The notes: generated by a model from the letters alone, not told the origin. Positions 1-64,000 are shown, numbered from the stretch's first letter. The stretch: 64,000 nucleotides of DNA from an uncultured Chloroflexia bacterium (GCA_963705425.1 CAVPJO010000015.1:94-64093); one strand, 5' to 3'. Program-made: numbers and translations.

Positions 1-1915
1 TCGGCGAGGTCCTCGAGCGCATCCGCGCCGGCTACCAGGAGCGCACGCCCGTCGGGCGGCATCCACCTCCTCTACCGCTGCCCGAGCCCGCTGCGGCAAC
101 ACGAAGCTCGCGAGCCGGCCCGCGACCGCCGAGGAGCTGCTGGCGCGAGCCCGGCGAGACGGTCAAGGTCCTCATCGAGACCCGCGGCGAGGGCGGCTAC
201 ATCATCCTCGCGCCGTCGAACGGGCGGGTCCATCCGACCGGCGGTGCCTGGACGCTCGAGGCCGGTGGCTTCGCGACCATCGCGACCATCAGCGACGAGG
301 AGCGCGACGCGCTCTTCCGCCTGGCCCGCACGTTCGACCGGATGCCGGCGCGCGAGGCACGATCGCACCGCGGCGGGACCGAGGCGACCGACCCGGCGAC
401 CGCTACGACGCGCCGCGCCGACATCGCCAGGCCCGACGCTGGCCCTGCTCGAGGCGCACGCCTGGACGCGCGTCTACACGCGCGGCGATGGCATCGACTA
501 CCTGCGTCGACCGGGCAAGGAGCATGGGCATCGAGCGCCACCTGGCCACGCGCGGTCCGGTGTCCTTCACGTCTTCAGCACGTCGGCGGCCGAGTTCGAG
601 ACCAAGACGCGGCTACAAGCCCTTCCGACGTCTACGCCGTCCTCGAGCACGGCGGCGACTGGTCGGCGGCCGCGGCGGCCCTCGCCGAGCAGGACGTCAT
701 TCCGCGCTCGTCTCGACGACGCCCCGAGCCCAGCGCCACCGCCCGTCGACCCCTGGCCCGTCGCCACCGGCGGCAGCGGCGTATCCACGGCGTCCTCGGC
801 GAGATCGCCCACGCGGTCGAGCCCCACACCGAGGCCGACCCGATCGGCGTCCTGGCCACGCTGCTGACGATGTTCGGGGTCGCCTGCGGTGACACGCGCT
901 GGCTCTACCAGGGCGCGATGCAGCCGGCCAAGCTCTACACCGTGCTCGTCGGGCCCACGGCCTTCGGCGGGCGCAAGGGCACCGCCTACAGCGTCGCCGC
1001 CGACGTCTTCGGGCGGGCCTACCCGATCCGCGACCTGCTGGTCCCGGGCGTGGCCTCGGGCGAGGGCATCGCCGGCCACTTCGTGCGCCATCCCGAGGAG
1101 CCGCGGGCGCTGGCGCTCGAGCCCGAGTTCGCGCGCCTGCTCGCGAGCATGTCGCGCGACGGCTCGACGCTCTCGGCGGTCCTGCGCAACGCCTGGGACG
1201 ACGTGCCCCTCGGGCACGCGCGCTCGAAGGACGAGGCGCAGGTCCATCGCCACCATCTCGGCCTGCTCGGCCACGTCACGCCCGACCGAGCTGCGGTTCC
1301 GCCTCACGAGCTCCGATGCCGCCAACGGCTTCGCCAACCGCATCCTCTGGCTGGCGGTGCGGCGCACGAAGCTCGTGCCCCGCCCGACCTCGCCGGGCGC
1401 GGTCATCGACGCCACGGTCATCGCCCGCCTCTACAACGCCATCGACGCCGCCCAGCAGCCGCAGGAGATGCGCTTCGACGCCGCGGCCGCCGAGCGCTGG
1501 GACTGGTTCTACGCCGAGATGGCGCTCACCACGCGCCTCGGGCCTGGCGGGTGCCGTGACGGCGCGGCACGAGGCCCACGTGGCGAGGCTGTCGCTCGTC
1601 TACGCCCTCGCCGACGGGGCCGATGCCATCGGCGAGGCGCACCTCGAGGCCGCCATCGCCTTCGCCGACTACGCCCGCCGCTCGGTCGTGTGGGCCCTCG
1701 GCGACTCGACCGGCGACCGCCACGCCGACGTCCTGCGCTCGCTGCTCGCCGATGGCGAGGTCGGCTGGGAGGACGGCAAGCGGGCGCTGGGCCTGCGCAC
1801 GGCCGCGGAGATGGTCGAGGCCGTGTCGGTCCTCGTCGACGCCGGCCTGGCGGAGGTCGCGACGGTCCCATCGGGCGGTGGCCGGCCGCGGCGGGTCATC
1901 CGGGCGCGGCCATGA
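1..1915 (+). pseudogene. Primase-polymerase + DUF3987-type replicase, 5'-truncated by the window edge, several frame interruptions
   Basis: Translated pieces: VKVLIETRGEGGYIILAPSNGRVHPTGGAWTL (prim-pol N-terminal domain pattern); LHVFSTSAAEFETKT and DVYAVLEHGGDWSAAAAALAE; then DUF3987-like EADPIGVLATLLTMFGVACG, STLSAVLRNAWDD, ANRILWLAVRRTKL, HVARLSLVYALADG. The pieces are spread over ORF-track frames 244, 342, 889 and 1316. Stop at 1913-1915. Confidence 0.7.
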
Positions 1916-2049
1916 CTTACCACGCTAACCGCGCAGGGTGCCTGCGACTTACCACGCAAACCACGCAGGGTGCCGGCGACTTTCCACGCAAAGCACGCAG
2001 GGTGCCTGCGCGGGACTTACCACGCTTTCCACGCAAACCACGCAGGGGG
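1914..2049. repeat. Four tandem iteron-like direct repeats (32-36 nt)
   Basis: Units GACTTACCACGC(N)AACCRCGCAGGGTGCC(K)GC at 1914-1945, 1946-1977, 1978-2013 and 2014-2049, starting at the replicase stop codon. Confidence 0.85.
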
Positions 2050-2146
2050 TAGGAGAGAGAGGGAATCACTAGCGCGCAACCCTTCTTCTTCTTTCTCTTG
2101 TTTGTACAGGGCCCCTGCGCGGTTTGCGTGGTTACGGCGGAAAGTC
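1914..2146. other. Putative replication origin of the element (iterons + pyrimidine/AT-rich tract + inverted iteron)
   Basis: The iteron array is followed by the tract CCTTCTTCTTCTTTCTCTTGTTTGTACA (2081-2108), the lowest-GC stretch nearby. An inverted iteron copy CCTGCGCGGTTTGCGTGGTTACGGCGGAAAGTC follows at 2114-2146. The region lies directly downstream of the replicase gene. Confidence 0.55.
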
Positions 2147-2219
2147 CCTGCCCGCCGATGACCACCCCCTCGATCGTCGCGCCGACGGCGCGACCCCCGA
2201 TGCCTGCCAGGAGGACCCC

Positions 2220-3012
2220 GTGACCACCGCTGTGCCCGCCACCGCATCCGACCACCGCCAAGCCCAAGCCCGCCATCACCCGCGACCGCTACCACCGCTA
2301 CACCTACGAGGGCCAGACGTACCCGGGCGTCACGTCCGTCCTCCGCGTCCTCGACAAGTCCGACGCGCTCATGGCCTGGGCCAGCCGCAACACCGCCGAG
2401 GCCGCCCTGGCGCAGCTCGACCACCTCGCCGGCCTGCGCGACACCGTCGGACCGGAGGGCGTCATCAAGGCGCTGACGGCACGGTCAGGGCTGGAAGCGC
2501 GACGAGGCGGCCGCCGCTGGGCACGACCATCCACGAGCTGGCGGAGCTCATCGTCGCGGGGCGAGCCGCTGCCCGGCGGCACGTCCGAGACCGCGACCGC
2601 GATGGCCGAGGCGTGGGCGACCTGGTGGGCAGGCTCAGCGGCTGGCGCACCGCCTCGCCGAGGCCTTCGTCGTCGCACCCCGACGCTCGGCTACGGCGGC
2701 ACGCTCGACCTGCTCGCCTACGACGAGCAGGGCCGGACCGTCCTGGCCGACATCAAGACCGGCTAGCGTCTACCCCGAGGTGCGCCTCCAGCTGACCGGC
2801 TACGGCCTGCCGGGCACGCTCGTCCAGCCGCAGGGCATGCCCGAGGTCTAGCCGATGCCGGCCGATCGAGCGCTACGTCGTCCTCGACACGACGGACGAC
2901 CGGCGTGCGGGTCATCGACGTCGACGTCAACGACGACGACGTCGAGGCCTTCCGCGCCTGCCTCCCGCTGCACCACTGGCGGGCACACGGCGATGGAAGG
3001 GGCAGCGGCTGA
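2220..3012 (+). pseudogene. PD-(D/E)XK (RecB/Cas4-like, phage exonuclease-type) nuclease, frame-interrupted with an in-frame stop
   Basis: Pieces RYHRYTYEGQTYPGVTSVLRVLDKSDALMAWASRNTAEAAL, GTTIHELAELIV, YGGTLDLLAYDEQGRTVLADIKTG (D..DxK-type motif) and C-terminal FRACLPLHHW, spread over three frames. Start is uncertain. Confidence 0.55.
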
Positions 3013-3541
3013 TGGAGGGGACGGCGTGCCGCGTGATGCGACCCCGTCCGCTCCCGCCGTGGCCGCACCAACCGCCGGCGCGGGAATGACTGGGAACGCA
3101 CGCCTCGCCTCGGAGCTCGGCGGCCGCCGCGTCGGCCAGTACGGCGAGCCCACGGACGTGCTGACGCCGCTCCTCGCCGTCCAGGCGAAGGTGGGCAGCA
3201 GCTTCTCGGAACGCTACTGGCGGTGGCTCCAGGCCATCCCCCGCACCGGCGATCGCATCCCGGTGCTCATCGTGGGCGATGCGCCGGGACCAGGCCATCG
3301 GCGTCGCGCCTTCGTCGTCATCGAGCTCGGCGACTTTCGCGACCTCCACGGGGAGGACGGGCCGTGAAGCGGCCACGGCGTCTGCGCCTCATCGCCGACC
3401 GAGCCCGCCGACCGGTGCGACGCCGCGCCACCGTCGGCCATGAACCCCGTCGTCCTCGCGCTGGTGGCCGCACTCCGGGACGTCGAACGACGGCGGGGTC
3501 GAGGTACAGTCCCCTGCCCCTCGGACACGGAGGACCGCCGC

Positions 3542-5112
<1,571 letters not shown>

Positions 5113-5325
5113 ACAAGGGACCGCCGCGACACATAGTCGCGCGGAATCGGGATTATAGGCCACCTTGTGTGAGCCTTCCGACACTCTCGCGCGGAGGCCA
5201 CGCTCGTCGCCGGGCTGCTGCTGGCGGCCATCGGGTTGTATCAGCTCGTCATCGGCGGTCACGGGGTGCCAGGCGAGGCCGGCGCGGTCATCGTCGGTGT
5301 CGCTCCATCTCGGAGGCTGTTCACA

Positions 5326-6468
5326 CTAGCCCTCGGCCCGGAAGCGCGGGTTCGTCTCGGCGACCTTGACGCGGGGCACGATGGCCGCGACGACGACCGA
5401 GGCCACGACGAACAGCCAGAACGCGCCGTTGATGCCAATGGCATCCGAGCTCGCGCCGATGATGGCCGGGCCGGCCATGAAGGTCAGGGTCAGCGACGTG
5501 AACACCGCCGAGAGCGAGGGCCCGCCGGGTGGGATGCGGCCGGCCGCGCCGAAGATCTGGGGCACGGTGTTGGCGATGCCGATGCCTGCTGCGACCATGC
5601 CCAGCAGCGCCACCCAGGGGTTCTGCACGATGAGGAAGGCGGCGATCGACACCGCGGCCAGGAGCATGCCCCACTGGGTCAACCGGATGGCACCGATGCG
5701 GTCCTTGGTCCAGTCCCCACCGATGCGGCCCAGGAAGAGCCCCAGTGAGAAGGCCGCGAAGGCCAGCGCCGCGAGCGACTCCCCAGCACCCGTGCCCAGG
5801 TCCATGTACACCCCGCCCCAGTCGGTGAGGCCACCCTCCACGAAGGCGATGAGCACGATCAGCCCGGCCAGTGGCCACACCGCTCGCGACGGCAGATGGA
5901 TGCCGCTGGCGCCCTCGGTCCTGACCGTGCCTGCGCCCAGCGAACGACTGGCCACGACGGCTACCGACAAGAGCATGGCACCGGCCAGCACCGCCTCGGC
6001 GATGGGGTCTACGCCGGAGGCAAGGGCAAGCGCGACACCGATCGAACCGATGACGCCGCCGAAGGACCAGCCCGCGTGCAGGCCCGAGATGATCGACTTG
6101 CCGCCCTTGTCCTCGAGCGCCACACCGTGGGCGTTCATGGACACGTCCATGGTCGTGTTGACGTAGCCGAAGAGGAACAGCGCCAAGGCCAGCACAGCGA
6201 TGGTCGGCGCCGCCACCGGGAGCACGATGAGCAGCGGAAAGACGAGCGCGGAGATGGTGAGCACCCGGCGGCTGGAGACGCGCACGAGCAGTTGTCCGGT
6301 GATCTGCTGCGCGACGAGTGCACCGAACGGCGCGCAGAGCAAGGCCAGCCCGAACACCGCACCCGAGGCGCCGAGCGATGACTTGGTGCCGGGGATCGAA
6401 GCCACCCAGGTGCCGATGATGGCGCCGTTGACGACGAACATCAGGAACGTCGCGAGGCGCGGGCTCAT
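5326..6468 (-). CDS. MFS-type transporter
   Basis: Uninterrupted 380-aa ORF, highly hydrophobic with about 12 predicted membrane segments, and MFS-like Gly/Ala-rich helices. Confidence 0.8.
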   Translation of the reverse strand: MSPRLATFLMFVVNGAIIGTWVASIPGTKSSLGASGAVFGLALLCAPFGALVAQQITGQLLVRVSSRRVLTISALVFPLLIVLPVAAPTIAVLALALFLFGYVNTTMDVSMNAHGVALEDKGGKSIISGLHAGWSFGGVIGSIGVALALASGVDPIAEAVLAGAMLLSVAVVASRSLGAGTVRTEGASGIHLPSRAVWPLAGLIVLIAFVEGGLTDWGGVYMDLGTGAGESLAALAFAAFSLGLFLGRIGGDWTKDRIGAIRLTQWGMLLAAVSIAAFLIVQNPWVALLGMVAAGIGIANTVPQIFGAAGRIPPGGPSLSAVFTSLTLTFMAGPAIIGASSDAIGINGAFWLFVVASVVVAAIVPRVKVAETNPRFRAEG

Positions 6469-6516
6469 GAGGCTTGCGCGAACGTCAGGCCGGGTGGGCG
6501 TCGCCGTGGCGCCTGC

Positions 6517-7041
6517 TCACTTGCCGGCCTTGAAGGGGTACAGCACCCAGTCGTTAGTCTCCACGACGTAGTGATCGGGCACCATGTCCACGCGCGACCT
6601 GCCGGGCTTGTAGTGCAGCACGGCGGTGACGGGCACGCCCCCAGCCATCCGGATGCGCTCTGAGACCGCGGCGATCGTGGTGCCGGAATCCCAGACCTCG
6701 TCGATGACCAGGACTCGCTTGTCGCGCAGCAGCTCGTCGGCTGGGAACTGCAGGAACTCGGCCTCGCCCCGGAAGCCGCTCTCGTCGTCGTAGACGACCA
6801 CGGCCGCCAGCAGCATGTCGCGCCAGCCCATGCGGTACCCGAGCATGCCCGCAGGCACAAGGCCACCTCGCGAGATGGCCAGCACGACGTCCGGTTCGGG
6901 GGCAGCGGCGAGGCGCTCCGCCAGCTCTGCGACGAGGCGGTCGAGGTCTTCCCAGGTGACGTCGATCTTCACGGGTTCGGGCATGCTCGCAGCGTACACG
7001 ACGGCACCGGCCGCGATCGCGCAGGGCATCCTACGCGACAT
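6517..7041 (-). CDS. Phosphoribosyltransferase (purine PRTase-like)
   Basis: PRPP-binding motif VLVIDEVWDSGTT. ORF of 174 aa; the true start may be the internal Met at 6984 (MPEPVKIDVTWEDL). Confidence 0.75.
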   Translation of the reverse strand: MSRRMPCAIAAGAVVYAASMPEPVKIDVTWEDLDRLVAELAERLAAAPEPDVVLAISRGGLVPAGMLGYRMGWRDMLLAAVVVYDDESGFRGEAEFLQFPADELLRDKRVLVIDEVWDSGTTIAAVSERIRMAGGVPVTAVLHYKPGRSRVDMVPDHYVVETNDWVLYPFKAGK

Positions 7042-7066
7042 TCCACCTGCCGATGAAGGCCTGGGC

Positions 7067-7480
7067 CTATGAGCCCGCCCGGGCTTCGCTGATCTCGATG
7101 AGGTGGCCGTCCGGGTCTCGGAAGAAGCCGCGCACCTCCCAGTCGGACGAGACCGGCGGCGTCAGGAAGACCGCCCCGCGAGCGCGAAGCGTGTCGTAGG
7201 CAGCGCGGCAATCCGGCACGCGGATGGTCATGGCATGGCTGACACGACCGAGGTCATCGCTTGTGGCGAAGGTCACGCCGGGCTTGTCCTCGGTGGGCGG
7301 GCCACCGGTCACCAGCAGCAGCCAGGCGCCCGCGAACGAGAACACAGCCGAGGAGCCTCCGTACTCGCGCACCAGCTCGGCAGCGAGGACATCGCGGTAG
7401 AAGACCACGGCTCGGGCGAGGTCGGAGACCACGAGGATGTGGGTCAGGGCCATGCCCTCGGTCGGGAACTGGTCGTTCAT
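7067..7480 (-). CDS. VOC / glyoxalase-family protein
   Basis: Uninterrupted 137 aa with HILVVSDLARAVVFYRDVL and FFRDPDGHLIEI, typical of the glyoxalase/bleomycin-resistance fold. Confidence 0.75.
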   Translation of the reverse strand: MNDQFPTEGMALTHILVVSDLARAVVFYRDVLAAELVREYGGSSAVFSFAGAWLLLVTGGPPTEDKPGVTFATSDDLGRVSHAMTIRVPDCRAAYDTLRARGAVFLTPPVSSDWEVRGFFRDPDGHLIEISEARAGS

Positions 7481-7614
7481 GTTGACTCCTCGGCTGCTGC
7501 TGACCCCCGTACCACCCCTGCTCTACCATGGACGCCTGCATCGGGCCCGATGCGACCGACGTCGCGGCGTATCGCGGCGCTGGCTCCCCACCTTGCCACC
7601 ACAGGAGATGAACC

Positions 7615-8148
7615 ATGGTATTCGGACCGATCCAGGTCTTTGCGTTCGGCTTCCCCGACACCGATCGCTTCGAGGGGCGCATCGCCGACGAGCTCGTCAA
7701 GCTCAGCGACGCGGGCATCATTCGCATCATCGACGCGCTCGCTGTCGTGGCCGAGGGAGACGAGGTCGACCTGCTGCGCGTCTCTGATCTCGACGACGAC
7801 CAGCGCGAAGAGCTGGGCATGGAGGTCGGCGCGCTGGTGGGCCTGGGTGCCGGTGGCATCGACGGTTTCCTGGCCGGTGCTGAGGTCGGGGCTGAGATCG
7901 CCGACGAGGGAGGCCTCGGGGTCGTCGAGGCCATCGGCGAGGAATTCATCGAAGACCTGCCTGATGGCACAGCCGCGCTGCTGCTGATCATCGAGCACGC
8001 TTGGGCGGTGCCGCTGCGAGCGGCCGTCGTTGATGCGGGCGGGATCCTCATGGCCAACCAGTGGATCGGCGCACAGGACTTGGTCGAGCTCGGCGCTGCG
8101 CTGCGCGTCGAAGCCGACGCTGAGGCCGACGCGGAAGCCGGCCAGTAG
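7615..8148 (+). CDS. Conserved hypothetical protein (resembles the DUF6325 type)
   Basis: Uninterrupted 177 aa. N-terminus FGPIQVFAFGFPDTDRFEGRIADELVKLSDAGIIRIIDALAVV matches the pattern I recall for that family. The family assignment is from memory only. Confidence 0.6.
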   Translation: MVFGPIQVFAFGFPDTDRFEGRIADELVKLSDAGIIRIIDALAVVAEGDEVDLLRVSDLDDDQREELGMEVGALVGLGAGGIDGFLAGAEVGAEIADEGGLGVVEAIGEEFIEDLPDGTAALLLIIEHAWAVPLRAAVVDAGGILMANQWIGAQDLVELGAALRVEADAEADAEAGQ

Positions 8149-8277
8149 CGGCCGACCTGTTGCTGATGAACGCCCGGCAGTGACCGGGCGGGGCCGGGTC
8201 GGCGCCTTCAGCGAAGGAGGCTTCGCCTCGGCCCGTCTGCATCGGCAACGCCGGTGGGCTGCGGACGAGAGGTGACC

Positions 8278-9123
8278 ATGACCTTGAAGTGGGATGGACG
8301 GGAGTGCTGGGCCGTGGTGCTTGGCGCCAGCAGCGGATTCGGAGCTGCGACGGCGAAGGCCTGGGCCCAAGCGGGTTTCGGCATCATCGGCGTCCACCTC
8401 GACATGCGCGCCACCAAGGCTGACGCCGACGCGGTCCGGGATGAGATCGCCGAGTTGGGCGTCCCGGTCGTCTTCCACAACACCAACGCCGCGGATGACG
8501 GCAAACGCGAGGCGGTCGTGGCTTCCATCGAGGCACTCTTCGAGGAGCGGCGCGTGGCCGGCGAGCGGCCCATGGTCGGCGCCATGCTGCACTCGCTGGC
8601 CTTCGGGGCCACGCTGCACTACATCAGCGACGACGCCGACCGCAAGGAGCTCTCGCGCAGGCAGCTGGAGATGACCGTCGACGTCATGGCCCACTCCCTG
8701 CTGTACTGGACACGCGATCTCTATCACGCGGGCATGCTGCAGCGCGGCAGCCGCGTCTACGCCATGTCCAGCGAGGGTGCCATCCTGGCCGTGCCTACCT
8801 ACGGCGCCGTCAGCGCTGCCAAAGCTGCCCTCGAAGCGCACGTTCGGCAGCTGGCCCTGGAGCTGGCCGATGCCGGCGTCACCGTCAACGCCATCCGTGC
8901 CGGCGTGACTGACACGCCTGCCTTGCGCCGCATCCCCGGCTGGCCCCAGCTCATCGAGGCCGCCCAGACGCGCAACCCGCAGGGCCGTCTGACCAGACCC
9001 GGGGACGTGGCCGATGCCCTGACCGTGCTGGCCACGCCGCAGACCCATTGGATGACCGGCAACGTCATCGGCGTCGATGGCGGCGAGGTCATGGGCTCGA
9101 GAGAAACGGCCGAGCTGCCGTAG
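8278..9123 (+). CDS. Short-chain dehydrogenase/reductase family oxidoreductase
   Basis: Glycine-rich dinucleotide motif GASSGFG and catalytic YGAVSAAK (YxxxK). GAGAGG lies upstream of the ATG at 8278. Uninterrupted. Confidence 0.8.
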   Translation: MTLKWDGRECWAVVLGASSGFGAATAKAWAQAGFGIIGVHLDMRATKADADAVRDEIAELGVPVVFHNTNAADDGKREAVVASIEALFEERRVAGERPMVGAMLHSLAFGATLHYISDDADRKELSRRQLEMTVDVMAHSLLYWTRDLYHAGMLQRGSRVYAMSSEGAILAVPTYGAVSAAKAALEAHVRQLALELADAGVTVNAIRAGVTDTPALRRIPGWPQLIEAAQTRNPQGRLTRPGDVADALTVLATPQTHWMTGNVIGVDGGEVMGSRETAELP

Positions 9124-9177
9124 CGGCTTGGCACCAGCCATGCGACTCGACCCGAGCCCCATGCCGACGCGAGGTTG

Positions 9178-12001
9178 ATGCCCATGTCCGATGCGCAGCC
9201 ACCTGCGCGCACCGCGCGCGGCGATCGAGCCAACCCGGCCGTCGAGGCGGAGCCGGCCGGCATCGGTTCATCGAGCGCACCGGACTCGCTCTCACGCGAG
9301 GTCCGGCTGCTGGGCTCACTGCTGGGCCAGGTCATCGCCGAGCAGGCCGGTGAAGCGATCCTCGACCTGGTCGAGCGCGTGCGCAAGCTCACCATCGACA
9401 TCCGCAAGAACCCCAGCCCCACCCGCCAGCTGGGCCTGCGCGCGATCCTCGAGGAGCTCTCGATCGAGCAGACCGAGGCGCTCATCAAGGCCTTCAGCCT
9501 GTACTTCCATCTCACCAACCTGGCCGAGGAGAAGCACCGCGTGCGGCGTGTGCGCAAACGCGCCCGCACGTCGACTCATGGCCAGGAGGGCTCCATCGAG
9601 GCGGCCGTGCGCAAGCTGCTCAAGGAAGACTCGCCCAGCGCGAGTCCAGGAGTTGCTCGACAGCCTGTCGATCGGTCTCGTCCTGACGGCGCACCCCACC
9701 GAGGCGCGACGGCGCACGATGCTGGTGGCGCTGCGACGCACGTTCTCGCTCATCGACCGCCTCGACGATCCCCGCCTGACGCCCAACGAGGACTTCGAGA
9801 TCCGACGCCGGCTGCGAGAGGAGATCTCGCTGCTGTGGCGCACCTCCGCGCTGCGCACCGAGCGCCCCTCCCCCCTCGACGAGGTGCGCACGGCGCTGCT
9901 CTTCTTCGACGAGACGCTCTTCCAGGTCACGCCGTACGTGTACCGCACGGTCGACCGCGTGCTCGACCTGGCCCCGTGGGTCAGTGACGGCGAAGAGGTC
10001 GGCAGCACTTCGGGCCCGGCACGTGACAGCGGCCACACGGGTACCCGCCCACCAGCGGTCAAGGCCTACCTGCGCTGGGGCTCGTGGATCGGCTCGGACC
10101 GTGACGGGCACCCCCGCGTCACGGCCACGACCACTCGGGAAGCGGCGGCTATCGGTGCCGACCATGTGCTGCGCGGTCTCGAGCACGTGGCCATGCGCCT
10201 CAGCCACACCGTGACGCCCACGCATATCGGCGATGACGTCTCGCCACAGCTGCGAGCGCGTCTGGATCTCGACCGCGACGAACTCGGCAATGCCTACGAC
10301 GAGATCGTCGCGCACTACCCCAACGAGCCTTACCGCCAGCGCTTCGGGTCCATCGCCGAGCGCTTGCGCCAAACCCGCCATAGACTCGTCGGCGGCCGCG
10401 GGCCCGGCGCCGGCTATCTGACACCCGGCGAGCTGCTCGCGGAGATCGACGAGCTGCAGGCCGCCCTCGTCGACGATGGCATGGCTCGTGTCGCCTACGG
10501 CGAGGTCCAGGCCCTGCGCTGGCAGGTCGAGACGTTCGGCTTCCACGCCCTCTCGCTCGAAGTCCGGCAACACAGCGAGGTCCACGCAGCCACGCTTGCG
10601 GCACTGCGTGACGGCGTGATCCTCGGCGAGCGCACGGTCGCTCCCGGCGTCACCGCGGGCGAGGTGCTCGAGACGTACCGGGCCATCGCCGACATCCAGC
10701 ACCATTTCGGGTCGGAAGCCTGCCAGCGCTATGTCATCAGCTTCACGCGCGAGGCCCAGGATGTCTACAACGTGCTTGAACTGGCCGACTACGCAGGACT
10801 GCCGCGCGACGCCCTCGATGTCGTGCCCTTGCTCGAGACGGCCGAAGCCCTCGACGCTGCCGACCAGCTCCTGGATGACATCCTTAGCGATGCTAACTAT
10901 CGGGATCACGTGCGCATCCGTGGCGACCACCAGGAAGTGATGCTGGGCTACTCGGACTCGACCAAGGAATCGGGGGCGTTGGCCGCGGCCTGGCTGCTCC
11001 ATGGTGCCGAGACGAAGCTGGTTGAGGCGGCCGCGCGGCATGGCGTCAAGCTGACGCTGTTCCACGGCCGTGGTGGCGCCATCGGCCGAGGCGGGGGCCC
11101 CATGAGCCGCGCCATCCTCGCGAGCGCACCGCATTCGCTAGACGGCACGCTCAAGATCACCGAGCAGGGCGAGGTCGTAGCCGACCGCTACGCCAACTTC
11201 GACATCGCCATGCGCCATCTCGCGCAGCTCACCAACGCGGTCCTGGTGGCCTCGTCACCGGGGCACGAACAACAAGCCAAGGATGCCCAGTTGCGCGGCA
11301 AGACCATCCTAGAGGAGCTGGCCGAGCGATCGGCACAGGTCTACCGGTCGCTGGTCTGGGAGGACCTCGGCTTCGAGGCCTTCTTCGTGGCTGCCACCCC
11401 GATCGCCGAGCTGTCCGGACTGACCATCGGCTCGCGCCCATCCGCCCGCGGCGGCGGCGCCGTGTCGCTGGAGACGATGCGCGCCATCCCCTGGGTCTTC
11501 TCGTGGGCGCAGGCACGCCTGTTCCTGCCAGCCTGGTTTGGGCTGGGCACCGCCGTGGAGAGCTACGAGACGGAACACGGCAGCGGCGCGACGGAGTCGC
11601 TGCAGGACCTCTACCGGGAGTCGCCCTTCTTCATGGGCGTCATCGACGTCATGGAGATGGCCCTGGCCAAGGTCGACCTGGCGGTCGCCCAGCGCTATGC
11701 CAGCCTTGCCCCGCAACCGGATGCAGACCGCATCTGGGAGCTCATCCGATCCGAGTTCGAGCGTACGGTGGCGGCAGTCCTGCGCATCAGCGGCCGCGAG
11801 CGACTGCTCGACGCGGCGCCGTCCCTGCAGCGTTCCATCTCGCGGCGCAACCCGTATGTCGACTCGCTCTCGGAGCTGCAGGTGATGCTCCTGGGCCGGT
11901 TGCGCGCGCTGCCCGAGGACGACCCTGAGCGCGAGCGCCTCCGCCGACTGGTGCAGCTCACCGTCAGCGGCGTGGCCGCCGGCCTCCAGAACACGGGCTA
12001 G
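9178..12001 (+). CDS. ppc: Phosphoenolpyruvate carboxylase (one frame interruption near 9640-9650)
   Basis: N-terminal part lies in the frame of ORF 9175 (LLGSLLGQVIAEQAG, FSLYFHLTNLAEE). The rest lies in ORF 9191-12001 with TAHPTEARRRT, VMLGYSDSTKESG, FHGRGGAIGRGGGP and the C-terminal QNTG. Confidence 0.92.
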
Positions 12002-12065
12002 CGGAACTGCCGCTAGCCTCGCCGCTCCGGGGAACGGCCTGCTTGCCGCGCGCACACACGCGGAG

Positions 12066-13470
12066 CTACGCGTCCGGCGCCACCAGCCGTGACGGTGACA
12101 GGCTGGGCACCCCGCCGTCGACGATCGGACGCGCTTCGATACCCGCGGCATCGAGCAGGCTGGCGGCGATGGCGGCTCGCACGCCGGTCCGGCAGGCCAC
12201 CAGCCACTGGGTCGAAGGGTCGAGCTCGGGGATGACCGCCGGCAGATCGGCCAGGAAGACCCGTCGGCTGCCGGGGATGACGCCATCCGCCCACTCGGTC
12301 GCCTGCCGCACATCGAGAACGCGCACGGAGCCCGAGCCCTCGTCGACAGCTGGACCGTCAAGCTCCTGCCAGGTCGCGATGCCGTTGCTGCTGGTCCCCC
12401 CGCCGGCCGCGAGCCAACCGTCCAGGCCTCCGTGCAGATGCCCGATGACGTGGTCGAAGCCGATGCGCAAGAGCTCCTCGCGCGCCTCGACCTCCTGGGC
12501 GGGCGCATCGACCATCAGGCAGATGGGCGCATCGAACGGCAGCAGCCAGCCCAGGTAGGCGGACAGCGAGTCTCCCAGCTCGAAGTTCAGCGAGCCGCTG
12601 ACGTGACGCTCGGCGAAAGCCCAGCGGTCACGCACGTCGATGAGCCAGACTCCAGCCTCGCGCGCCTGCGCCACCACTGCCGCCGGCAGCGGCTGCGGCG
12701 CGGGTGGTGCCTCGATCGATCCGCGGCCCGCGCCGATTGAGTGGCGCCATCCGCCGGTAGTAGGTCGGGTATCGCGTGCGCCCGGCCTCGAGCTCGCGTT
12801 CGAACGTCGCGAGGTCGGTGCTGGCGAACGCCGGGTTCCACTTGCGCAGCGCGCCGATGCTGGCCGACGCGGGGCCGTCCGGGTCGCCCGCGACACAGAA
12901 CGATCCGGCGCCGTGCGTGGGGTAGACGAGCACCTCGGACGGCAGCCGGTCGAGCTCACGCATGGTCTGGAATTGGGCAGCCGTCAGCTCCCTGGTGCGA
13001 GACCGACCCAGCAGGTCGGTCCGACCCACGCCTCCGATGAGCAGCGACCCTCCACTGAACAGCGCGAGTGGCCTCCCGGTCCCGTCCTGCAGCTCCCAGC
13101 TGAGGTGCTCGGGGGTATGGCCGGGGGTCGCTCGCGCTACCAGTCCGCCACCGGCGATGTCGAGGCTGAAGCCGTCGTTGGCACCGACGTGAGCGAAGGC
13201 GTAGCGGCCGGCCGCCGGCGCGACGATGGTGCTCCCCTCGGCCCGTCGCAACTGGAGTGCGCCGGAGAGGTAGTCGTTGTGGACGTGCGTCTCGAGCGCA
13301 TGCGTGATGCGCCAACCGCGTTCCCGAGCCTCATCAGCGATTCGCCAGCCGTCCCGCGGAGGGTCGATGACGATGGCCTGCTCACCGTGGGCGACCAGGT
13401 AGCAGCGGTTCCCGAGGCCGGGCGTGGCCACGGGCACGATCTCCACGTCGGTCTGCGCTGTGACGTCCAC
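12066..13470 (-). CDS. MBL-fold hydrolase fused to tandem rhodanese domains (persulfide dioxygenase/sulfurtransferase-like); one frame interruption near 12720
   Basis: N-terminal ORF 12628-13470 has the HxHxDH-type motif ETHVHNDYLSG and ATPGHTPEH. C-terminal ORF 12066-12959 has two rhodanese-like halves and the active-site loop CRTGVRA. Confidence 0.8.
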
Positions 13471-13954
13471 GAGATGAGCCTACCCCGGTCACGAAGGCTG
13501 CCGCTGGCGTGAGCCGTGCTGGGGCGCACGCGACCTTTGCCGTTCAACGGGCAACCTCGACCAATGAGCCTCCCGGATAGCCGACCGTGCCCGCTCAGCG
13601 GGAAGGACTGTCACGAGCTCCCATCCATCGGTAAAGGAGTCGCACCCCGGAGGCTAGGAAGGTCGCACTCTCCCGCCGAGCGGGAGTGAGAGGGCGCGGC
13701 CGGGGAAGGGAGGGCGCGGCCGGGGATGCGAAGTCGCGTGCGAGAATGCGAGGGCGTGAGCAGGAGGGCGGGGCGCGAACCTCATCTGACGGACGCCCCA
13801 TTCGCACGCGGTCACCTTCGGCCCGTGCCTTGGTGCCGTTCCGCCCTCGTGGCAGCCGCCACGCTTGCTATAGTGCGTAGACCAGAAAGCAAACGTAAGC
13901 ACTCGCAAGTCACGTCGAGTGCATCGAGGCGTGCCCCGAGGAGGATCCATCTAG

Positions 13955-15165
13955 ATGGCGGCTATCGGCCCCCGACTGGCCTTCAATACCCACTTGCACG
14001 TGCCGCCGAACTTCTCGGCCTTCACCACCGTCGAGGATGCCGTCGAAACGGCCGCGGCCGAGAACGTCAAGGTCATCGGCACCTCCAACTTCCACGACTT
14101 CGGCGTCTATGACCGTTTCGACGCCGCCGCCAGGGAGCACGGCCTCAAGGCCCTCTTCGGCCTCGAGTTCATCTCCGTGCTCGCCGACGAGCAGCGCGAC
14201 GGTGTCAAGATCAACGACCCGGCCAATCCTGGGCGTGCCTACATCTGCGGCAAGGGCATCCCCTCACCGACGAACCCCAGCCCCGACTCGCAAGCGCCTT
14301 CATGGACGCGGCCAAGGCCTCGAACGAAGCGCGCACGTCGGCCGATGGTCGATCTCATCGGCGAGCTCTTCGAGAAGGCCGGCCTCGAAGTCGACGTCAC
14401 CTACGGCTCGATCGTCGCGGCCGTCGCCGCCCAGCGCCGAGGTGCCCGACGAGTGGGTCGTGCTCCAGGAGCGCCACGTCGCCCTCGGCTTCCAGGACGC
14501 GCTCTTCGAGGCGGTGCCCGTCGAGGACCGCGCCGCCTTGCTCGCGAAGGTCTACGGCCAGCCCCCCAAGGCTGCGCCGCGACGACGCCGTCGCGACCCA
14601 GGGCGAGCTACGCTCCCGGCTCATGAAGGCCGGCTGCTCCGGCTTCGTCGAGGAGACGCCGGTACCCTTCACCGACGCCATCGGCTTCATCCGTGGCCTT
14701 GGTGCCATCACCGTCTACCCCACGCTCGCCGACGGCGTGGTGCCCATCTGTGGCTACGAGGATCCCGTCGAGGACCTCATCGAGCGCATGGGCAGCCACG
14801 ACATCTACGGCGCCGAGCTCATCCCCGTGCGCAACACGCCGGAGATCGTCGAGAAGTACGTCAGGGCCTGGCGCGATGCAGGCATCTTCGTGATGGTCGG
14901 CACCGAGCACAACACGCAGGAGCGCATCCCGGTCGTGCCGACCTGCCTGCACGGCGTGCCGCTTTCCGAGGACGTCGCCGACATCACCTGGGAGGGCACC
15001 TGCGTGGTCGCCGCCCACCAGCACCAGAAGCAGCGCGGCGAGTCCGGCTACGTCGACGGTTCGGGCCGGCTCAACCCGAGCTTCCCCGATGCCGAGAGTC
15101 GTCTGCGCTACTTCGCCGAGATGGGTGCCGAGCTCATCTACGAAGCCACGGGGACCACCCGATGA
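13955..15165 (+). CDS. Metal-dependent hydrolase-like protein (PHP/amidohydrolase-type N-terminal HxH), function unknown; about 4 frame interruptions
   Basis: NTHLHVPPNFSAF, VIGTSNFHD, GLEFISVL at the N-terminus. The C-terminal 200 aa lie in ORF 14302-15165 (VYPTLADGVVPICGYEDP, MVGTEHNTQERIPV). The stop overlaps the next gene's ATG (ATGA at 15162-15165). Confidence 0.6.
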
Positions 15166-17239
15166 CCGACCACGTCACGCCCACCACCCTGCCGCTCGAC
15201 GATGAGCTCATCCGAGCTGCGGTCGACATGTCCCAGCGCTTCGGCCGCGATTCCGAGTACTCCCGCGGTGGTGGCGGCAACTCGTCGGTCAAGGCCGGTG
15301 GCGTGGTGTACATCAAGCCCAGCGGCGTACCCCTGGCGACCATCGAGGCGGACGATCTCGTACCGCTCGCGACCGGGCCCCTGTTGGAGCTCCTGCTCGA
15401 AGGTGGTGCCGAGGTCGACGAGGCGCGCATCCCCGGTGCGCCCGACCCCGTCATGCGCGCCGCCGCCAAGGTGCGCCTGGCCGAGGCCAAGGGCCGGCGT
15501 CCGTCGGTTGAGCTGATGTTCCACTCGTTGCTGCCCGAGCGCTTCGTGCTGCACACGCACCCCATCGTGCCCAACGCCGTGACCTGCAACCAGGACGGCG
15601 AGGCCATCATGGGCGACCTCTTCGGCGACGAGGCCCTGTGGGTCCCCTATACCGACCCCGGCCTGCCCCTGGCGCGCAAGATCCACGAGCTGCGCGAGGC
15701 ACACGTGGCGCGCACGGCCAGCCCGCGCCGAGGATCACCTTCATGGGCGACCACGGCATCATCGTCTCGGCCGACACCACCGACGAGGTCGCGGAGCTGT
15801 GCGAGCACGTCATGGGCACGGTCCGTGCCGCCATCCAGCGGAGCGGCATCGTCATCAGCAGCAGCGGTCGGGCCGCGGCCCGCATCGCCGCCGACGAGGC
15901 CCGCGCCACGGCGATGGTGAGGGTCATCGCGCCGACGTTGCGCTCGCTGCTCTCGGCCGAGGGTGGACCGCTCAAGATCGTCACTTATGACGCCGCACCG
16001 GGCGCGGCCGAGTACCTGGAGTCCGAAGATGGCAGCAACGCCGTCAAGGGCGGCCCCATGACGCCCGACCAGATCGTCTATTCAGGTTCCTTCCCGCTGT
16101 TTTTCGACCCGCCCTCCGAGGTGGCCCTCGAGGACATCCCGGCGCTGCTCAAGGCGGCCCTCGAGGCCAACATCGAGGCACACGGCTCGACCCCCATCGT
16201 CACGGTCGTCCCGGGCCTGGGCATCTTCGCCGCCGGCGATACCTGGAAGGAAGTCGACACCGCCCGTCATATCTACCTGGACTGCCTGCGTGTCTACGAG
16301 GCGGCCGACTCGATCGGCCGGGTGCGTGCCCTCTCTGACGACGAGCGCGGCTTCATCGAGCACTGGGAGGTGGAGGCCTATCGTCGCGGTGCTGCGGCCT
16401 TCGGGCGCTCTCCGGGTCGTTTTGCCGGCAGGGTCGCGCTGATCACCGGTGCGGCCCAGGGCTTCGGCCTTGGTATCGCCCAGGGACTTGCGGCGGAAGG
16501 CGGCCACGTCGTCCTTGCCGACCTGCAGGCTGATCAGGCCGCCATCGAAGCTGCCGCCATCGAAGCCGAGCACGGCCCCGGCCGTGCCTGGTCCGTGGCC
16601 ATGGACGTGACCGACGAGGGCTCCGTCAATGCTGCCATCACGGCCGCGGTCGAGCACTTCGGCGGTCTCGACCTCTTCGTCTCCAACGCCGGCGTCTTGC
16701 GCGCCGGGGGCGTAGCCGAGCAGCCCGTCGCCGACTTCGACTTCGTGACCCAGGTCAACTATCGCGGCTACTTCCTCGGCGTCCGCGCGGTGGCGCCCAT
16801 CCTGGCCGCGCAGCACGCTGCCCGGCCCGACTACCTCGCCGACATCGTCGAGGTCAACTCCAAGTCGGGCCTGGTCGGCTCCAAGCGCAACTTCGCCTAC
16901 GCCGGCTCCAAGTTCGGCGGGGTCGGCCTGACCCAGTCGTTCGCGCTGGAGCTGGTCGAGGACGGCATCAAGGTCAATGCCGTCTGTCCCGGCAACTACT
17001 ACGAGGGACCGCTCTGGTCCGACCCCGACAACGGCCTCTTCGTGCAGTACCTGCGCGAGGGTAAGATCCCCGGTGCCACCAGCATCGACGAGGTCCGGGC
17101 CGCCTACGAGGCCAAGGTCCCGATGGGCCGCGGCTGCACACCCGGGGACGTGGTCGAGGCCATCCTCTACCTTGTCCACCAGCAGTACGAGACCGGGCAG
17201 GCACTGCCGGTCACCGGAGGCCAGGTGATGCTCTCATGA
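15162..17239 (+). CDS. Bifunctional class II aldolase / short-chain dehydrogenase (RhaEW-like); one frame interruption near 15710
   Basis: Aldolase/adducin domain: GGGNSSVKAGGVVYIKPSGVPL, FHSLLPERFVLHTHP. SDR domain: ITGAAQGFGLGIA, YAGSKFGGVGL. Pieces lie in frames 14037 and 15638. Confidence 0.85.
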
Positions 17240-18907
17240 TCGACATCCCCGAGACGCAGTACGCGGTCCAGATCGTGGCCGCCGACGAGATCGCACTCAA
17301 CACCTCGAAGCCGGTGCCCCAGCTGGGCCCCACCCAGATCCTGTGCCGGATCGAAGCGACCGGCATCTGCTTCAGCGACACCAAGCTGCTGCATGCCTTC
17401 ACCGCGCACCCGCGCAAGGGCGAGGTCTTGACGTTCCTCTCGCCAGACGAGCTGGGGGGCATCCCCAGCTACGTACCCGGCGAGCAGCCCACCGTTCCCG
17501 GCCACGAGGCCTGCGCTCGCGTCGTGGCCGTCGGTGCCGAGGTCAAGCACCACGAGGTCGGTGACCGCGCCCTGGTCCAGACCGACTACCGCCACATGCT
17601 CACGGCCTCGTCCAATGCCTCGTTCGGCTACAACTTCGAAGGTGCCCTGCAGCAGTACGTGCTCATGGACGAGCGGGTCATCATCGATCCCGACACCGGA
17701 GAACGCTTCCTCATCCCCGTGAGCGAAGAACCCAGCGCCTCGGCGGTGGGCCTGCTCGAACCGTGGGCCTGCGTCGAGCGGGCCTACGCCACCAGGGAGC
17801 GGAACACGCTCAAGGCCGGTGGCGCGCTGCTGGTCGTGGCCGATGCCGGGCACACCATCCAGGGCCTGACCGAGCTCGATCGCGGCCTCTGCGCCCAGCT
17901 CGGTCACGGCACGGGCCGCCGACGATGTCCAGGCCGCCGCCATCGAGACCATCGGCGCCGGGTTCGTCGAGACCCTCGACGATCTCGAGGCGGGCAGCTA
18001 CGACGACATCATCTACTTCGGCGCCGACCCGGACCTCGTGGAGCGACTGCAGCCGCTCCTGGGCCTGGGTGGCACCATGGACGTCGTACTCGGCGGCGAA
18101 CGCCTGGGGCGACCGGTCGAGGTCGATGTCGGCCGTGTGCACTACGACCTCACCCGCTGGGTGGGCACGACCGGCAGCTCTGCGGCCGAAGGTTACGCCT
18201 GGGTCCCGGCCAGCGGAGAGCTGCGCGCTGGTGAGCGGGTGGGCATCATCGGCGCTGCCGGCCCCATGGGCTTCATGCACGTCATCCGCGCCCTGACCGC
18301 GGGACTCGGGGACGTCTCCGTCACGGCTATCGACATCGATGAAGCGCGGCTGGCGCATCTCACCAGCGTGGCCGCCCCGATGGCCGCCGCCAACGGTCTG
18401 GCGTTCGAGGCGCTCGACAGCAACGACTCGCAGTCGAGCGGTGGTTTCACGCGTATCGGCGTGATGGTGCCATCTCCGGCGATCACGGCAGGCGCCGTGG
18501 CGCTGGCCGGCGACGGCGCCATCATGGACATCTTCGCCGGCTTCGCCATCGGCACCACCGCCCCGCTGGACCTCGATGCCATGATCGCCAAGCATGTCTA
18601 CGTGCTGGGCACCAGCGGCTCCATGATCAGCGATATGAAGGCCGTGCTGGGCCGCCTTGAGGCCGGAGCACTCGACACCAACATCAGCGTCTACGCGGTC
18701 AGCGGCATGCAAGGCGTGGCCGACGCCCTCGAGTCCGTCAAGGCCCGCACCTCCGGCGGCAAGATCGTCATCTACCCGCAGCTGACCCAGCTGGGCATGG
18801 TCAAGCTGACCGATCTCGGGACGGAGATGCCCGAGGTCGCGGCTGACCTTGACGAGGGTCGCTGGACCAAGGCGGCAGAGCAGACGTTGCTGCGGGCATA
18901 CGGATGA
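17236..18907 (+). CDS. Double-length medium-chain (Zn-type) dehydrogenase-like protein; one frame interruption near 17900-17925
   Basis: PGHEACARVVAVG (GHE zinc-ADH motif) in ORF 17236. A second nucleotide-binding region IIGAAGPMGFMH lies in ORF 18038-18907. The start overlaps the previous stop. Confidence 0.75.
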
Positions 18908-19031
18908 CAGCACAGGTTTGCAGCGGTCCTTGGCGCGGTCAGGGCTGGTAAGGTAATCGGGAAGGTTCGACGGCCATGTACACGTTCGCGTGCGACGCCA
19001 TGTCGTTGATGGGGAGTACGGACACGACGGC

Positions 19032-20571
19032 ATGACAGCGCTGCTGGACCTGAGCAACATCAGCAAGTCGTTCCCGGGCGTGAAGGCGCTCGAGGACGTC
19101 CACTTCGCGATCGACGAGGGTCAGGTCCACGCGCTCGTGGGTGAGAACGGCGCCGGCAAGTCGACCTTGATCAAGGTCATCTCGGGCGTGTACCGACCCG
19201 ACAGCGGCACCACCCACATGGACGGCAAGCTGGTCAGGTTCGCCAGTCCGCACGCTGCACAGGCGGCCGGCATCGCCACGATGTACCAGGAACTGAGCCT
19301 CTATCCGGAGCTGACCGTGGCCGAGAACATCTTCATGGGCCATGCGCCGATGCGGAAGCTCGGTCCCAGCGAGATCGTCGACTGGGGCGCGATGAACCGC
19401 CGCTCGGAAGAGATCCTGCACGACCTGAACATCTACGACATGGATGTCCGACGCAAGGTCGGGTCGCTGAACGTGGGCAACCGCCAGCGCGTCGAGATCG
19501 CCAAGGCGCTCTCGCTCAACGCCAAGGTCCTGATCATGGACGAGCCGACCGCGGCGCTGACCGAGTCGGACGTCGAGAAGCTCTTCGACATCGTGCGTCT
19601 GCTCAAGGAGCGCGGCGTGGCCATCATCTACATCAGCCACCGCCTCATCGAGGTCTTCCAGCTGGCCGACAAGGTCACGGTGCTGCGCGACGGCAAGTTC
19701 GTCGACTCCAAACCGGTGTCGGAGACCAACGAAGACGACCTCATCCGCATGATGGTCGGCCGCACCATCACCGACCTCTTCCCCAAGCTGCCCAGCGAAG
19801 TCGGCGATCCGGTACTGGAAGTCAAGGAACTCAATCGGCACCCACAGACCGAGGACGTCAGCTTCACGGTGCGTAGCGGCGAGATCGTGGGCATGGCCGG
19901 CCTCGTCGGCTCGGGTCGCAGCGAGACCGCACAGGTCGTCTTCGGCATCCTCAAGCCCGATTCCGGCGAGATCCTCGTGGAGGGGCAGCCGGTCAGGATC
20001 AAGTCACCGAGCCAAGCCATGAAGCTGGGCATCGCCTACGTGCCAGAGGACCGCGGCACACAGGGCCTGGTCCGAGAGATGCGCATCCGCGAGAACCTCT
20101 CCATGGCCATCCTCGACTCGTTCACACGCTTCGGCTTCGTCATCAAGCGCAACGAGCGGAAGTCGGGCGAGGACACTGATCGAGCAGCTCAACATCATCG
20201 CCACCAGCGGCGAGCAGGTCGTCAACAAGCTCTCCGGCGGCAATCAGCAGAAGGTCGTGGTCGGCAAGTGGTTGGCCAGTAGGCCCAAGATGCTCATCGT
20301 CGACGAGCCCACCCGCGGCGTCGACGTCGGAGCCAAGGCGGAGATCCACCGTCTCCTGAGTGAGCTGGCACAACAGGGCCTGGGCATCCTCATGATCTCC
20401 AGCGAGCTGCCCGAGGTGCTGGGCATGAGCGACCGCATCCTGGTCATGCGCAACAGCCGCCTGGTCGGAGAGTTCAGCCGTGCAGAGGCCACCCAGGAGA
20501 ACGTCGGCGCGGCGATGATGAGCGACCAGGACCCTGGCGTCATGGCTGCCAGCAGCGGGTCGTCCGCATGA
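19032..20571 (+). CDS. Sugar ABC transporter ATP-binding protein (two ABC domains); one frame interruption near 20160
   Basis: Walker [25 protein letters not shown], second-domain signature LSGGNQQKV and Walker [13 protein letters not shown]. The break sits at TCGGGCG, where one G fewer would restore [10 protein letters not shown]. Confidence 0.88.
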
Positions 20572-21581
20572 GCGGTGCAACGGCGACCGCCAGCGGAGGT
20601 AGTCGCTTGCTGGCTAGCGCACGTCGCATCCTCGGCACGCAGGAAGGCATCCTGCTGCTGCTCCTGGTCGTGTTGTTCGTTGGCGTCGGCCTCTACAACG
20701 AGCGCTTCCTCTCACCGCAACAACGTCACCGACCTGTTCAGCGTCAACGCCTACATCGCGGTGGCGGCCATCGGCATGTCCATGGTCATCATCACCGGCA
20801 ACATCGACATCTCCGTGGGTGCGGCCATCGGCGTGCTGGTGACCTGTCGGGCAGCGTCGCGGTCACGCTGGCCGACGCCGGCCTGCCTTTGCCGCTCGTG
20901 AATGTCCTCGCCTGGACCGCGCCGATCCTGGGGGGCATGCTCATCGCCGCTATCAACGGCTTCTTCGTGGCCTACCTGGGAATCCCCGCCATCGTGGTCA
21001 CGCTGGGCATGTTCAGCATCCTCAAGGGTGGGCTCATCCTGGTGGCCGGTGGCGTGACCATCTTCAACCTGCCGGATGGCTACGGCTTCGCCCAGCAGGA
21101 CTGGCTGAGCATCCCCGTGCCGGTGTGGATCATGATCGCACTGACGCTGGTGGCGTTCGCCTGGATGCGTTGGAGCCGCACCGGCCGTTCGCAGTACGCG
21201 GTCGGCGGCAACGCAGAGGCAGCACGGCTGTCTGGACTTGATACCCGGCGCACGCTGATGGTCACGTTCATCGTCGCGGGTGCCTTCTATGGCGTGGCCA
21301 GCGCTATGTTCGCGACGCAGTTCACGTCTATCCAGGCCGTGGCCACGCCGGGGCTGGAGCTCCAGGTCATCACTGCGTCGGTGGTCGGTGGCGTGTCCAT
21401 CCTCGGCGGTGTCGGGACCGTCATCGGCTCGACCCTGGCCGCTATCCTCATCCGCTTCATCAGCTCGGCGCTGGTCTTCGTCGATATCTCGCCGTTCTGG
21501 GTGCGCGCCATCCTCGGCGTACTCATCCTCGTCACGGTGCTCGCCGACGTCGTGCGCCGCCGGCGCCAGGAACGGATGTAG
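20568..21581 (+). CDS. Sugar ABC transporter permease; two compensating frame interruptions (about 20715 and 20845)
   Basis: Hydrophobic 337-aa ORF. Residues about 50-95 read as Arg/His junk in-frame, while the +1 frame (ORF 20575) gives [40 protein letters not shown], a typical permease segment. ATGA overlap with the ATPase. Confidence 0.85.
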
Positions 21582-21596
21582 GGGGGTTCGCTAAGG

Positions 21597-22619
21597 ATGA
21601 CGACTGCACCCTCCGTGGCCAACCGCTTCGAGTCGCGCCTTCAGAGGATCCTGCTGCGGCAGGAGACGATCCTCTTCTTCATCCTCATCGCCGGCGTCAT
21701 CCTGATGTCGTTCCAGTCCGACGTGTTCCTCACGCCGGAGAACCTGCTTAACCAGGGCCGCCTTGCCACAGAGATCGCGCTCATCGCGCTACCGATGACG
21801 CTGATCATCATCACCGGCGGAATCGACCTCTCGGTCGGTTCGATCGTGGGCCTGGGAGCCATCATGCTCGGCGTGGCCTGGCACAACTGGGGCCTGCCCC
21901 TGGAAGTCGCCATCCTGGTGGCCATCGGCGTGGGCACGTTGTGCGGCCTCTTCAACGGCATCTTCATCACCCGCGTGGGCTTGCCGCCACTCATCACGAC
22001 GCTGGCCACGCTGGCTCTGTTCCGAGGGCTGGCGGAAGGCATCGCCCAGGCGCGCTCCGTGCGTGGCTATCCCGACTGGTTCTACACCATGGGTCAGGAG
22101 GACCTGGCAGTCGGTGCGTTGGCCATCCCCAACCAGCTCTTCCTGGTGGTCATCTCCATCATCGGCATCGGCGCCGCGCTAGCCTGGACGCCATTCGGCC
22201 GATCGCTCTACGCCATCGGCAACAACGAGACCGGTGCGCGCTTCAGCGGCATGCCCGTGCTGCGCAACAAGCTCATCATCTACACGCTTTCGGGCTTCAT
22301 GTCCGGCCTGGCCGCGTGGGTGTTCGTGTCGCGCGTGTCGACGACCCGTTCGGACATGGGCACCGGCTTCGAACTCACCGCTATCACGGCAGTCGTCGTC
22401 GGCGGCACCAGCATCTTCGGCGGCAGCGGCACCATCATCGGGACGGTGCTCGGCCTGGCGCTCATCCAGCTCATGAAGAACGGGCTGGCGCTGTCCGGCG
22501 CCAAGGGCGACTCCACGACCATCGTGGTCGGTCTCGTCCTCATCGGCGCCGTTCTGCTCAACACGTTCATCGCCAACCCGCCGGCGCGAATCAGGAGACT
22601 ACTACCCGGCCAAGACTAG
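21597..22619 (+). CDS. Sugar ABC transporter permease
   Basis: Uninterrupted 340 aa, multi-pass hydrophobic, with IITGGIDLSVGSIVGL typical of CUT2-family permeases. Confidence 0.88.
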   Translation: MTTAPSVANRFESRLQRILLRQETILFFILIAGVILMSFQSDVFLTPENLLNQGRLATEIALIALPMTLIIITGGIDLSVGSIVGLGAIMLGVAWHNWGLPLEVAILVAIGVGTLCGLFNGIFITRVGLPPLITTLATLALFRGLAEGIAQARSVRGYPDWFYTMGQEDLAVGALAIPNQLFLVVISIIGIGAALAWTPFGRSLYAIGNNETGARFSGMPVLRNKLIIYTLSGFMSGLAAWVFVSRVSTTRSDMGTGFELTAITAVVVGGTSIFGGSGTIIGTVLGLALIQLMKNGLALSGAKGDSTTIVVGLVLIGAVLLNTFIANPPARIRRLLPGQD

Positions 22620-22728
22620 GACTACGATGCTCACTCGAGAGGAGGTGACGCGGACTACAGAGGATCTGATCGGACTTCCGACTCAGAAACGACATACCGG
22701 CCATTCACTGGAGGAGATTGAAAGCAAC

Positions 22729-23853
22729 ATGCGCAAGACCTTCGTATCGCTAGCAACCATGGCCCTGCTCGTGGGTTCCGTGGGCGCAGCCAGCGCGCAG
22801 GATGCCCGTTGGGACGGTGGCGACGAGCTGCCGACCAATCCGCTCGCGTGCGGCACGGACGAGCCTGAGCCCATGATGGGCGAGATGCCCGCCTACGACG
22901 GCGGGCAAGCCGTCAACGCACCTGACCTCGCCGGCCAGGACATCACGCTCGTCGATATCCCCAAGCTCATCGGCATCCCCTACTTCAACGCCACTGCCCA
23001 GGGCATGCAGGAAGCAGCCGCAGAGCTTGGCAACGTGACCGTCATCAACGACGGCCCCACCGAGGGCAGCATCGACCAGCAGATCACGTTCATCGACAAC
23101 TACATCACCCAGGGCGTGGATGGCGTGCTCTTCGCTGCCAACGACCCGGTCGCAATCGCCCCGGTGCTCAAGAGCGCCCTTGAGGCCGGCATCCACGTCG
23201 TCGGCTACGACGCCAACGCCGAGCCTGATGCCCGCGAGTGGTTCGTCAACCAGGCCGAGTTCAACGGCATCGCCAAGGCCATGATCGATGGTCTGGTCGC
23301 GGAGCAAGGCGAAGACGCCTCGTTCGGCATCGTCACCTCGACCTTCACCACGCCGAACCAGGCGCGCTGGATCTCCGAGATGGACGCCTATGCGGCCAAG
23401 TGCTACCCCGAGCTCACCTGGCTCGAGACGCTTGAGGCGCAGGAGGATGCACCGCTGTCCTTCAGCCAGGCGCAGACGCTCCTCAACAAGTACGGTGGTG
23501 ACATCCAGGGCATCCTGGGCATGACGTCGATCGCCACCCCGGCCGCTGCTGACGCGGTCACCCAGGCAGACCTGTGCGGCAGCGTTGCCGTCGTCGGGCT
23601 GGCCACCCCGAACCCGATGAAGCCGTTCGTTGACAGCGGATGTGTGCAGTCGGTCGTGCTGTGGAACCCGATCGACCTCGGCTACGCAGCGACGTATGTA
23701 GCCCGCGCGATCGCGGATGGCGAGTTCGCCCCTGGCGATACCTCGGTGTCCGCCGGCCGTCTTGGTGACCTTGCGGTCGTCAACGGCAGCGAAGTCCTGC
23801 TTGGCCCAGCGTTCGTCTTCAACGCTGAGAACATCAACGACTTCGACTTCTAG
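22729..23853 (+). CDS. Sugar ABC transporter substrate-binding protein (rhamnose/autoinducer-2-type periplasmic binding fold)
   Basis: GGAGGAG at 22711 and ATG at 22729. Signal peptide MRKTFVSLATMALLVGSVGAASAQ. Type I periplasmic-binding-protein pattern (DIPKLIGIPYFNA, GVDGVLFAAND). Uninterrupted. Confidence 0.85.
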   Translation: MRKTFVSLATMALLVGSVGAASAQDARWDGGDELPTNPLACGTDEPEPMMGEMPAYDGGQAVNAPDLAGQDITLVDIPKLIGIPYFNATAQGMQEAAAELGNVTVINDGPTEGSIDQQITFIDNYITQGVDGVLFAANDPVAIAPVLKSALEAGIHVVGYDANAEPDAREWFVNQAEFNGIAKAMIDGLVAEQGEDASFGIVTSTFTTPNQARWISEMDAYAAKCYPELTWLETLEAQEDAPLSFSQAQTLLNKYGGDIQGILGMTSIATPAAADAVTQADLCGSVAVVGLATPNPMKPFVDSGCVQSVVLWNPIDLGYAATYVARAIADGEFAPGDTSVSAGRLGDLAVVNGSEVLLGPAFVFNAENINDFDF

Positions 23854-23861
23854 CCACCGAC

Positions 23862-23930
23862 GCGGGGTTCGCCCCGCAATGGCCTAGCGACCAACGACGG
23901 CGGGGTGCCATACAGGCGCCCCGCCGTTCT
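23862..23930 (+). terminator. Two GC-rich hairpins after the transporter operon
   Basis: GCGGGG-TTCG-CCCCGC at 23862-23877 and ACGGCGGGGTGCC-ATACAG-GCGCCCCGCCGT at 23897-23927 followed by TCT. There is no long U tract. Confidence 0.45.
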
Positions 23931-24441
23931 CGATGTCCCGCGGTTCCTCTCGCCTCGTCGTGCGCATGGGTGTGACGGAGAGCGTCCTGGAGTGTCGCGC
24001 AGAGTCTCCCGGCACACGGCTCGATTCCCGCCGCTCACCTACGTAGCTCCCACGCGGGGGTGCCGACTTTCCCGAGGGTGCCGACTTCCCACGTAGGGCG
24101 AACAGAATGGAGTCGATCGGCGGGTTTGCGCCCCGCAGGCAGGGTGATCGACTCCGGTCCCGAGCGATGGCAGCTCAACTTCACGCTCCATGGGGCAGAC
24201 CTGGCGTCGCGGAACGCCGATCGGCCTGCTCGATGCGGTCTGAACGTGCCGCCAAGCCCCTTGTTGTTCGCTCTATGTGGGATTCCTGCCTGCTGATGCC
24301 TGCCACCGGCGCAAGCGTCCGCTCCGCGTCTTTGAGCATCAGGCTCGAAGGCGCACTCCCCTCCTTCGGGGAGCACGCCATGGCCATGTCCCTGGAGTTG
24401 GTGCAGCAACGGCAGTGGCCGGCGCCGAGACGCCGCGATGG

Positions 24442-25312
24442 CTAGCTCTTGCCGGCCTTCGCCATCTCCTCGCCCATGAAGCGGCGGGCCTGGACCGCGA
24501 GGTCCATGCTGTCGTCCCACATGTCACGCCAGATGCGGAGGTGGTCGTGAGGTTGTCGTCGACGACCTTGGAGCTGAAGGACTCGAAGGTGATGACACCG
24601 TCGTAGTCGGCATCGACGAGTGCCTTGAACAGCTCGGGGAAGTTGACGTGGCCCTGGCCCAGGTAGCCGCGGTGGTTCTCACCGATGTGGACGTAGCCCA
24701 GCAGGTCGCCTGCGTCGAAGACCGGGTCGCGGAAGTTGTTCTCCTCGATGTTCATGTGGTACGAGTCGAGGTGAACGACCAGGTTGTCGGAGCCGGTCTC
24801 GCTGATGTACTCGACCGTCTGGGCGCGACGTGTTGAGCAGGTTCGACTCGTAGCGGTTGACGAACTCGAGGCCGACGGTGATGCCTGAGGCCTTGGCCTT
24901 CTCGGCGAGGCGGCGTGATGACCGCCTGCGAGTTGGCGCGGCACTTCGCCGTCGGCATGTCACCGAGTAGGGGCCAAGGGCGCTGAAGATGACGCCGCCG
25001 AGGTAGCTTGCCGCCGATGTCGCGGAGCCATCGACGAGGGCGTCGTTGAGCGTCTGCTCGCCGCGGGCGACGCTGTCGGGGTCCTCGCTGTTGATGTCGT
25101 TGTCGAAGCCGAGACCCAGCGAGCAGGTGACCTCCATGCCGTGGGCCTCGAGCGCCTTGCCGATGGCGGCGATGTCCATCTCCGCCGGTTCGAAGGCCGG
25201 CAGCTCGATGATGTCGTAGCCGGCCTCGCGGAGCTGGAGATGGCGTACTCGCACTGCCTTGGCACCCCAGCTGCCCGACCACACCGAGCCCATGGACTCC
25301 GAACTTGTTCAT
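24442..25312 (-). CDS. Xylose-isomerase-like TIM-barrel sugar isomerase/epimerase; at least 3 frame interruptions
   Basis: MNKFGVHG start. GITVGLEFVNRYESNLLNT, HLDSYHMNIEE, GYVHIGENHRGYLGQG, ITFESFSS, and C-terminal RRFMGEEMAKAGKS with stop at 24442-24444. The ATG overlaps the kinase stop (ATGA at 25309-25312). Confidence 0.8.
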
Positions 25313-26871
25313 GCCTGTGCTCCTTTTCCCCTCTGAGCCTCCGGTGGAGGTCCCCTGACTGCGATGGATGTCCGTGCTAGCCGTTCTGCGTCCAGCAGCA
25401 GCGCCGCGAAGCGCTCCTGCGCCTCGCGCCAGAAGTAGCCCTTGGGCTCGTACGTCTGCATCGGGAACGAGCGCGCGATGAGCTGCGCGCGCCTGCCCCA
25501 GGTCGCTGAGCTCACCGGCCGTGATGGCCTGGATGGCGATGTTGCCGATGGCCGTGGCCTCCACCGGGCCGGCTACGACCTCGCGTTTGCTGGCGTTGGC
25601 AGTCAGCTGGCAGAGCAGCTCGTTCTGCGAGCCGCCGCCGACGATGTGGATCTGGTCGATGTGCTGGCCGGTGACCGCGCTGAGCTGGTCGACGACCCAC
25701 GTGTACTTCAGCGCCAGCGACTCGAAGATGACACGCCACAGCGTGGCCGTCTCGAACGGGCACCGGCTGCCCCGTCTCTTCGCAGTACTCGCGGATGCGC
25801 GTGGGCATGTCACCGGGCCACAGGAAGCGCTGGTCGTCGGGATCGACGAAGGCGGTCCACTGCGGTCCCGACTCTGCCAGCTCGCAGATGTCCTCGTACG
25901 ACGGGCGCACCCTCACCGGGCCACAGCGCCTTGCGGCTCTGCTGCAGCAGCCACAGGCCCATGACGTTCTTGAGCAGCGTGATGGTGCCGCCGTAGCCGC
26001 CCTCGTTGGTGAGGTTGGCCGCCAGCGAGCGCCTCGGTCACGACCGGCTCCGGCACCTCGAGACCGACCAGCGACCAGGTGCCCGACGAGATGTAGGCGG
26101 TCGACGGCCCGGCCAGCGGGATGGCGGCCACGGCCGACGGCGTGTCGTGCGAGGCCCCGGCCACGACCTGGGTGCCCCGGCAGCCCGGTCGCGTCGGCGA
26201 CCTCGTTGAGCAGCTGGCCCAGCACCGTGCCGGGCTGCACGATCTCGGGCAGGAAGTGGGTAGGGATACCCAGTCGGTCGAACAGCGGCCGTGGCCCAGT
26301 CGCGTGGTCCACGGGTCGAGCGTCTGGCCGGTCGTGGCCTCGGTGTACTCGCCACGCTCACACCACTCAGGAAGTGGTTGAAGATGTCCGGCATCATCAG
26401 CAGCTTGTCAGCCTGTTCGAGGATGGGGTCGTCCGCGCGGACCTCGCTGAGCAGCTGGTAGAGCGTGTTGATGGACATGAACTGGATGCCCGTGGCCATG
26501 TAGCAGCTCGTCGCGCGGGACGATCTCGAAGGCTTCCTCGAGCATGCCTTCGTGGCGCGTGTCGCGATAGTGGACGGGGTTGCCGATGAGGCGGCCCCGC
26601 GCGTCGATGTAGGCGTAGTCCACGCCCCAGGTGTCGACCGAGACCGAGTGCGACCGGCGCCGTCGGCGGCGGCGCGCCCCATGCCCGCGAGGATGTCGCC
26701 GAACTGCCGGGGGAAGTCCCAGTAGAACGTGCCGCCCATCCGCACCGGCGTGTTGGCATAGCGATGCACCGGCTCGACGCTCAGCTGGTCGCCGTCGAAG
26801 CGGCCCACGATGGTGCGGCCGCTCTCGGCGCCGAAGTCCAGCGCCACGTATCGAAGCCCACGCTCAGCCAT
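25309..26871 (-). CDS. FGGY-family sugar kinase, rhamnulokinase-like; many frame interruptions
   Basis: N-terminus [35 protein letters not shown]. Later pieces [19 protein letters not shown] and the C-terminal [20 protein letters not shown]. Pieces lie in at least 4 ORF-track frames. Confidence 0.8.
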
Positions 26872-27666
26872 GCTGCGTCACCTTGACCCCTTTCTGCTCA
26901 AGCTCGGCGATCATCGTGTCAGGGGCACCGGTGTCGGTGATGACCGCGGTCAGTCCTTCGGCACGGCAGAAGGTGGCCGAGGCCACTCTTCCCCATTTGC
27001 TGTGATCAACGATGGCGTAGACCTCGCGGACAGCAGCCACCATGGCCCGTTTGATCTGTGCCTCCTCCTCGGTCGTCTCGGTCAGCCCCTCTTCGAGGGT
27101 GAAGCCGGCCGCGCCGACGAATGCCTTCTGCACGTTGACCCGACCCAGCACCGCATCGCCCGAGCTGTCCCACCAGCGAGAGCGAGCGCCCACGCACGCG
27201 GCCGCCCATGAGCAGCACGACGATGTCCGGCCGGACGGCCAGCTCGGAGGCCATGCGGATGCTGTTGGTCACGATGGTAAGGCTCTGACCGGCGCCACGG
27301 TGCATCAGCTCGCGCGCCAGGTACAGGCCGGTCGTGCTGGCGTCGATGAGGATCGACTCACCATCGCCGACCTGCGCGGCTGCCAGCGCGCCGATGGCCG
27401 ACTTCTCCTCGCGCTGCATCTGGTCACGTACGTCGTAGGTGAGGTCCCGTCGCCGCACTCGCGCAGCGATCGCGCCGCCGTGGGTGCGGATGACGCGGCC
27501 CCGATCGGCGAGCACGTCGAGGTCCTTGCGGATGGTGACCGTGGAGACGCTGAAGTGGTCGGCCAGCTCGGCCACGCGGGCACGGCCACGCTCCTCCACG
27601 AAGCGGGCCATCTCCAGCTGGCGTTCGTCGGCGAACGCGCTCGGCCTTCGCGTCTCTCGCCGTCAT
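26864..27666 (-). CDS. DeoR-family transcriptional regulator; about 2 frame interruptions
   Basis: HTH VAELADHFSVSTVTIRKDLDVLADRGRVIRTHGGA and sugar-binding domain ILIDASTTGLYLA, AFVGAAGFTLEEGLT. Pieces lie in frames 27424, 27006 and 26864. Confidence 0.85.
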
Positions 27667-27776
27667 CGGGCGGAACTCATCTCACCGCGCCTCCGTCGAC
27701 GGAACCCTTTCCTCACATGACGGCGACCCGGCACGCAGGCGTGGCTTCCGTGCTTCGATCGTGACCGACTCAGACA

Positions 27777-29128
27777 TCATGTCCCGACCGCCTTGGCAGG
27801 CGCCATACGCCAGTCAGCGCGACGGATCGCGACGGTCGCGGCGAGCCCGACGAGGGCCAGCGCGAACGCTCCGGCAAGCATAGCCGCTCGGACCCCCAGC
27901 ACGTCGGCCAGCCAGCCCGCGAGGATGGCCCCGAACAGGCTCGAACCCTGGAAGGTCATGACCCAGATGCCCATGACCCGACCACGCAACTCGTCGGGTG
28001 TCGCGGTGTGCACCGAGACCAGCGCATTCTGGGCCAGCGTGATCTGCGCGGCGCCGAGCAGGAAGGCGAAGATGAAGACGAGCGTGATCGACTGCGCCAG
28101 CCCCACACCGGCCACCAGCGCAGCCATGGACAACATGCCCAGGACGATCCAGCCAGGGCGCCGGTCACCGTGTGCGAAGGCGTCACCAGTAGCGCCGCGG
28201 TGAGCGCGCCGGCACCCGATGCGCCCAGGAAGGCACCGTAGCCCTCGGCGCCCAGACCCAGCTCCTGCTGGGCGTAGATCGGCGCCAGCGTGGTGAAGGT
28301 GGCCATGCCGAACATGGCCGCGGCCCAGATGCTCACCATCGACAGCCGCACGACGGGGCTGTGCAACACGAACGAGGCACCACCGCGCAGGTCGGACACG
28401 ATCGAGTGCGAGCGATCGGCACGCTGGCGGCCCTTCTCGCGGTAGCGGTCCATCCACAGGAACGAAGCGGCCACCAGTAGCGAGGCCAGCGCGGAGAACG
28501 CGAACGGCGAAGCCGACCCCCAGGCGGCGATCATCAGGCCGGCCACGACCGGCCCCAGCAGACGCGTCGTGTTCCAGGCGGTGGCGTGGAGTGAGGCCGC
28601 GCTGGAGATGTCGGCCCGGGGCACCATCTCGGTCATGAAAGCCTGGCGCATCGGCACCTCGACGGCGATGAGCAGGCCGAAGCCGAACGAGGCGGCCATC
28701 AGCACGGGCAGAGACTGCGATTCGGTGACGACGATCAGGAAGACGACGGCCGAGAGGAACGCCGCGAAGAGCTGAGCGCCGATGAGCACGTTGCGCCGCT
28801 CGACGCGGTCGGCCAGCACACCGCCCATGGGCCCCACGAAGAGCGTGGGCAGGAAGAAGAAGCCGGTCACGATGCCCACCTGGGCGGGGGTCGCGCCGAG
28901 CTCGACGGCCAGCCAGGGGATAGCCACCAGGGGCATCCACATCGAGGCCCCGCGGAAGAGCATGCCCAGGAAGTAGATGCGGAAGCCCGGGTGCCTGAGC
29001 GCGCGGAAGCCATGGAGGCGTCCGCGCTTGGGGGGACTGGGTGTTGGCGGCTGGCCCAGCGGCTGCTCCGTTGACCCGGTCGCGTCCGTCGGCGCCGGTT
29101 CGGCAGGAGAGGCGGGCGTGGTCGTCAT
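27777..29128 (-). CDS. MFS transporter (EntS/enterobactin-exporter-like); one frame interruption near 28175
   Basis: N-terminal 330 aa lie in ORF 27956-29176 (FRIYFLGMLFRGASMWM, GGVLADRVERRNVLI). The C-terminus lies in ORF 27777 (LGAAQITLAQNALVSVHTATPDELRGRVMG). The start is probably MTTTP at 29128. Confidence 0.8.
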
Positions 29129-29221
29129 CGAGTGGTTCCACTGTACGACCGCGAGCCGGTCAGGACACTGGGCCAACCAGCCCCGCCTCGGGGGACTACT
29201 CGCCCGCCGCTACGGCCCGAG

Positions 29222-29265
29222 GCCAACAAGAAGCCCCCGGCGCCGTCGAAGCGGAGCCGGGGGCT
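29222..29265 (-). terminator. Rho-independent-type terminator after the substrate-binding protein gene
   Basis: On the minus strand there is a 10-bp stem AGCCCCCGGC/GCCGGGGGCT (29232-29241 with 29256-29265) followed by TTCTTGTT. It begins 15 nt after the stop at 29280. Confidence 0.65.
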
Positions 29266-29279
29266 GTACGAGCGAAAGG

Positions 29280-30356
29280 TCAGCCGGCGGCTGCCTCGAC
29301 GTTCTCAGGCGTGTACACGGTGAACGGGCCCATCAGGACCCGCAGCGCACCTTCCACGTCCGGCCGGGTGGGGTCGGCCGTGATCTCGAAGACGGTCTCA
29401 CCATTGACCGGGCGACCGATCTCGAAGGTCTCACCCGCGACGCCCTCGAGGGCGCCGGTGGCGAGCAGGTATGAGACGTAGTAAGTCAGGTAGCCGAGGT
29501 CCACGAATGACCACAGCGCGAACTCCGGTCCGCAGCCGTTCATCGTGAAGTCGACCATCTCGCTCGGCAGACCGAGGCCGGAGACCGCGATGTCCTCGCA
29601 GAGGCCCTCGTCCTGCATGGCCTTGGCGGCCGCGGCGATACCCACGGTCGTCGGGGCCATGATGACTTCGAGGTCAGGGTACTTGTCCGCCAGCGCGATG
29701 GCCGCGGCGTAGCTGTCCTCGGACTTGTCGTTGCCGTAGACGGTCTCCACGTTCACGATGCCTTCGTACTTGGCATCGCTGGCGAGGGCGTCCTCGTAGG
29801 CGGCGATCCAGGCGTTCTGGTTCGCAGCATCCGGGGATGCCGACACGATGCCGACCTCGCCACCGTCTCCACCGGTGAGCGAGAGGGCCATGTCAGCCAT
29901 CGTCTTGCCCATGTCGTTGAAGTCGACCTGGGCTACGAAGACCGACTCGCCTTCCGCGGACGGGATGGGCGAGTCCCAGGTCACGACCTTGGTACCGGCT
30001 TCCTGGGCCGCGGCCGCCACCGGCGCGATCTGGTCGCCGGCGTTGTTGGAGAGCATGACCACGTCGAAGCCCTGGGTGGGTGCGTTGGTCACGATCTCGA
30101 TCTGGCCGGCCACGCTGTTGTCAGCGGTGGGGCCAGTGAAGGTCAGCTCGGTCGGGTTGCCCAACTCGGCCGCGGCTTCCATGGCGCCTGCGTTGGCCTG
30201 GTCGAACACGATGATGCCCAGGAACTTGGGCAGCAGCAGCATGTTGACATCCTGGCCGGGCTCTGCCTGGACGGGATCCTGCGCCAGTGCCGGGCCTGAG
30301 ACGGCCGAGACGGTCAGCGCGATAGCCGCCGCCACAGCGAACATCGTCCTTCGCAT
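29280..30356 (-). CDS. Sugar ABC transporter substrate-binding protein
   Basis: Uninterrupted 358 aa. Signal peptide [26 protein letters not shown] and a type I periplasmic binding fold pattern. Confidence 0.85.
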
Positions 30357-30476
30357 GGGCTACTCCTCCTCTGAATCATTTCCTCGGGTTGTTGCCCGAG
30401 TGCTAGGGCCCATCGTACGGCGCGGCCGAAGCGCGCGCCAGTCCCCTGTGCAATCGTTGTCAGCCGAACCCGACGG

Positions 30477-31580
30477 CTAGGGCTCGGGACCTTCGCGAGC
30501 AGCTCGAGCGGCGCGGGCCAGCAAACGCCGGCGCGCCCAGCCCTGGTAGCTCTCGATGAGGTTGGGCAGCAGCACCGAGAGGATGAGGAGCAGACCCACG
30601 ACGCCGGTCTGGGTGTGTCCCGGCACGTTGTTCAGGCCCAGCCCGTTGCGGATGTTGAGCACCAGCATCGTGGACAGGAAGACGCCCAGCATCGTGCCCG
30701 AGCCACCGAAGATGCTGACGCCGCCCAGGAGCACGATGGTGATGATGTCGAGCTCCCAGCCGAACGCCGTGCTCCCGCGGACGGCGCCCAGATGAGATGC
30801 CAGCAGTACACCGGCGATGGCCGCCGTGACGGAGCTGATGACCATGATGGCCATCTTGTGCCGGGCCACACCCACGCCGGAGTAGAGGGCCACGTTCTTG
30901 TTGCTGCCGATGACATACGTGCGCCTGCCGAACCCCGACCTGCCCAGCACCACCGCCGCGAGGATGAGCAGGCCGAAGTACACGAACATGGCGAAGGGCA
31001 TGCGATCGACGAAGGGGATCGCCTCGAGCACGCCGATCAGCTCGCTCACCGGCTGCTGGCCCATGTCCTCGAACCACACCGGGAAGGCCGTCTCCCCGTT
31101 CCCGATGGAGCGGCCCTCGATGAGCATGAAGGCCAGGCCGCGGATACCGATGAGGCCAGCGAGCGTGACCACCAGCGAGGGCAGGCCCACGATGGCTACC
31201 CAGAAGCCGTTGAAGAGGCCCACGCCCAGGCCCGCCAGCAGGGCCAGGATGATGCCCATCTCGATGGGCATCCCCGCCTCCCAGGCGATGGCCACGATGA
31301 CCGAGGAGAGGCCCATCACCGAGGCCACCGACAGGTCGATCTCACCGTTGATGATGACGAAGGCCATGGCCAGCACGACGATGGCCTTCTCGATGCCGAT
31401 CCACCACAGGTTGATCTGGTTCTGGCTGCCCAGGCCACCGAACAGGTAGTTGGGCGCCAGGACCGTGTTGAGCACGATGACCACGACCAGGATGAGCAGC
31501 AGCAGGCCCTCCCAGGAGCGCAGCCGCGAGATGATCCGCTCGGTCAGGGTGGGGGCGCTATCCATCGCCGCCTCCCTCAC
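30477..31580 (-). CDS. Sugar ABC transporter permease
   Basis: Uninterrupted 367 aa, multi-pass hydrophobic, with IINGEIDLSVASVMGL. The start may be the Met at 31565. Confidence 0.85.
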   Translation of the reverse strand: MREAAMDSAPTLTERIISRLRSWEGLLLLILVVVIVLNTVLAPNYLFGGLGSQNQINLWWIGIEKAIVVLAMAFVIINGEIDLSVASVMGLSSVIVAIAWEAGMPIEMGIILALLAGLGVGLFNGFWVAIVGLPSLVVTLAGLIGIRGLAFMLIEGRSIGNGETAFPVWFEDMGQQPVSELIGVLEAIPFVDRMPFAMFVYFGLLILAAVVLGRSGFGRRTYVIGSNKNVALYSGVGVARHKMAIMVISSVTAAIAGVLLASHLGAVRGSTAFGWELDIITIVLLGGVSIFGGSGTMLGVFLSTMLVLNIRNGLGLNNVPGHTQTGVVGLLLILSVLLPNLIESYQGWARRRLLARAARAAREGPEP

Positions 31581-32622
31581 TCACCCCGGGCGGGGCGGCC
31601 CTCGCTTCATCCCGCCGCCGGGCTCGCAGCCAGACCTTCTGCAGGCGCTTGTTGATGACCACGTCGCCGGCCACGGCCAGGAGGATGAGCGCGCCCAGCA
31701 GGAAGTCTCGGGCGAAGTCGCTGATGCCGATCCAGCGAGCCAACGACAGGTCGAGCACCGAGATGAGCACCGCACCCAGCATCACACCGATGGCCGAGCC
31801 CGAGCCGCCGAAGATGTTGGCGCCACCGACCACCACCGCGGCGATGACGGCCATCTCCAGGCCACGCGCGGAGTCGACGGTGATGGTCCCGAACTTGGCC
31901 ATCTGCATCAGGCCACCCAGACCGGCCAGTGCGCCGCAGCCGAGGTAGGCCAGGAAGACGTCGCGTTGCATGGGCAGTCCGACCATGCGTGCCGCATCGG
32001 GATTGGAGCCGATGGCATAGAGTCGCCGGCCGTAGGGCAGGAACGTGAGCAGCGACTGCACCACCGCGACCACCACGAGGGCGATGACGAAGATGAGCCG
32101 GATATCGAGCTTGCCGTACTCGAACAGGGTGGTTCCGGGGAAGTTGACGATCCAGTCGGGCAGCCCGCGCGTCTCGATCGTCTGAGCGTTGGCGACGGTG
32201 ATCAGGAACGAGCGGTAGATGGCCAGTGTGGCCAGCGTGGTGATGATGGCCGGCACACGGCCGTACGAGACGATGAGACCGTTGATGCCGCCCATGACCA
32301 CACCCATGCCCATGGCCATGAGCAGCAGCAGGAGGGGGTGGATGTCAGGCGCCTGGGTCGCGATCCAGCCGGTAGACCAGGCCACCAGCGCTACCTGGGA
32401 GCCGACCGAGAGGTCGAGGTTGCGGGTCAGGACCACCAGCAACTGACCGACTGCGACCACGGCGATGATGGGGAATTCGGTGCTGACGCGGTTGAACGTA
32501 CGGCCGGAGAGGTAGCTGTCGATCTGCGTCGAGAAGAAGACGACGATGCCGATGATGATCAGCAGCGTGATGAGTTCACGGACCTGGCTGGGGCGCAGGC
32601 GTCTCAGCAGCGCGTCGCTCAT
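31558..32622 (-). CDS. Sugar ABC transporter permease
   Basis: Starts [30 protein letters not shown] at 32622 (ATGA overlap with the ATPase stop) and is hydrophobic throughout. The upstream part of ORF 31558-32919 is Arg/His/Pro junk. Confidence 0.85.
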
Positions 32623-34217
32623 GCGCCCGTCTCCGCGGCGGCGACCGGCACCGGCTCGGCCTGGCCCATGGCCTGCGCCAGGATCTCCTCCTGGGTCGCG
32701 GACGAGCCGTCGACGATGTCCATCTGGCAGCCTTCGCGCATGATCAGGATGCGGTCGCTCATGGGCAACAGCTCGGGCAGATCGGAGCTGATGAGGATGA
32801 TGGCGATGCCTTCCTGGACGAGGTTGTCGATGAGGTGGTGGACCTCGACCTTGGCGCCGACATCGATACCGCGCGTGGGCTCGTCGAGGATGAGGATGCG
32901 CGGCTTGGTGTCGAGCCACTTGCTGAGCACGACCTTCTGCTGGTTGCCACCTGACAGCGACGAGGCCGGGGTCTCCACGGTGGGGGCGCGGATGGAGAGG
33001 CGATCGCGGAAGTCCATGGCCGTGGCCCGCTCCTGCGCCTTGCGGATGAGGCGGTAGCGGCTCAGGTAGCGGTCCAGCGATGGCAGCGTGATGTTCGAGG
33101 CGATGGACTGGTTGAAGATGAGACCCAGGCCGCGTCGGTCCTCGGTGGCATAGGCGATGCTCAGGTCGAGGGCGTCGTGCGAGTTCTTGATGGTGACTTC
33201 CCGACCGTCGAGGGTGATGCGCCCGGTATCGGCCGGATGGATGCCGAAGAGGGCCAGGCCCACATCGGTCCGTCGTGCGCCGACCAGACCGGCGAAGCCC
33301 AGTACCTCCCCCTCGCGCAGATCGAAGGTGATGCCCTCGAAGGCGCCCTCCACGCCCAGGTCTTCGACCTTGAGGATGACCTCGCCCGGCTTCGATTGCA
33401 CGCGCTTGTAGAACTCCACGACCTCGCGGCCGACCATCTGGCGGATGGCCTCGTTGACGGTCATCTCCGACCGTGGGTTGGTGGAGATCCAGGCGCCGTC
33501 GCGCATGACCGTGATGCGGTCGGCCTGCTCGAAGACCTCTTCGAGTCGGTGCGAGATGAAGAGGATGGCCACGCCCTCCGAGCGGAGCTTGTGGATGATG
33601 GCGAATAGCTGCGCCACTTCGTGGGCGGAGAGCGAGGCCGTGGGCTCATCCATGATGAGCACGCGCGTGTTGAGCGAGAGGGCCTTGGCGATCTCGACGG
33701 TCTGCTGCTGGGCCAGGGTCAGCGCAGAGGCCGGGGCCATGACGTCGAGGTGGACGTCGAGGCGCGCCAGCACCTCCGCTGCCTCGGCTCGCATCCTGCG
33801 CCGGTTGACGATCCGGCCGCGGTCACGGTGACCGATGAAGATGTTCTCGGCGACCGTCAGGTCCGGGAAGACCATGGGCTCCTGGTAGATGGCCGCCACC
33901 GCGTAGGTCTGGGCGTCGAAGGCACTGCCGATGTGGACCTTCTGACCGTCGATGAGGATGTCACCGATGTCAGGCTGGACGACACCGGTCATGACCTTGA
34001 TGAGCGTGGACTTGCCGGCGCCGTTCTCACCGAGCAAGGCGTGGATCTCGCCGGGGATCAGGTCGAGCGAGACGTCATCGAGCGCCTGGATCTCGCCGAA
34101 GCGCTTGAACACCCCGCGCATCTCCAGGATCGGCGCGGCGTCCGAGGCCGTCGTGGGCGTCGCCGGAGAGACCGGGGCGGCCGTACTCGGATCGGCCTCG
34201 GTCGTGGCTGCCTCCAC
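32619..34217 (-). CDS. Sugar ABC transporter ATP-binding protein (two ABC domains)
   Basis: Walker [53 protein letters not shown]. Uninterrupted. The start is assigned to the GTG at 34217 (no in-frame ATG before [11 protein letters not shown]) and is uncertain. Confidence 0.85.
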
Positions 34218-34443
34218 CTTGTCGTCAGGCTTCGACGCGGTCCCCTTTGGCTGTCTGGCCGTTAGCTGAGAATCCGTATGCAATATAGACGACAGAGGGA
34301 GCCCGCCGCCGGCCTGGAACGGGACCAGCAGGCGCCCACCAGGACGGCGCGCACGCCACGCGGACGTGAGAGTCGGAGTAGCCTGACCGCATCGCGACCA
34401 GACCGCGTATGCCGGCGCATCACACACCGAAAGGACGCCACCG

Positions 34444-35544
34444 ATGAACTCCTACGAGCGTGTCAAGCGAGCCCTGCGCCGCGATGGCCTGCCGGACCGG
34501 GTTCCGCTCGAGTTCGACCTCTCCAGGCCCCTGCTGGAAGCCTTCAGCGAGAAGCTGGGCATGCCCATCGACTGGCAAGCCCACTACTACGAGGACCTCA
34601 AGTACCGCACCTCGGGCAACGATCTGCGGGTGGCCATGGGCAGTGACTGCGTGCTGGTCGGCGGCGGGATCCCGGACGATTGGCTGGTCGAGGAGGCCGA
34701 GGACGGCTCCATCGTCAACGAGTTCGGCATGCACATGAAGATGGGCATCGGCTGGTACGACGTCATCAAGGGCCCCCTCGAGGACTGCACCACGGTGGAG
34801 GAGGTCATGGACCTGCCCTTCCCCGATCCCGACGATGACGCTCGCTACGTGGAAGCCAAGCACTACATCGACAAGTACAAGGGCGAGCACTTCATCATCG
34901 GCACCGTCGAGCTGACGATGTTCGAGATGGCCTGGCACATGACCGGCCTGCAGAAGTTCATGACCGACATGGCCCTCGGTGAGCCCTACATCGAGGCACT
35001 CATCGATCGCACCATGGCCTTCAGCCTGGCTGTCGGCAGGCGGCTCGTGGAGCTGGGAGTCGATGGCATCTGGACCGGGGACGACTTCGGCGCCCAGAAC
35101 GGCATGATGGTCTCGCCGGACATGTGGCGCGACATCTTCAAGCCGCGCATGGCTGAGGTCTTCCGGCAGTTCAAGGCCGTGAACCCGGACGTCATCACGA
35201 TGTACCACTGCGACGGCGCCATCGCCCCCATCCTGCCTGATCTCATCGAGATCGGCCTCGAGGTCTTCAACCCGGTGCAGCCCAACGTGCCCGGCCACGA
35301 GCCCGACGAGCTCAAGGCCCGGTTCGGCGACAGCCTCTCGTTCTGGGGTGGCATCGATCAGCAGTACCTGCTGCCGCGCGGCACGCCCGAGGAGATCGAG
35401 GCTGATGTCAAGGCCAAGATCGAGGCCCTCGGTCTGGGCGGCGGCTACATGGTCGCACCGGCGCACATCCTCCAGGGGGACACGCCGGTGGAGAACGTGG
35501 AGGCCTTCATCGAGGCGGTGCAACGACACGGGGTCTACGCCTGA
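34444..35544 (+). CDS. Uroporphyrinogen-decarboxylase (URO-D) family protein
   Basis: Uninterrupted 366 aa. N-terminus [24 protein letters not shown] and C-terminal [21 protein letters not shown] are typical of URO-D/MtaA-like family members. Confidence 0.75.
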
Positions 35545-35589
35545 GCCTGGAGGCCAGCACCGGGGCGAACGCCAGCTAGGGAGGGCCTC

Positions 35590-36459
35590 ATGGCAGCGAT
35601 CCCATTCATCGACACGCATGTCCATTTCTACGACCTGCAGCACCCGCGGTTGGAGTACGGCTGGCTGCGACCGGGCGTGAAGCACCACATCCTCGAGGCG
35701 GTCGAACCCATCTCGGCCCAACGCTACTGGGCCGACGACTGGATGGCCGAGAGCCGCTTCGCCAACGTGGTCAAGTCGATCCACGTGCAGTGCGCCGTGG
35801 GCACGCCCGACCCGGTCGAGGAGACGCGCTGGCTCCAGGCCTTCGCCGACCGCCTGGGTCACCCCCACGGCATCGTCGCCGAGGTGCGCCTGGCGGCCCC
35901 GGACGCGGAGGCCGTCATCGAGCAGCACAAGGCCTTCGCCAACCTGCGCGGGGTGCGCGATTTCGGCGAGGGTGACTACGAGCTGGACCCGGCCTGGCGG
36001 CGAGGCTTCGGGCGCCTTCGGGAACACGACCTGGTGGCCTGCATCGACTCGCGACCCGAACGCTATGCCCAGGTCAAGGACCTGGCCATGGCCTTCCCCG
36101 ATACGCTCATCTCGCTCGATCACGCGGGATTGCCGCTACACCGTGACGACGAGTACCTGGCCCTCTGGCGGCGAGAGCTGACCAGCCTCGCGGAGGCGCC
36201 CAACGTCATCGTCAAGGTCTCCGCGCTGGGCATGGGCGACCCCCGCTGGACGGTGGACTCGATGCGGCCACTGGTGCTCCACTGCCTCGAGTCGTTCGGC
36301 GTCGAGCGCACGGTCTTCGGCACCAACTGGCCGGTCGACCGCCTGTTCTCCTCCTACCCCGATGTCATCGACGCCTATGCCCAGATCATCTCGGAGCTGA
36401 CGCCTGCCGAGCAGACCGCCCTGTTCAGCGGCAACGCCGAACGGATCTTCCGCATCTAG
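35590..36459 (+). CDS. Amidohydrolase-2 family protein (sugar lactonase-like)
   Basis: Uninterrupted 289 aa with IDTHVHFYD (metal-binding HxH), LDHAGLP and FGTNWPVD. Confidence 0.8.
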   Translation: MAAIPFIDTHVHFYDLQHPRLEYGWLRPGVKHHILEAVEPISAQRYWADDWMAESRFANVVKSIHVQCAVGTPDPVEETRWLQAFADRLGHPHGIVAEVRLAAPDAEAVIEQHKAFANLRGVRDFGEGDYELDPAWRRGFGRLREHDLVACIDSRPERYAQVKDLAMAFPDTLISLDHAGLPLHRDDEYLALWRRELTSLAEAPNVIVKVSALGMGDPRWTVDSMRPLVLHCLESFGVERTVFGTNWPVDRLFSSYPDVIDAYAQIISELTPAEQTALFSGNAERIFRI

Positions 36460-36467
36460 GGAGCACC

Positions 36468-37115
36468 ATGGAACGAAGCCTGCACTACTTCCGCCTCTTG
36501 CCCGGCACCGAGCGACTGTTCGACCGGATGCACGCTGACATCGCGCCGGAGGTGGCCGCGGACATGGCCGCTGCCGGACTTCACGATGTCACGGTCTTCC
36601 GCCGCGGCACCGACGCCTGGCGCTATGCCCTCGCCGAGCCCGACAGGGAGACGGCCTACCGGCGCTACCTGGCGCAGCCCTCGACGCAGGCCCGACGGCG
36701 CGATCTGCGGGGCATCGTGGCCGAGCTCGAGGCACCCGGCGGCGGGCTCATCTGGTTCGACGAGGTCTTCCATACCGACGCCCCAGGCCCCGGCGGCCCC
36801 TGGCAGCGCGGCTTCTTCACGATGGTCATCGACACCGAGCACGCCGCGCTGTATGACCGGCTCCACGCGGATCCATGGCCGGAGATGATCGAGGCCATCG
36901 CCGAGGCCGGCTACCGTGACTACACCGGCTTCCGCCGCGGTGCCCAGGTCGTGTACTACGGGCGCTACTACCCCGACTTCGAGACGGTCATCGACAACAT
37001 CAACGGTACCGACGTGGCCGCGCGCTGGGGTGCAGCGCTGGGCGATGCCATCACGGCCTTCACCGACGAGGACGGGCGCAACTTCAGCGCACGCGAGGTC
37101 TACCACGTCGACTGA
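36468..37115 (+). CDS. Tandem L-rhamnose-mutarotase-like (RhaM/DUF718) domain protein
   Basis: Uninterrupted 215 aa made of two about 100-aa halves. Each has the RhaM-like pattern: H..I.PE...(A)AG..(D)..F.R and a C-terminal (E)V(F/Y)H(T/V)D. Confidence 0.7.
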   Translation: MERSLHYFRLLPGTERLFDRMHADIAPEVAADMAAAGLHDVTVFRRGTDAWRYALAEPDRETAYRRYLAQPSTQARRRDLRGIVAELEAPGGGLIWFDEVFHTDAPGPGGPWQRGFFTMVIDTEHAALYDRLHADPWPEMIEAIAEAGYRDYTGFRRGAQVVYYGRYYPDFETVIDNINGTDVAARWGAALGDAITAFTDEDGRNFSAREVYHVD

Positions 37116-37130
37116 CGACGGGCCCGGTGG

Positions 37131-38156
37131 CTAGGCCGGGACGGGGGCGTCCTCGCGCAGCAGGCCCTCGACCTTGAGTTCGGCCCACAGGTCGGCGGGG
37201 ATGGGGTGGCGGAAGGTGGCCACGTTGCGCTCCACCTGCGCTGCCGAGGCCGCGCCGGGGATCACCGCCGAGATGACCGGGTGGCCCATCACGAACTGCA
37301 ACGCTGCGGCGGCGATAGGCACGTCGTGGCGGGCACAGACGGCCTCGATGCGGCGCACCTTCTCCATCGTCGCCTCGTCGGCAGGCCGGTAGTCGGAGCG
37401 CGCCCCGGGGACGGCACCGGTGGCCAGGATGCCCGACTGGAACGGTGCTCCGATGACGACGCTGATGCCGCGCTCCGCGCAGACGCCGAACTCCTCGTCG
37501 AGCATCTCCTGTCGCAGCAGCGTGTAGGGCATGGCCACCAGCCAGAAGTCCGGCTCACAGAAACGCAGGAAGCGAGCCATCATGCCGGTCTCGTTGATGC
37601 CGGCGCCGATGGCCTTGAGCAGGCCGCTGCGACGCAGCTCCTCGAGAGCACGCCAGCCGTCGCGCTCGAGCTGGTCAAGGTAGTGCTGCACCTGCGCCTC
37701 GGTCTGGTGGGTCCAGAAGTCGAGGTCGTGGATGACGCCGATGTCGTACCAGGCCATGCCCAGGCGCAGCTGGCTCTGCTCGTAGCTGCGCATGATGCCG
37801 TCGTAGGTGTAGTCGTGGTAGTGGACGAAGGGCGCCGGGGCGACCCACGGCGAGAGGTCCGGCTCGGAACCGGGCACCGCCGCATCGAAGCAGCGGCCGA
37901 CCTTGGAGGAGAGGATGTACTCGTCGCGCGGCCGGTAGCGCAGCCCGGCGCCGGTGCGCAGCTCCGAGAGGCCGCGGCCGTACCACGGTGAGGTGTCGAA
38001 GTAGCGGATGCCCGCCTCCCAGGCTGCCCCGATGGTGTCGAGGGCATCCTGCTCGGAGACCTCGCGGTAGATCGAGCCGTACGAGGCGCCGCCCAGCCCC
38101 AGCTGCGTGACCTCGACGCCACTCCGGCCCAGGGGCCGCCTGATGGTCGGATCCAT
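37131..38156 (-). CDS. Aldo/keto reductase
   Basis: Uninterrupted 341 aa with LGLGGASYG, IRYFDTSPWYGRGLSE and IPGAASAAQVERN. Confidence 0.85.
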   Translation of the reverse strand: MDPTIRRPLGRSGVEVTQLGLGGASYGSIYREVSEQDALDTIGAAWEAGIRYFDTSPWYGRGLSELRTGAGLRYRPRDEYILSSKVGRCFDAAVPGSEPDLSPWVAPAPFVHYHDYTYDGIMRSYEQSQLRLGMAWYDIGVIHDLDFWTHQTEAQVQHYLDQLERDGWRALEELRRSGLLKAIGAGINETGMMARFLRFCEPDFWLVAMPYTLLRQEMLDEEFGVCAERGISVVIGAPFQSGILATGAVPGARSDYRPADEATMEKVRRIEAVCARHDVPIAAAALQFVMGHPVISAVIPGAASAAQVERNVATFRHPIPADLWAELKVEGLLREDAPVPA

Positions 38157-38200
38157 GGCCCTCCCCCTAGTGCCGACGCTCCGGGGTCATCGACGCCCTC

Positions 38201-39367
38201 CTAGCCCCGGGCCCCGACGGAGCCGGGGTCCTCGAGCACGATCTCCGATCGGTATCGGTCGACCACCTCTTGGCTGATCTCGATCCCCAGCCCGGGCTTG
38301 GTCGGAGGGTAGAACCAGCCATCCTGGTGGTCGAGCGGCTCGGCTACCAGGTCGTGCTGCATGGGGTTGCGCAGCGGCTTGACCTCGATGAGCTTGGCGC
38401 TGCTGGTGGCGAAGCTGACGGCCAGGCTGGCCGCGGTGACGATGGCCGACGACCAGGCATGGGCGTTGGACTGACGACGATGCTGCTCCACCCGTTCGGT
38501 CACCTTGCGGAACCCGGTGATGCCCTGCGCGCGGCCAGGGTCGACGCCGATCACGTCGACCGTGCCCGTGGCCAGCACCCGTTCGTATCCGGCGGCATCC
38601 CACTCCTTCTCACCATAGGCGATGAGGGTGCTCGTCCGGGTCCGCAGGTCGGCGTATCCAGACGGGTCCCAGGCCCCGAGCGGCTCCTCGATCCAGTGCA
38701 GGCCCCATTCCTCGAAAGCCGCGATACGGCGGCTGGCGGTCATCACGTCCCAGGTGGTCCTCCAGCCGCAGTCGATCATGATCAGCTGGTCGGGACCGAG
38801 TCCCTCGCGCAAGCGACGCATGTACTCGACGTCGCGATCGTGCTCATAGCCCAGGTGTGCGTCACCACGCTTGCCGAAGCCCACCTTCACGCCATGCAGA
38901 CCCGGCGCTACCCACTCCTGGGCTTCCTCCACCATCCGTCCGATATCGGCATGGTGCGCATGGCAGGAGGCCACGGCAGGCAGCTTCTCGTGCACGGCAC
39001 CGCCGAGGAGCTGCACCACGGGGACCCCCAGCAGCTTGCCCTTGGTGTCCCACAGCGCGATATCGATGGCGGCGATGGCGAACGAGGCCAGGCCGCCGTT
39101 GTAGCCATACCACCAGGCGCGATCATGGAGGCTGTGCCAGATGGCCACGTTGTCGAGCGGGTCGCGCCCGACCAGCAGCTCGGCCATGCCCTCGATGAGC
39201 GCCCTGGTCGCGAAGGTGGACTCCGCCCACATGGTGATCGACTCGCCCCAGCCGGTGATCCCGTCGGCCGTGGTGATCTTGACCAGGCAGAGGCTGCGCA
39301 GGGCGTCGAAGTCGTTGGGCTCCGGGTAGGAGACGGGGATGGCCTCGACCCTGGCGATCCTGTCCAC
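38201..39367 (-). CDS. Enolase-superfamily (mandelate racemase/muconate lactonizing enzyme family) sugar-acid dehydratase-like protein
   Basis: Uninterrupted, with ITGWGESI, GVKVGFGKRGD, LIMIDCGW and HWIEEPL. The start is assigned to the GTG at 39367, 10 nt after GAGGAGGG. Confidence 0.82.
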   Translation of the reverse strand: MDRIARVEAIPVSYPEPNDFDALRSLCLVKITTADGITGWGESITMWAESTFATRALIEGMAELLVGRDPLDNVAIWHSLHDRAWWYGYNGGLASFAIAAIDIALWDTKGKLLGVPVVQLLGGAVHEKLPAVASCHAHHADIGRMVEEAQEWVAPGLHGVKVGFGKRGDAHLGYEHDRDVEYMRRLREGLGPDQLIMIDCGWRTTWDVMTASRRIAAFEEWGLHWIEEPLGAWDPSGYADLRTRTSTLIAYGEKEWDAAGYERVLATGTVDVIGVDPGRAQGITGFRKVTERVEQHRRQSNAHAWSSAIVTAASLAVSFATSSAKLIEVKPLRNPMQHDLVAEPLDHQDGWFYPPTKPGLGIEISQEVVDRYRSEIVLEDPGSVGARG

Positions 39368-39499
39368 GAGATGCGGTCCCTCCTCGGACTGAGATGGCGT
39401 GGCCTGCGCCGGTCGAGTGTATTGCACCGTCGGGGCAGCGGATGGGCGGGTGGCCATGGCTCGGCGGTTATCATCCGCTGATCGAGCGGGAGGCATGCG

Positions 39500-40578
39500 A
39501 TGGTCATGACCAAGCTACGCGTCGGCGTCATCGGGGCAGGTTCCTGGGCCGTGAGTTCACACCTGCCCAACCTGGTGCGACGTCGTGACGCGGGTGAGAT
39601 CGAGCTGACCATCGTCAACCGCCGCAACGCCGACATCCTCGAGCGCATCAGGGAGACCTTCGACTTCCGAGAGGCGACCACCGACTGGCAGGAGGTCATC
39701 GCCGCCGAGCCGGATGTGGTCATCGTGGCCAGCCCGCCGCGGCTGCACCACGCGCAGGCCAAGGCGGCGCTCGAAGCGGGCGCTCATGTCATGTGCGAGA
39801 AGCCGTTCACCATCGAGCCCGGCGGATGCCTGGGACCTCGAGGCCACGGTGCGACGGACCGGGCGCGAGCTGTTCATCGCCTACGGCTGGAACTACCGAC
39901 CCATGGTCATCGAGGCACATCGGTTGATGCGCGAGGATGGCGGCATCGGCGAGATCGAGCACGTCTCGCTGCGCATGGACTCGCCCACCAGGGAGTTGCT
40001 GTCGGAGACCGGCTCCTACCACGACGCCGATGCGGAGCTGGCGCCCAATCCCGACACGTGGACGCGTCCGGAGACCGCCGGCGGCGGCTATGGCCAGGCG
40101 CAGCTGACACACCTGCTGGGCATGATGCTGTGGCTCACCGACCTGCGCGGTGAGGCCGCCTTCGCGCTGATGACGCAGCCGCTGGGCGCCGAGGTGGAGC
40201 TCCACGACGCGGTCGCGATGCGCTTCAGCAGCGGTGCCATCGGCTCGATGGGCGGGGCCTCCTCGCACGTGGGCGCAGCCGGCAACCGCCACGGTGTGGA
40301 GGTCCACGTCGTCGGGCGATCGAGGCATGTTCCACGTGGACCTGCGCGACGACGTGCTGTGGCGTTACCGCGGTGAGCATGACGACCTTCGGGTGCCGCT
40401 CGCGACCGGCGCCGGTCTCTACGACTGCATCGGCCCCATCGACGCGGTCGTGGATGCGGCCCTGGGCAAGGCACCACCGAACAACTCGCCGGCCGAGCTG
40501 GGTGCCCGCACCGTGGAGATCCTGGATGCCGCCTATCGGTCGGCGGCAAGCGGCATGCTCGAAGCCATCAGGCCGTAG
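39500..40578 (+). CDS. Gfo/Idh/MocA-family oxidoreductase; 2 frame interruptions (about 39815 and 40310)
   Basis: Rossmann start VGVIGAGSWAVSSHLPNL and the EKP motif MCEKPFT. The middle lies in ORF 39714 and the C-terminus in ORF 40234 (GARTVEILDAAYRSAASG). Confidence 0.8.
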
Positions 40579-40668
40579 CCGGCGGCGGTCGCGTCGGGCG
40601 CCCCTGGCGCGGGAGGTGCGCCACCATGGCGATATCCTGCAGGTCACGCGAGGAAGGGAGATCGGAGC

Positions 40669-41855
40669 ATGAGGACCGAGCATGGGGGCCCTGACGAACC
40701 GACGCAGCTCGCGCGCGGGCTGGGCCGGGACACGCTGCGCATCGAGCGCATCGAGACCGTCGCCGTCCGCGCCCCGCTGGCGCGACGCTTCGAGGGCAGC
40801 GCCTACTCGATGGTGAATCGGGCCACCATCATCACTCGACTGTTCACCGCCGACGGCGTCGTCGCCGAGGTCTACAACGGCGACACCGACGTCGAGCAGC
40901 CGATCATCGTCGACATCATCCACGACGAGCTGGCCCCTCGCGTGCTCGGACGCAGCGCCACCGACCCGGAGGGTGCGTGGGCGGCCATGGAGCCGTCCAC
41001 CAACGACATCCTGCGTGACCGTGGCCTGGCGCTGCAGGCCATCGCCTGCGTCGATACGGCCATCTGGGATGCCCTGGCTCGCGCCCTCGAGGCGCCGCTG
41101 CATCGCGTCTGGGGTTCGGTCACCGATTCGCTGCCGATGAGCGTCATCGGCGGCTACTACCATCTCGATGCCGATCAGACGCGCCGGGTCGTGGCCGACT
41201 ACGCGACGCGCTTCGCGGGCATGAAGTTCAAGGTCGGCGGCCGCTCTCCGGCCGAGGATGCCGAGCGCGTGCGCTGGCGCCCGCGAGGCGGCCGGTCCCG
41301 ACTTCGTCGATCATGGTCGATGCCAACCAGGGCTACGAGCGCGCCGAGGCCGTGGAGTTCGGCAGGCGCGTGGCCGAGCTGGACATCCGCTGGTTCGAGG
41401 AGCCCTGCCGCTGGACGAACGACCGGCGCTGGATGCGCGACGTGCGCTACCAGACCGGTCTGCCGGTCACGGCCGGCCAGAGCGAGGTGACGCTGGCGGG
41501 CTGCGCGACCTCGTGGTCGAGGACGCCATCGACGTCAGCAACTTCGATGCCTCGTGGTCCGGCGGACCGACGGTCTGGCGGCGAGCAGCCGGGTTGTGCG
41601 CCGCCTTCGGCGTCGAGATGGGTCACCACGAGGAGCCCCAGGTCGTCGTCGCATCTCCTGGCCAGCGTGCCCCGCCACACCTTCGTGGAATGCTTCGACG
41701 AGGAACGCGACCCGTTCTTCTGGCAGCTCTCGGACCTGTCCTCGTTCCTGCACGAGGGCCGGCTGCACCTGCCCGAACGGCCCGGCCTCGGCATCGTCTT
41801 CGACACCGACTACGTCGATCGCTGGACGGTCGACCGGCGCACCACCACAGCCTGA
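40669..41855 (+). CDS. Second enolase-superfamily (mandelate racemase-like) enzyme; at least 4 frame interruptions
   Basis: IERIETVAVRAPL, AIACVDTAIWD, GMKFKVGG, LMVDANQGY, IRWFEEPC and GHHEEPQV, alternating between frames 40669, 41258 and 41313. Confidence 0.78.
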
Positions 41856-41899
41856 CCCAGCTGAGGGCGAGGCCGGTGCCCCTCGGCCGGGCGAGGCGC

Positions 41900-42939
41900 C
41901 TACGCTCGCTCGCCCAGCTCGACCACCGTCTTGATGGCGTCGCCCGTTCCGGCCAGGCGGTGCGCGATGGCCTCGGCGTCGAAGCCCTGGATGCGGTCGG
42001 TGATGAGCCCGGTCAGCCAGCCCCTGGTGTCGGGCCTCGGTTTGGGCCTCGGCGATGGTGGCCGCAGCCTGGACATAGTCGTCCCGGGCGGCTGCCGCGC
42101 TGCCCACGATGACGCGGTTGTAGAGCACGAGGGCCTGGTTGAGGCGCGCCATGTCGACGTGCAGCGGCCGCTGACCGGGGGTCACGCTGAAGAGCGCCAA
42201 GGCGCCGTTGGCGGCCAGCGCAGCCACGGCCGGCTCGATGAGCGCGGCGACACCGGAGCCCTCGAAGACGATGTCGAAGGGGCCGTCGCGCTCGACGAGC
42301 GCGGTCAGGTCCAGCTGCCCAGCGGCGGCGTAGCGGGCGCCGATGCGCTCGATGAGCTCGCTGTTGCGATACGGCGCGGGCCGTCGCGCGTAGGTGGTGA
42401 CCTCGAGACCGCGCAGCCGCAGCGCCAAGCGTGGCCAGCAGGCCGATGGTGCCCGCACCGGTCACCAGCGCACGTCGCGGCTCCCACAGGTCCAGGCGTG
42501 TCTGCACCTGGTCCGCCTGGCGCAGTGACTTGGTGATGCAGGAGAGCGGCTCGGTGAGGATGGCCACGTCCTCCAGCTCGTCAGGGATGGGCACGAGATA
42601 GCGCGCGTCGACCACGACCTCCTCGGCCATCAGCCCGTGGGCCCGACTGATGCCGGTCTCGATGAAGACGTCGTCGGTGGAGAGATCGGGGCGGCCGATG
42701 CGGTCGTAGGCGCTGCCTCCGGGCCGGCGGATGGTGACGACCACGAGCTGGCCGACCGCAACGTCGCTGACCGATGGCCCGACCTCGACGACACGGCCCA
42801 GCGATTCGTGGCCAAGGACGAGGTAGTCGTCGCCCTCGGGCGCGCGGCCGTACTCCCCTGCGGCGAGGTCGGCGTCCGTGCCGCACAGTCCGGCGCGCAT
42901 GATCTGCACGCGGGCGCCGCGACCGTCGGGGACTGTCAT
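41900..42939 (-). CDS. Zinc-type medium-chain dehydrogenase (glucose/threonine dehydrogenase-like); 2 frame interruptions
   Basis: N-terminus in ORF 42013-42939 with CGTDADLAAGEYG and LGHESLGRVVEVG. The middle lies in ORF 41535-42458. The C-terminus GWLTGLITDRIQGFDAEAIAHRLAGTGDAIKTVVELGERA ends at stop 41900-41902. Confidence 0.78.
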
Positions 42940-43056
42940 CGAGGCGCGGGCGCGGCCACGTCGCGCAGGTGCACGGAATCGGGCGTGCCCGGCCGGATGG
43001 CGATGGCCTTCATGACCCCAGCCTAGCCCTCCGGCCGGCTCTCGGTCGGACGTGGT

Positions 43057-43942
43057 CTAGAGGCGGTGGAGCGGACGCGTCAGACAGGTGGGGCCGCCTT
43101 CGCAGGGCAGGCACAGCTCGTCCGCCTCGAAGGTGGTGACCTCGCAGCCGGCGGCACGCATCAGCCGAGCCGTCTCTGGGAAGCCGGCGATGGCGAGACA
43201 ACGTCGGGGTGCGCTGGGCAGGACGTTGAGGTTGAGGCCGGCACTGGCCTCGAACTCATCTTCGGGGACGTGGAGCAACTCGTAGCCCATCGCCACCATG
43301 CGCTCGTAGAGCGCCACCGGCACGAGCGGGGCATAGACGAGCGCGAGATCGGCATCGATTGGGTTCACCACGGACAGCAGGTGCAGGCATGCCTCGGGGC
43401 CCTGGAACCAGGGCATGTCGTAGGCCTCGATGGTGATGCCGTGCCGCGCCACGATCTCCGTCAGCTGCTCGATGCCGGCCTGGTTGGTGCGGTAGCCGCG
43501 GCCCACCGCGATGGTGCTCGCATCGAGCCAGAGGCAATCGCCACCCTCGACCGTGCCGGGCGCTTCGATAGCACCGACGATGGGCAGGAGCCCCTGGTAG
43601 AAGCGCCGGTGCAGCTCGGCCTCGTCGATCCGGGCCGCCTTGCCCGGTCGCAGGATGATGGCACCCGCCGGGATGGTGAACGACGGGATCGTAGGTGAAG
43701 ACGGAATCGGCGAGACCGTCGTCCTCATCGGCGTCGATCCAGTGGATGGTGGCACCGTGGGCCTCGAGCAATGCCGCGAACGCATCGAACTGGGCGGTCA
43801 GGGCCACGGCGTCGATCGGCTTGGCGTAGTGCCAGGCCGCGGGATCGGCCGTGAGGATGGCTCGAGGGCGGCGCATGGCCACGTGCCGCAGTGGGCCGGC
43901 CATCGAGTCGACGCCGAACCGATCGAGTCGGTCGGATGTCAT
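43057..43942 (-). CDS. Amidinotransferase-fold enzyme (dimethylarginine dimethylaminohydrolase/arginine deiminase-like); one frame interruption near 43690
   Basis: N-terminus MTSDRLDRFGVDSMAGPLRHVAMRRP..ADSVFTYDP in ORF 43256. The C-terminal 240 aa lie in ORF 43057-43785 with GGDCLWLD, RTNQAGIEQL and the catalytic-Cys context LPCEGGPTCLTRPL. Confidence 0.75.
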
Positions 43943-44056
43943 CGTCCGAGTGTAGGGCCCACTCGATGGGGACTCCGCTTCCTGGACATCCGCGACCCTC
44001 GGCAACGCCCGACCAGGATCCTGGATCGCGACGTCGGCCGCATGCCGCCGGAATCC

Positions 44057-44089
44057 AAAGCGGACGGTGGTACGTCCACCGTCCGCTTT
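44057..44089 (-). terminator. Strong hairpin terminator downstream of glnA
   Basis: Perfect 14-bp stem AAAGCGGACGGTGG/CCACCGTCCGCTTT with loop TACGT. A/T runs on both sides make it potentially bidirectional. It lies 66 nt after the glnA stop. Confidence 0.7.
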
Positions 44090-44154
44090 GATGACTCCCA
44101 GGGCGCCTCACAGCCCCAGGAGGGCGACTCCCAAAGGAAACTGCGTTCGTATCG

Positions 44155-45542
44155 CTAGTAGGCCTCGAGGTAGCGGTCCAGCTCCCAACCGGTGATCTGC
44201 TGGGAGTACTCGTCCCACTCCTCGCGTCTTGGCCTCGAGATAGTGGCTGTAGACGTGGTCACCAAGCGCCTCGGCGATGACCTCGTCCTTCTCCATGCTC
44301 GTCGATGGCCTCGCCGAGCGAGCCGGGCAGCTCCTTGATGCCCTTCTCGAGGACGCGCTCGGGCGACATCTCGAAGAGGCTCTCCTCGACCGGGTCGGCC
44401 AGCTTCATGCCCTTCTCGATGCCGTCGAGACCGGCCGCCAGCATGGCCGCGAAGGCCAGGTACGGGTTGGCGGTCGGGTCGGGACAGCGCACCTCGCAGC
44501 GGGTGGCCTCGACCGAGCGGCCCGGCGAGACCTTGGGCACGCGGATCAGCGCGGAACGGTTGGTGCGGCCCCAGGTCAGGTAGGTCGGCGCCTCGTAGCC
44601 GGGCACCAGGCGCTTGTAGGAGTTGACGAGTGGGCGCCAGCACGGCGCTCATGCCGCGTGCGTGAGCCAGCACGCCGGCCATGTACGACTGCGCCAGCTT
44701 GGAGAGACCGTACTTGCTGCGCGGCTCGGCGAAGGCGTTCTTCTGCTCCTCGATGGACCACAGGCTCTGGTGCGTGTGCATGCCGGAGCCGTTGATGCCC
44801 TCGATGGGCTTGGGCATGAAGGTGGCGTACAGGCCGTGCAGGTTGGCGATGGCCTTCAGCGTGAACTTGAAGGTGATGGCGTTGTCCGCGGTGGTCAGGC
44901 CGTCGCTGTACTGGAAGTCGATCTCGTGCTGGCCGTAGGCGACCTCGTGGTGGGCGGCCTCGACGCGGATGCCGAACGCCTCGAGCGCGTTGACCATGTC
45001 GCGGCGCACGGCCTGGGCGAGGTCGGTGCGGAAGTCGAAGTAGCCGCCCTGTCGTGCGGCAGTGGCGCGATGCGTTGCCGTCGGCGTCCTTGCGGAACAG
45101 GAAGAACTCCAGCTCCGGGCCGGCGTTCCAGATGTAGCCCATGTCCTCGGCGCGCGTCGAGCTGCGCTTGAGCACGCCGCGCGGGTCGCCCACGAAGGGC
45201 TGGCCGTCGGGGGTCATGACGTCGCAGATGACGCGGGCCGTGCCGCGGCTGCCGAGCGGGCCGGCGCCCAGGTCGCCGCCGCTGCCAGGGGATCTCGGCG
45301 AAGGTGCTCATGTCCGGCGCCAGCCACTGGTCGGACTCGGCGATGCGGGTGAAGCCCTCGATGGACGAGCCGTCGAACCAGGTCCCGTGCTCCAGCGACT
45401 CCTCGAGCCGGTAGAGCGGGATGGTGATGCCCTTGACGATGCCGAGCAGGTCGGTGAACTGCAGCTCGACGAAGCGGATGTCGCGCTCCTTGGCGACCTG
45501 GATCTTGTCGAGCGGATCGTTCGACGCGACTTCGATGACCAA
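44155..45542 (-). CDS. glnA: Glutamine synthetase type I; at least 6 frame interruptions
   Basis: [78 protein letters not shown] and the C-terminal [10 protein letters not shown], spread over 5 ORF-track frames. TTG start at 45542 follows AGGAGAG. Confidence 0.9.
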
Positions 45543-45880
45543 CGGTCTCTCCTCTTCCTGCCGTGCGCAGGGCCCTCGAGTCTGGATATGGGCCCACAGT
45601 GAGGCGGCACGGCGCAGTCCGAGCATAGGAGGCACCTCGTCGAGATAGGTTGCCCTCCGGTTACGCATCGGAAGCAGTCCCTGGACGATTCACGGTCGCG
45701 ACCTGATCCCGGGCGTCTTGGGGCCGGGGCTTGGGGCCGGCACTGGAGTCGCGCCATGAGACAGGCGCGTCTCAGCGGGATCCGATCCGTGCGAGCCTGA
45801 GACGCGGGCACTCAAGTGATCTCCGGGCGCCCGTTCCCGGTGGACCGGACAACTCGACAGAGCCCGAAGCGATTCGGCAG

Positions 45881-46004
45881 GTTCTTCCCGCTCAGCGGGC
45901 AGATCGGCCTGAACGGCCCCGGGTCCAGCCAAGGTTTCCCGCTGGGCGGCCAGAACCTGCAACTCCGGGGACAAGCACGTCGTGTTGTCCCGTCGAACGG
46001 GAAG
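45881..46004. repeat. Intergenic repeat element, copy R1 (related to 51341-51445)
   Basis: Shares CTTCCCG-N-CAGCGGG-AGA-CGG, AGAACCTGC and GCACGTCGT-NN-TGTCCCG-N-CGG-AA blocks, in the same order, with copy R2. It is built of short YCCCG(N3-5)CGGGR hairpins. Confidence 0.7.
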
Positions 46005-46025
46005 TCGGGAGTGGTGCGGGTGGGA

Positions 46026-46094
46026 GCGAGGGATGGGTGCCCGGCGGTGCGAGGGATGGGTGCCCGGCGGTGCGAGGGATGGGTGCCCGGCGGG
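46026..46094. repeat. Perfect 23-nt tandem repeat, 3 copies
   Basis: GCGAGGGATGGGTGCCCGGCGGT starts at 46026, 46049 and 46072. It lies in the resB-glnA intergenic region. Confidence 0.95.
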
Positions 46095-46150
46095 ATCGGC
46101 ACGCCACGTGGCAATGAGGTGGTGCGCCGCGAACGCCTCATCGAGCCGGC

Positions 46151-47584
46151 TCAGCTGTGCGATCTGTCCGTTTCGCTCTTGATCCTTCCGCTCGTGGCTC
46201 GTGCCACGGCTTCGCGGAGCTTGCCGAACTCATCGTCGGCGTCGACGTAGCTGTCGGCCAGGAAGGCCAGTTCGACCTGGTCGTCGACGATGCGCGCCCA
46301 GGCCCGACGACGGGGAAAGTAGAAGGTCAGCACGAGGCCCACGATGAGCAGGCCGAAGGCGAGCCAGATGATGGGCTGGCCGGGGTCGTTCTTGATGACC
46401 ATGCCGCTCCAGCTGCCGACACCGTCCCAGGTGATCGACTGGCCGGCTGTGACCTCGGGGTCGGTGGTCACGCCGACGCGGGATAGTGGCCAGGAACAGT
46501 GTCTCGTTGGCTCCGGTCTCCGGGTCGGCCGGACCGACGCCCTGCATCACCAGCTGTGGTGCCCCGTCGCCGCCCTCGCTGAGCACGGCGACCAGCGCCG
46601 ACCTGCGCCCCGGGGATGGTCATGAAGCCCTGCGGCCGACCCAGCACCTCGTCGTCGAGCAGCAGGGGCCCACGCCAGACCAGGTCGCCGGCCGCGTCAT
46701 GGATGGTCAGCTCGGCCGCGGGCCCGAAGGTGTTCTGGTGGAAGGCGTAGCCATCGACGATAAGCGGGTCGTTGACTCGGATGGTCTTGCGCGCCACCTC
46801 CTCGCCATCGCGGTAGACGGACAGGTCGGTGCTGAAGTCGGCGAAGGAGCCGTCCTCGCGCCGGGGCGCCGCGAAGGCATGGTTCTTGACCAGCAGGTTG
46901 CCCGGCGTGCCCACCGCCTGGACCGGGGCGGTCTGTCCCTCGCCCACGAAGACGACCGTCTCGAAACCGGCCGCCACGGTGACGGCGCCGCCGGCCAGGA
47001 AGAGCACGAGGCCGGCGTGGGTGAGCAGGGTGGCCAGCTTCTGGTACTGGTTGCGGTCGCCGTAGACGTAGCTGGCGCCGTCGGCGTCGGCCGTGCGCTG
47101 GCGGCGGAAATGGCGGCGGCGGAAGGCGTCCTGGACCGCGGAAGCAGCGTCGTCTCCCGCCCCGCCGATGAGCGAGCTCGATGGTCGCGGCCCGCATCGA
47201 AGAAGGCCGCCGGCTGCTCGACCCGGACGTGGCTGACGCTCCGCCACAGGCGTCGGCGTGCGGTCGAGCGTGCAGCAGATGATGCTGATGACGAGCACGG
47301 TCATGAGCACCAGGAACCAGGGCGTCGAGAAGACGCTGAAGAGGCCCAGCCTGTCGAAGACGTCGACCAGGAGCGAGCCCAGCCGGCAAGCCGATCCCAG
47401 GCGCGCATGCATGGTCGCCAGCTCGACTGCGTAGCGCGCCGGGTCGTCGGCAGCCGTGACGGGGAACTGGCGCACCAGCGTGCCCACCAGCCCGGACACC
47501 GCCAGCAGCGTGATGAGCACGACCGCGAAGCGCACGTCGGTCAGCAGCGCGCCAGGCGGCCGCCCCCATCCGTGCCAGCGCCAT
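46151..47584 (-). CDS. resB: Cytochrome c biogenesis protein ResB/Ccs1; at least 4 frame interruptions
   Basis: N-terminal membrane anchor LTDVRFAVVLITLLAVSGLVGTLVRQFP. Middle pieces YQKLATLLTHAGLVLFLAGG and AFHQNTFGP. C-terminus KNDPGQPIIWLAFGLLIVGLVLTFYFPRRRAWARI. Pieces lie in frames 46468, 46697 and 46151. Confidence 0.82.
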
Positions 47585-47587
47585 GGC

Positions 47588-48811
47588 TCAGGCGCTGACG
47601 CCCGCCTCCACCTGGCTGCCGTCAAGGCGCCTGGTCCACGTCGGCGAGCAGGTCGTCGACGTCCTCGAGGCCGACGGAGATGCGCACCAGTCCCGGAGGG
47701 ATGCCGGTGGCTGCGAGCTGCTCGCTCGCTCAAGCTGGCGATGCGTGGCCGTGGGCGGGTGGACGGCGTAGGTCACGACGCTGCCCAGCGTGGCCGTGAC
47801 CGGCGGGATGCTGCAGGCGCGTCGATGAAGCGCGGCTGCCGCGTCCGGCGAGCCCAGGTCGACCGCCAGCATGCCGCCGCCCAGCGCGCAGCTGCCGCGC
47901 GGCGACCTCCGCCTGGGGGTGGCTGGGCAGGCCCGGATAGGCCACGCGCGCCACGCCGGGGGCGCCTTCGAGCAGCCCGGCCAGGGCCAGGGCAGACTGG
48001 CTGTGTCGGTCCATGCGCACGTGCAGCGTCTGCAGGCCGCGCAGCACCAGGAAGGCGCTGAAGGGCGCGACGATGCCGCCGGTGTCGATGCCCACGTCGC
48101 GAACACGCCTCGATGTAGTCCGCTCGTGCCCGCCACCGCGCCGGCGATGACGTCCGAGTGACCGCTCAGCCACTTGGTGGCCGATTCGACGACGACATCG
48201 ACGCCCAGCTCGAGCGGTCGGCAGAGGTACGGCGAGGCGAACGTGTTGTCGACCACTACGACTGCGCCGTGCCCATGGCCGAGCTCGGCGAGACGCTCGA
48301 GGTCGGCCACCACGATGGTCGGGTTGGAGATGGTCTCCGCGTAGAGGAGACGCGTTGGAGCGGCGGCCAGCGCGCGCTCGACGGCCTCGAGGTCGGTGGG
48401 GTCGACGGAGACCGTCTCCACGCCGAGCGGCGCGAGCACACGCTCCATGAGTGCGCGGGTGCTGCCGTAGACGGCCTGGGTGCAGACGATGCGGTCGCCG
48501 GCCTTGAGCAGCGACAGCAGCGCGGCGTGGATGGCGCCCATGCCCGAACCGAAGGCGAAACCGGCCTCAGCACCGTGCATCTCGGCGAATGCGGAAGCCA
48601 GCGCGGTCGCGGTGGGGTTCTCGATGCGCGAGTAGGTGTAGCCGGCCTTCTCGAAACCGATCAGCTGGGCATAGTCGCCCACATCCTGGGCGTGGAAGGT
48701 GGCCGACTGGTAGATGGGTACCGCTGCGGGGCCCTGTTCGACCGGTGGCACCCGGGTGGCGGCCTTGATCGCGCGAGTGCCGAAGCCGCGCTGCTGCTCG
48801 TGCTGGGACAT
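47588..48811 (-). CDS. Cys/Met-metabolism PLP-dependent enzyme (O-acetylhomoserine sulfhydrylase / cystathionine gamma-synthase family); about 4 frame interruptions in the C-terminal third
   Basis: PIYQSATF, YSRIENPT, SGMGAIHAALLSLL, DNTFASPY and SATKWLSGHSD (PLP-Lys region). C-terminal pieces FSAFLVLRGLQTLHVRM lie in ORF 47730. Confidence 0.85.
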   Translation of the reverse strand: MSQHEQQRGFGTRAIKAATRVPPVEQGPAAVPIYQSATFHAQDVGDYAQLIGFEKAGYTYSRIENPTATALASAFAEMHGAEAGFAFGSGMGAIHAALLSLLKAGDRIVCTQAVYGSTRALMERVLAPLGVETVSVDPTDLEAVERALAAAPTRLLYAETISNPTIVVADLERLAELGHGHGAVVVVDNTFASPYLCRPLELGVDVVVESATKWLSGHSDVIAGAVAGTSGLHRGVFATWASTPAASSRPSAPSWCCAACRRCTCAWTDTASLPWPWPGCSKAPPAWRAWPIRACPATPRRRSPRGSCALGGGMLAVDLGSPDAAAALHRRACSIPPVTATLGSVVTYAVHPPTATHRQLERASSSQPPASLRDWCASPSASRTSTTCSPTWTRRLDGSQVEAGVSA

Positions 48812-48845
48812 GCGCTGACTCTACACGGCGCGGTCGCCGTGCCTC

Positions 48846-50702
48846 CTATCGTGCGGGTGGCTCGGGCGGATCGTCGGGCTCGATGGGCAGCGCGATCCAG
48901 GGCTGGTCGTCTCCACCGCTGATCTCGTCCGAACGGCTGCCGGAGCCGGGGCTCGACCGTGGATCGCTCGCCGGGCGCGGTGTCGGAGCATCGTCGGGCC
49001 GGGTCGGGCGCGGTGTCGGGACATCGTCGGGCCGGGTCGGGCGTGCCTCGGGCGAGCGTGACGGGGCGTCGTCGGTACGAGTCAGCCAGGCCTGGTCGGG
49101 AGCCTCGACGGCCGTCCGAGCGCGCGACGGTGGCTCGGGTGGCTCCTCGACGGATCGGTTGTCGGGCGCGGGACGCGGCCCAGACGCGGGACGCGGCCCA
49201 GAAGAGCGCGGCATCGCCGGCTCCGCTGCCCAGGGCACGGCGGCCCCCTCATCAGGTTCGACAGGGATGGTCGCCGACCCTCGTTGCCGTCCCATCGGTG
49301 AGCGCGCCGGCACCTCGGCCGTGAGCTCGTCCTCGTCGGCGCCGGCACGACCTTCCGGTGTGAACGCGCCCCACGGGACCGGGTCACCACCGGTCCGCAC
49401 GTCATCGGCCGGGGTGAGCTGCACCAGCTCGCCGCTGCCGCCGTCGATGTCGGTGGCCACGCGTCCGGTTCCCGTCTGGTAACCCACGATGCGGTTCTTG
49501 CCGCGTCGCTTGGCTTCGTACATGGCCACGTCGGCCGCGGCCACCAGCTGCTCGATGGTGCTGCCATCGGCGGGGTAGTTGACGAGGCCGACCGATGCCG
49601 AGGAGCGCACGTTACGGTCGGCCGCGAACAAGGTCAACGCATAGATGTCACGGCGCAGCTTCTCAGCCACCACGTAGCCACCGGCCACATCGGTCTCCGG
49701 GAGCAGCACCACGAACTCGTCGCCGCCGTAACGTGCGGCGGCGTCAGTGAAGCGGATCGTGCGCCGGATGGTGTCGGCAACGCCCTTGAGCAAGCGGTCG
49801 CCCCACTGGTGTCCGAAGGTGTCGTTGACCGGCTTGAGGTCGTCGAGGTCGAGCATCAGCATGGTGAAGCCACGGCCCATGCGGTCGGAACGCCGCATCT
49901 CCTGCTCCATGGTCGTGAAGAAGAAGGAGCGGTTGTAGAGACCGGTCAGGGCATCGAAGCGCGAGGCGCGCAAGGCCTCGTCACGAGCGTGGCGCTGAGA
50001 ACGCGCGGCGGCGGTGGCGATGTCCGCCAGGAGGATGAGCGCAACGGCGTTGATGCCGACCCAGGCCAGCGCCTCCGGGGCCAGCGGATCATCGATAGCG
50101 TCGAGGAGCCCGACCATGGCGATGGAACCGGCGCCGAACAGCGCCACGGCCAGCGGTGCGCGGCCTTCGGTCGAAAGCGCGGTGCCGGCCACGACCAAGT
50201 AGAAACCGACCACGAAGGGGCTGCCCGCTCCGCTGGTGAGGGTCATGAGCAAGCCCAGGAAGATGATGGCGCCGATGCCCTCCATGGGGCGGCGGTAGCG
50301 GCCCAGCGCAGCCGGCGGGACCATGTCCATGAACAGGACGACCAGCAGCATGCCCGCCGAGAGCAGCGTGAAGATGGCCGGCTCGCGGTCTGGCCAGGCT
50401 CGCGTGAGGGCCACGATGACAGCCACCGAGGCCAGGAACAGGAAAGCGACGACGCGCGCGACCTGGCGTGTGCTGCCGGGCGAGATGAACGAGGTGCTGG
50501 TGCGCGCCGCGCCCGAGTTGGACGGAGCCGGAACCTCCGCCGGGTCGTCCTCGCGGTCGCGCAGCCCCGGAGGGGATTGGTCAGCCGCGGGCCGGCCCGA
50601 AGCGCCTCGTGCCACGTGCGCGGTCGCATAGGCCACGGTCACAGCCACCGCGGCGATGACGATGAGCCCAACGGCTAGGAGGATGATCTGATCTGCGGAC
50701 AC
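48846..50702 (-). CDS. Membrane-anchored diguanylate cyclase (GGDEF) with a long Pro-rich C-terminal tail
   Basis: Uninterrupted 618 aa: about 6 N-terminal hydrophobic segments, then DALTGLYNRSFF, LDLDDLKPVNDTFGH and RYGGDEFVVLL. The last about 230 aa are Pro/Arg/Asp-rich low complexity. Confidence 0.88.
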   Translation of the reverse strand: MSADQIILLAVGLIVIAAVAVTVAYATAHVARGASGRPAADQSPPGLRDREDDPAEVPAPSNSGAARTSTSFISPGSTRQVARVVAFLFLASVAVIVALTRAWPDREPAIFTLLSAGMLLVVLFMDMVPPAALGRYRRPMEGIGAIIFLGLLMTLTSGAGSPFVVGFYLVVAGTALSTEGRAPLAVALFGAGSIAMVGLLDAIDDPLAPEALAWVGINAVALILLADIATAAARSQRHARDEALRASRFDALTGLYNRSFFFTTMEQEMRRSDRMGRGFTMLMLDLDDLKPVNDTFGHQWGDRLLKGVADTIRRTIRFTDAAARYGGDEFVVLLPETDVAGGYVVAEKLRRDIYALTLFAADRNVRSSASVGLVNYPADGSTIEQLVAAADVAMYEAKRRGKNRIVGYQTGTGRVATDIDGGSGELVQLTPADDVRTGGDPVPWGAFTPEGRAGADEDELTAEVPARSPMGRQRGSATIPVEPDEGAAVPWAAEPAMPRSSGPRPASGPRPAPDNRSVEEPPEPPSRARTAVEAPDQAWLTRTDDAPSRSPEARPTRPDDVPTPRPTRPDDAPTPRPASDPRSSPGSGSRSDEISGGDDQPWIALPIEPDDPPEPPAR

Positions 50703-50868
50703 GCATTACCCCGATACCCGCGCTCGCGGGCATGGTCGTGGTGAGGCTGGCTGGGCCACCACAAGTACTCCCTTCACGCTGGCCAAATGGTACTTCCCAA
50801 CCCGAGTCCCCCCAACCCACGGTGGCTGCTAGTGTGGACAACTGGCAACGTCACGCGATGAGGGAGTC

Positions 50869-51129
50869 ATGAGCGAACACGCCAAGTCCGAACAGGCCTG
50901 TCCGGTTTGCGGGCAGCACACGCTGGCACTCGACCGACCACCGGAGATCGACGTCATGGGCGTGCAGGCCTACAGCGACATGCTCGGCATGGGCGACCTC
51001 CACAACGAGGGCGCCATGGCCATCGTGTGTCTCAATTGCCAGACGCTGTGGAAGGACAAGGATGCCTTCGACCGCGGCGAGCCCGAGCCTGAGGTCGCCT
51101 CAGATGGGAGTGACGACTCCGGGGAGTGA
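50869..51129 (+). CDS. Small zinc-ribbon protein
   Basis: 86 aa with two CxxC pairs (CPVCGQH, CLNCQT) and an acidic tail. Its last codons and stop lie inside the 16-nt tandem repeat. Confidence 0.55.
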   Translation: MSEHAKSEQACPVCGQHTLALDRPPEIDVMGVQAYSDMLGMGDLHNEGAMAIVCLNCQTLWKDKDAFDRGEPEPEVASDGSDDSGE

Positions 51130-51180
51130 CGACTCCGGGGAGTGACGACTCCGGGGAGTGACGACTCCGGGGAGTGACGA
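51106..51180. repeat. 16-nt tandem repeat, 4.7 copies, each unit a small hairpin
   Basis: GGGAGTGACGACTCCG at 51106, 51122, 51138 and 51154, with a partial copy at 51170. Each unit contains GGAGT-GACG-ACTCC. It is followed by 2 copies of the 15-nt unit TGTTCCGTGTGAC (51181-51209). Confidence 0.95.
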
Positions 51181-51340
51181 TGTTCCGTGTGACCGTGTTC
51201 CGTGTGACGCGTCGCGATCGGCCCTCGCCGGTTTGCCGTTGGCCCTCCCCCGTTCGGCCTTGGCCGTTCCCGTTTGCCGTTGAACGGGCGAATGCGACCA
51301 GCGAAGCACTGATCTCGAGCGAACGGCCGGCCGTCTGCGC

Positions 51341-51445
51341 GATGCTTCCCGTCCAGCGGGAAGAACGGTCATCAATCGCCGTCGAGCGGCAAGAACCTGC
51401 TGCTTGGGCCGCAGGCACGTCGTACTGTCCCGCCGGGCGGCAATG
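51341..51445. repeat. Intergenic repeat element, copy R2 (related to 45881-46004)
   Basis: See R1. It carries the same ordered conserved blocks and lies between convergent genes. Confidence 0.7.
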
Positions 51446-51453
51446 ACCAGTCC

Positions 51454-51807
51454 CTACAGCCCCCGCTGGCCCCAGTAGAACATCAGGGCGATGCTGATGA
51501 GCACGGCCAGCCCGAACATGAGGGCCAGGAGCCAGCTCACGGCGAAGCCCATGGCCAGCGCGCCGATGAAGAAGATGCCTAGCTCCAACGCCAGGCGGGC
51601 CGGATCGGGCAGGCGCCGCGCGGCCTTGGGTGCGACGAAGAGGCCCCACACCGCGATCACGACGGCCACGGCCACGATGCCGAGCACCAGCCCGATGACG
51701 AACTCCCCTGACAGGGACATGCCCCACAGGAGCATGGCCACCAGCACGAGTATCTCGAGGATGAAGCGAAAGGCCATGTTCAGGTTGCGCATCGACCGCT
51801 CATTCAT
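51454..51807 (-). CDS. Small membrane protein (YrdB/DUF2568-like)
   Basis: FRFILEILVLVAMLLWG..., four hydrophobic segments. The start is uncertain (Met codons at 51807, 51792 and 51777). The upstream part of ORF 51454-51960 looks non-coding. Confidence 0.6.
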   Translation of the reverse strand: MNERSMRNLNMAFRFILEILVLVAMLLWGMSLSGEFVIGLVLGIVAVAVVIAVWGLFVAPKAARRLPDPARLALELGIFFIGALAMGFAVSWLLALMFGLAVLISIALMFYWGQRGL

Positions 51808-52303
51808 GGACCTGGGCCCTCCGTATCGCCTCCGCCGTTCGGTGCGCGTCTTCCCGCCCCTCGATCGAGCGCGCTTCGGCCTCCAGTTTGAGCAGTCGGA
51901 CCTCGGCATCGAGATCGCCTTGCAGGCGCTCGCTGAGTCGACCCTTGAAGAGGTGTGCACTGAGGCCGTACATCGCGGCCTCGACAGTCACGTGGACGCC
52001 CGTCGGCGCTGGGTGGATACGCCATCTCTGGCGCTGGCCCACCGCCAGTACCCGGCCCTTCCAGGCCAGCGTGTATGGGGCGTCGACCACGGTGAGTCGA
52101 CCGCTCAGTCGGCCGAACGGCGTGGCGAATCGGAACTTCGCGCCGATCTCGAGCTCTGACTCGAAGACCGCCTCGCGCACCGCGGGGTTCCATGTCGGCC
52201 ACGAAGCGATGTCGGCGATGACCGTCCAGACCTCACGCTCGGTGGCGGCGATGGAGATCTGCGCGCTGGCGCTCAGGGGTGCTGGCGACCGGGTGGGCTT
52301 CAC
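51800..52303 (-). CDS. SRPBCC-fold (polyketide cyclase/CoxG-like) protein
   Basis: Uninterrupted 167 aa with VWTVIADIASWPTWNP, typical of the SRPBCC/START-like family. Confidence 0.65.
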   Translation of the reverse strand: MKPTRSPAPLSASAQISIAATEREVWTVIADIASWPTWNPAVREAVFESELEIGAKFRFATPFGRLSGRLTVVDAPYTLAWKGRVLAVGQRQRWRIHPAPTGVHVTVEAAMYGLSAHLFKGRLSERLQGDLDAEVRLLKLEAEARSIEGREDAHRTAEAIRRAQVHE

Positions 52304-52309
52304 GACTGG

Positions 52310-53010
52310 ATGCTACCGCGCGCGGGGTGGGTCGCTGGACTTGACGATGGCGACGCCGTCCTCGACCTGGACCGAACCATGGGCCGCCAGCCCGGCGTGC
52401 CCTCCGCAGCCTCGGCACCTGTGCTCAGACCTGGAGAGGAGTTGTATCCCCATCCCGATGGTGACGACACGACTCGTGCGCTCGATCCGTACTGGTGGAT
52501 GGACCCACTGCAGGCCGCAGGTGCGGTCGACCTCATCGCCGATCGCATGCAGGCGGTGTGCGATGGTCGCTGGGCGACACGTGCGATCGAGGTCGAGTGG
52601 AGCCTCTATGTACTTGATGACCGGATGCGGGACCTGCTGCTTCGCTGTCAACGCGGACAGCGCCGCCTGGTTGCGAACGAGGCCGGCCTCGGGTACCTAG
52701 CAGAGCGGTACGACTTCATCGTCACACTCGCCGATCAGGAGCCCCTCGAGACGTTCGGCCCCTGGTCGGTCACAGAGAGGCCCAGTGGACCGAACGACCT
52801 CCCCGTGGCGGCGTCAGCTGGATTCCCGGGACGGAGCCGACACTCGGCAACGATGGTGCGATGAGCGCCTCATGGCTGGTCCCTGATGTCGGTACGGACT
52901 AAGTAACGCTGTTCGTGGACTCGTTGGGTGCGCCTGGATCGGGAGCCGAGACCTACCAAGCCATGATGCTTGCGAACGCCGAGCGCATCGCCCAGGCCGC
53001 GCCAGGGTCG
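52310..53010 (+). pseudogene. Remnant of a metal ABC substrate-binding protein (ZnuA/TroA family), N-terminally truncated and frame-interrupted
   Basis: DPYWWMDP (family motif DPHxWLxP), NEAGLGYLAERYDF and, in another frame, TLFVDSLGAPGSGAETYQAMMLANAERIAQA (family C-terminal pattern). No signal peptide or N-terminal lobe is present. Confidence 0.5.
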
Positions 53011-53190
53011 CTCATCGAGCGGGCACGGGCACACGGGGGCGTGTCGCCCAGGATGGACGGGGCCCTGATTCGTTGGGCGGCAGGCCTGCCGCTGCGAGCA
53101 GGGATCGAGCGGCCGCAACGGACGATGACAGTCCTGCATGAGCGGAGACTCACACCCAGACCGCGGGCGTGTAACCACCAACAAGGGAGG

Positions 53191-53265
53191 TGGTCGGGGT
53201 GGCGGGGATCGAACCCGCGACCTCATGCTCCCAAAGCATGTGCGCTACCTCTGCGCTACACCCCG
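53191..53265 (-). tRNA. tRNA-Pro (anticodon UGG), CCA encoded
   Basis: Reverse complement: acceptor CGGGGTG/CACCCCG, D arm GCGC-AGAGGTA-GCGC, anticodon stem CATGC/GCATG with loop TTTGGGA, variable AGGTC, T arm GCGGG-TTCGATC-CCCGC, then ACCA. Length 75 nt. Confidence 0.92.
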
Positions 53266-53335
53266 ACGAGTTCGTGCGTGACTAGGGTACACAGGGCTGC
53301 CTTGGAGCGGTAGCCAGAGGGCCTACAGCGCTTTG
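53227..53335 (-). repeat. Native copy (A) of the repeated segment: tRNA-Pro 5' half plus about 70 nt upstream region
   Basis: This segment recurs in copies B, C, E and D. The identity starts at GCTCCCAAAGCATG (anticodon loop) and runs through GAGTTCGTGCGTGACTAGGGTACACAG to GGCCTACAGCGCT. Confidence 0.85.
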
Positions 53336-53348
53336 ACTGCCGGTCGGT

Positions 53349-54638
53349 CTAGCGCTTGATGCCCTTGCTGATGCAGCCGAGACGGTGGGACTCCACGGTG
53401 ACGTCCACGAAGCCGGCCGCTTCCATCTGCCCCCGGCGATCGTCCGCCAGGACCGCCCGGCCACCACGCCGCAGGACGCGGTACATCTCCCCGATCGCGG
53501 CCTGGGCCTTGTCGTCGTAGCAGCCGATGTCGTTGCTGGTGACAACGCTGAACGTGTCGTCGGCCCACGGTAGCTCGGTCACATCGCCGACCTTGAACTC
53601 CGCCGTCCCGGCCCCGACACGTTCCTCGCTCTCCTGGCGGGCGATGTCGATGAATGTCGCCGAGTGGTCGACGCCCGCGATGAGGCGCGCGCCGGCACAA
53701 CGCGTGCGCAGGAACGTGCCGCTGCCACAAGCTACGTCGAGCACGTTGTCATCGGGACCGACGCCCAGCGCTTCCGCGAAGCCGTCGTAGAGCCACCACA
53801 CGAGCCGTGGGTAGACCCGTGCCCAGAGATACGCCCAGCGACCCTCCAGGCGCATGCCGCTATCGTTGAAGCGGGCCTCGACGCGGCCCCATCCGAGGGC
53901 AGCTCCGACCAGGGCCGGGACCGACAGGGCGGCCGTCGCGACCGCCGGGCCCAGGCGGCGCCGGGCCAGCCAGGTGAGGGCCCCCATCAAGCCAGCCCAC
54001 GGCCAGACCCAGACCAGGTCGGCCTTCATCGGCGGGGGACCAGCCTCGTCGACGGGGTCGAAGCGGACGAAGCAGAAGCGATCGATGTTGGCCGCGAAGT
54101 CCTCGGCTGTCTCGCCGAGTCCCTCGGCCCGCAGCATCCATCGCAGCATGGTCCCGGTGGCGCCCGGCGTCCGCTGGTAGAGCATGACCGCCTCGTCACG
54201 CTCGGTGACGCGAGTGGACCGGGCGGTCCACGTCTTGTCGCGCCGCTGCAGCGTGACGATGGGGTCGACCGAGAGGTTGCCATACCAGTGTGCCCGGTCG
54301 CCGAACGGGTTCACCACGTACAGGCGATCGTCGATGAACATGGCACTGACGACGACATGGCGCGGCAGACCGCTCGTGCGACCGATCGTGGTCAGGACCA
54401 TGTCGTTGTCGAATCGTCCGTAGCCCAGTCTGAAATCCGGTCGTCACGAGCTTGTGCTGGGTGCGAGCGAGGACGTTGTGTGGGTGCTCGTTGCCCCATG
54501 TCACGAAACGCATGAGCAACCGCTCGAGCCGCGATCTTCGGCCTTAGGCGCAACTCCCTGCTTCGCGGCGCTCCGGTCGTCTACACGCTGGGCGACAGCG
54601 GCGAACGGGATGTCCCGCTCGGCGGCCACGGTTGCCAT
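53349..54638 (-). CDS. Fusion protein: DUF385 (deazaflavin-dependent nitroreductase-like) domain + membrane segments + class I SAM methyltransferase; about 2 N-terminal frame interruptions
   Basis: ORF 53349-54401 has VLTTIGRTSGLPRHVVV..NPFGDRAHWYGNLSVDPIVTLQ (DUF385 pattern), hydrophobic LVWVWPWAGLMGALTWL..ALSVPALVGAALGW, and the MT motifs VLDVACGSGTFL and YRVLRRGGRAVL. An upstream extension (LMRFVTWGNEHPHNV and MATVAAERD with GAGGGGG before the ATG at 54638) lies in other frames. Confidence 0.7.
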
Positions 54639-54765
54639 GTCATGCCCCCTCGCCGCGTATCGCGGCGCTGCTAGCGTTCCGGCATTGCGGTCGCTTCGAT
54701 TCTATGAGCGAGGGGAACCGTCGAGCCGGACGGCCCGCCGAGACGACGGAAGTGTCGACGTTCTG

Positions 54766-54972
54766 CACTCGCGAACCGCACAACAATCGAGGCCTTCACC
54801 GCTCACGCCGTCGTGCGTGGGACCCGGGGGCCTTCGCCGCAAACCCCTCGTGGGCTCCCGAAGCATGTGCGCTACCGCTGCGCTACACCCCGACGATGTT
54901 CGTGCGTGAATAGGGTACACAGCGCGCGTCTCGGGCGGTAGCGGAGTGGCCTACAGCGCTCGAAATCGCACG
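54766..54972 (-). repeat. tRNA-Pro-half repeat unit, copy B
   Basis: A non-tRNA arm (CACTCGCGAACCGCACAACAATCGAGGCCTTCACCGCTC...) is followed by tRNA nt 1-40 (54854-54892; anticodon-loop reads UUCGGGA = CGG) and then an upstream-region homolog ending GCCTACAGCGCTCGAAATCGCACG. Confidence 0.85.
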
Positions 54973-55025
54973 ACGAGTCATCAGGGCGCCGGTGACGCCT
55001 TGACCTCCGGCCAGCCAGCCAGGCC

Positions 55026-55702
55026 CTAGGGCGATGGCGGACCGGCCTGCTCCTTGGTGGCGTGCACCAGCCTGGACTTGTACGCCACCGGCAAGACCGA
55101 GAGAGCGACGTCTACGAAGCCAGCCTTCTCCACGAGGCGCTGCGCGTCGGCATCGCTCCAGTTCCAGACGCCCCAGGCGTTTCGCGCGGCTGATTGGTCC
55201 GTCGCGCCCCAGCCGGCCTTGGCGTACTCGCCCAAGGTGAAGACGGCCCGTCCGCCGGGGCGAAGGACGCGATACATCCCCCGCAGCGTGCCCTCGGGGT
55301 CGCCGATGTGCTTGAGCGCTTCGAGCGAGGTGACGACGCTGAAGCGGCCGTCCTCCCAGGGCAGGTCCGCCGATCACCGAGGACGATCTCGGCCGTGCCT
55401 GCAGCGATGCGCTCGGACAAACGCTCGCGCGCAGCGCCGACCTGGTCTCCGAGATGTCGAGGCCGGCCACGTAGCGGACGTGCGCGCGTGCTCCGCGAGG
55501 AGCCTGCCCGACCCGCAGCCGATGTCGAGGAGCTCGTCGTCGGGCCGGAGGGGAAGCTCGGCCGCCATGGCTCGTGTGTATTGCTTCATGGCCGACCCCA
55601 TCACGCGGGCGCCGACCCACCCGACAGCGCCGCGCGGCTCCCCGAACAAGCGGCTCCAGAGCTCTCTGCGATAGCCGACCGATCGTCCGCCCGTCGGGCC
55701 AT
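55026..55702 (-). CDS. Class I SAM-dependent methyltransferase; at least 3 frame interruptions, 5' boundary approximate
   Basis: LWSRLFGEPRGAVGWVGARVM, LLDIGCGSGRLL, RYVAGLDISE, AAGTAEIVLGD, DLPWEDGRFSVV and MYRVLRPGGRAVFTLG, ending VLPVAYKSRLVHATKEQAGPPSP. Pieces lie in frames 55374, 55112, 54883 and 55026. Confidence 0.75.
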
Positions 55703-56540
55703 CGCTCGCACCCGCTCGACGTTGGCCTCCGACGGAGCAGGCTCGCGCCGGAGCTCGGACGGCAGGTCCTGCCCGCTGAGCCAAGCCTCGACCGTGCGGA
55801 TGTGCAGGTCGGGTGCCTGCCGCTGCCAGCAGTGGAAGAGGCCGGGCGCATACCAGGCCTCGCCGTGGGGCATGAGCACGGCCAGGGCCGCGTTGGTCTC
55901 TCGGGTGTCCCCACCCCGGAACCCGGATTCCCTCTCCCCGGCGATGAGCAGGGTCGGACATGGCGCATCGATGACCGCGGAGGTCCTGAAGCACTCTGCG
56001 ATGGCACGCCCGAACGCCCGGCGCGATGCGACGCGCAGGTCGGCCGGGTCATGCGTATCCCGGTTGAGCGCCAGGATCGGGCGGGTATGGATGAATGGCG
56101 CCAGCAGGACAGACGAGGGCGACGAGCCGACGGCTCCGAGCGCGGACCGGGGTGCCGTCGATGATGGCCCGCTCGACACGGTCGGGATGGCGGCGCAGCA
56201 GCGCGTGGATGATCATGCCACCCGAGGAGATGCCGACGACACTGGCCCGTCGTGCCGGGACGCGCTGCTCGATGAGCCTGGCGACGAGGTCCGCCGTCTG
56301 GCTGAATGACGCCGATGGCAGCTGGCTGCTGCGCCCGAAGCCGGGCAGGTCCGGGGCCAGGCAGTGGAAGTCGGTGAGCCTCTCCATGTGCCGCGCCACT
56401 CCCGGCCGCTCTGGCCGGCTCCGTGGATGAAGACGATGGCCGGCGAGCCGGGAGTGCCCGACTCCTCGACGTACATGCCGCCTGGCCCGCGAGTCCGGGG
56501 TCGGCTCCGGTGCGACCGTGCTCCGCACCTTCGCGTTCAT
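55700..56540 (-). CDS. Alpha/beta-hydrolase; several frame interruptions, 3' boundary approximate
   Basis: MNAKVRS start at 56540 (ATGA overlap with the upstream MT stop). YVEESGTPGSPAIVFIHGAGQSG, FHCLAPDLPGFGRS, the nucleophile elbow VVGISSGGMI and LLIAGERE. Confidence 0.72.
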
Positions 56541-57285
56541 GTCCGACCTCCTCCACGAGCACCGTCGTCTCGGCGGGCTCCTCGATGCCGGCGCTGCCGG
56601 CTTGGTGCCCCGGACGAGCTGGAAGGAGAGCACCGGCAGGACCGAGACCGAGACGTCGCCGAAGCCGGCCTCCTCCACCAGCCGCCGCGCGTCGGCGTCG
56701 CTCCAGCGCCAGAAGCCCCATTCGTTCTCGTGCCCGAGTCGGGCTCGGCGTCTCGGACGGCACCCATCGTGACGACCGCCCGCCCACCAGGGCGGAGCAC
56801 GCGGTGCATCTCGCTCAAGGCCCTCGCGGGTCGGGGACGAACTCGAGGCGTCGAAGGCGGTGACGACGCTGAAGCGGGCGTCCTCCCAGGGCAGGGCCGC
56901 GGCGTCACCCAGGACGATCTCGGCCGTGCCCGCGGCGAGACGGTCGGCGAGGCGTTTCCGGGCCATGCCCACCTGGATCTCCGAGGCGTCGAGGCCGGCG
57001 ACGTGGCGCACGTGCGCCGCGTGCTGGCGATGAGCACCCCGCCGACCCGCAGCCGACGTCGAGCACGTCGTCGTCAGGCCGGAGGTCCAGCTCCCCGGCC
57101 ATGTCGCGGTAGAACTTGCCCTTCATCGACGCCATCAGCCGGGCACCGATCCAGCCCGAGGGACCGTGGGGCACTCCCGAAGCAACGCGTAGTCGAACGA
57201 CTCCTACGCAGACCCATCGCACGTTCCCCCTTGCGCGGGCCGGGTTCGCCAGTGGCTCGGCGCGGTCCTCAGCGGCCATGGTCAC
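56537..57285 (-). CDS. Class I SAM-dependent methyltransferase (paralog of 55026-55702); several frame interruptions
   Basis: MAAEDRAEPLANPAR..HGPSGWIGARLMASMKGKFYRDMAGELDLRPDDDVLDVGCGSAG, RHVAGLDASE, AAGTAEIVLGDAAALPWEDARFSVV, MHRVLRPGGRAVVTMG and WRWSDADARRLVEEAGFGDVSVSVLPV. Confidence 0.75.
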
Positions 57286-57606
57286 GGACCGTGCGTCGTC
57301 AGCCTCCCGCTACCCACCATTCTCGCGCCGCCGCCAAGACCATGGTGCGGTCGGGACTTATCAGCCGGGCGGCAGCGAGTCAGCATCATGGAGGCTGCCC
57401 GGATCACGCTCGCGAACCGCACAATAATCGAGGCCTTCGCCGCTCTGGCCGTCGCGCGTGGGACCCCGGAGCCTTCGCCGCTCGAGCCCGAAAGGCTCCC
57501 AAAGCATGTGCGCTACCTCTGCGCTACACCCCGACGAGTTCGTGCGTGACTAGGGTACACAGCGCGCCTCGATAGCGACACCGAGGGGCCTACGGCGCTC
57601 GAAGCG
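57235..57606 (-). repeat. tRNA-Pro-half repeat unit, copy C (long form: core 57405-57606 plus a 170-nt leader homologous to 62919-63088)
   Basis: The arm CACGCTCGCGAACCGCACAATAATCGAGGCCTTCGCCGCTC... is followed by tRNA nt 1-40 at 57495-57533 (loop identical to the real tRNA) and then the upstream-region homolog. The leader block 57235-57313 is about 85% identical to copy D. Confidence 0.85.
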
Positions 57607-57616
57607 CGGCTGGGCA

Positions 57617-57892
57617 CTAGCGGTCGCGGATGTAGACCGCCAGTGGCTCACCGTGCCGCTTCGGCTTGTCCGCTGGTTCCCCGACCTCCTCGATGAGCGG
57701 GCGAAATGGCTCAACGTAGAAGTCGGCGATCGCGCCTGGTGTATCCCAGACGTTGAGCACCGTCACGCGCCCCTCGCCAGCGTCCCAGGCGACCGAGACC
57801 ACAAGGGCCTCGGGTGGCTCGGTAACGATGCGGGTGCCCTCGCTGATCGCCTCCCACAGCTCGCGAGTGGAGGTCACTGTCTCGACGAACAT
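57617..57892 (-). CDS. Small hypothetical protein (possibly ABM/dimeric alpha-beta-barrel-like)
   Basis: Uninterrupted 91 aa with genome-typical GC-rich codons. The fold guess comes from size and pattern only. Confidence 0.5.
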   Translation of the reverse strand: MFVETVTSTRELWEAISEGTRIVTEPPEALVVSVAWDAGEGRVTVLNVWDTPGAIADFYVEPFRPLIEEVGEPADKPKRHGEPLAVYIRDR

Positions 57893-57898
57893 CCGACG

Positions 57899-58267
57899 TT
57901 ACAGCGTCGCGATGCCGAGGATGTTGCCCTCGGAGTCCTTTAGCCAGGCCATCTTCCGGCCACTGGGGCTGGTGGCGATGCTGTCGACGGTGCGGAAGGC
58001 CTCACCGAAGTCGTAGTCCTCGAAGACCGCACCGCGGGACTTGAGCTCAGCCACCGTGGCCAGGACGTCGTCGGCGCCGATGACGGCGGCGGTCGCCTGG
58101 TTCGTGCCGGCGAACTCGGATCGGTAGAGCATGAAGCCTGTGTCATCGACCTGATACCAGGCGCTCCCGTCCTCGGTGATCTCTGTCGGTTCAAGCTGGA
58201 GGACCGAGGCATACCAAGCCTTGGCTCGCTCCATGTCGGATGCGGGGAGGGTGGCAGCGATCTGCAT
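57899..58267 (-). CDS. VOC / glyoxalase-family protein
   Basis: Uninterrupted 122 aa with MERAKAWYASVLQLEP and WLKDSEGNILGI, typical of the VOC fold. Confidence 0.72.
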   Translation of the reverse strand: MQIAATLPASDMERAKAWYASVLQLEPTEITEDGSAWYQVDDTGFMLYRSEFAGTNQATAAVIGADDVLATVAELKSRGAVFEDYDFGEAFRTVDSIATSPSGRKMAWLKDSEGNILGIATL

Positions 58268-58539
58268 GGGTCATTCCTCGTGCGCCCCCCATGATTGGGA
58301 CGCGTGGCAGACCCGTGCGGAGTCGCCTCGCGAGGGGTCAGCATACGCTGTGCGCGCAGGCGGGCGGAGGACGGCTGTTCGGGCATAGGTTTCGCCCAGT
58401 CCGCCACCAAGCCGGCGGCCCTGGGGCTCGAACCCTCGGTTCACGAAGTACGCGAGCCGCCGCGCTTCGAAGTCAGACTCGGTCGCCGAGTCCTTCGGTG
58501 TTCGTGAGACGACGAAGGTCACGCTGAGCCGCCGGGCGA

Positions 58540-58610
58540 CCGAGTCGGCAACGGCCTCACTGTCCCCCGTTGGCTACGGCTCGTTCAGCGCTCGAACCGC
58601 ACCATAACCG
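58540..58610 (-). repeat. Truncated repeat copy (upstream-region part only)
   Basis: CCGAGTCGGCAACGG...TTCAGCGCTCGAACCGCACCATAACC matches the distal end of copies D and E (CCGAGTCGGTAGCGG...TTCAGCGCTCGAACCGCAC). No tRNA half is present. Confidence 0.6.
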
Positions 58611-58800
58611 GCACAGGCGGCCTCAACGGACCCAGACGGTTAGGGTCGCGCTTGTTGTCGGAACCAAGCCGCGAACCAGAATGCGGCCCTCGATCGGGCT
58701 TGAGCCAGCCACGAGCATCCACGATCCGCGGTCTGCACTTGGCGCGCCACGTGGCGTAGGATGTATCGTCCGTGGGGGTGCTTATCGCGGGAGACTCACT

Positions 58801-59453
58801 TTGCCTCACCGTCCGGCCTTGCTCCGCTCGATATCAGCCGCCGTCGTGCTCGCCCTCGCCCTCGGATCTACCGTGGCGGCCGGCCATCCAGAGGAACGGG
58901 GGCTGTCCGATGAAGCCAGTGCGCTCGTCCGGAACGCGGTGCCGATGTCGGACGACCAGAGCTGCGCGTTCGAGGAGCGCAACTTCTCCGGTGGCCGAAC
59001 GGCGCTCCGGCAAGATGGCACCGCGGACGACGTGGACGTCGAAACAGAGCCACCCTCCCCTTCAGGACCTCGATCGAGGTCGACGGCGCGATCGACGCGG
59101 TCCCATCGTCAGCGACCGAGGCGTGCGCTACCGCCCATCAAGGGACGACCGCAGTGGCGCAAGCCGCCGATGAGCCTCCGCCCGCGACGGTCGAGGTGGA
59201 AGCTCGGGACCTGTGGTTCAAACCGGCTGCGCTCACGGTCCCCGGCTCCGAGCACTGGACGATCAGGCTCAAGAACGCCGGACGTGTCGTACACAACCTG
59301 ACGGTGGACGAGCTCGGGATCGTGATCGTCGTGACCGCGGGCGAGCTGGGCGAAGCGATCCTGACCGATATCGAGCCCGGCACGTACGCGTTCTACTGCT
59401 CGATCTCCGGACATCGGGAAGCCGGCATGGTGGGCACGCTCACCGTCCAGTGA
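58801..59453 (+). CDS. Secreted cupredoxin (plastocyanin/azurin-like copper protein); frame interruption(s) around 59050-59160
   Basis: TTG at 58801 with signal-like LLRSISAAVVLALALGSTVAAG. The C-terminal domain in ORF 59154-59453 has VHNLTV and the copper-ligand pattern YAFYCSISGHREAGMVGTLTV (C..H....M). Confidence 0.7.
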
Positions 59454-59539
59454 TGGTGCGCTGGCCGCTGACGTTTGGAGAACTGAAAGAAGCGCGCCGG
59501 CCGTTGGCCGACGCGCTTCCTGTCAAGGCAGGCCGATCG

Positions 59540-60694
59540 CTACGGCTGGATGCTGACGAGCCCACCCGCGCCGGGTGGGCAGCCGGTGCAGGTCGAGACG
59601 TAGACCGTGCCATCGTCGGAGACGGCCAGACCGCCGGGCATCGGTAGGCCATCACTGGTGATGAGCTCTGCAGTGCCACCACCGGGGGGAACCTTCCACA
59701 GCCCACCCATGGGAGGTCCGTCTTCTCCCGCACTCAGGAGCCCTTCATGAGCGAGCTCGAGCACGTAGAGCGTGCCATCGAGCGCGAACTCGACGTCGAT
59801 CACGTTGGTGAAGCCATCGGCGTACACCGAAGGCTCCTCCCCGGGTGCGACGCGATACACCGCGGCGCCACCGGGCGGGAATGGGAAGCCGGTCAGTTCT
59901 CCTACATAGAGAGCACCATCATCGCCGAGCGCCACTCCTGTCGGGACCGGATCCATCGGAATCATGGGCGGCTCTGCGTCCGGGTCAGGCTCAGCTTCCG
60001 GGTCTGGCGGAGCGGGCTGCATCACGACTGGGAAGACAGCGAGGGTCGAGATGACACCCCCGGCATCAACGAGTAGCAGGGTGTTCGCGCCCGCGTCCGC
60101 GATGGCGGCACCTTCTGGCGTCTCCACCAATCCATGGGCATTCGAATCAGGCTCGGCATTGCCTGGCTGTTCGGCATCGGGGTTGACGGTTGTCTCGTAA
60201 TCAGCGACGTCGGCCACGCTCTGGGCCAAACCATCAGCATCGATGCGGTAGAGCTGGCCCATGCCCGCAGCGGCGCCGTCGGGGATGGACTCGCGGAACT
60301 CTGCAGACCCAGCAGCGGGGCCTCCGACCAGGAACCAAACGGTCCCATCGGCACCCACGGTGACATCCGATGGCCCGATAGCCTCTCCGGTCGCGGTGAG
60401 CCCAGAAGCAAGACCGTCGACGAGGGGTGAAGCCTCACCACCCGAGACAGCGGTGATAGCGCCACTCGCTCCGAAACACATATCGCCGAGTTCTGAATGC
60501 GTCGCACACGGCTCCGTGCCACCAACCCCTGCCTCAGCGACATAGATCGTGCCGTCGGCGCCGATGGCGACACCGCGGGGCGAATTCAAGCCGCCGACCA
60601 CTTCGGTGATCGCCGGTCCCTGTGCCGCCACTGGCGCAGCCACCGCGACCACCAACGCGACCCCCATCGCAATCCCCCTGCCGGTTCCCCGCAT
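59540..60694 (-). CDS. ScyD/ScyE-family beta-propeller-like secreted protein
   Basis: Uninterrupted 384 aa with a signal peptide. GGLNSPRGVAIGADGTIYVAEAGVGG..C....GASGAIT and repeated DGT(V/L)Y(V) blades. The family assignment is from remembered sequence patterns. Confidence 0.65.
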   Translation of the reverse strand: MRGTGRGIAMGVALVVAVAAPVAAQGPAITEVVGGLNSPRGVAIGADGTIYVAEAGVGGTEPCATHSELGDMCFGASGAITAVSGGEASPLVDGLASGLTATGEAIGPSDVTVGADGTVWFLVGGPAAGSAEFRESIPDGAAAGMGQLYRIDADGLAQSVADVADYETTVNPDAEQPGNAEPDSNAHGLVETPEGAAIADAGANTLLLVDAGGVISTLAVFPVVMQPAPPDPEAEPDPDAEPPMIPMDPVPTGVALGDDGALYVGELTGFPFPPGGAAVYRVAPGEEPSVYADGFTNVIDVEFALDGTLYVLELAHEGLLSAGEDGPPMGGLWKVPPGGGTAELITSDGLPMPGGLAVSDDGTVYVSTCTGCPPGAGGLVSIQP

Positions 60695-61095
60695 GGGAAC
60701 ACCTCCATCAGGTCGGTGTGGTCGAACCCCGGTGGCTCACCGACAACGCTCATCCGAGGCTGGGCATATTGGGGCTCGTGGTCTCGAATGTCTACCTCAC
60801 CGCTAAACATTCTGGGAAATGCCAGTGATGGCGCGGAAGCGGGCTCGCAGGCCAGATACGCGATGCCCGATCCCGAGCGGCTGGAGAATGACCTCGACGA
60901 GCGCGCGTTTCGGTCGGCGACATCATCGTGATCTGGTACAGGGGGACCGGCGGCTAAGCTGGATTGTCGTGCTTCGAGCAGTGGCCGGACAGGGACCCTT
61001 GGACGATCCAGGGCTTCATCTTCTCCGGAGACCCGCCGACCCTGTAGGCCGGGCCGGGCAGCCTTGACTCTGCCCGGACCTCCAGCTGGGTGGAT

Positions 61096-61308
61096 CACGC
61101 TCGCGAACCGCACAATAATCGAGGCCTTCACCGCTCGGCCCGCCACGCTCGGGACCCCGGAGCCTTCGCCGCTCGAGCCTGAAAGGCTCCCAAAGCATGT
61201 GCGCTACCGCTGCGCTACACCCCGACGGAGTTCGTGCGTGCCTAGGGTACACAGCGCGCCTCGATAGCGACACCGAGTGGGCCTACAGCGCTCGAACCGC
61301 ACAATAAC
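61096..61308 (-). repeat. tRNA-Pro-half repeat unit, copy E
   Basis: The arm starts at 61096, tRNA nt 1-40 lie at 61186-61224, and the upstream-region homolog ends CGCTCGAACCGCACAATAACC (61289-61309). Confidence 0.85.
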
Positions 61309-61384
61309 CCCTGGGTGTTCGAGGTCGTGGACCATGACGGGGCTCGCGGCCGCGGATGCAGGTCTCCCGCGGCGACGTACGGAC

Positions 61385-62122
61385 TCAGGCGTGCAGGAAC
61401 TCGGGTTCGACGTGAACTGGTTCGCCCCGACTGAACCGGAAGTCGCATCGCTGTCCACCCTGGGCGATGGTCTCGGTCCGGTCGAGCTTCACATCCATGG
61501 CCGCAGTCATCGGATAGTCGATCCAACAGAGGTACGGAGCGAGCTCCGGGGCACCCTCGCGAGCGAGGTACTTGACGACGCCGCACTCGCTGTAGTCGAC
61601 GCCGAACTCGAACTCCTGCCCATCGCCATCCACGACCTCGAACACCCAGTCCTCCGGATAGCGGCGCTGCTGGCTAAGCGCAGCGACACGCCGTCGCCTG
61701 TCCATGCGCCTCCGACTGAAGTGGCGACGGCCTTGCCATCGCATGAGCCAGCGCATCGGGACGCTGTCGAAATAGCTGGCTGTTCCAGGGTAGAACAAGC
61801 GGGCAGCCTCCTCGACCGAGGCCCCACGCGCCTGTAGCGAGCGGTACATCGCCAGCCACGCAGCCGTCCAGTACAGAGATCGCGTGTTCGGGTTCTCGGC
61901 ACCGCCGATGTAGGGGAGATCAAGCAGCAAGGCCTCGAAGCGCTGGAGCGACTCCTTGACGATGGCCTCTCCCTCCGCTTTGCCGTAGGCCGCAGCGAGA
62001 TGCCTCCTGTAGTGGCGGAAGGCGAGCCGCACGTCCCACATGATCCGGGACTTGTGTTTCACGTACCAGCTATCGGTCTCCACTCCAGCCTCCTTCGCTG
62101 CTTGTCTCCCTGCCGCTGGCAT
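61385..62122 (-). CDS. L-2-amino-thiazoline-4-carboxylic acid hydrolase-family protein
   Basis: Uninterrupted 245 aa. The C-terminal SECGVVKYLAREGAPELAPYLCWIDYPMTAAMDVKLDRTETIAQGGQRCDFRF matches the family's Cys-containing signature region as I recall it. Confidence 0.65.
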   Translation of the reverse strand: MPAAGRQAAKEAGVETDSWYVKHKSRIMWDVRLAFRHYRRHLAAAYGKAEGEAIVKESLQRFEALLLDLPYIGGAENPNTRSLYWTAAWLAMYRSLQARGASVEEAARLFYPGTASYFDSVPMRWLMRWQGRRHFSRRRMDRRRRVAALSQQRRYPEDWVFEVVDGDGQEFEFGVDYSECGVVKYLAREGAPELAPYLCWIDYPMTAAMDVKLDRTETIAQGGQRCDFRFSRGEPVHVEPEFLHA

Positions 62123-62128
62123 CGGCTC

Positions 62129-62893
62129 TCAACCGACGGCGACGGCCTCCGCTGGGGCCGCCTCTTCCACCGCCTCGACGGAGGCTGGCTTCACAGCGGT
62201 GACGATCCGGACCTGGTCGCTGCCGAACAAGAGCCGGCAGATGGAGTTGGCGAGGCGGTTGTCCCCACCCGTCGGTCGGTATGCCATCGATACCTCGAAC
62301 CCCGCGGCCTCGACCATGCGCCGGACGTCAGCTTCGTTCCGCGAAACGTGCCCCAGGACCTTGCGGGGTTCGGCACCTTCCGGCATCCGCATACCGATCA
62401 TCATCACCGCACGTCCTCCTGGCCGGAGGACCCGGTGGAACTCGCGCAGGACACCGTCGGGATGGGGGAAGAACGAGAAGGCGTCCATGCACGTGAGCGC
62501 GCTGAAGCGATCGTCCGCCCATGGAAGCGCCTCGGCGTCGCCCTCGACGACCTCGGCGGTCCCGGCCGCGATGCGCTCGGCGAGCCGCTGCCGTGCCAGC
62601 TCGACCTTGATGTCGTAGAGGTCGAGGCCCGCCACGTAGCGAGCCGGCCGAGCGTACTGCTCGAGGAAGGCCCCGTCGCCGCAAGCGACGTCCAGGACCT
62701 CGTCCTCCGGTCCAGGGTCGAGCAGCTCGGCCATCAGTTTGTAGCCAGGCCCGTTCATCCAGCTGTTGATGGCGCTGGCGGTCGCGCCGCCCGGCATGTT
62801 GCCGGGGACCGCCGGGACCGACCGGGCGATCCAGAGCGCAACGGCGGCGAGCGCGGCGGTGGCGGCGAGCGCGACAAGAACCAGGCGACGCAT
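62129..62893 (-). CDS. Class I SAM-dependent methyltransferase with an N-terminal membrane anchor
   Basis: GGAGGACAGGAG lies before the ATG at 62893. MRRLVLVALAATAALAAVALWIA, VLDVACGDGAFL, YVAGLDL, AAGTAEVVEGDAEALPWADDRFS and FHRVLRPGGRAVMMIG. Uninterrupted. Confidence 0.8.
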   Translation of the reverse strand: MRRLVLVALAATAALAAVALWIARSVPAVPGNMPGGATASAINSWMNGPGYKLMAELLDPGPEDEVLDVACGDGAFLEQYARPARYVAGLDLYDIKVELARQRLAERIAAGTAEVVEGDAEALPWADDRFSALTCMDAFSFFPHPDGVLREFHRVLRPGGRAVMMIGMRMPEGAEPRKVLGHVSRNEADVRRMVEAAGFEVSMAYRPTGGDNRLANSICRLLFGSDQVRIVTAVKPASVEAVEEAAPAEAVAVG

Positions 62894-62918
62894 CTCCTGT
62901 CCTCCCCAACATGCATCC

Positions 62919-63294
62919 GCGGGCCGGGTTCGCCAGTAGCTCGGCACGGTCCAAGGCGGCCATGGCAGGGACCGGGCGTCGTAGCCTCCCGCTACATCAG
63001 ATTATCCCGTGGTCGCCAAGCCAGAAGTCACCGTCCAGGCGGCTCGCTCGGACAGCCATGGCTCCACCATCCGGAGTGCGCCGCAAACCACGCTCGCGAA
63101 CCGCTCAATAATCGAGGCCTTCACCGCTCGGTGCATCACGCTCAACGATCCGGAGCCTTCACCGCTCGAGCCTGAAAGGCTCCCATGGCATGTGCGCTAC
63201 CTCTGCGCTACACCCCGACGAGTCCGTGCGTGACTAGGGTACACAGGGTGCGTCCGAGTCGGTAGCGGTGGACCTTCAGCGCTCGAACCGCACG
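62919..63294 (-). repeat. tRNA-Pro-half repeat unit, copy D (long form: leader 62919-63088 plus core 63089-63294)
   Basis: The arm CACGCTCGCGAACCGCTCAATAATCGAGGCCTTCACCGCTC... is followed by tRNA nt 1-40 at 63179-63217 (loop reads CAUGGGA) and the upstream-region homolog ending TTCAGCGCTCGAACCGCACG. Confidence 0.85.
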
Positions 63295-63515
63295 CTGGCC
63301 CGGTCCTCTAGAGCTCAGTGATCAGCACCCATAGCCCGTTGGACAGTTCGACCAACAGCACTCCACACGGCGCGTTCCACTGCCAATGCCCGCGATGGCG
63401 GCAGCCACCGTTCCGGTGTCAGCAGCCACAGTGGTCGAAGTCTCCGCGTGGTGGTGTCCGCGATCGCGACCTCCTGCCACTGCGGCAGTGTCGGTTTGGG
63501 CCACCTACCGCTACG

Positions 63516-64000
63516 TCAGCTCCCGGATGACCGGAAGTGGAAGAGATACTGCGAGCTGCCCTGCCCGCATTCGAACGTGATCTCGACGAGCAGGACGCTG
63601 TTGTTGCCCCTCACCTCGAAGTCCAGTTCATGCTGTGGCTCGCGAGGGTCGCTACTGACCAGCGCACTGGCCGAGGTGACGTCAGCGCTCACGTGGTAAC
63701 CGACGACGCTGGCGGCCGAGAAGGCGGAGCTGTCCGACAGCGTCAGCTTCAGTGGCACTTGTTTCCCTGTCCCGCGGACCAGCGGCAGCTCACTGGGCGG
63801 TGGTGCCGCGATGTCCTGGCACAGGGCCATCGACCCACCCGCAGGACTCCTGGTCGCGCCAACAGCCGGTCGTCGGTAGTCCGGCCACGGTCATACCGTC
63901 GGGCGTGGTCAGTCGCGCGAGAGGCATCTCAGTGCCCATCTCACAGGTCGCGCTGGCTTTGACCTCGGCGGTATGCAGGACTGACAGCGGCGCCACAAGC
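63516..64000 (-). CDS. Hypothetical protein, 5' part beyond the window; one frame interruption near 63830
   Basis: ORF 63516-63830 (LKLTLSDSSAFSAASVVGYHVSADV...LLVEITFECGQGSSQYLFHF) continues upstream in ORF 63790-63996. I recognise no family. Confidence 0.4.

Follow-up and report, generated by a model that had tools for sequence, protein, structure and literature searches.

A co-oriented array of tRNA-Pro(UGG) 5' halves and small gene modules in a soil Chloroflexota lineage resembles an integron-like gene-capture site

Cassettes in integrons usually lack promoters; the repeat is an imperfect palindrome of the attC type, and intI is located beside the array. A given site usually contains one or two CIMEs, which have arisen through the decay of conjugative elements. 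Among the islands in Islander, for which an integrase was a defining filter and 2 kb the minimum size, anticodon-centred islands account for 2083 of 3919 and attP measures ~250 bp (PMC4383910). Islander also lists displaced 5' tRNA fragments, though rarely (159/3919 islands), so that the premise of the first-pass annotation, that islands duplicate the 3' part of the tRNA, holds for the normal case but not without exception; tandems of three or more number only four (PMC4383910). In Prochlorococcus, tycheposon-shaped islands place flexible genes beside specific tRNA genes, including tRNA-Pro(tgg) (bioRxiv 10.1101/2020.12.28.424599).

The window analysed here is a 64,000-nucleotide stretch from an uncultured Chloroflexia bacterium (GCA_963705425.1, CAVPJO010000015.1:94-64093). 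It contains an array of repeat units whose downstream anchor is an intact tRNA-Pro(UGG), called as a single copy by both ARAGORN and Rfam at the place given in the first-pass annotation. Each unit runs in the order R', ~60 nt homologous to the region upstream of the tRNA (U), tRNA nt 1-39, a ~65-nt arm and R. A ~20-25-bp direct repeat, TTATTGTGCGGTTCG(C)GAGCG, flanks the unit, its 5' copy being termed R' and its 3' copy R, and the conserved right arm carries repeated GAGCGGYGAAGGC motifs before it terminates in R. The following features were located in the window:

53191-53265, minus strand: intact tRNA-Pro(UGG) (ARAGORN; Rfam tRNA match, 71.5 bits)
53266-53340, minus strand: U, the upstream region of the intact tRNA (alignment; unit-HMM match at model positions 20-134)
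53349-54401, minus strand: module 1, fusion of an F420H2_quin_red (DUF385-type) domain and a SAM methyltransferase (Pfam)
54749-54987, minus strand: unit 1, R'-U-tRNA nt 1-39-arm-R, arm variant B (CACGAGGGGTTTGCGG) (unit HMM, alignment)
54863-54892, 57504-57533, 61195-61224 and 63188-63217, minus strand: copies of tRNA nt 1-30 with at most one mismatch
55029-57285, minus strand: module 2, methyltransferase, alpha/beta hydrolase and methyltransferase (tblastn, frame/GC3 analysis, Pfam)
57229-57316, minus strand: match to the c-di-GMP-II-GAG riboswitch-variant aptamer (Rfam, 46.7 bits; gathering score, 40)
57385-57619, minus strand: unit 2, arm variant A (unit HMM, alignment)
57617-57892, minus strand: module 3, 91-aa protein with no Pfam match
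57899-58267, minus strand: module 3, glyoxalase/VOC-family protein (Pfam)
58540-58610, minus strand: solo R'/U-start fragment (GGTTATGGTGCGGTTCGAGCGCTGAA...) (alignment)
58702-58760, minus strand: degenerate unit start, common to locus L003 (alignment)
59154-59453, plus strand: module 4, cupredoxin (Pfam)
59540-60694, minus strand: module 4, NHL/strictosidine-synthase-like beta-propeller (Pfam)
61084-61320, minus strand: unit 3, arm variant A (unit HMM, alignment)
61385-62122, minus strand: module 5, ATC_hydrolase-family protein (Pfam)
62129-62947, minus strand: module 5, SAM methyltransferase (Pfam)
62913-62998, minus strand: match to the c-di-GMP-II-GAG riboswitch-variant aptamer (Rfam, 57.6 bits)
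63072-63309, minus strand: unit 4, the most distal visible (unit HMM, alignment)

The first 30 nt of the tRNA recurred four times on the tRNA's strand, and the arm end GGCCTCGATTATTGTGCGGTTCGCGAGCG was present at the same four unit sites; 0 were expected by chance in each case. Four further co-oriented copies had been described in the first-pass annotation and were recovered using the unit HMM, but with a length of ~235 bp rather than ~205 bp. The tRNA part was likewise confirmed as a 5' half, but by alignment its identity stops at nt 39 and not nt 40: after GGGAGC, the units continue with CTTTCAGG... and the tRNA with ATGAGG. The proposed homology to the stretch just before the tRNA (~70 nt) was borne out by alignment, as U of the intact tRNA is homologous to the U part in every unit. 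A CTGTGTACCCTA box was invariant within U; the box is presumed to be a -10 region and U is a putative promoter. No promoter was called in the units by a simple sigma-70 scan. The half, the GCGG.GAAGGC motifs and R were near-invariant, with arm1 and positions 180-197 variable, and this uneven conservation argues for functional sites and against neutral relics. What had been taken for a truncated copy at 58540-58610 does exist as a fragment but comprises only a solo R'/U start, the leftover of a broken unit. The degenerate start at 58702-58760 is followed by a full unit in L003 and is interrupted in the window. Past the window end, the array may continue beyond unit 4.

Gene families assigned to the modules in the first-pass annotation were confirmed using Pfam, and the statement that nearly all module genes lie on the tRNA strand held except for the cupredoxin, which is on the opposite strand. 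The reading frame of module 2 was broken several times (frame and GC3 analysis), reflecting either sequencing errors or pseudogenisation. The two riboswitch matches sit between unit 2 and the module 2 methyltransferase and between unit 4 and the module 5 methyltransferase. Across loci, the cargo consisted of methyltransferases, hydrolases, beta-lactamase-fold proteins, toxin-antitoxin pairs, AbiEii, NYN, MIP and LuxR-type regulators, mostly co-oriented with the units, and is typical accessory or cassette-type content.

In Limnocylindria-type MAGs and metagenomes, 136 unit matches were identified at 74 loci, never on both strands of one locus, with a spacing between units of 0.8-7.7 kb (median 1.7 kb). 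The intact tRNA-Pro(UGG) formed the downstream end in 12/12 loci where that end was visible, and no displaced tRNA 3' halves were found among the array loci. Site L111 is near-empty, with just a degenerate unit remnant that lacks cargo and abuts U and the tRNA. A generic dispersed repeat was rejected, given that the unit was restricted to co-oriented arrays, which terminate at tRNA-Pro(UGG) wherever the end is visible.

Array content underwent rapid turnover and horizontal transfer of modules. Locus L114 and the window had 0 modules in common between flanks that are 89-93% identical over 12 kb. The window and L003, the flanking genes of which are about 66-75% identical, share the beta-propeller/cupredoxin module together with unit 3 at 94.5% identity over 2.6 kb (blastn), and L004 and L008, whose core genes are 75.5% identical, share an NYN module at ~99% identity over ~1.05 kb. 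Methyltransferase paralogs in the window were only 32-47% identical (protein, tblastn), whereas the units beside them were 80-97% identical to units of other genomes; plain segmental duplication, the null model, was therefore rejected, the repeats and methyltransferase genes not having been duplicated together. Three outcomes had been named beforehand as counting against the first-pass reading (a dispersed repeat, a fixed identical array, and repeats co-duplicated with methyltransferases), and none was found when tested.

Pairs of units with left flanks 95-100% identical and right flanks unrelated showed 0-4 mismatches in the 61-62 positions of U, and their divergence started at model positions 154-158, just past the half. 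In the clearest right-shared pair, arm2 and R had 0 mismatches in 60 positions and U had 9 in 61. U and the half are thus co-inherited with the module upstream, as predicted by the idea that each module brings a replacement 5' half.

Identity to the tRNA stops at nt 39 in 115 arm-bearing units, 2 bases past the 7-nt anticodon loop, where att sites of the anticodon type classically lie. Insertion is presumed to occur in the anticodon loop of the intact tRNA (nt 31-37). Two additional, independent junctions, on the other side of the loop, agreed with the breakpoint proposed initially: at position 9713 of L108, ...GTGTCCGC is joined to TTGGGAGCC-arm where the 97.6%-identical L109 carries a full unit, and at position 2015 of L002, ...CTCCGCCG is joined to TGGGAGCC-arm by a deletion of ~390 bp with respect to L003 (96% identical), the right end of the deletion falling inside the anticodon loop. 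Some recent exchange boundaries, however, lie in R or mid-arm. The left end of the NYN block is within R (position ~224), the arm upstream of the block being different, and the block shared by the window and L003 ends mid-arm (position ~177). Linkage disequilibrium reached only 10-15 nt across 67 non-redundant units, so the units are fine-scale mosaics to which homologous recombination clearly contributes.

No integrase was found at 52-64 kb, in agreement with the first-pass annotation. No recombinase was detected in the arrays or their flanks, either among 78 ORFs scanned using Pfam or in five ~21-kb contexts of the locus for which precomputed Pfam lists were used. The sole recombinase trace in the 64 kb was a sub-threshold serine-recombinase match at 3.4-4.6 kb, adjoining a different tRNA 48 kb from the array. 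Neither the unit nor its junction, half or upstream region occurred in any IMG/VR viral contig, and phage and plasmid records gave matches to the tRNA part of the unit only. The suggestion of a recombinase acting on circular modules was not borne out, as no recombinase, circular form or phage- or plasmid-borne copy was found. Because the cassettes carry no recombinase, any founding or ongoing site-specific step would have proceeded in trans or by an enzyme since lost.

Like Islander islands, the locus combines a tRNA gene, displaced pieces of that gene in the same orientation, a boundary at the anticodon-loop sublocation, tandem accretion beside the tRNA and a repeat unit close to attP in size. 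It differs in that the modules have no integrase and are mostly 0.6-3 kb (often below the 2-kb minimum), that an array can comprise 11 or more units within 20 kb (L108), and that every displaced fragment carries the tRNA upstream/promoter region. Tycheposons share the partial tRNA copies between successive insertions, the peak of heterogeneity beside the tRNA and a cargo of adaptive accessory genes, but are defined by their own tyrosine recombinase and by replication or packaging genes, none of which was found here, and a conserved ~235-bp promoter and arm unit before each small module is not described there (bioRxiv 10.1101/2020.12.28.424599).

As in integrons and attC clusters without an integrase, small, mostly co-oriented accessory and toxin-antitoxin cassettes devoid of a recombinase are separated by a conserved repeat family, with insertion at one array end and very fast turnover. 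Unlike in integrons, no intI gene adjoins the array, a tRNA gene serves as the insertion point, and each repeat appears to carry its own putative promoter. Nor is the repeat an imperfect palindrome of the attC type: R' and R are repeated directly, and folding of the arm was no stronger than that of shuffled sequence (z = +0.4 to +0.7). CIMEs and accretion-mobilisation likewise involve integrase-less DNA between att sites that builds up in tandem at tRNA genes and can be mobilised in trans by a related element encoding an integrase; here, however, no cognate integrative element was present in any context examined, and there are dozens of different 1-3-kb cassettes. Archaeal split tRNA genes similarly include lone 5' halves that break off close to the anticodon loop and pass into non-tRNA sequence, but this bacterium has a complete tRNA-Pro(UGG) and no separate 3' half genes, the break follows nt 39 rather than 37/38, and all halves share the anticodon of the intact gene. 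Given the lack of a recombinase gene nearby and the promoter-region repeats before the modules, the array in this soil Chloroflexota lineage is reminiscent of a gene-capture site of the integron kind, with a layout not known from earlier descriptions, and an integron-like platform is possible.

The explanation that we favour, at roughly even odds, is a lineage-specific hypervariable cassette array, or 'additive' genomic island, anchored at tRNA-Pro(UGG) in Limnocylindria-type Chloroflexota, founded by anticodon-loop insertions that replaced the tRNA 5' side and reshuffled by homologous recombination. In layout, the ~235-bp unit corresponds to a complete recombination site of the attP type, in which R' and U would form the left arm, the tRNA 5' half the core, and the conserved arm to R the right arm. 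We infer a recombinase and circular intermediates, in which a small circular module [arm-R-cargo-R'-U-5' half] would integrate into the resident tRNA gene at its anticodon loop by a Campbell-type event. The U and 5' half of the module would become the new front of the tRNA gene, and the old U and 5' half would be pushed upstream, ahead of the new cargo, which they would probably transcribe. Repeated rounds would yield [U-half-arm-R-cargo] x n followed by U-tRNA, with the newest module adjoining the tRNA. Present-day exchange between genomes also proceeds by homologous recombination at the conserved unit segments (5' half, R).

Alternatively, the half/arm junction arose once, by accident or through an old integration, and the units serve as portable homology and promoters for modules moved purely by homologous recombination between the 5' half and R. 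We consider this rather unlikely, although it would accommodate exchange breakpoints in R, mid-arm and half, mosaic units with only local linkage, and the lack of a recombinase anywhere near. All units also have one homologous junction and arm in common, and they may go back to one site-specific founding event with recombination thereafter. The L108 and L002 junctions, however, join non-homologous DNA to the loop 1-2 nt apart and so are not explained by homologous recombination. Conservation of R, the GAAGGC motifs and the arm across genomes with ~70-75% identical core genes points instead to a sequence-specific function, and the strict one-sided, co-oriented layout at a single tRNA in every genome is a further argument against pure homologous exchange.

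It is improbable that the units are primarily copies of a strong tRNA promoter with a structured 5' leader (D-arm/anticodon-arm mimic, arm, R) that co-regulate or stabilise accessory operons, with R and R' as operator or upstream activator sites and the array as an ordinary variable region. R' does lie natively upstream of the tRNA's U, even at L111, and since riboswitch-led operons are found directly downstream of units, the units probably supply their promoter; yet the module 5 operon and its riboswitch occur at L107 without units. RNAalifold proposed a long-range helix of GGGAGCC with GGTTCGC and a second helix (186-191/219-224) paired in 63-66 of 67 sequences, but no compensatory pairs were found in either, the changes being one-sided and wobble-compatible only. 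The unit had no match to an Rfam family, the folding of the arm noted above likewise counts against such a leader, and the loop end of tRNA identity, the single-tRNA restriction and the extreme turnover would be left unexplained. An assembly or binning artefact, with repeats mis-joined in long-read MAGs, is scarcely credible. The window does have frameshifted genes typical of nanopore assemblies and many short metagenome contigs end within units, but a long read far exceeds a unit in length, this architecture was seen again in at least 12 independent MAGs as well as in 56 metagenome contigs (JGI/ENA) generated in other projects with other technologies, and the units differ from one another by 5-20%.

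Both ARAGORN and Rfam recovered the single intact tRNA-Pro(UGG) described in the first-pass annotation, and the first 30 nucleotides of this tRNA recurred on the same strand at four further places with at most one mismatch (0 expected by chance), which agrees with the four extra co-oriented copies reported there. The conserved end of a non-tRNA arm recurred beside each of these four copies, again with 0 chance matches expected. By alignment, each copy matched the tRNA's own upstream region (U, the presumed promoter region) over about 70 nt, and the tRNA 3' half was replaced by a conserved arm of about 90 nt, both as first described. The tRNA 5' half (hereafter the half) was also present, with identity stopping at nt 39 instead of the nt 40 originally given; past GGGAGC, the copies run CTTTCAGG... 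where the tRNA has ATGAGG. A direct repeat, TTATTGTGCGGTTCG(C)GAGCG, bounds the unit at its 5' end (R') and 3' end (R), and once this repeat was counted the real repeated unit grew from the annotated size of about 205 bp to about 235 bp. The supposed truncated copy at 58540-58610 does exist as a fragment and proved to be a solo R'/upstream-region start. The tRNA and the complete units were placed as follows:

53191-53265, minus strand, intact tRNA-Pro(UGG) (ARAGORN and Rfam)
54749-54987, same strand as the tRNA, unit bounded by R' and R
57385-57619, same strand as the tRNA, unit bounded by R' and R
61084-61320, same strand as the tRNA, unit bounded by R' and R
63072-63309, same strand as the tRNA, unit bounded by R' and R

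In a unit profile of 276 columns, R' occupied positions 29-47, U 48-109, tRNA nt 1-39 110-148, arm1 149-178, arm2 179-213, and R 214-238. The size and layout are those of a complete attP, with two arms bearing repeated motifs around an anticodon-loop core; these motifs are R'/R and GAGCGGYGAAGGC, the latter occurring three times. Degenerate, cargo-less short units were observed in three loci from other MAGs or metagenomes (such loci and contigs carry L numbers here), at about 4100-4160 of L003, about 930-980 of L031, and 8945-9045 of L111. They consist of a half, a short arm with one GAAGGC motif and then R, and directly adjoin the U of whichever comes next, a unit or the tRNA. At these sites R' is the R of an older, decayed unit, and in full units the arm resembles this short form with about 38 nt internally duplicated. 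One unit of L108 was split in two (16247-16332, model positions 19-101, and 16991-17144, model positions 92-245), with U before and the half and arm after some 660 bp of DNA in which a 119-aa gene runs on the opposite strand; the space from the presumed -10 box to the start of the tRNA is thus also open to insertion.

An R-pattern scan of 185,579 species genomes returned 13 loci, twelve of which were from MAGs labelled uncultured Chloroflexia, all with units; the thirteenth (L010, from a Dehalococcoidia MAG) was a chance match within a coding region. The lineage is hinted at by a protein name in a related MAG, which leads to Candidatus Limnocylindrales. The metagenome scan gave 92 loci, comprising 56 with true units and 36 chance matches in coding sequence, which were discarded. 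In a set of 74 loci, made up of the scan loci and further contexts fetched through protein look-ups, the unit profile had 136 matches (115 with the arm), all co-oriented and upstream of the tRNA, with no locus (0/74) matched on both strands and a unit-to-unit spacing of 0.8-7.7 kb (median 1.7 kb). The intact tRNA-Pro(UGG) formed the downstream end of the array in 12 of the 12 loci where it was visible. No displaced tRNA 3' half was found in any locus, and a split-tRNA reading was rejected on this ground. The longest array seen (L108) held 11 unit matches in 20.7 kb, and its distal end adjoined hydrogenase-maturation genes. A generic dispersed repeat of the REP/MITE type was rejected, given that true units in public data occurred only in co-oriented arrays and that all matches in the window lay between 53 and 64 kb; the first-pass annotation had named a scatter over many non-tRNA loci as an outcome that would refute its reading.

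Pfam confirmed the gene families assigned to the modules, with two corrections. The cupredoxin gene is on the plus strand, the tRNA being on the minus strand; and the methyltransferase / alpha-beta hydrolase / methyltransferase module at 55029-57285 changes reading frame several times, as would be expected either from homopolymer errors in long reads or from an old cassette that has truly become a pseudogene. Split gene calls were also seen in related contigs, for example GlnA and ResB in L113 and L114. Rfam matches to the c-di-GMP-II-GAG riboswitch variant were found at the following places:

57229-57316, minus strand, between a unit and a methyltransferase gene
62913-62998, minus strand, between a unit and a methyltransferase gene
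L106 10910-10993, variant match
L106 17835-17920, variant match
L107 9899-9983, variant match
L108 9900-9986, variant match
L108 13337-13423, variant match

Most of the matches whose downstream gene was checked lie ahead of a SAM-methyltransferase operon, in which an ATC_hydrolase-family gene is often present, and two further matches in L106 precede a HEAT-repeat gene and a lectin-domain gene. Riboswitch-led methyltransferase operons occurred inside arrays and also in unit-free genomes: the riboswitch-methyltransferase-ATC_hydrolase operon was present without any unit in other Chloroflexota contigs, and L106 and L107, with their riboswitch-methyltransferase operon, contained no units. The cargo is therefore autonomous and captured, and the unit is not part of the operon.

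Arrays were flanked by SRPBCC, DUF2568 and GGDEF genes on one side and by HypA/cobW or ABC transporter genes on the other, and the flank downstream of the tRNA was syntenic in many genomes (SRPBCC-like, DUF2568, GGDEF, aminotransferase, ResB). The GGDEF diguanylate cyclase is a conserved neighbour of the tRNA locus. Related genomes differed in their modules, as the first-pass annotation had thought worth examining: the closest relative found (L114) was 89-93% identical to the window in its flanks over about 12 kb and had no module in common with it, carrying instead an alpha/beta hydrolase, a beta-lactamase-fold and a Phd...PIN module. L110 (GGDEF protein 82% identical) had a single degenerate unit and one module, and L111 (59%) had a near-empty site at which a degenerate, cargo-less unit remnant directly abuts the tRNA's upstream region. 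Single modules were far more alike than their host genomes, and their order varied among genomes. The beta-propeller/cupredoxin module was 94.5% identical between the window and L003 over 2.6 kb, against 66-75% for a flank of the same MAG (L006), and the NYN-domain module was about 99% identical between L004 and L008 over about 1.05 kb, against 75.5% for the core genes of the two genomes. Plain tandem segmental duplication, the null model initially proposed, was rejected: the methyltransferase paralogs of the window were 32-47% identical as proteins, compared with 80-97% nucleotide identity for units across genomes, and most modules were mutually unrelated.

On the 3' side, 3.7-4.7 kb of extra genes were observed between the tRNA and the conserved SRPBCC gene at L113 3129-7850 and L114 4013-7830, among them genes for an LPG_synthase_TM protein, glycosyltransferases, an ABC-2-related membrane protein and Glucos_trans_II. 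In neither contig were these genes flanked by a tRNA 3' fragment, so variation arises on the 3' side too, but in a different way.

Breakpoints were compared by aligning all units to the profile and selecting pairs from different contigs that shared one flank only. In left-shared pairs (left flanks 95-100% identical, right flanks unrelated), U had 0-4 mismatches in 61-62 positions and divergence began at profile positions 154-158, which indicates that U and the half move together with the upstream module, as predicted by the earlier proposal that each module brings a replacement 5' half. The best right-shared pair (window/L003) had 0/60 mismatches in arm2 and R, 6/30 in arm1 and 9/61 in U. Two extra junctions fell at tRNA nt 31-33. 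At L108 9713, the loop follows directly on unrelated DNA (...GTGTCCGC|TTGGGAGCC-arm), whereas contig L109, 97.6% identical, has a full unit there, and at L002 2015 (...CTCCGCCG|TGGGAGCC-arm) a deletion of about 390 bp relative to the 96%-identical L003 has its right end inside the loop. Identity with the tRNA ended at nt 39 in all units, a canonical crossover sublocation of the anticodon-loop type. Taken with the two extra junctions, this brackets the 7-9-nt stretch TT(T)GGGAGC as a recombination-prone core, which matches the pattern of anticodon-type att sites (PMC4383910).

Other boundaries fell elsewhere in the unit. The near-identical NYN block had its left end inside R, at about position 224, with a differing arm upstream of it; the boundary of the window/L003 block was mid-arm; and linkage among variable sites extended only about 10-15 nt across 67 non-redundant units. 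Units are therefore clearly exchanging sequence by homologous recombination or gene conversion. On the NYN and window/L003 boundaries, the idea that all recent events crossed over strictly in the anticodon loop was rejected. R as the sole crossover site was rejected as well, given that left-shared pairs were identical through R' and U and broke after the half, and that the best right-shared pair kept its identity through R and arm2.

Searches for a recombinase agreed with the absence of an integrase or transposase noted near the array. Pfam returned neither in 78 ORFs from the window and the modules of other loci, a set from which frameshifted genes may escape, and precomputed Pfam lists for five contexts of about 21 kb (L108, L110, L111, L113 and L114) agreed, with no Phage_integrase family among their entries. 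All GC3-supported ORFs of the window from 1 to 52.3 kb were additionally read by eye, and the only recombinase trace was the following:

3368-4576, plus strand, sub-threshold match to Pfam 'Recombinase' (serine recombinase), E = 1.3e-3, with the motif LTNPIYAGRL

This ORF lies just upstream of a different tRNA, tRNA-Pro(CGG) at 5036-5112 (minus strand). An ORF at 4673-5155 (plus strand), which crosses that tRNA on the opposite strand in another reading frame, may continue the ORF at 3368-4576 after a frameshift. At 3-1556, a 518-aa ORF had no Pfam match and was primase/polymerase-like by eye, and GC at 1-5155 was 71-74%, compared with 68% for the whole window. The stretch 1-5155, beside tRNA-Pro(CGG), is probably the remnant of an integrated element. 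IMG/VR viral contigs gave 0 matches to R, the half|arm junction, the 5' half and the upstream-region box, and no phage-borne attP was found. With the full unit as blastn query, only the tRNA-Pro part was matched in phage and plasmid records, and no cognate integrase-encoding element was seen at the same site in the contexts examined.

A site-specific mechanism would have small circles, arranged arm-R-cargo-R'-U-half, insert serially and in Campbell fashion at the anticodon loop. Serial insertion of this kind would explain why the architecture is one-sided, why U and the half are linked to the upstream module and why junctions centre on the loop, and it would leave each older module behind an upstream region of the tRNA type. 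Where integrated elements stand in tandem, the junctions inside the array are expected to resemble attP. We give about an even chance to a composite history, in which site-specific founding and possibly ongoing insertion were combined with reshuffling by homologous recombination. A system that has run purely on homologous recombination since a single founding event is less likely. All units have one homologous junction and the arm in common, several boundaries lie outside the loop, and neither a recombinase nor a circular form was found. Only tentatively do we consider an integron-like platform of a new type, with an unlinked chromosomal recombinase inserting and excising promoter-equipped mini-cassettes at the tRNA-Pro(UGG) anticodon loop. 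Each cassette would then replace the promoter and 5' half of the tRNA, every older cassette would inherit a tRNA-type promoter, and R and the GAAGGC motifs would act as arm-type binding sites of the recombinase. An artefact is scarcely credible for a unit recovered from species genomes and metagenomes alike.

That the unit serves mainly a regulatory or RNA role is improbable. We infer promoter activity for U because it lies upstream of the tRNA, contains an invariant CTGTGTACCCTA box and has riboswitch-led operons directly downstream; a simple sigma-70 scan of the units found no consensus promoter. RNAalifold proposed helices in the unit with variation that was only one-sided and wobble-compatible, and an RNA structure for the leader was rejected given the lack of compensatory changes and of any Rfam family matching the unit. 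A conserved leader peptide starting from the ATG in the half was likewise rejected, since a T at model position 166 (23/67 units) gives an in-frame TGA. As single-stranded DNA, the arm folded no better than shuffled sequence (z = +0.4 to +0.7, both strands), which argues against an attC-like hairpin. At window 51106-51185, downstream of the tRNA, about 4.5 tandem copies of a 16-bp repeat (GGGAGTGACGACTCCG) lie between the GGDEF gene and the DUF2568 gene, each copy being an internal palindrome (GGAGT..ACTCC).

Among known systems, the array resembles in its working the additive islands or tandem att arrays anchored at a tRNA (Islander; tycheposon-shaped islands), and also integron cassette arrays. 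With Islander tRNA islands it shares an intact tRNA with displaced 5' fragments upstream in the same orientation (136 matches, 74 loci) and a crossover at the canonical anticodon-loop sublocation, but no tyrosine integrase was found in the ORFs and contexts scanned here. Of 3919 islands, 159 have displaced 5' fragments, which are thus rare though known, and tandems of three or more are very rare, with four recorded (PMC4383910). Like integrons, the arrays have recombinase-free cassettes, a common orientation and rapid content turnover; unlike integrons, they have no intI beside the insertion site, their R'/R repeats are direct, and the arm is not an attC-type imperfect inverted repeat folding as a hairpin. 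The modules scanned lacked the hallmark deep-branching tyrosine recombinase, replication and packaging genes of tycheposons. Cis-mobilisable elements (CIMEs) are att-flanked DNA lacking an integrase and are mobilised by a cognate integrase-encoding element at the same site; att-like flanks and the lack of an integrase were observed here. Literature searches gave no account of such arrays for Limnocylindria, nor of cassette arrays built on promoter-bearing 5' halves, and we found no description of a layout in which integrase-less cassettes occur by the dozen, each behind a complete attP-like unit containing the tRNA upstream region and 5' half.

The locus is a strong gene-turnover hot spot in an abundant, uncultured soil and freshwater lineage (Limnocylindria), where flanks about 90% identical have no common cargo and near-identical modules are found in genomes about 75% identical elsewhere. 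If a trans-acting recombinase exists, the integron problem of how to capture and express promoterless genes would have been solved a second time, independently, with a tRNA gene as docking site, and the system might be reused as a tool. If none exists, the arrays would be a clear example from nature of portable homology driving the exchange of cassettes.

In L107, a unit-free Chloroflexota contig with cassette-like gene content, short repeats of other families (51 nt, 86-94% identical) were observed ahead of operons:

L107 4427-4477 and 5203-5253, repeat pair
L107 9850-9900 and 16048-16098, repeat pair

One of these repeats lies directly upstream of the riboswitch, and together they may represent an analogous promoter or repeat system.
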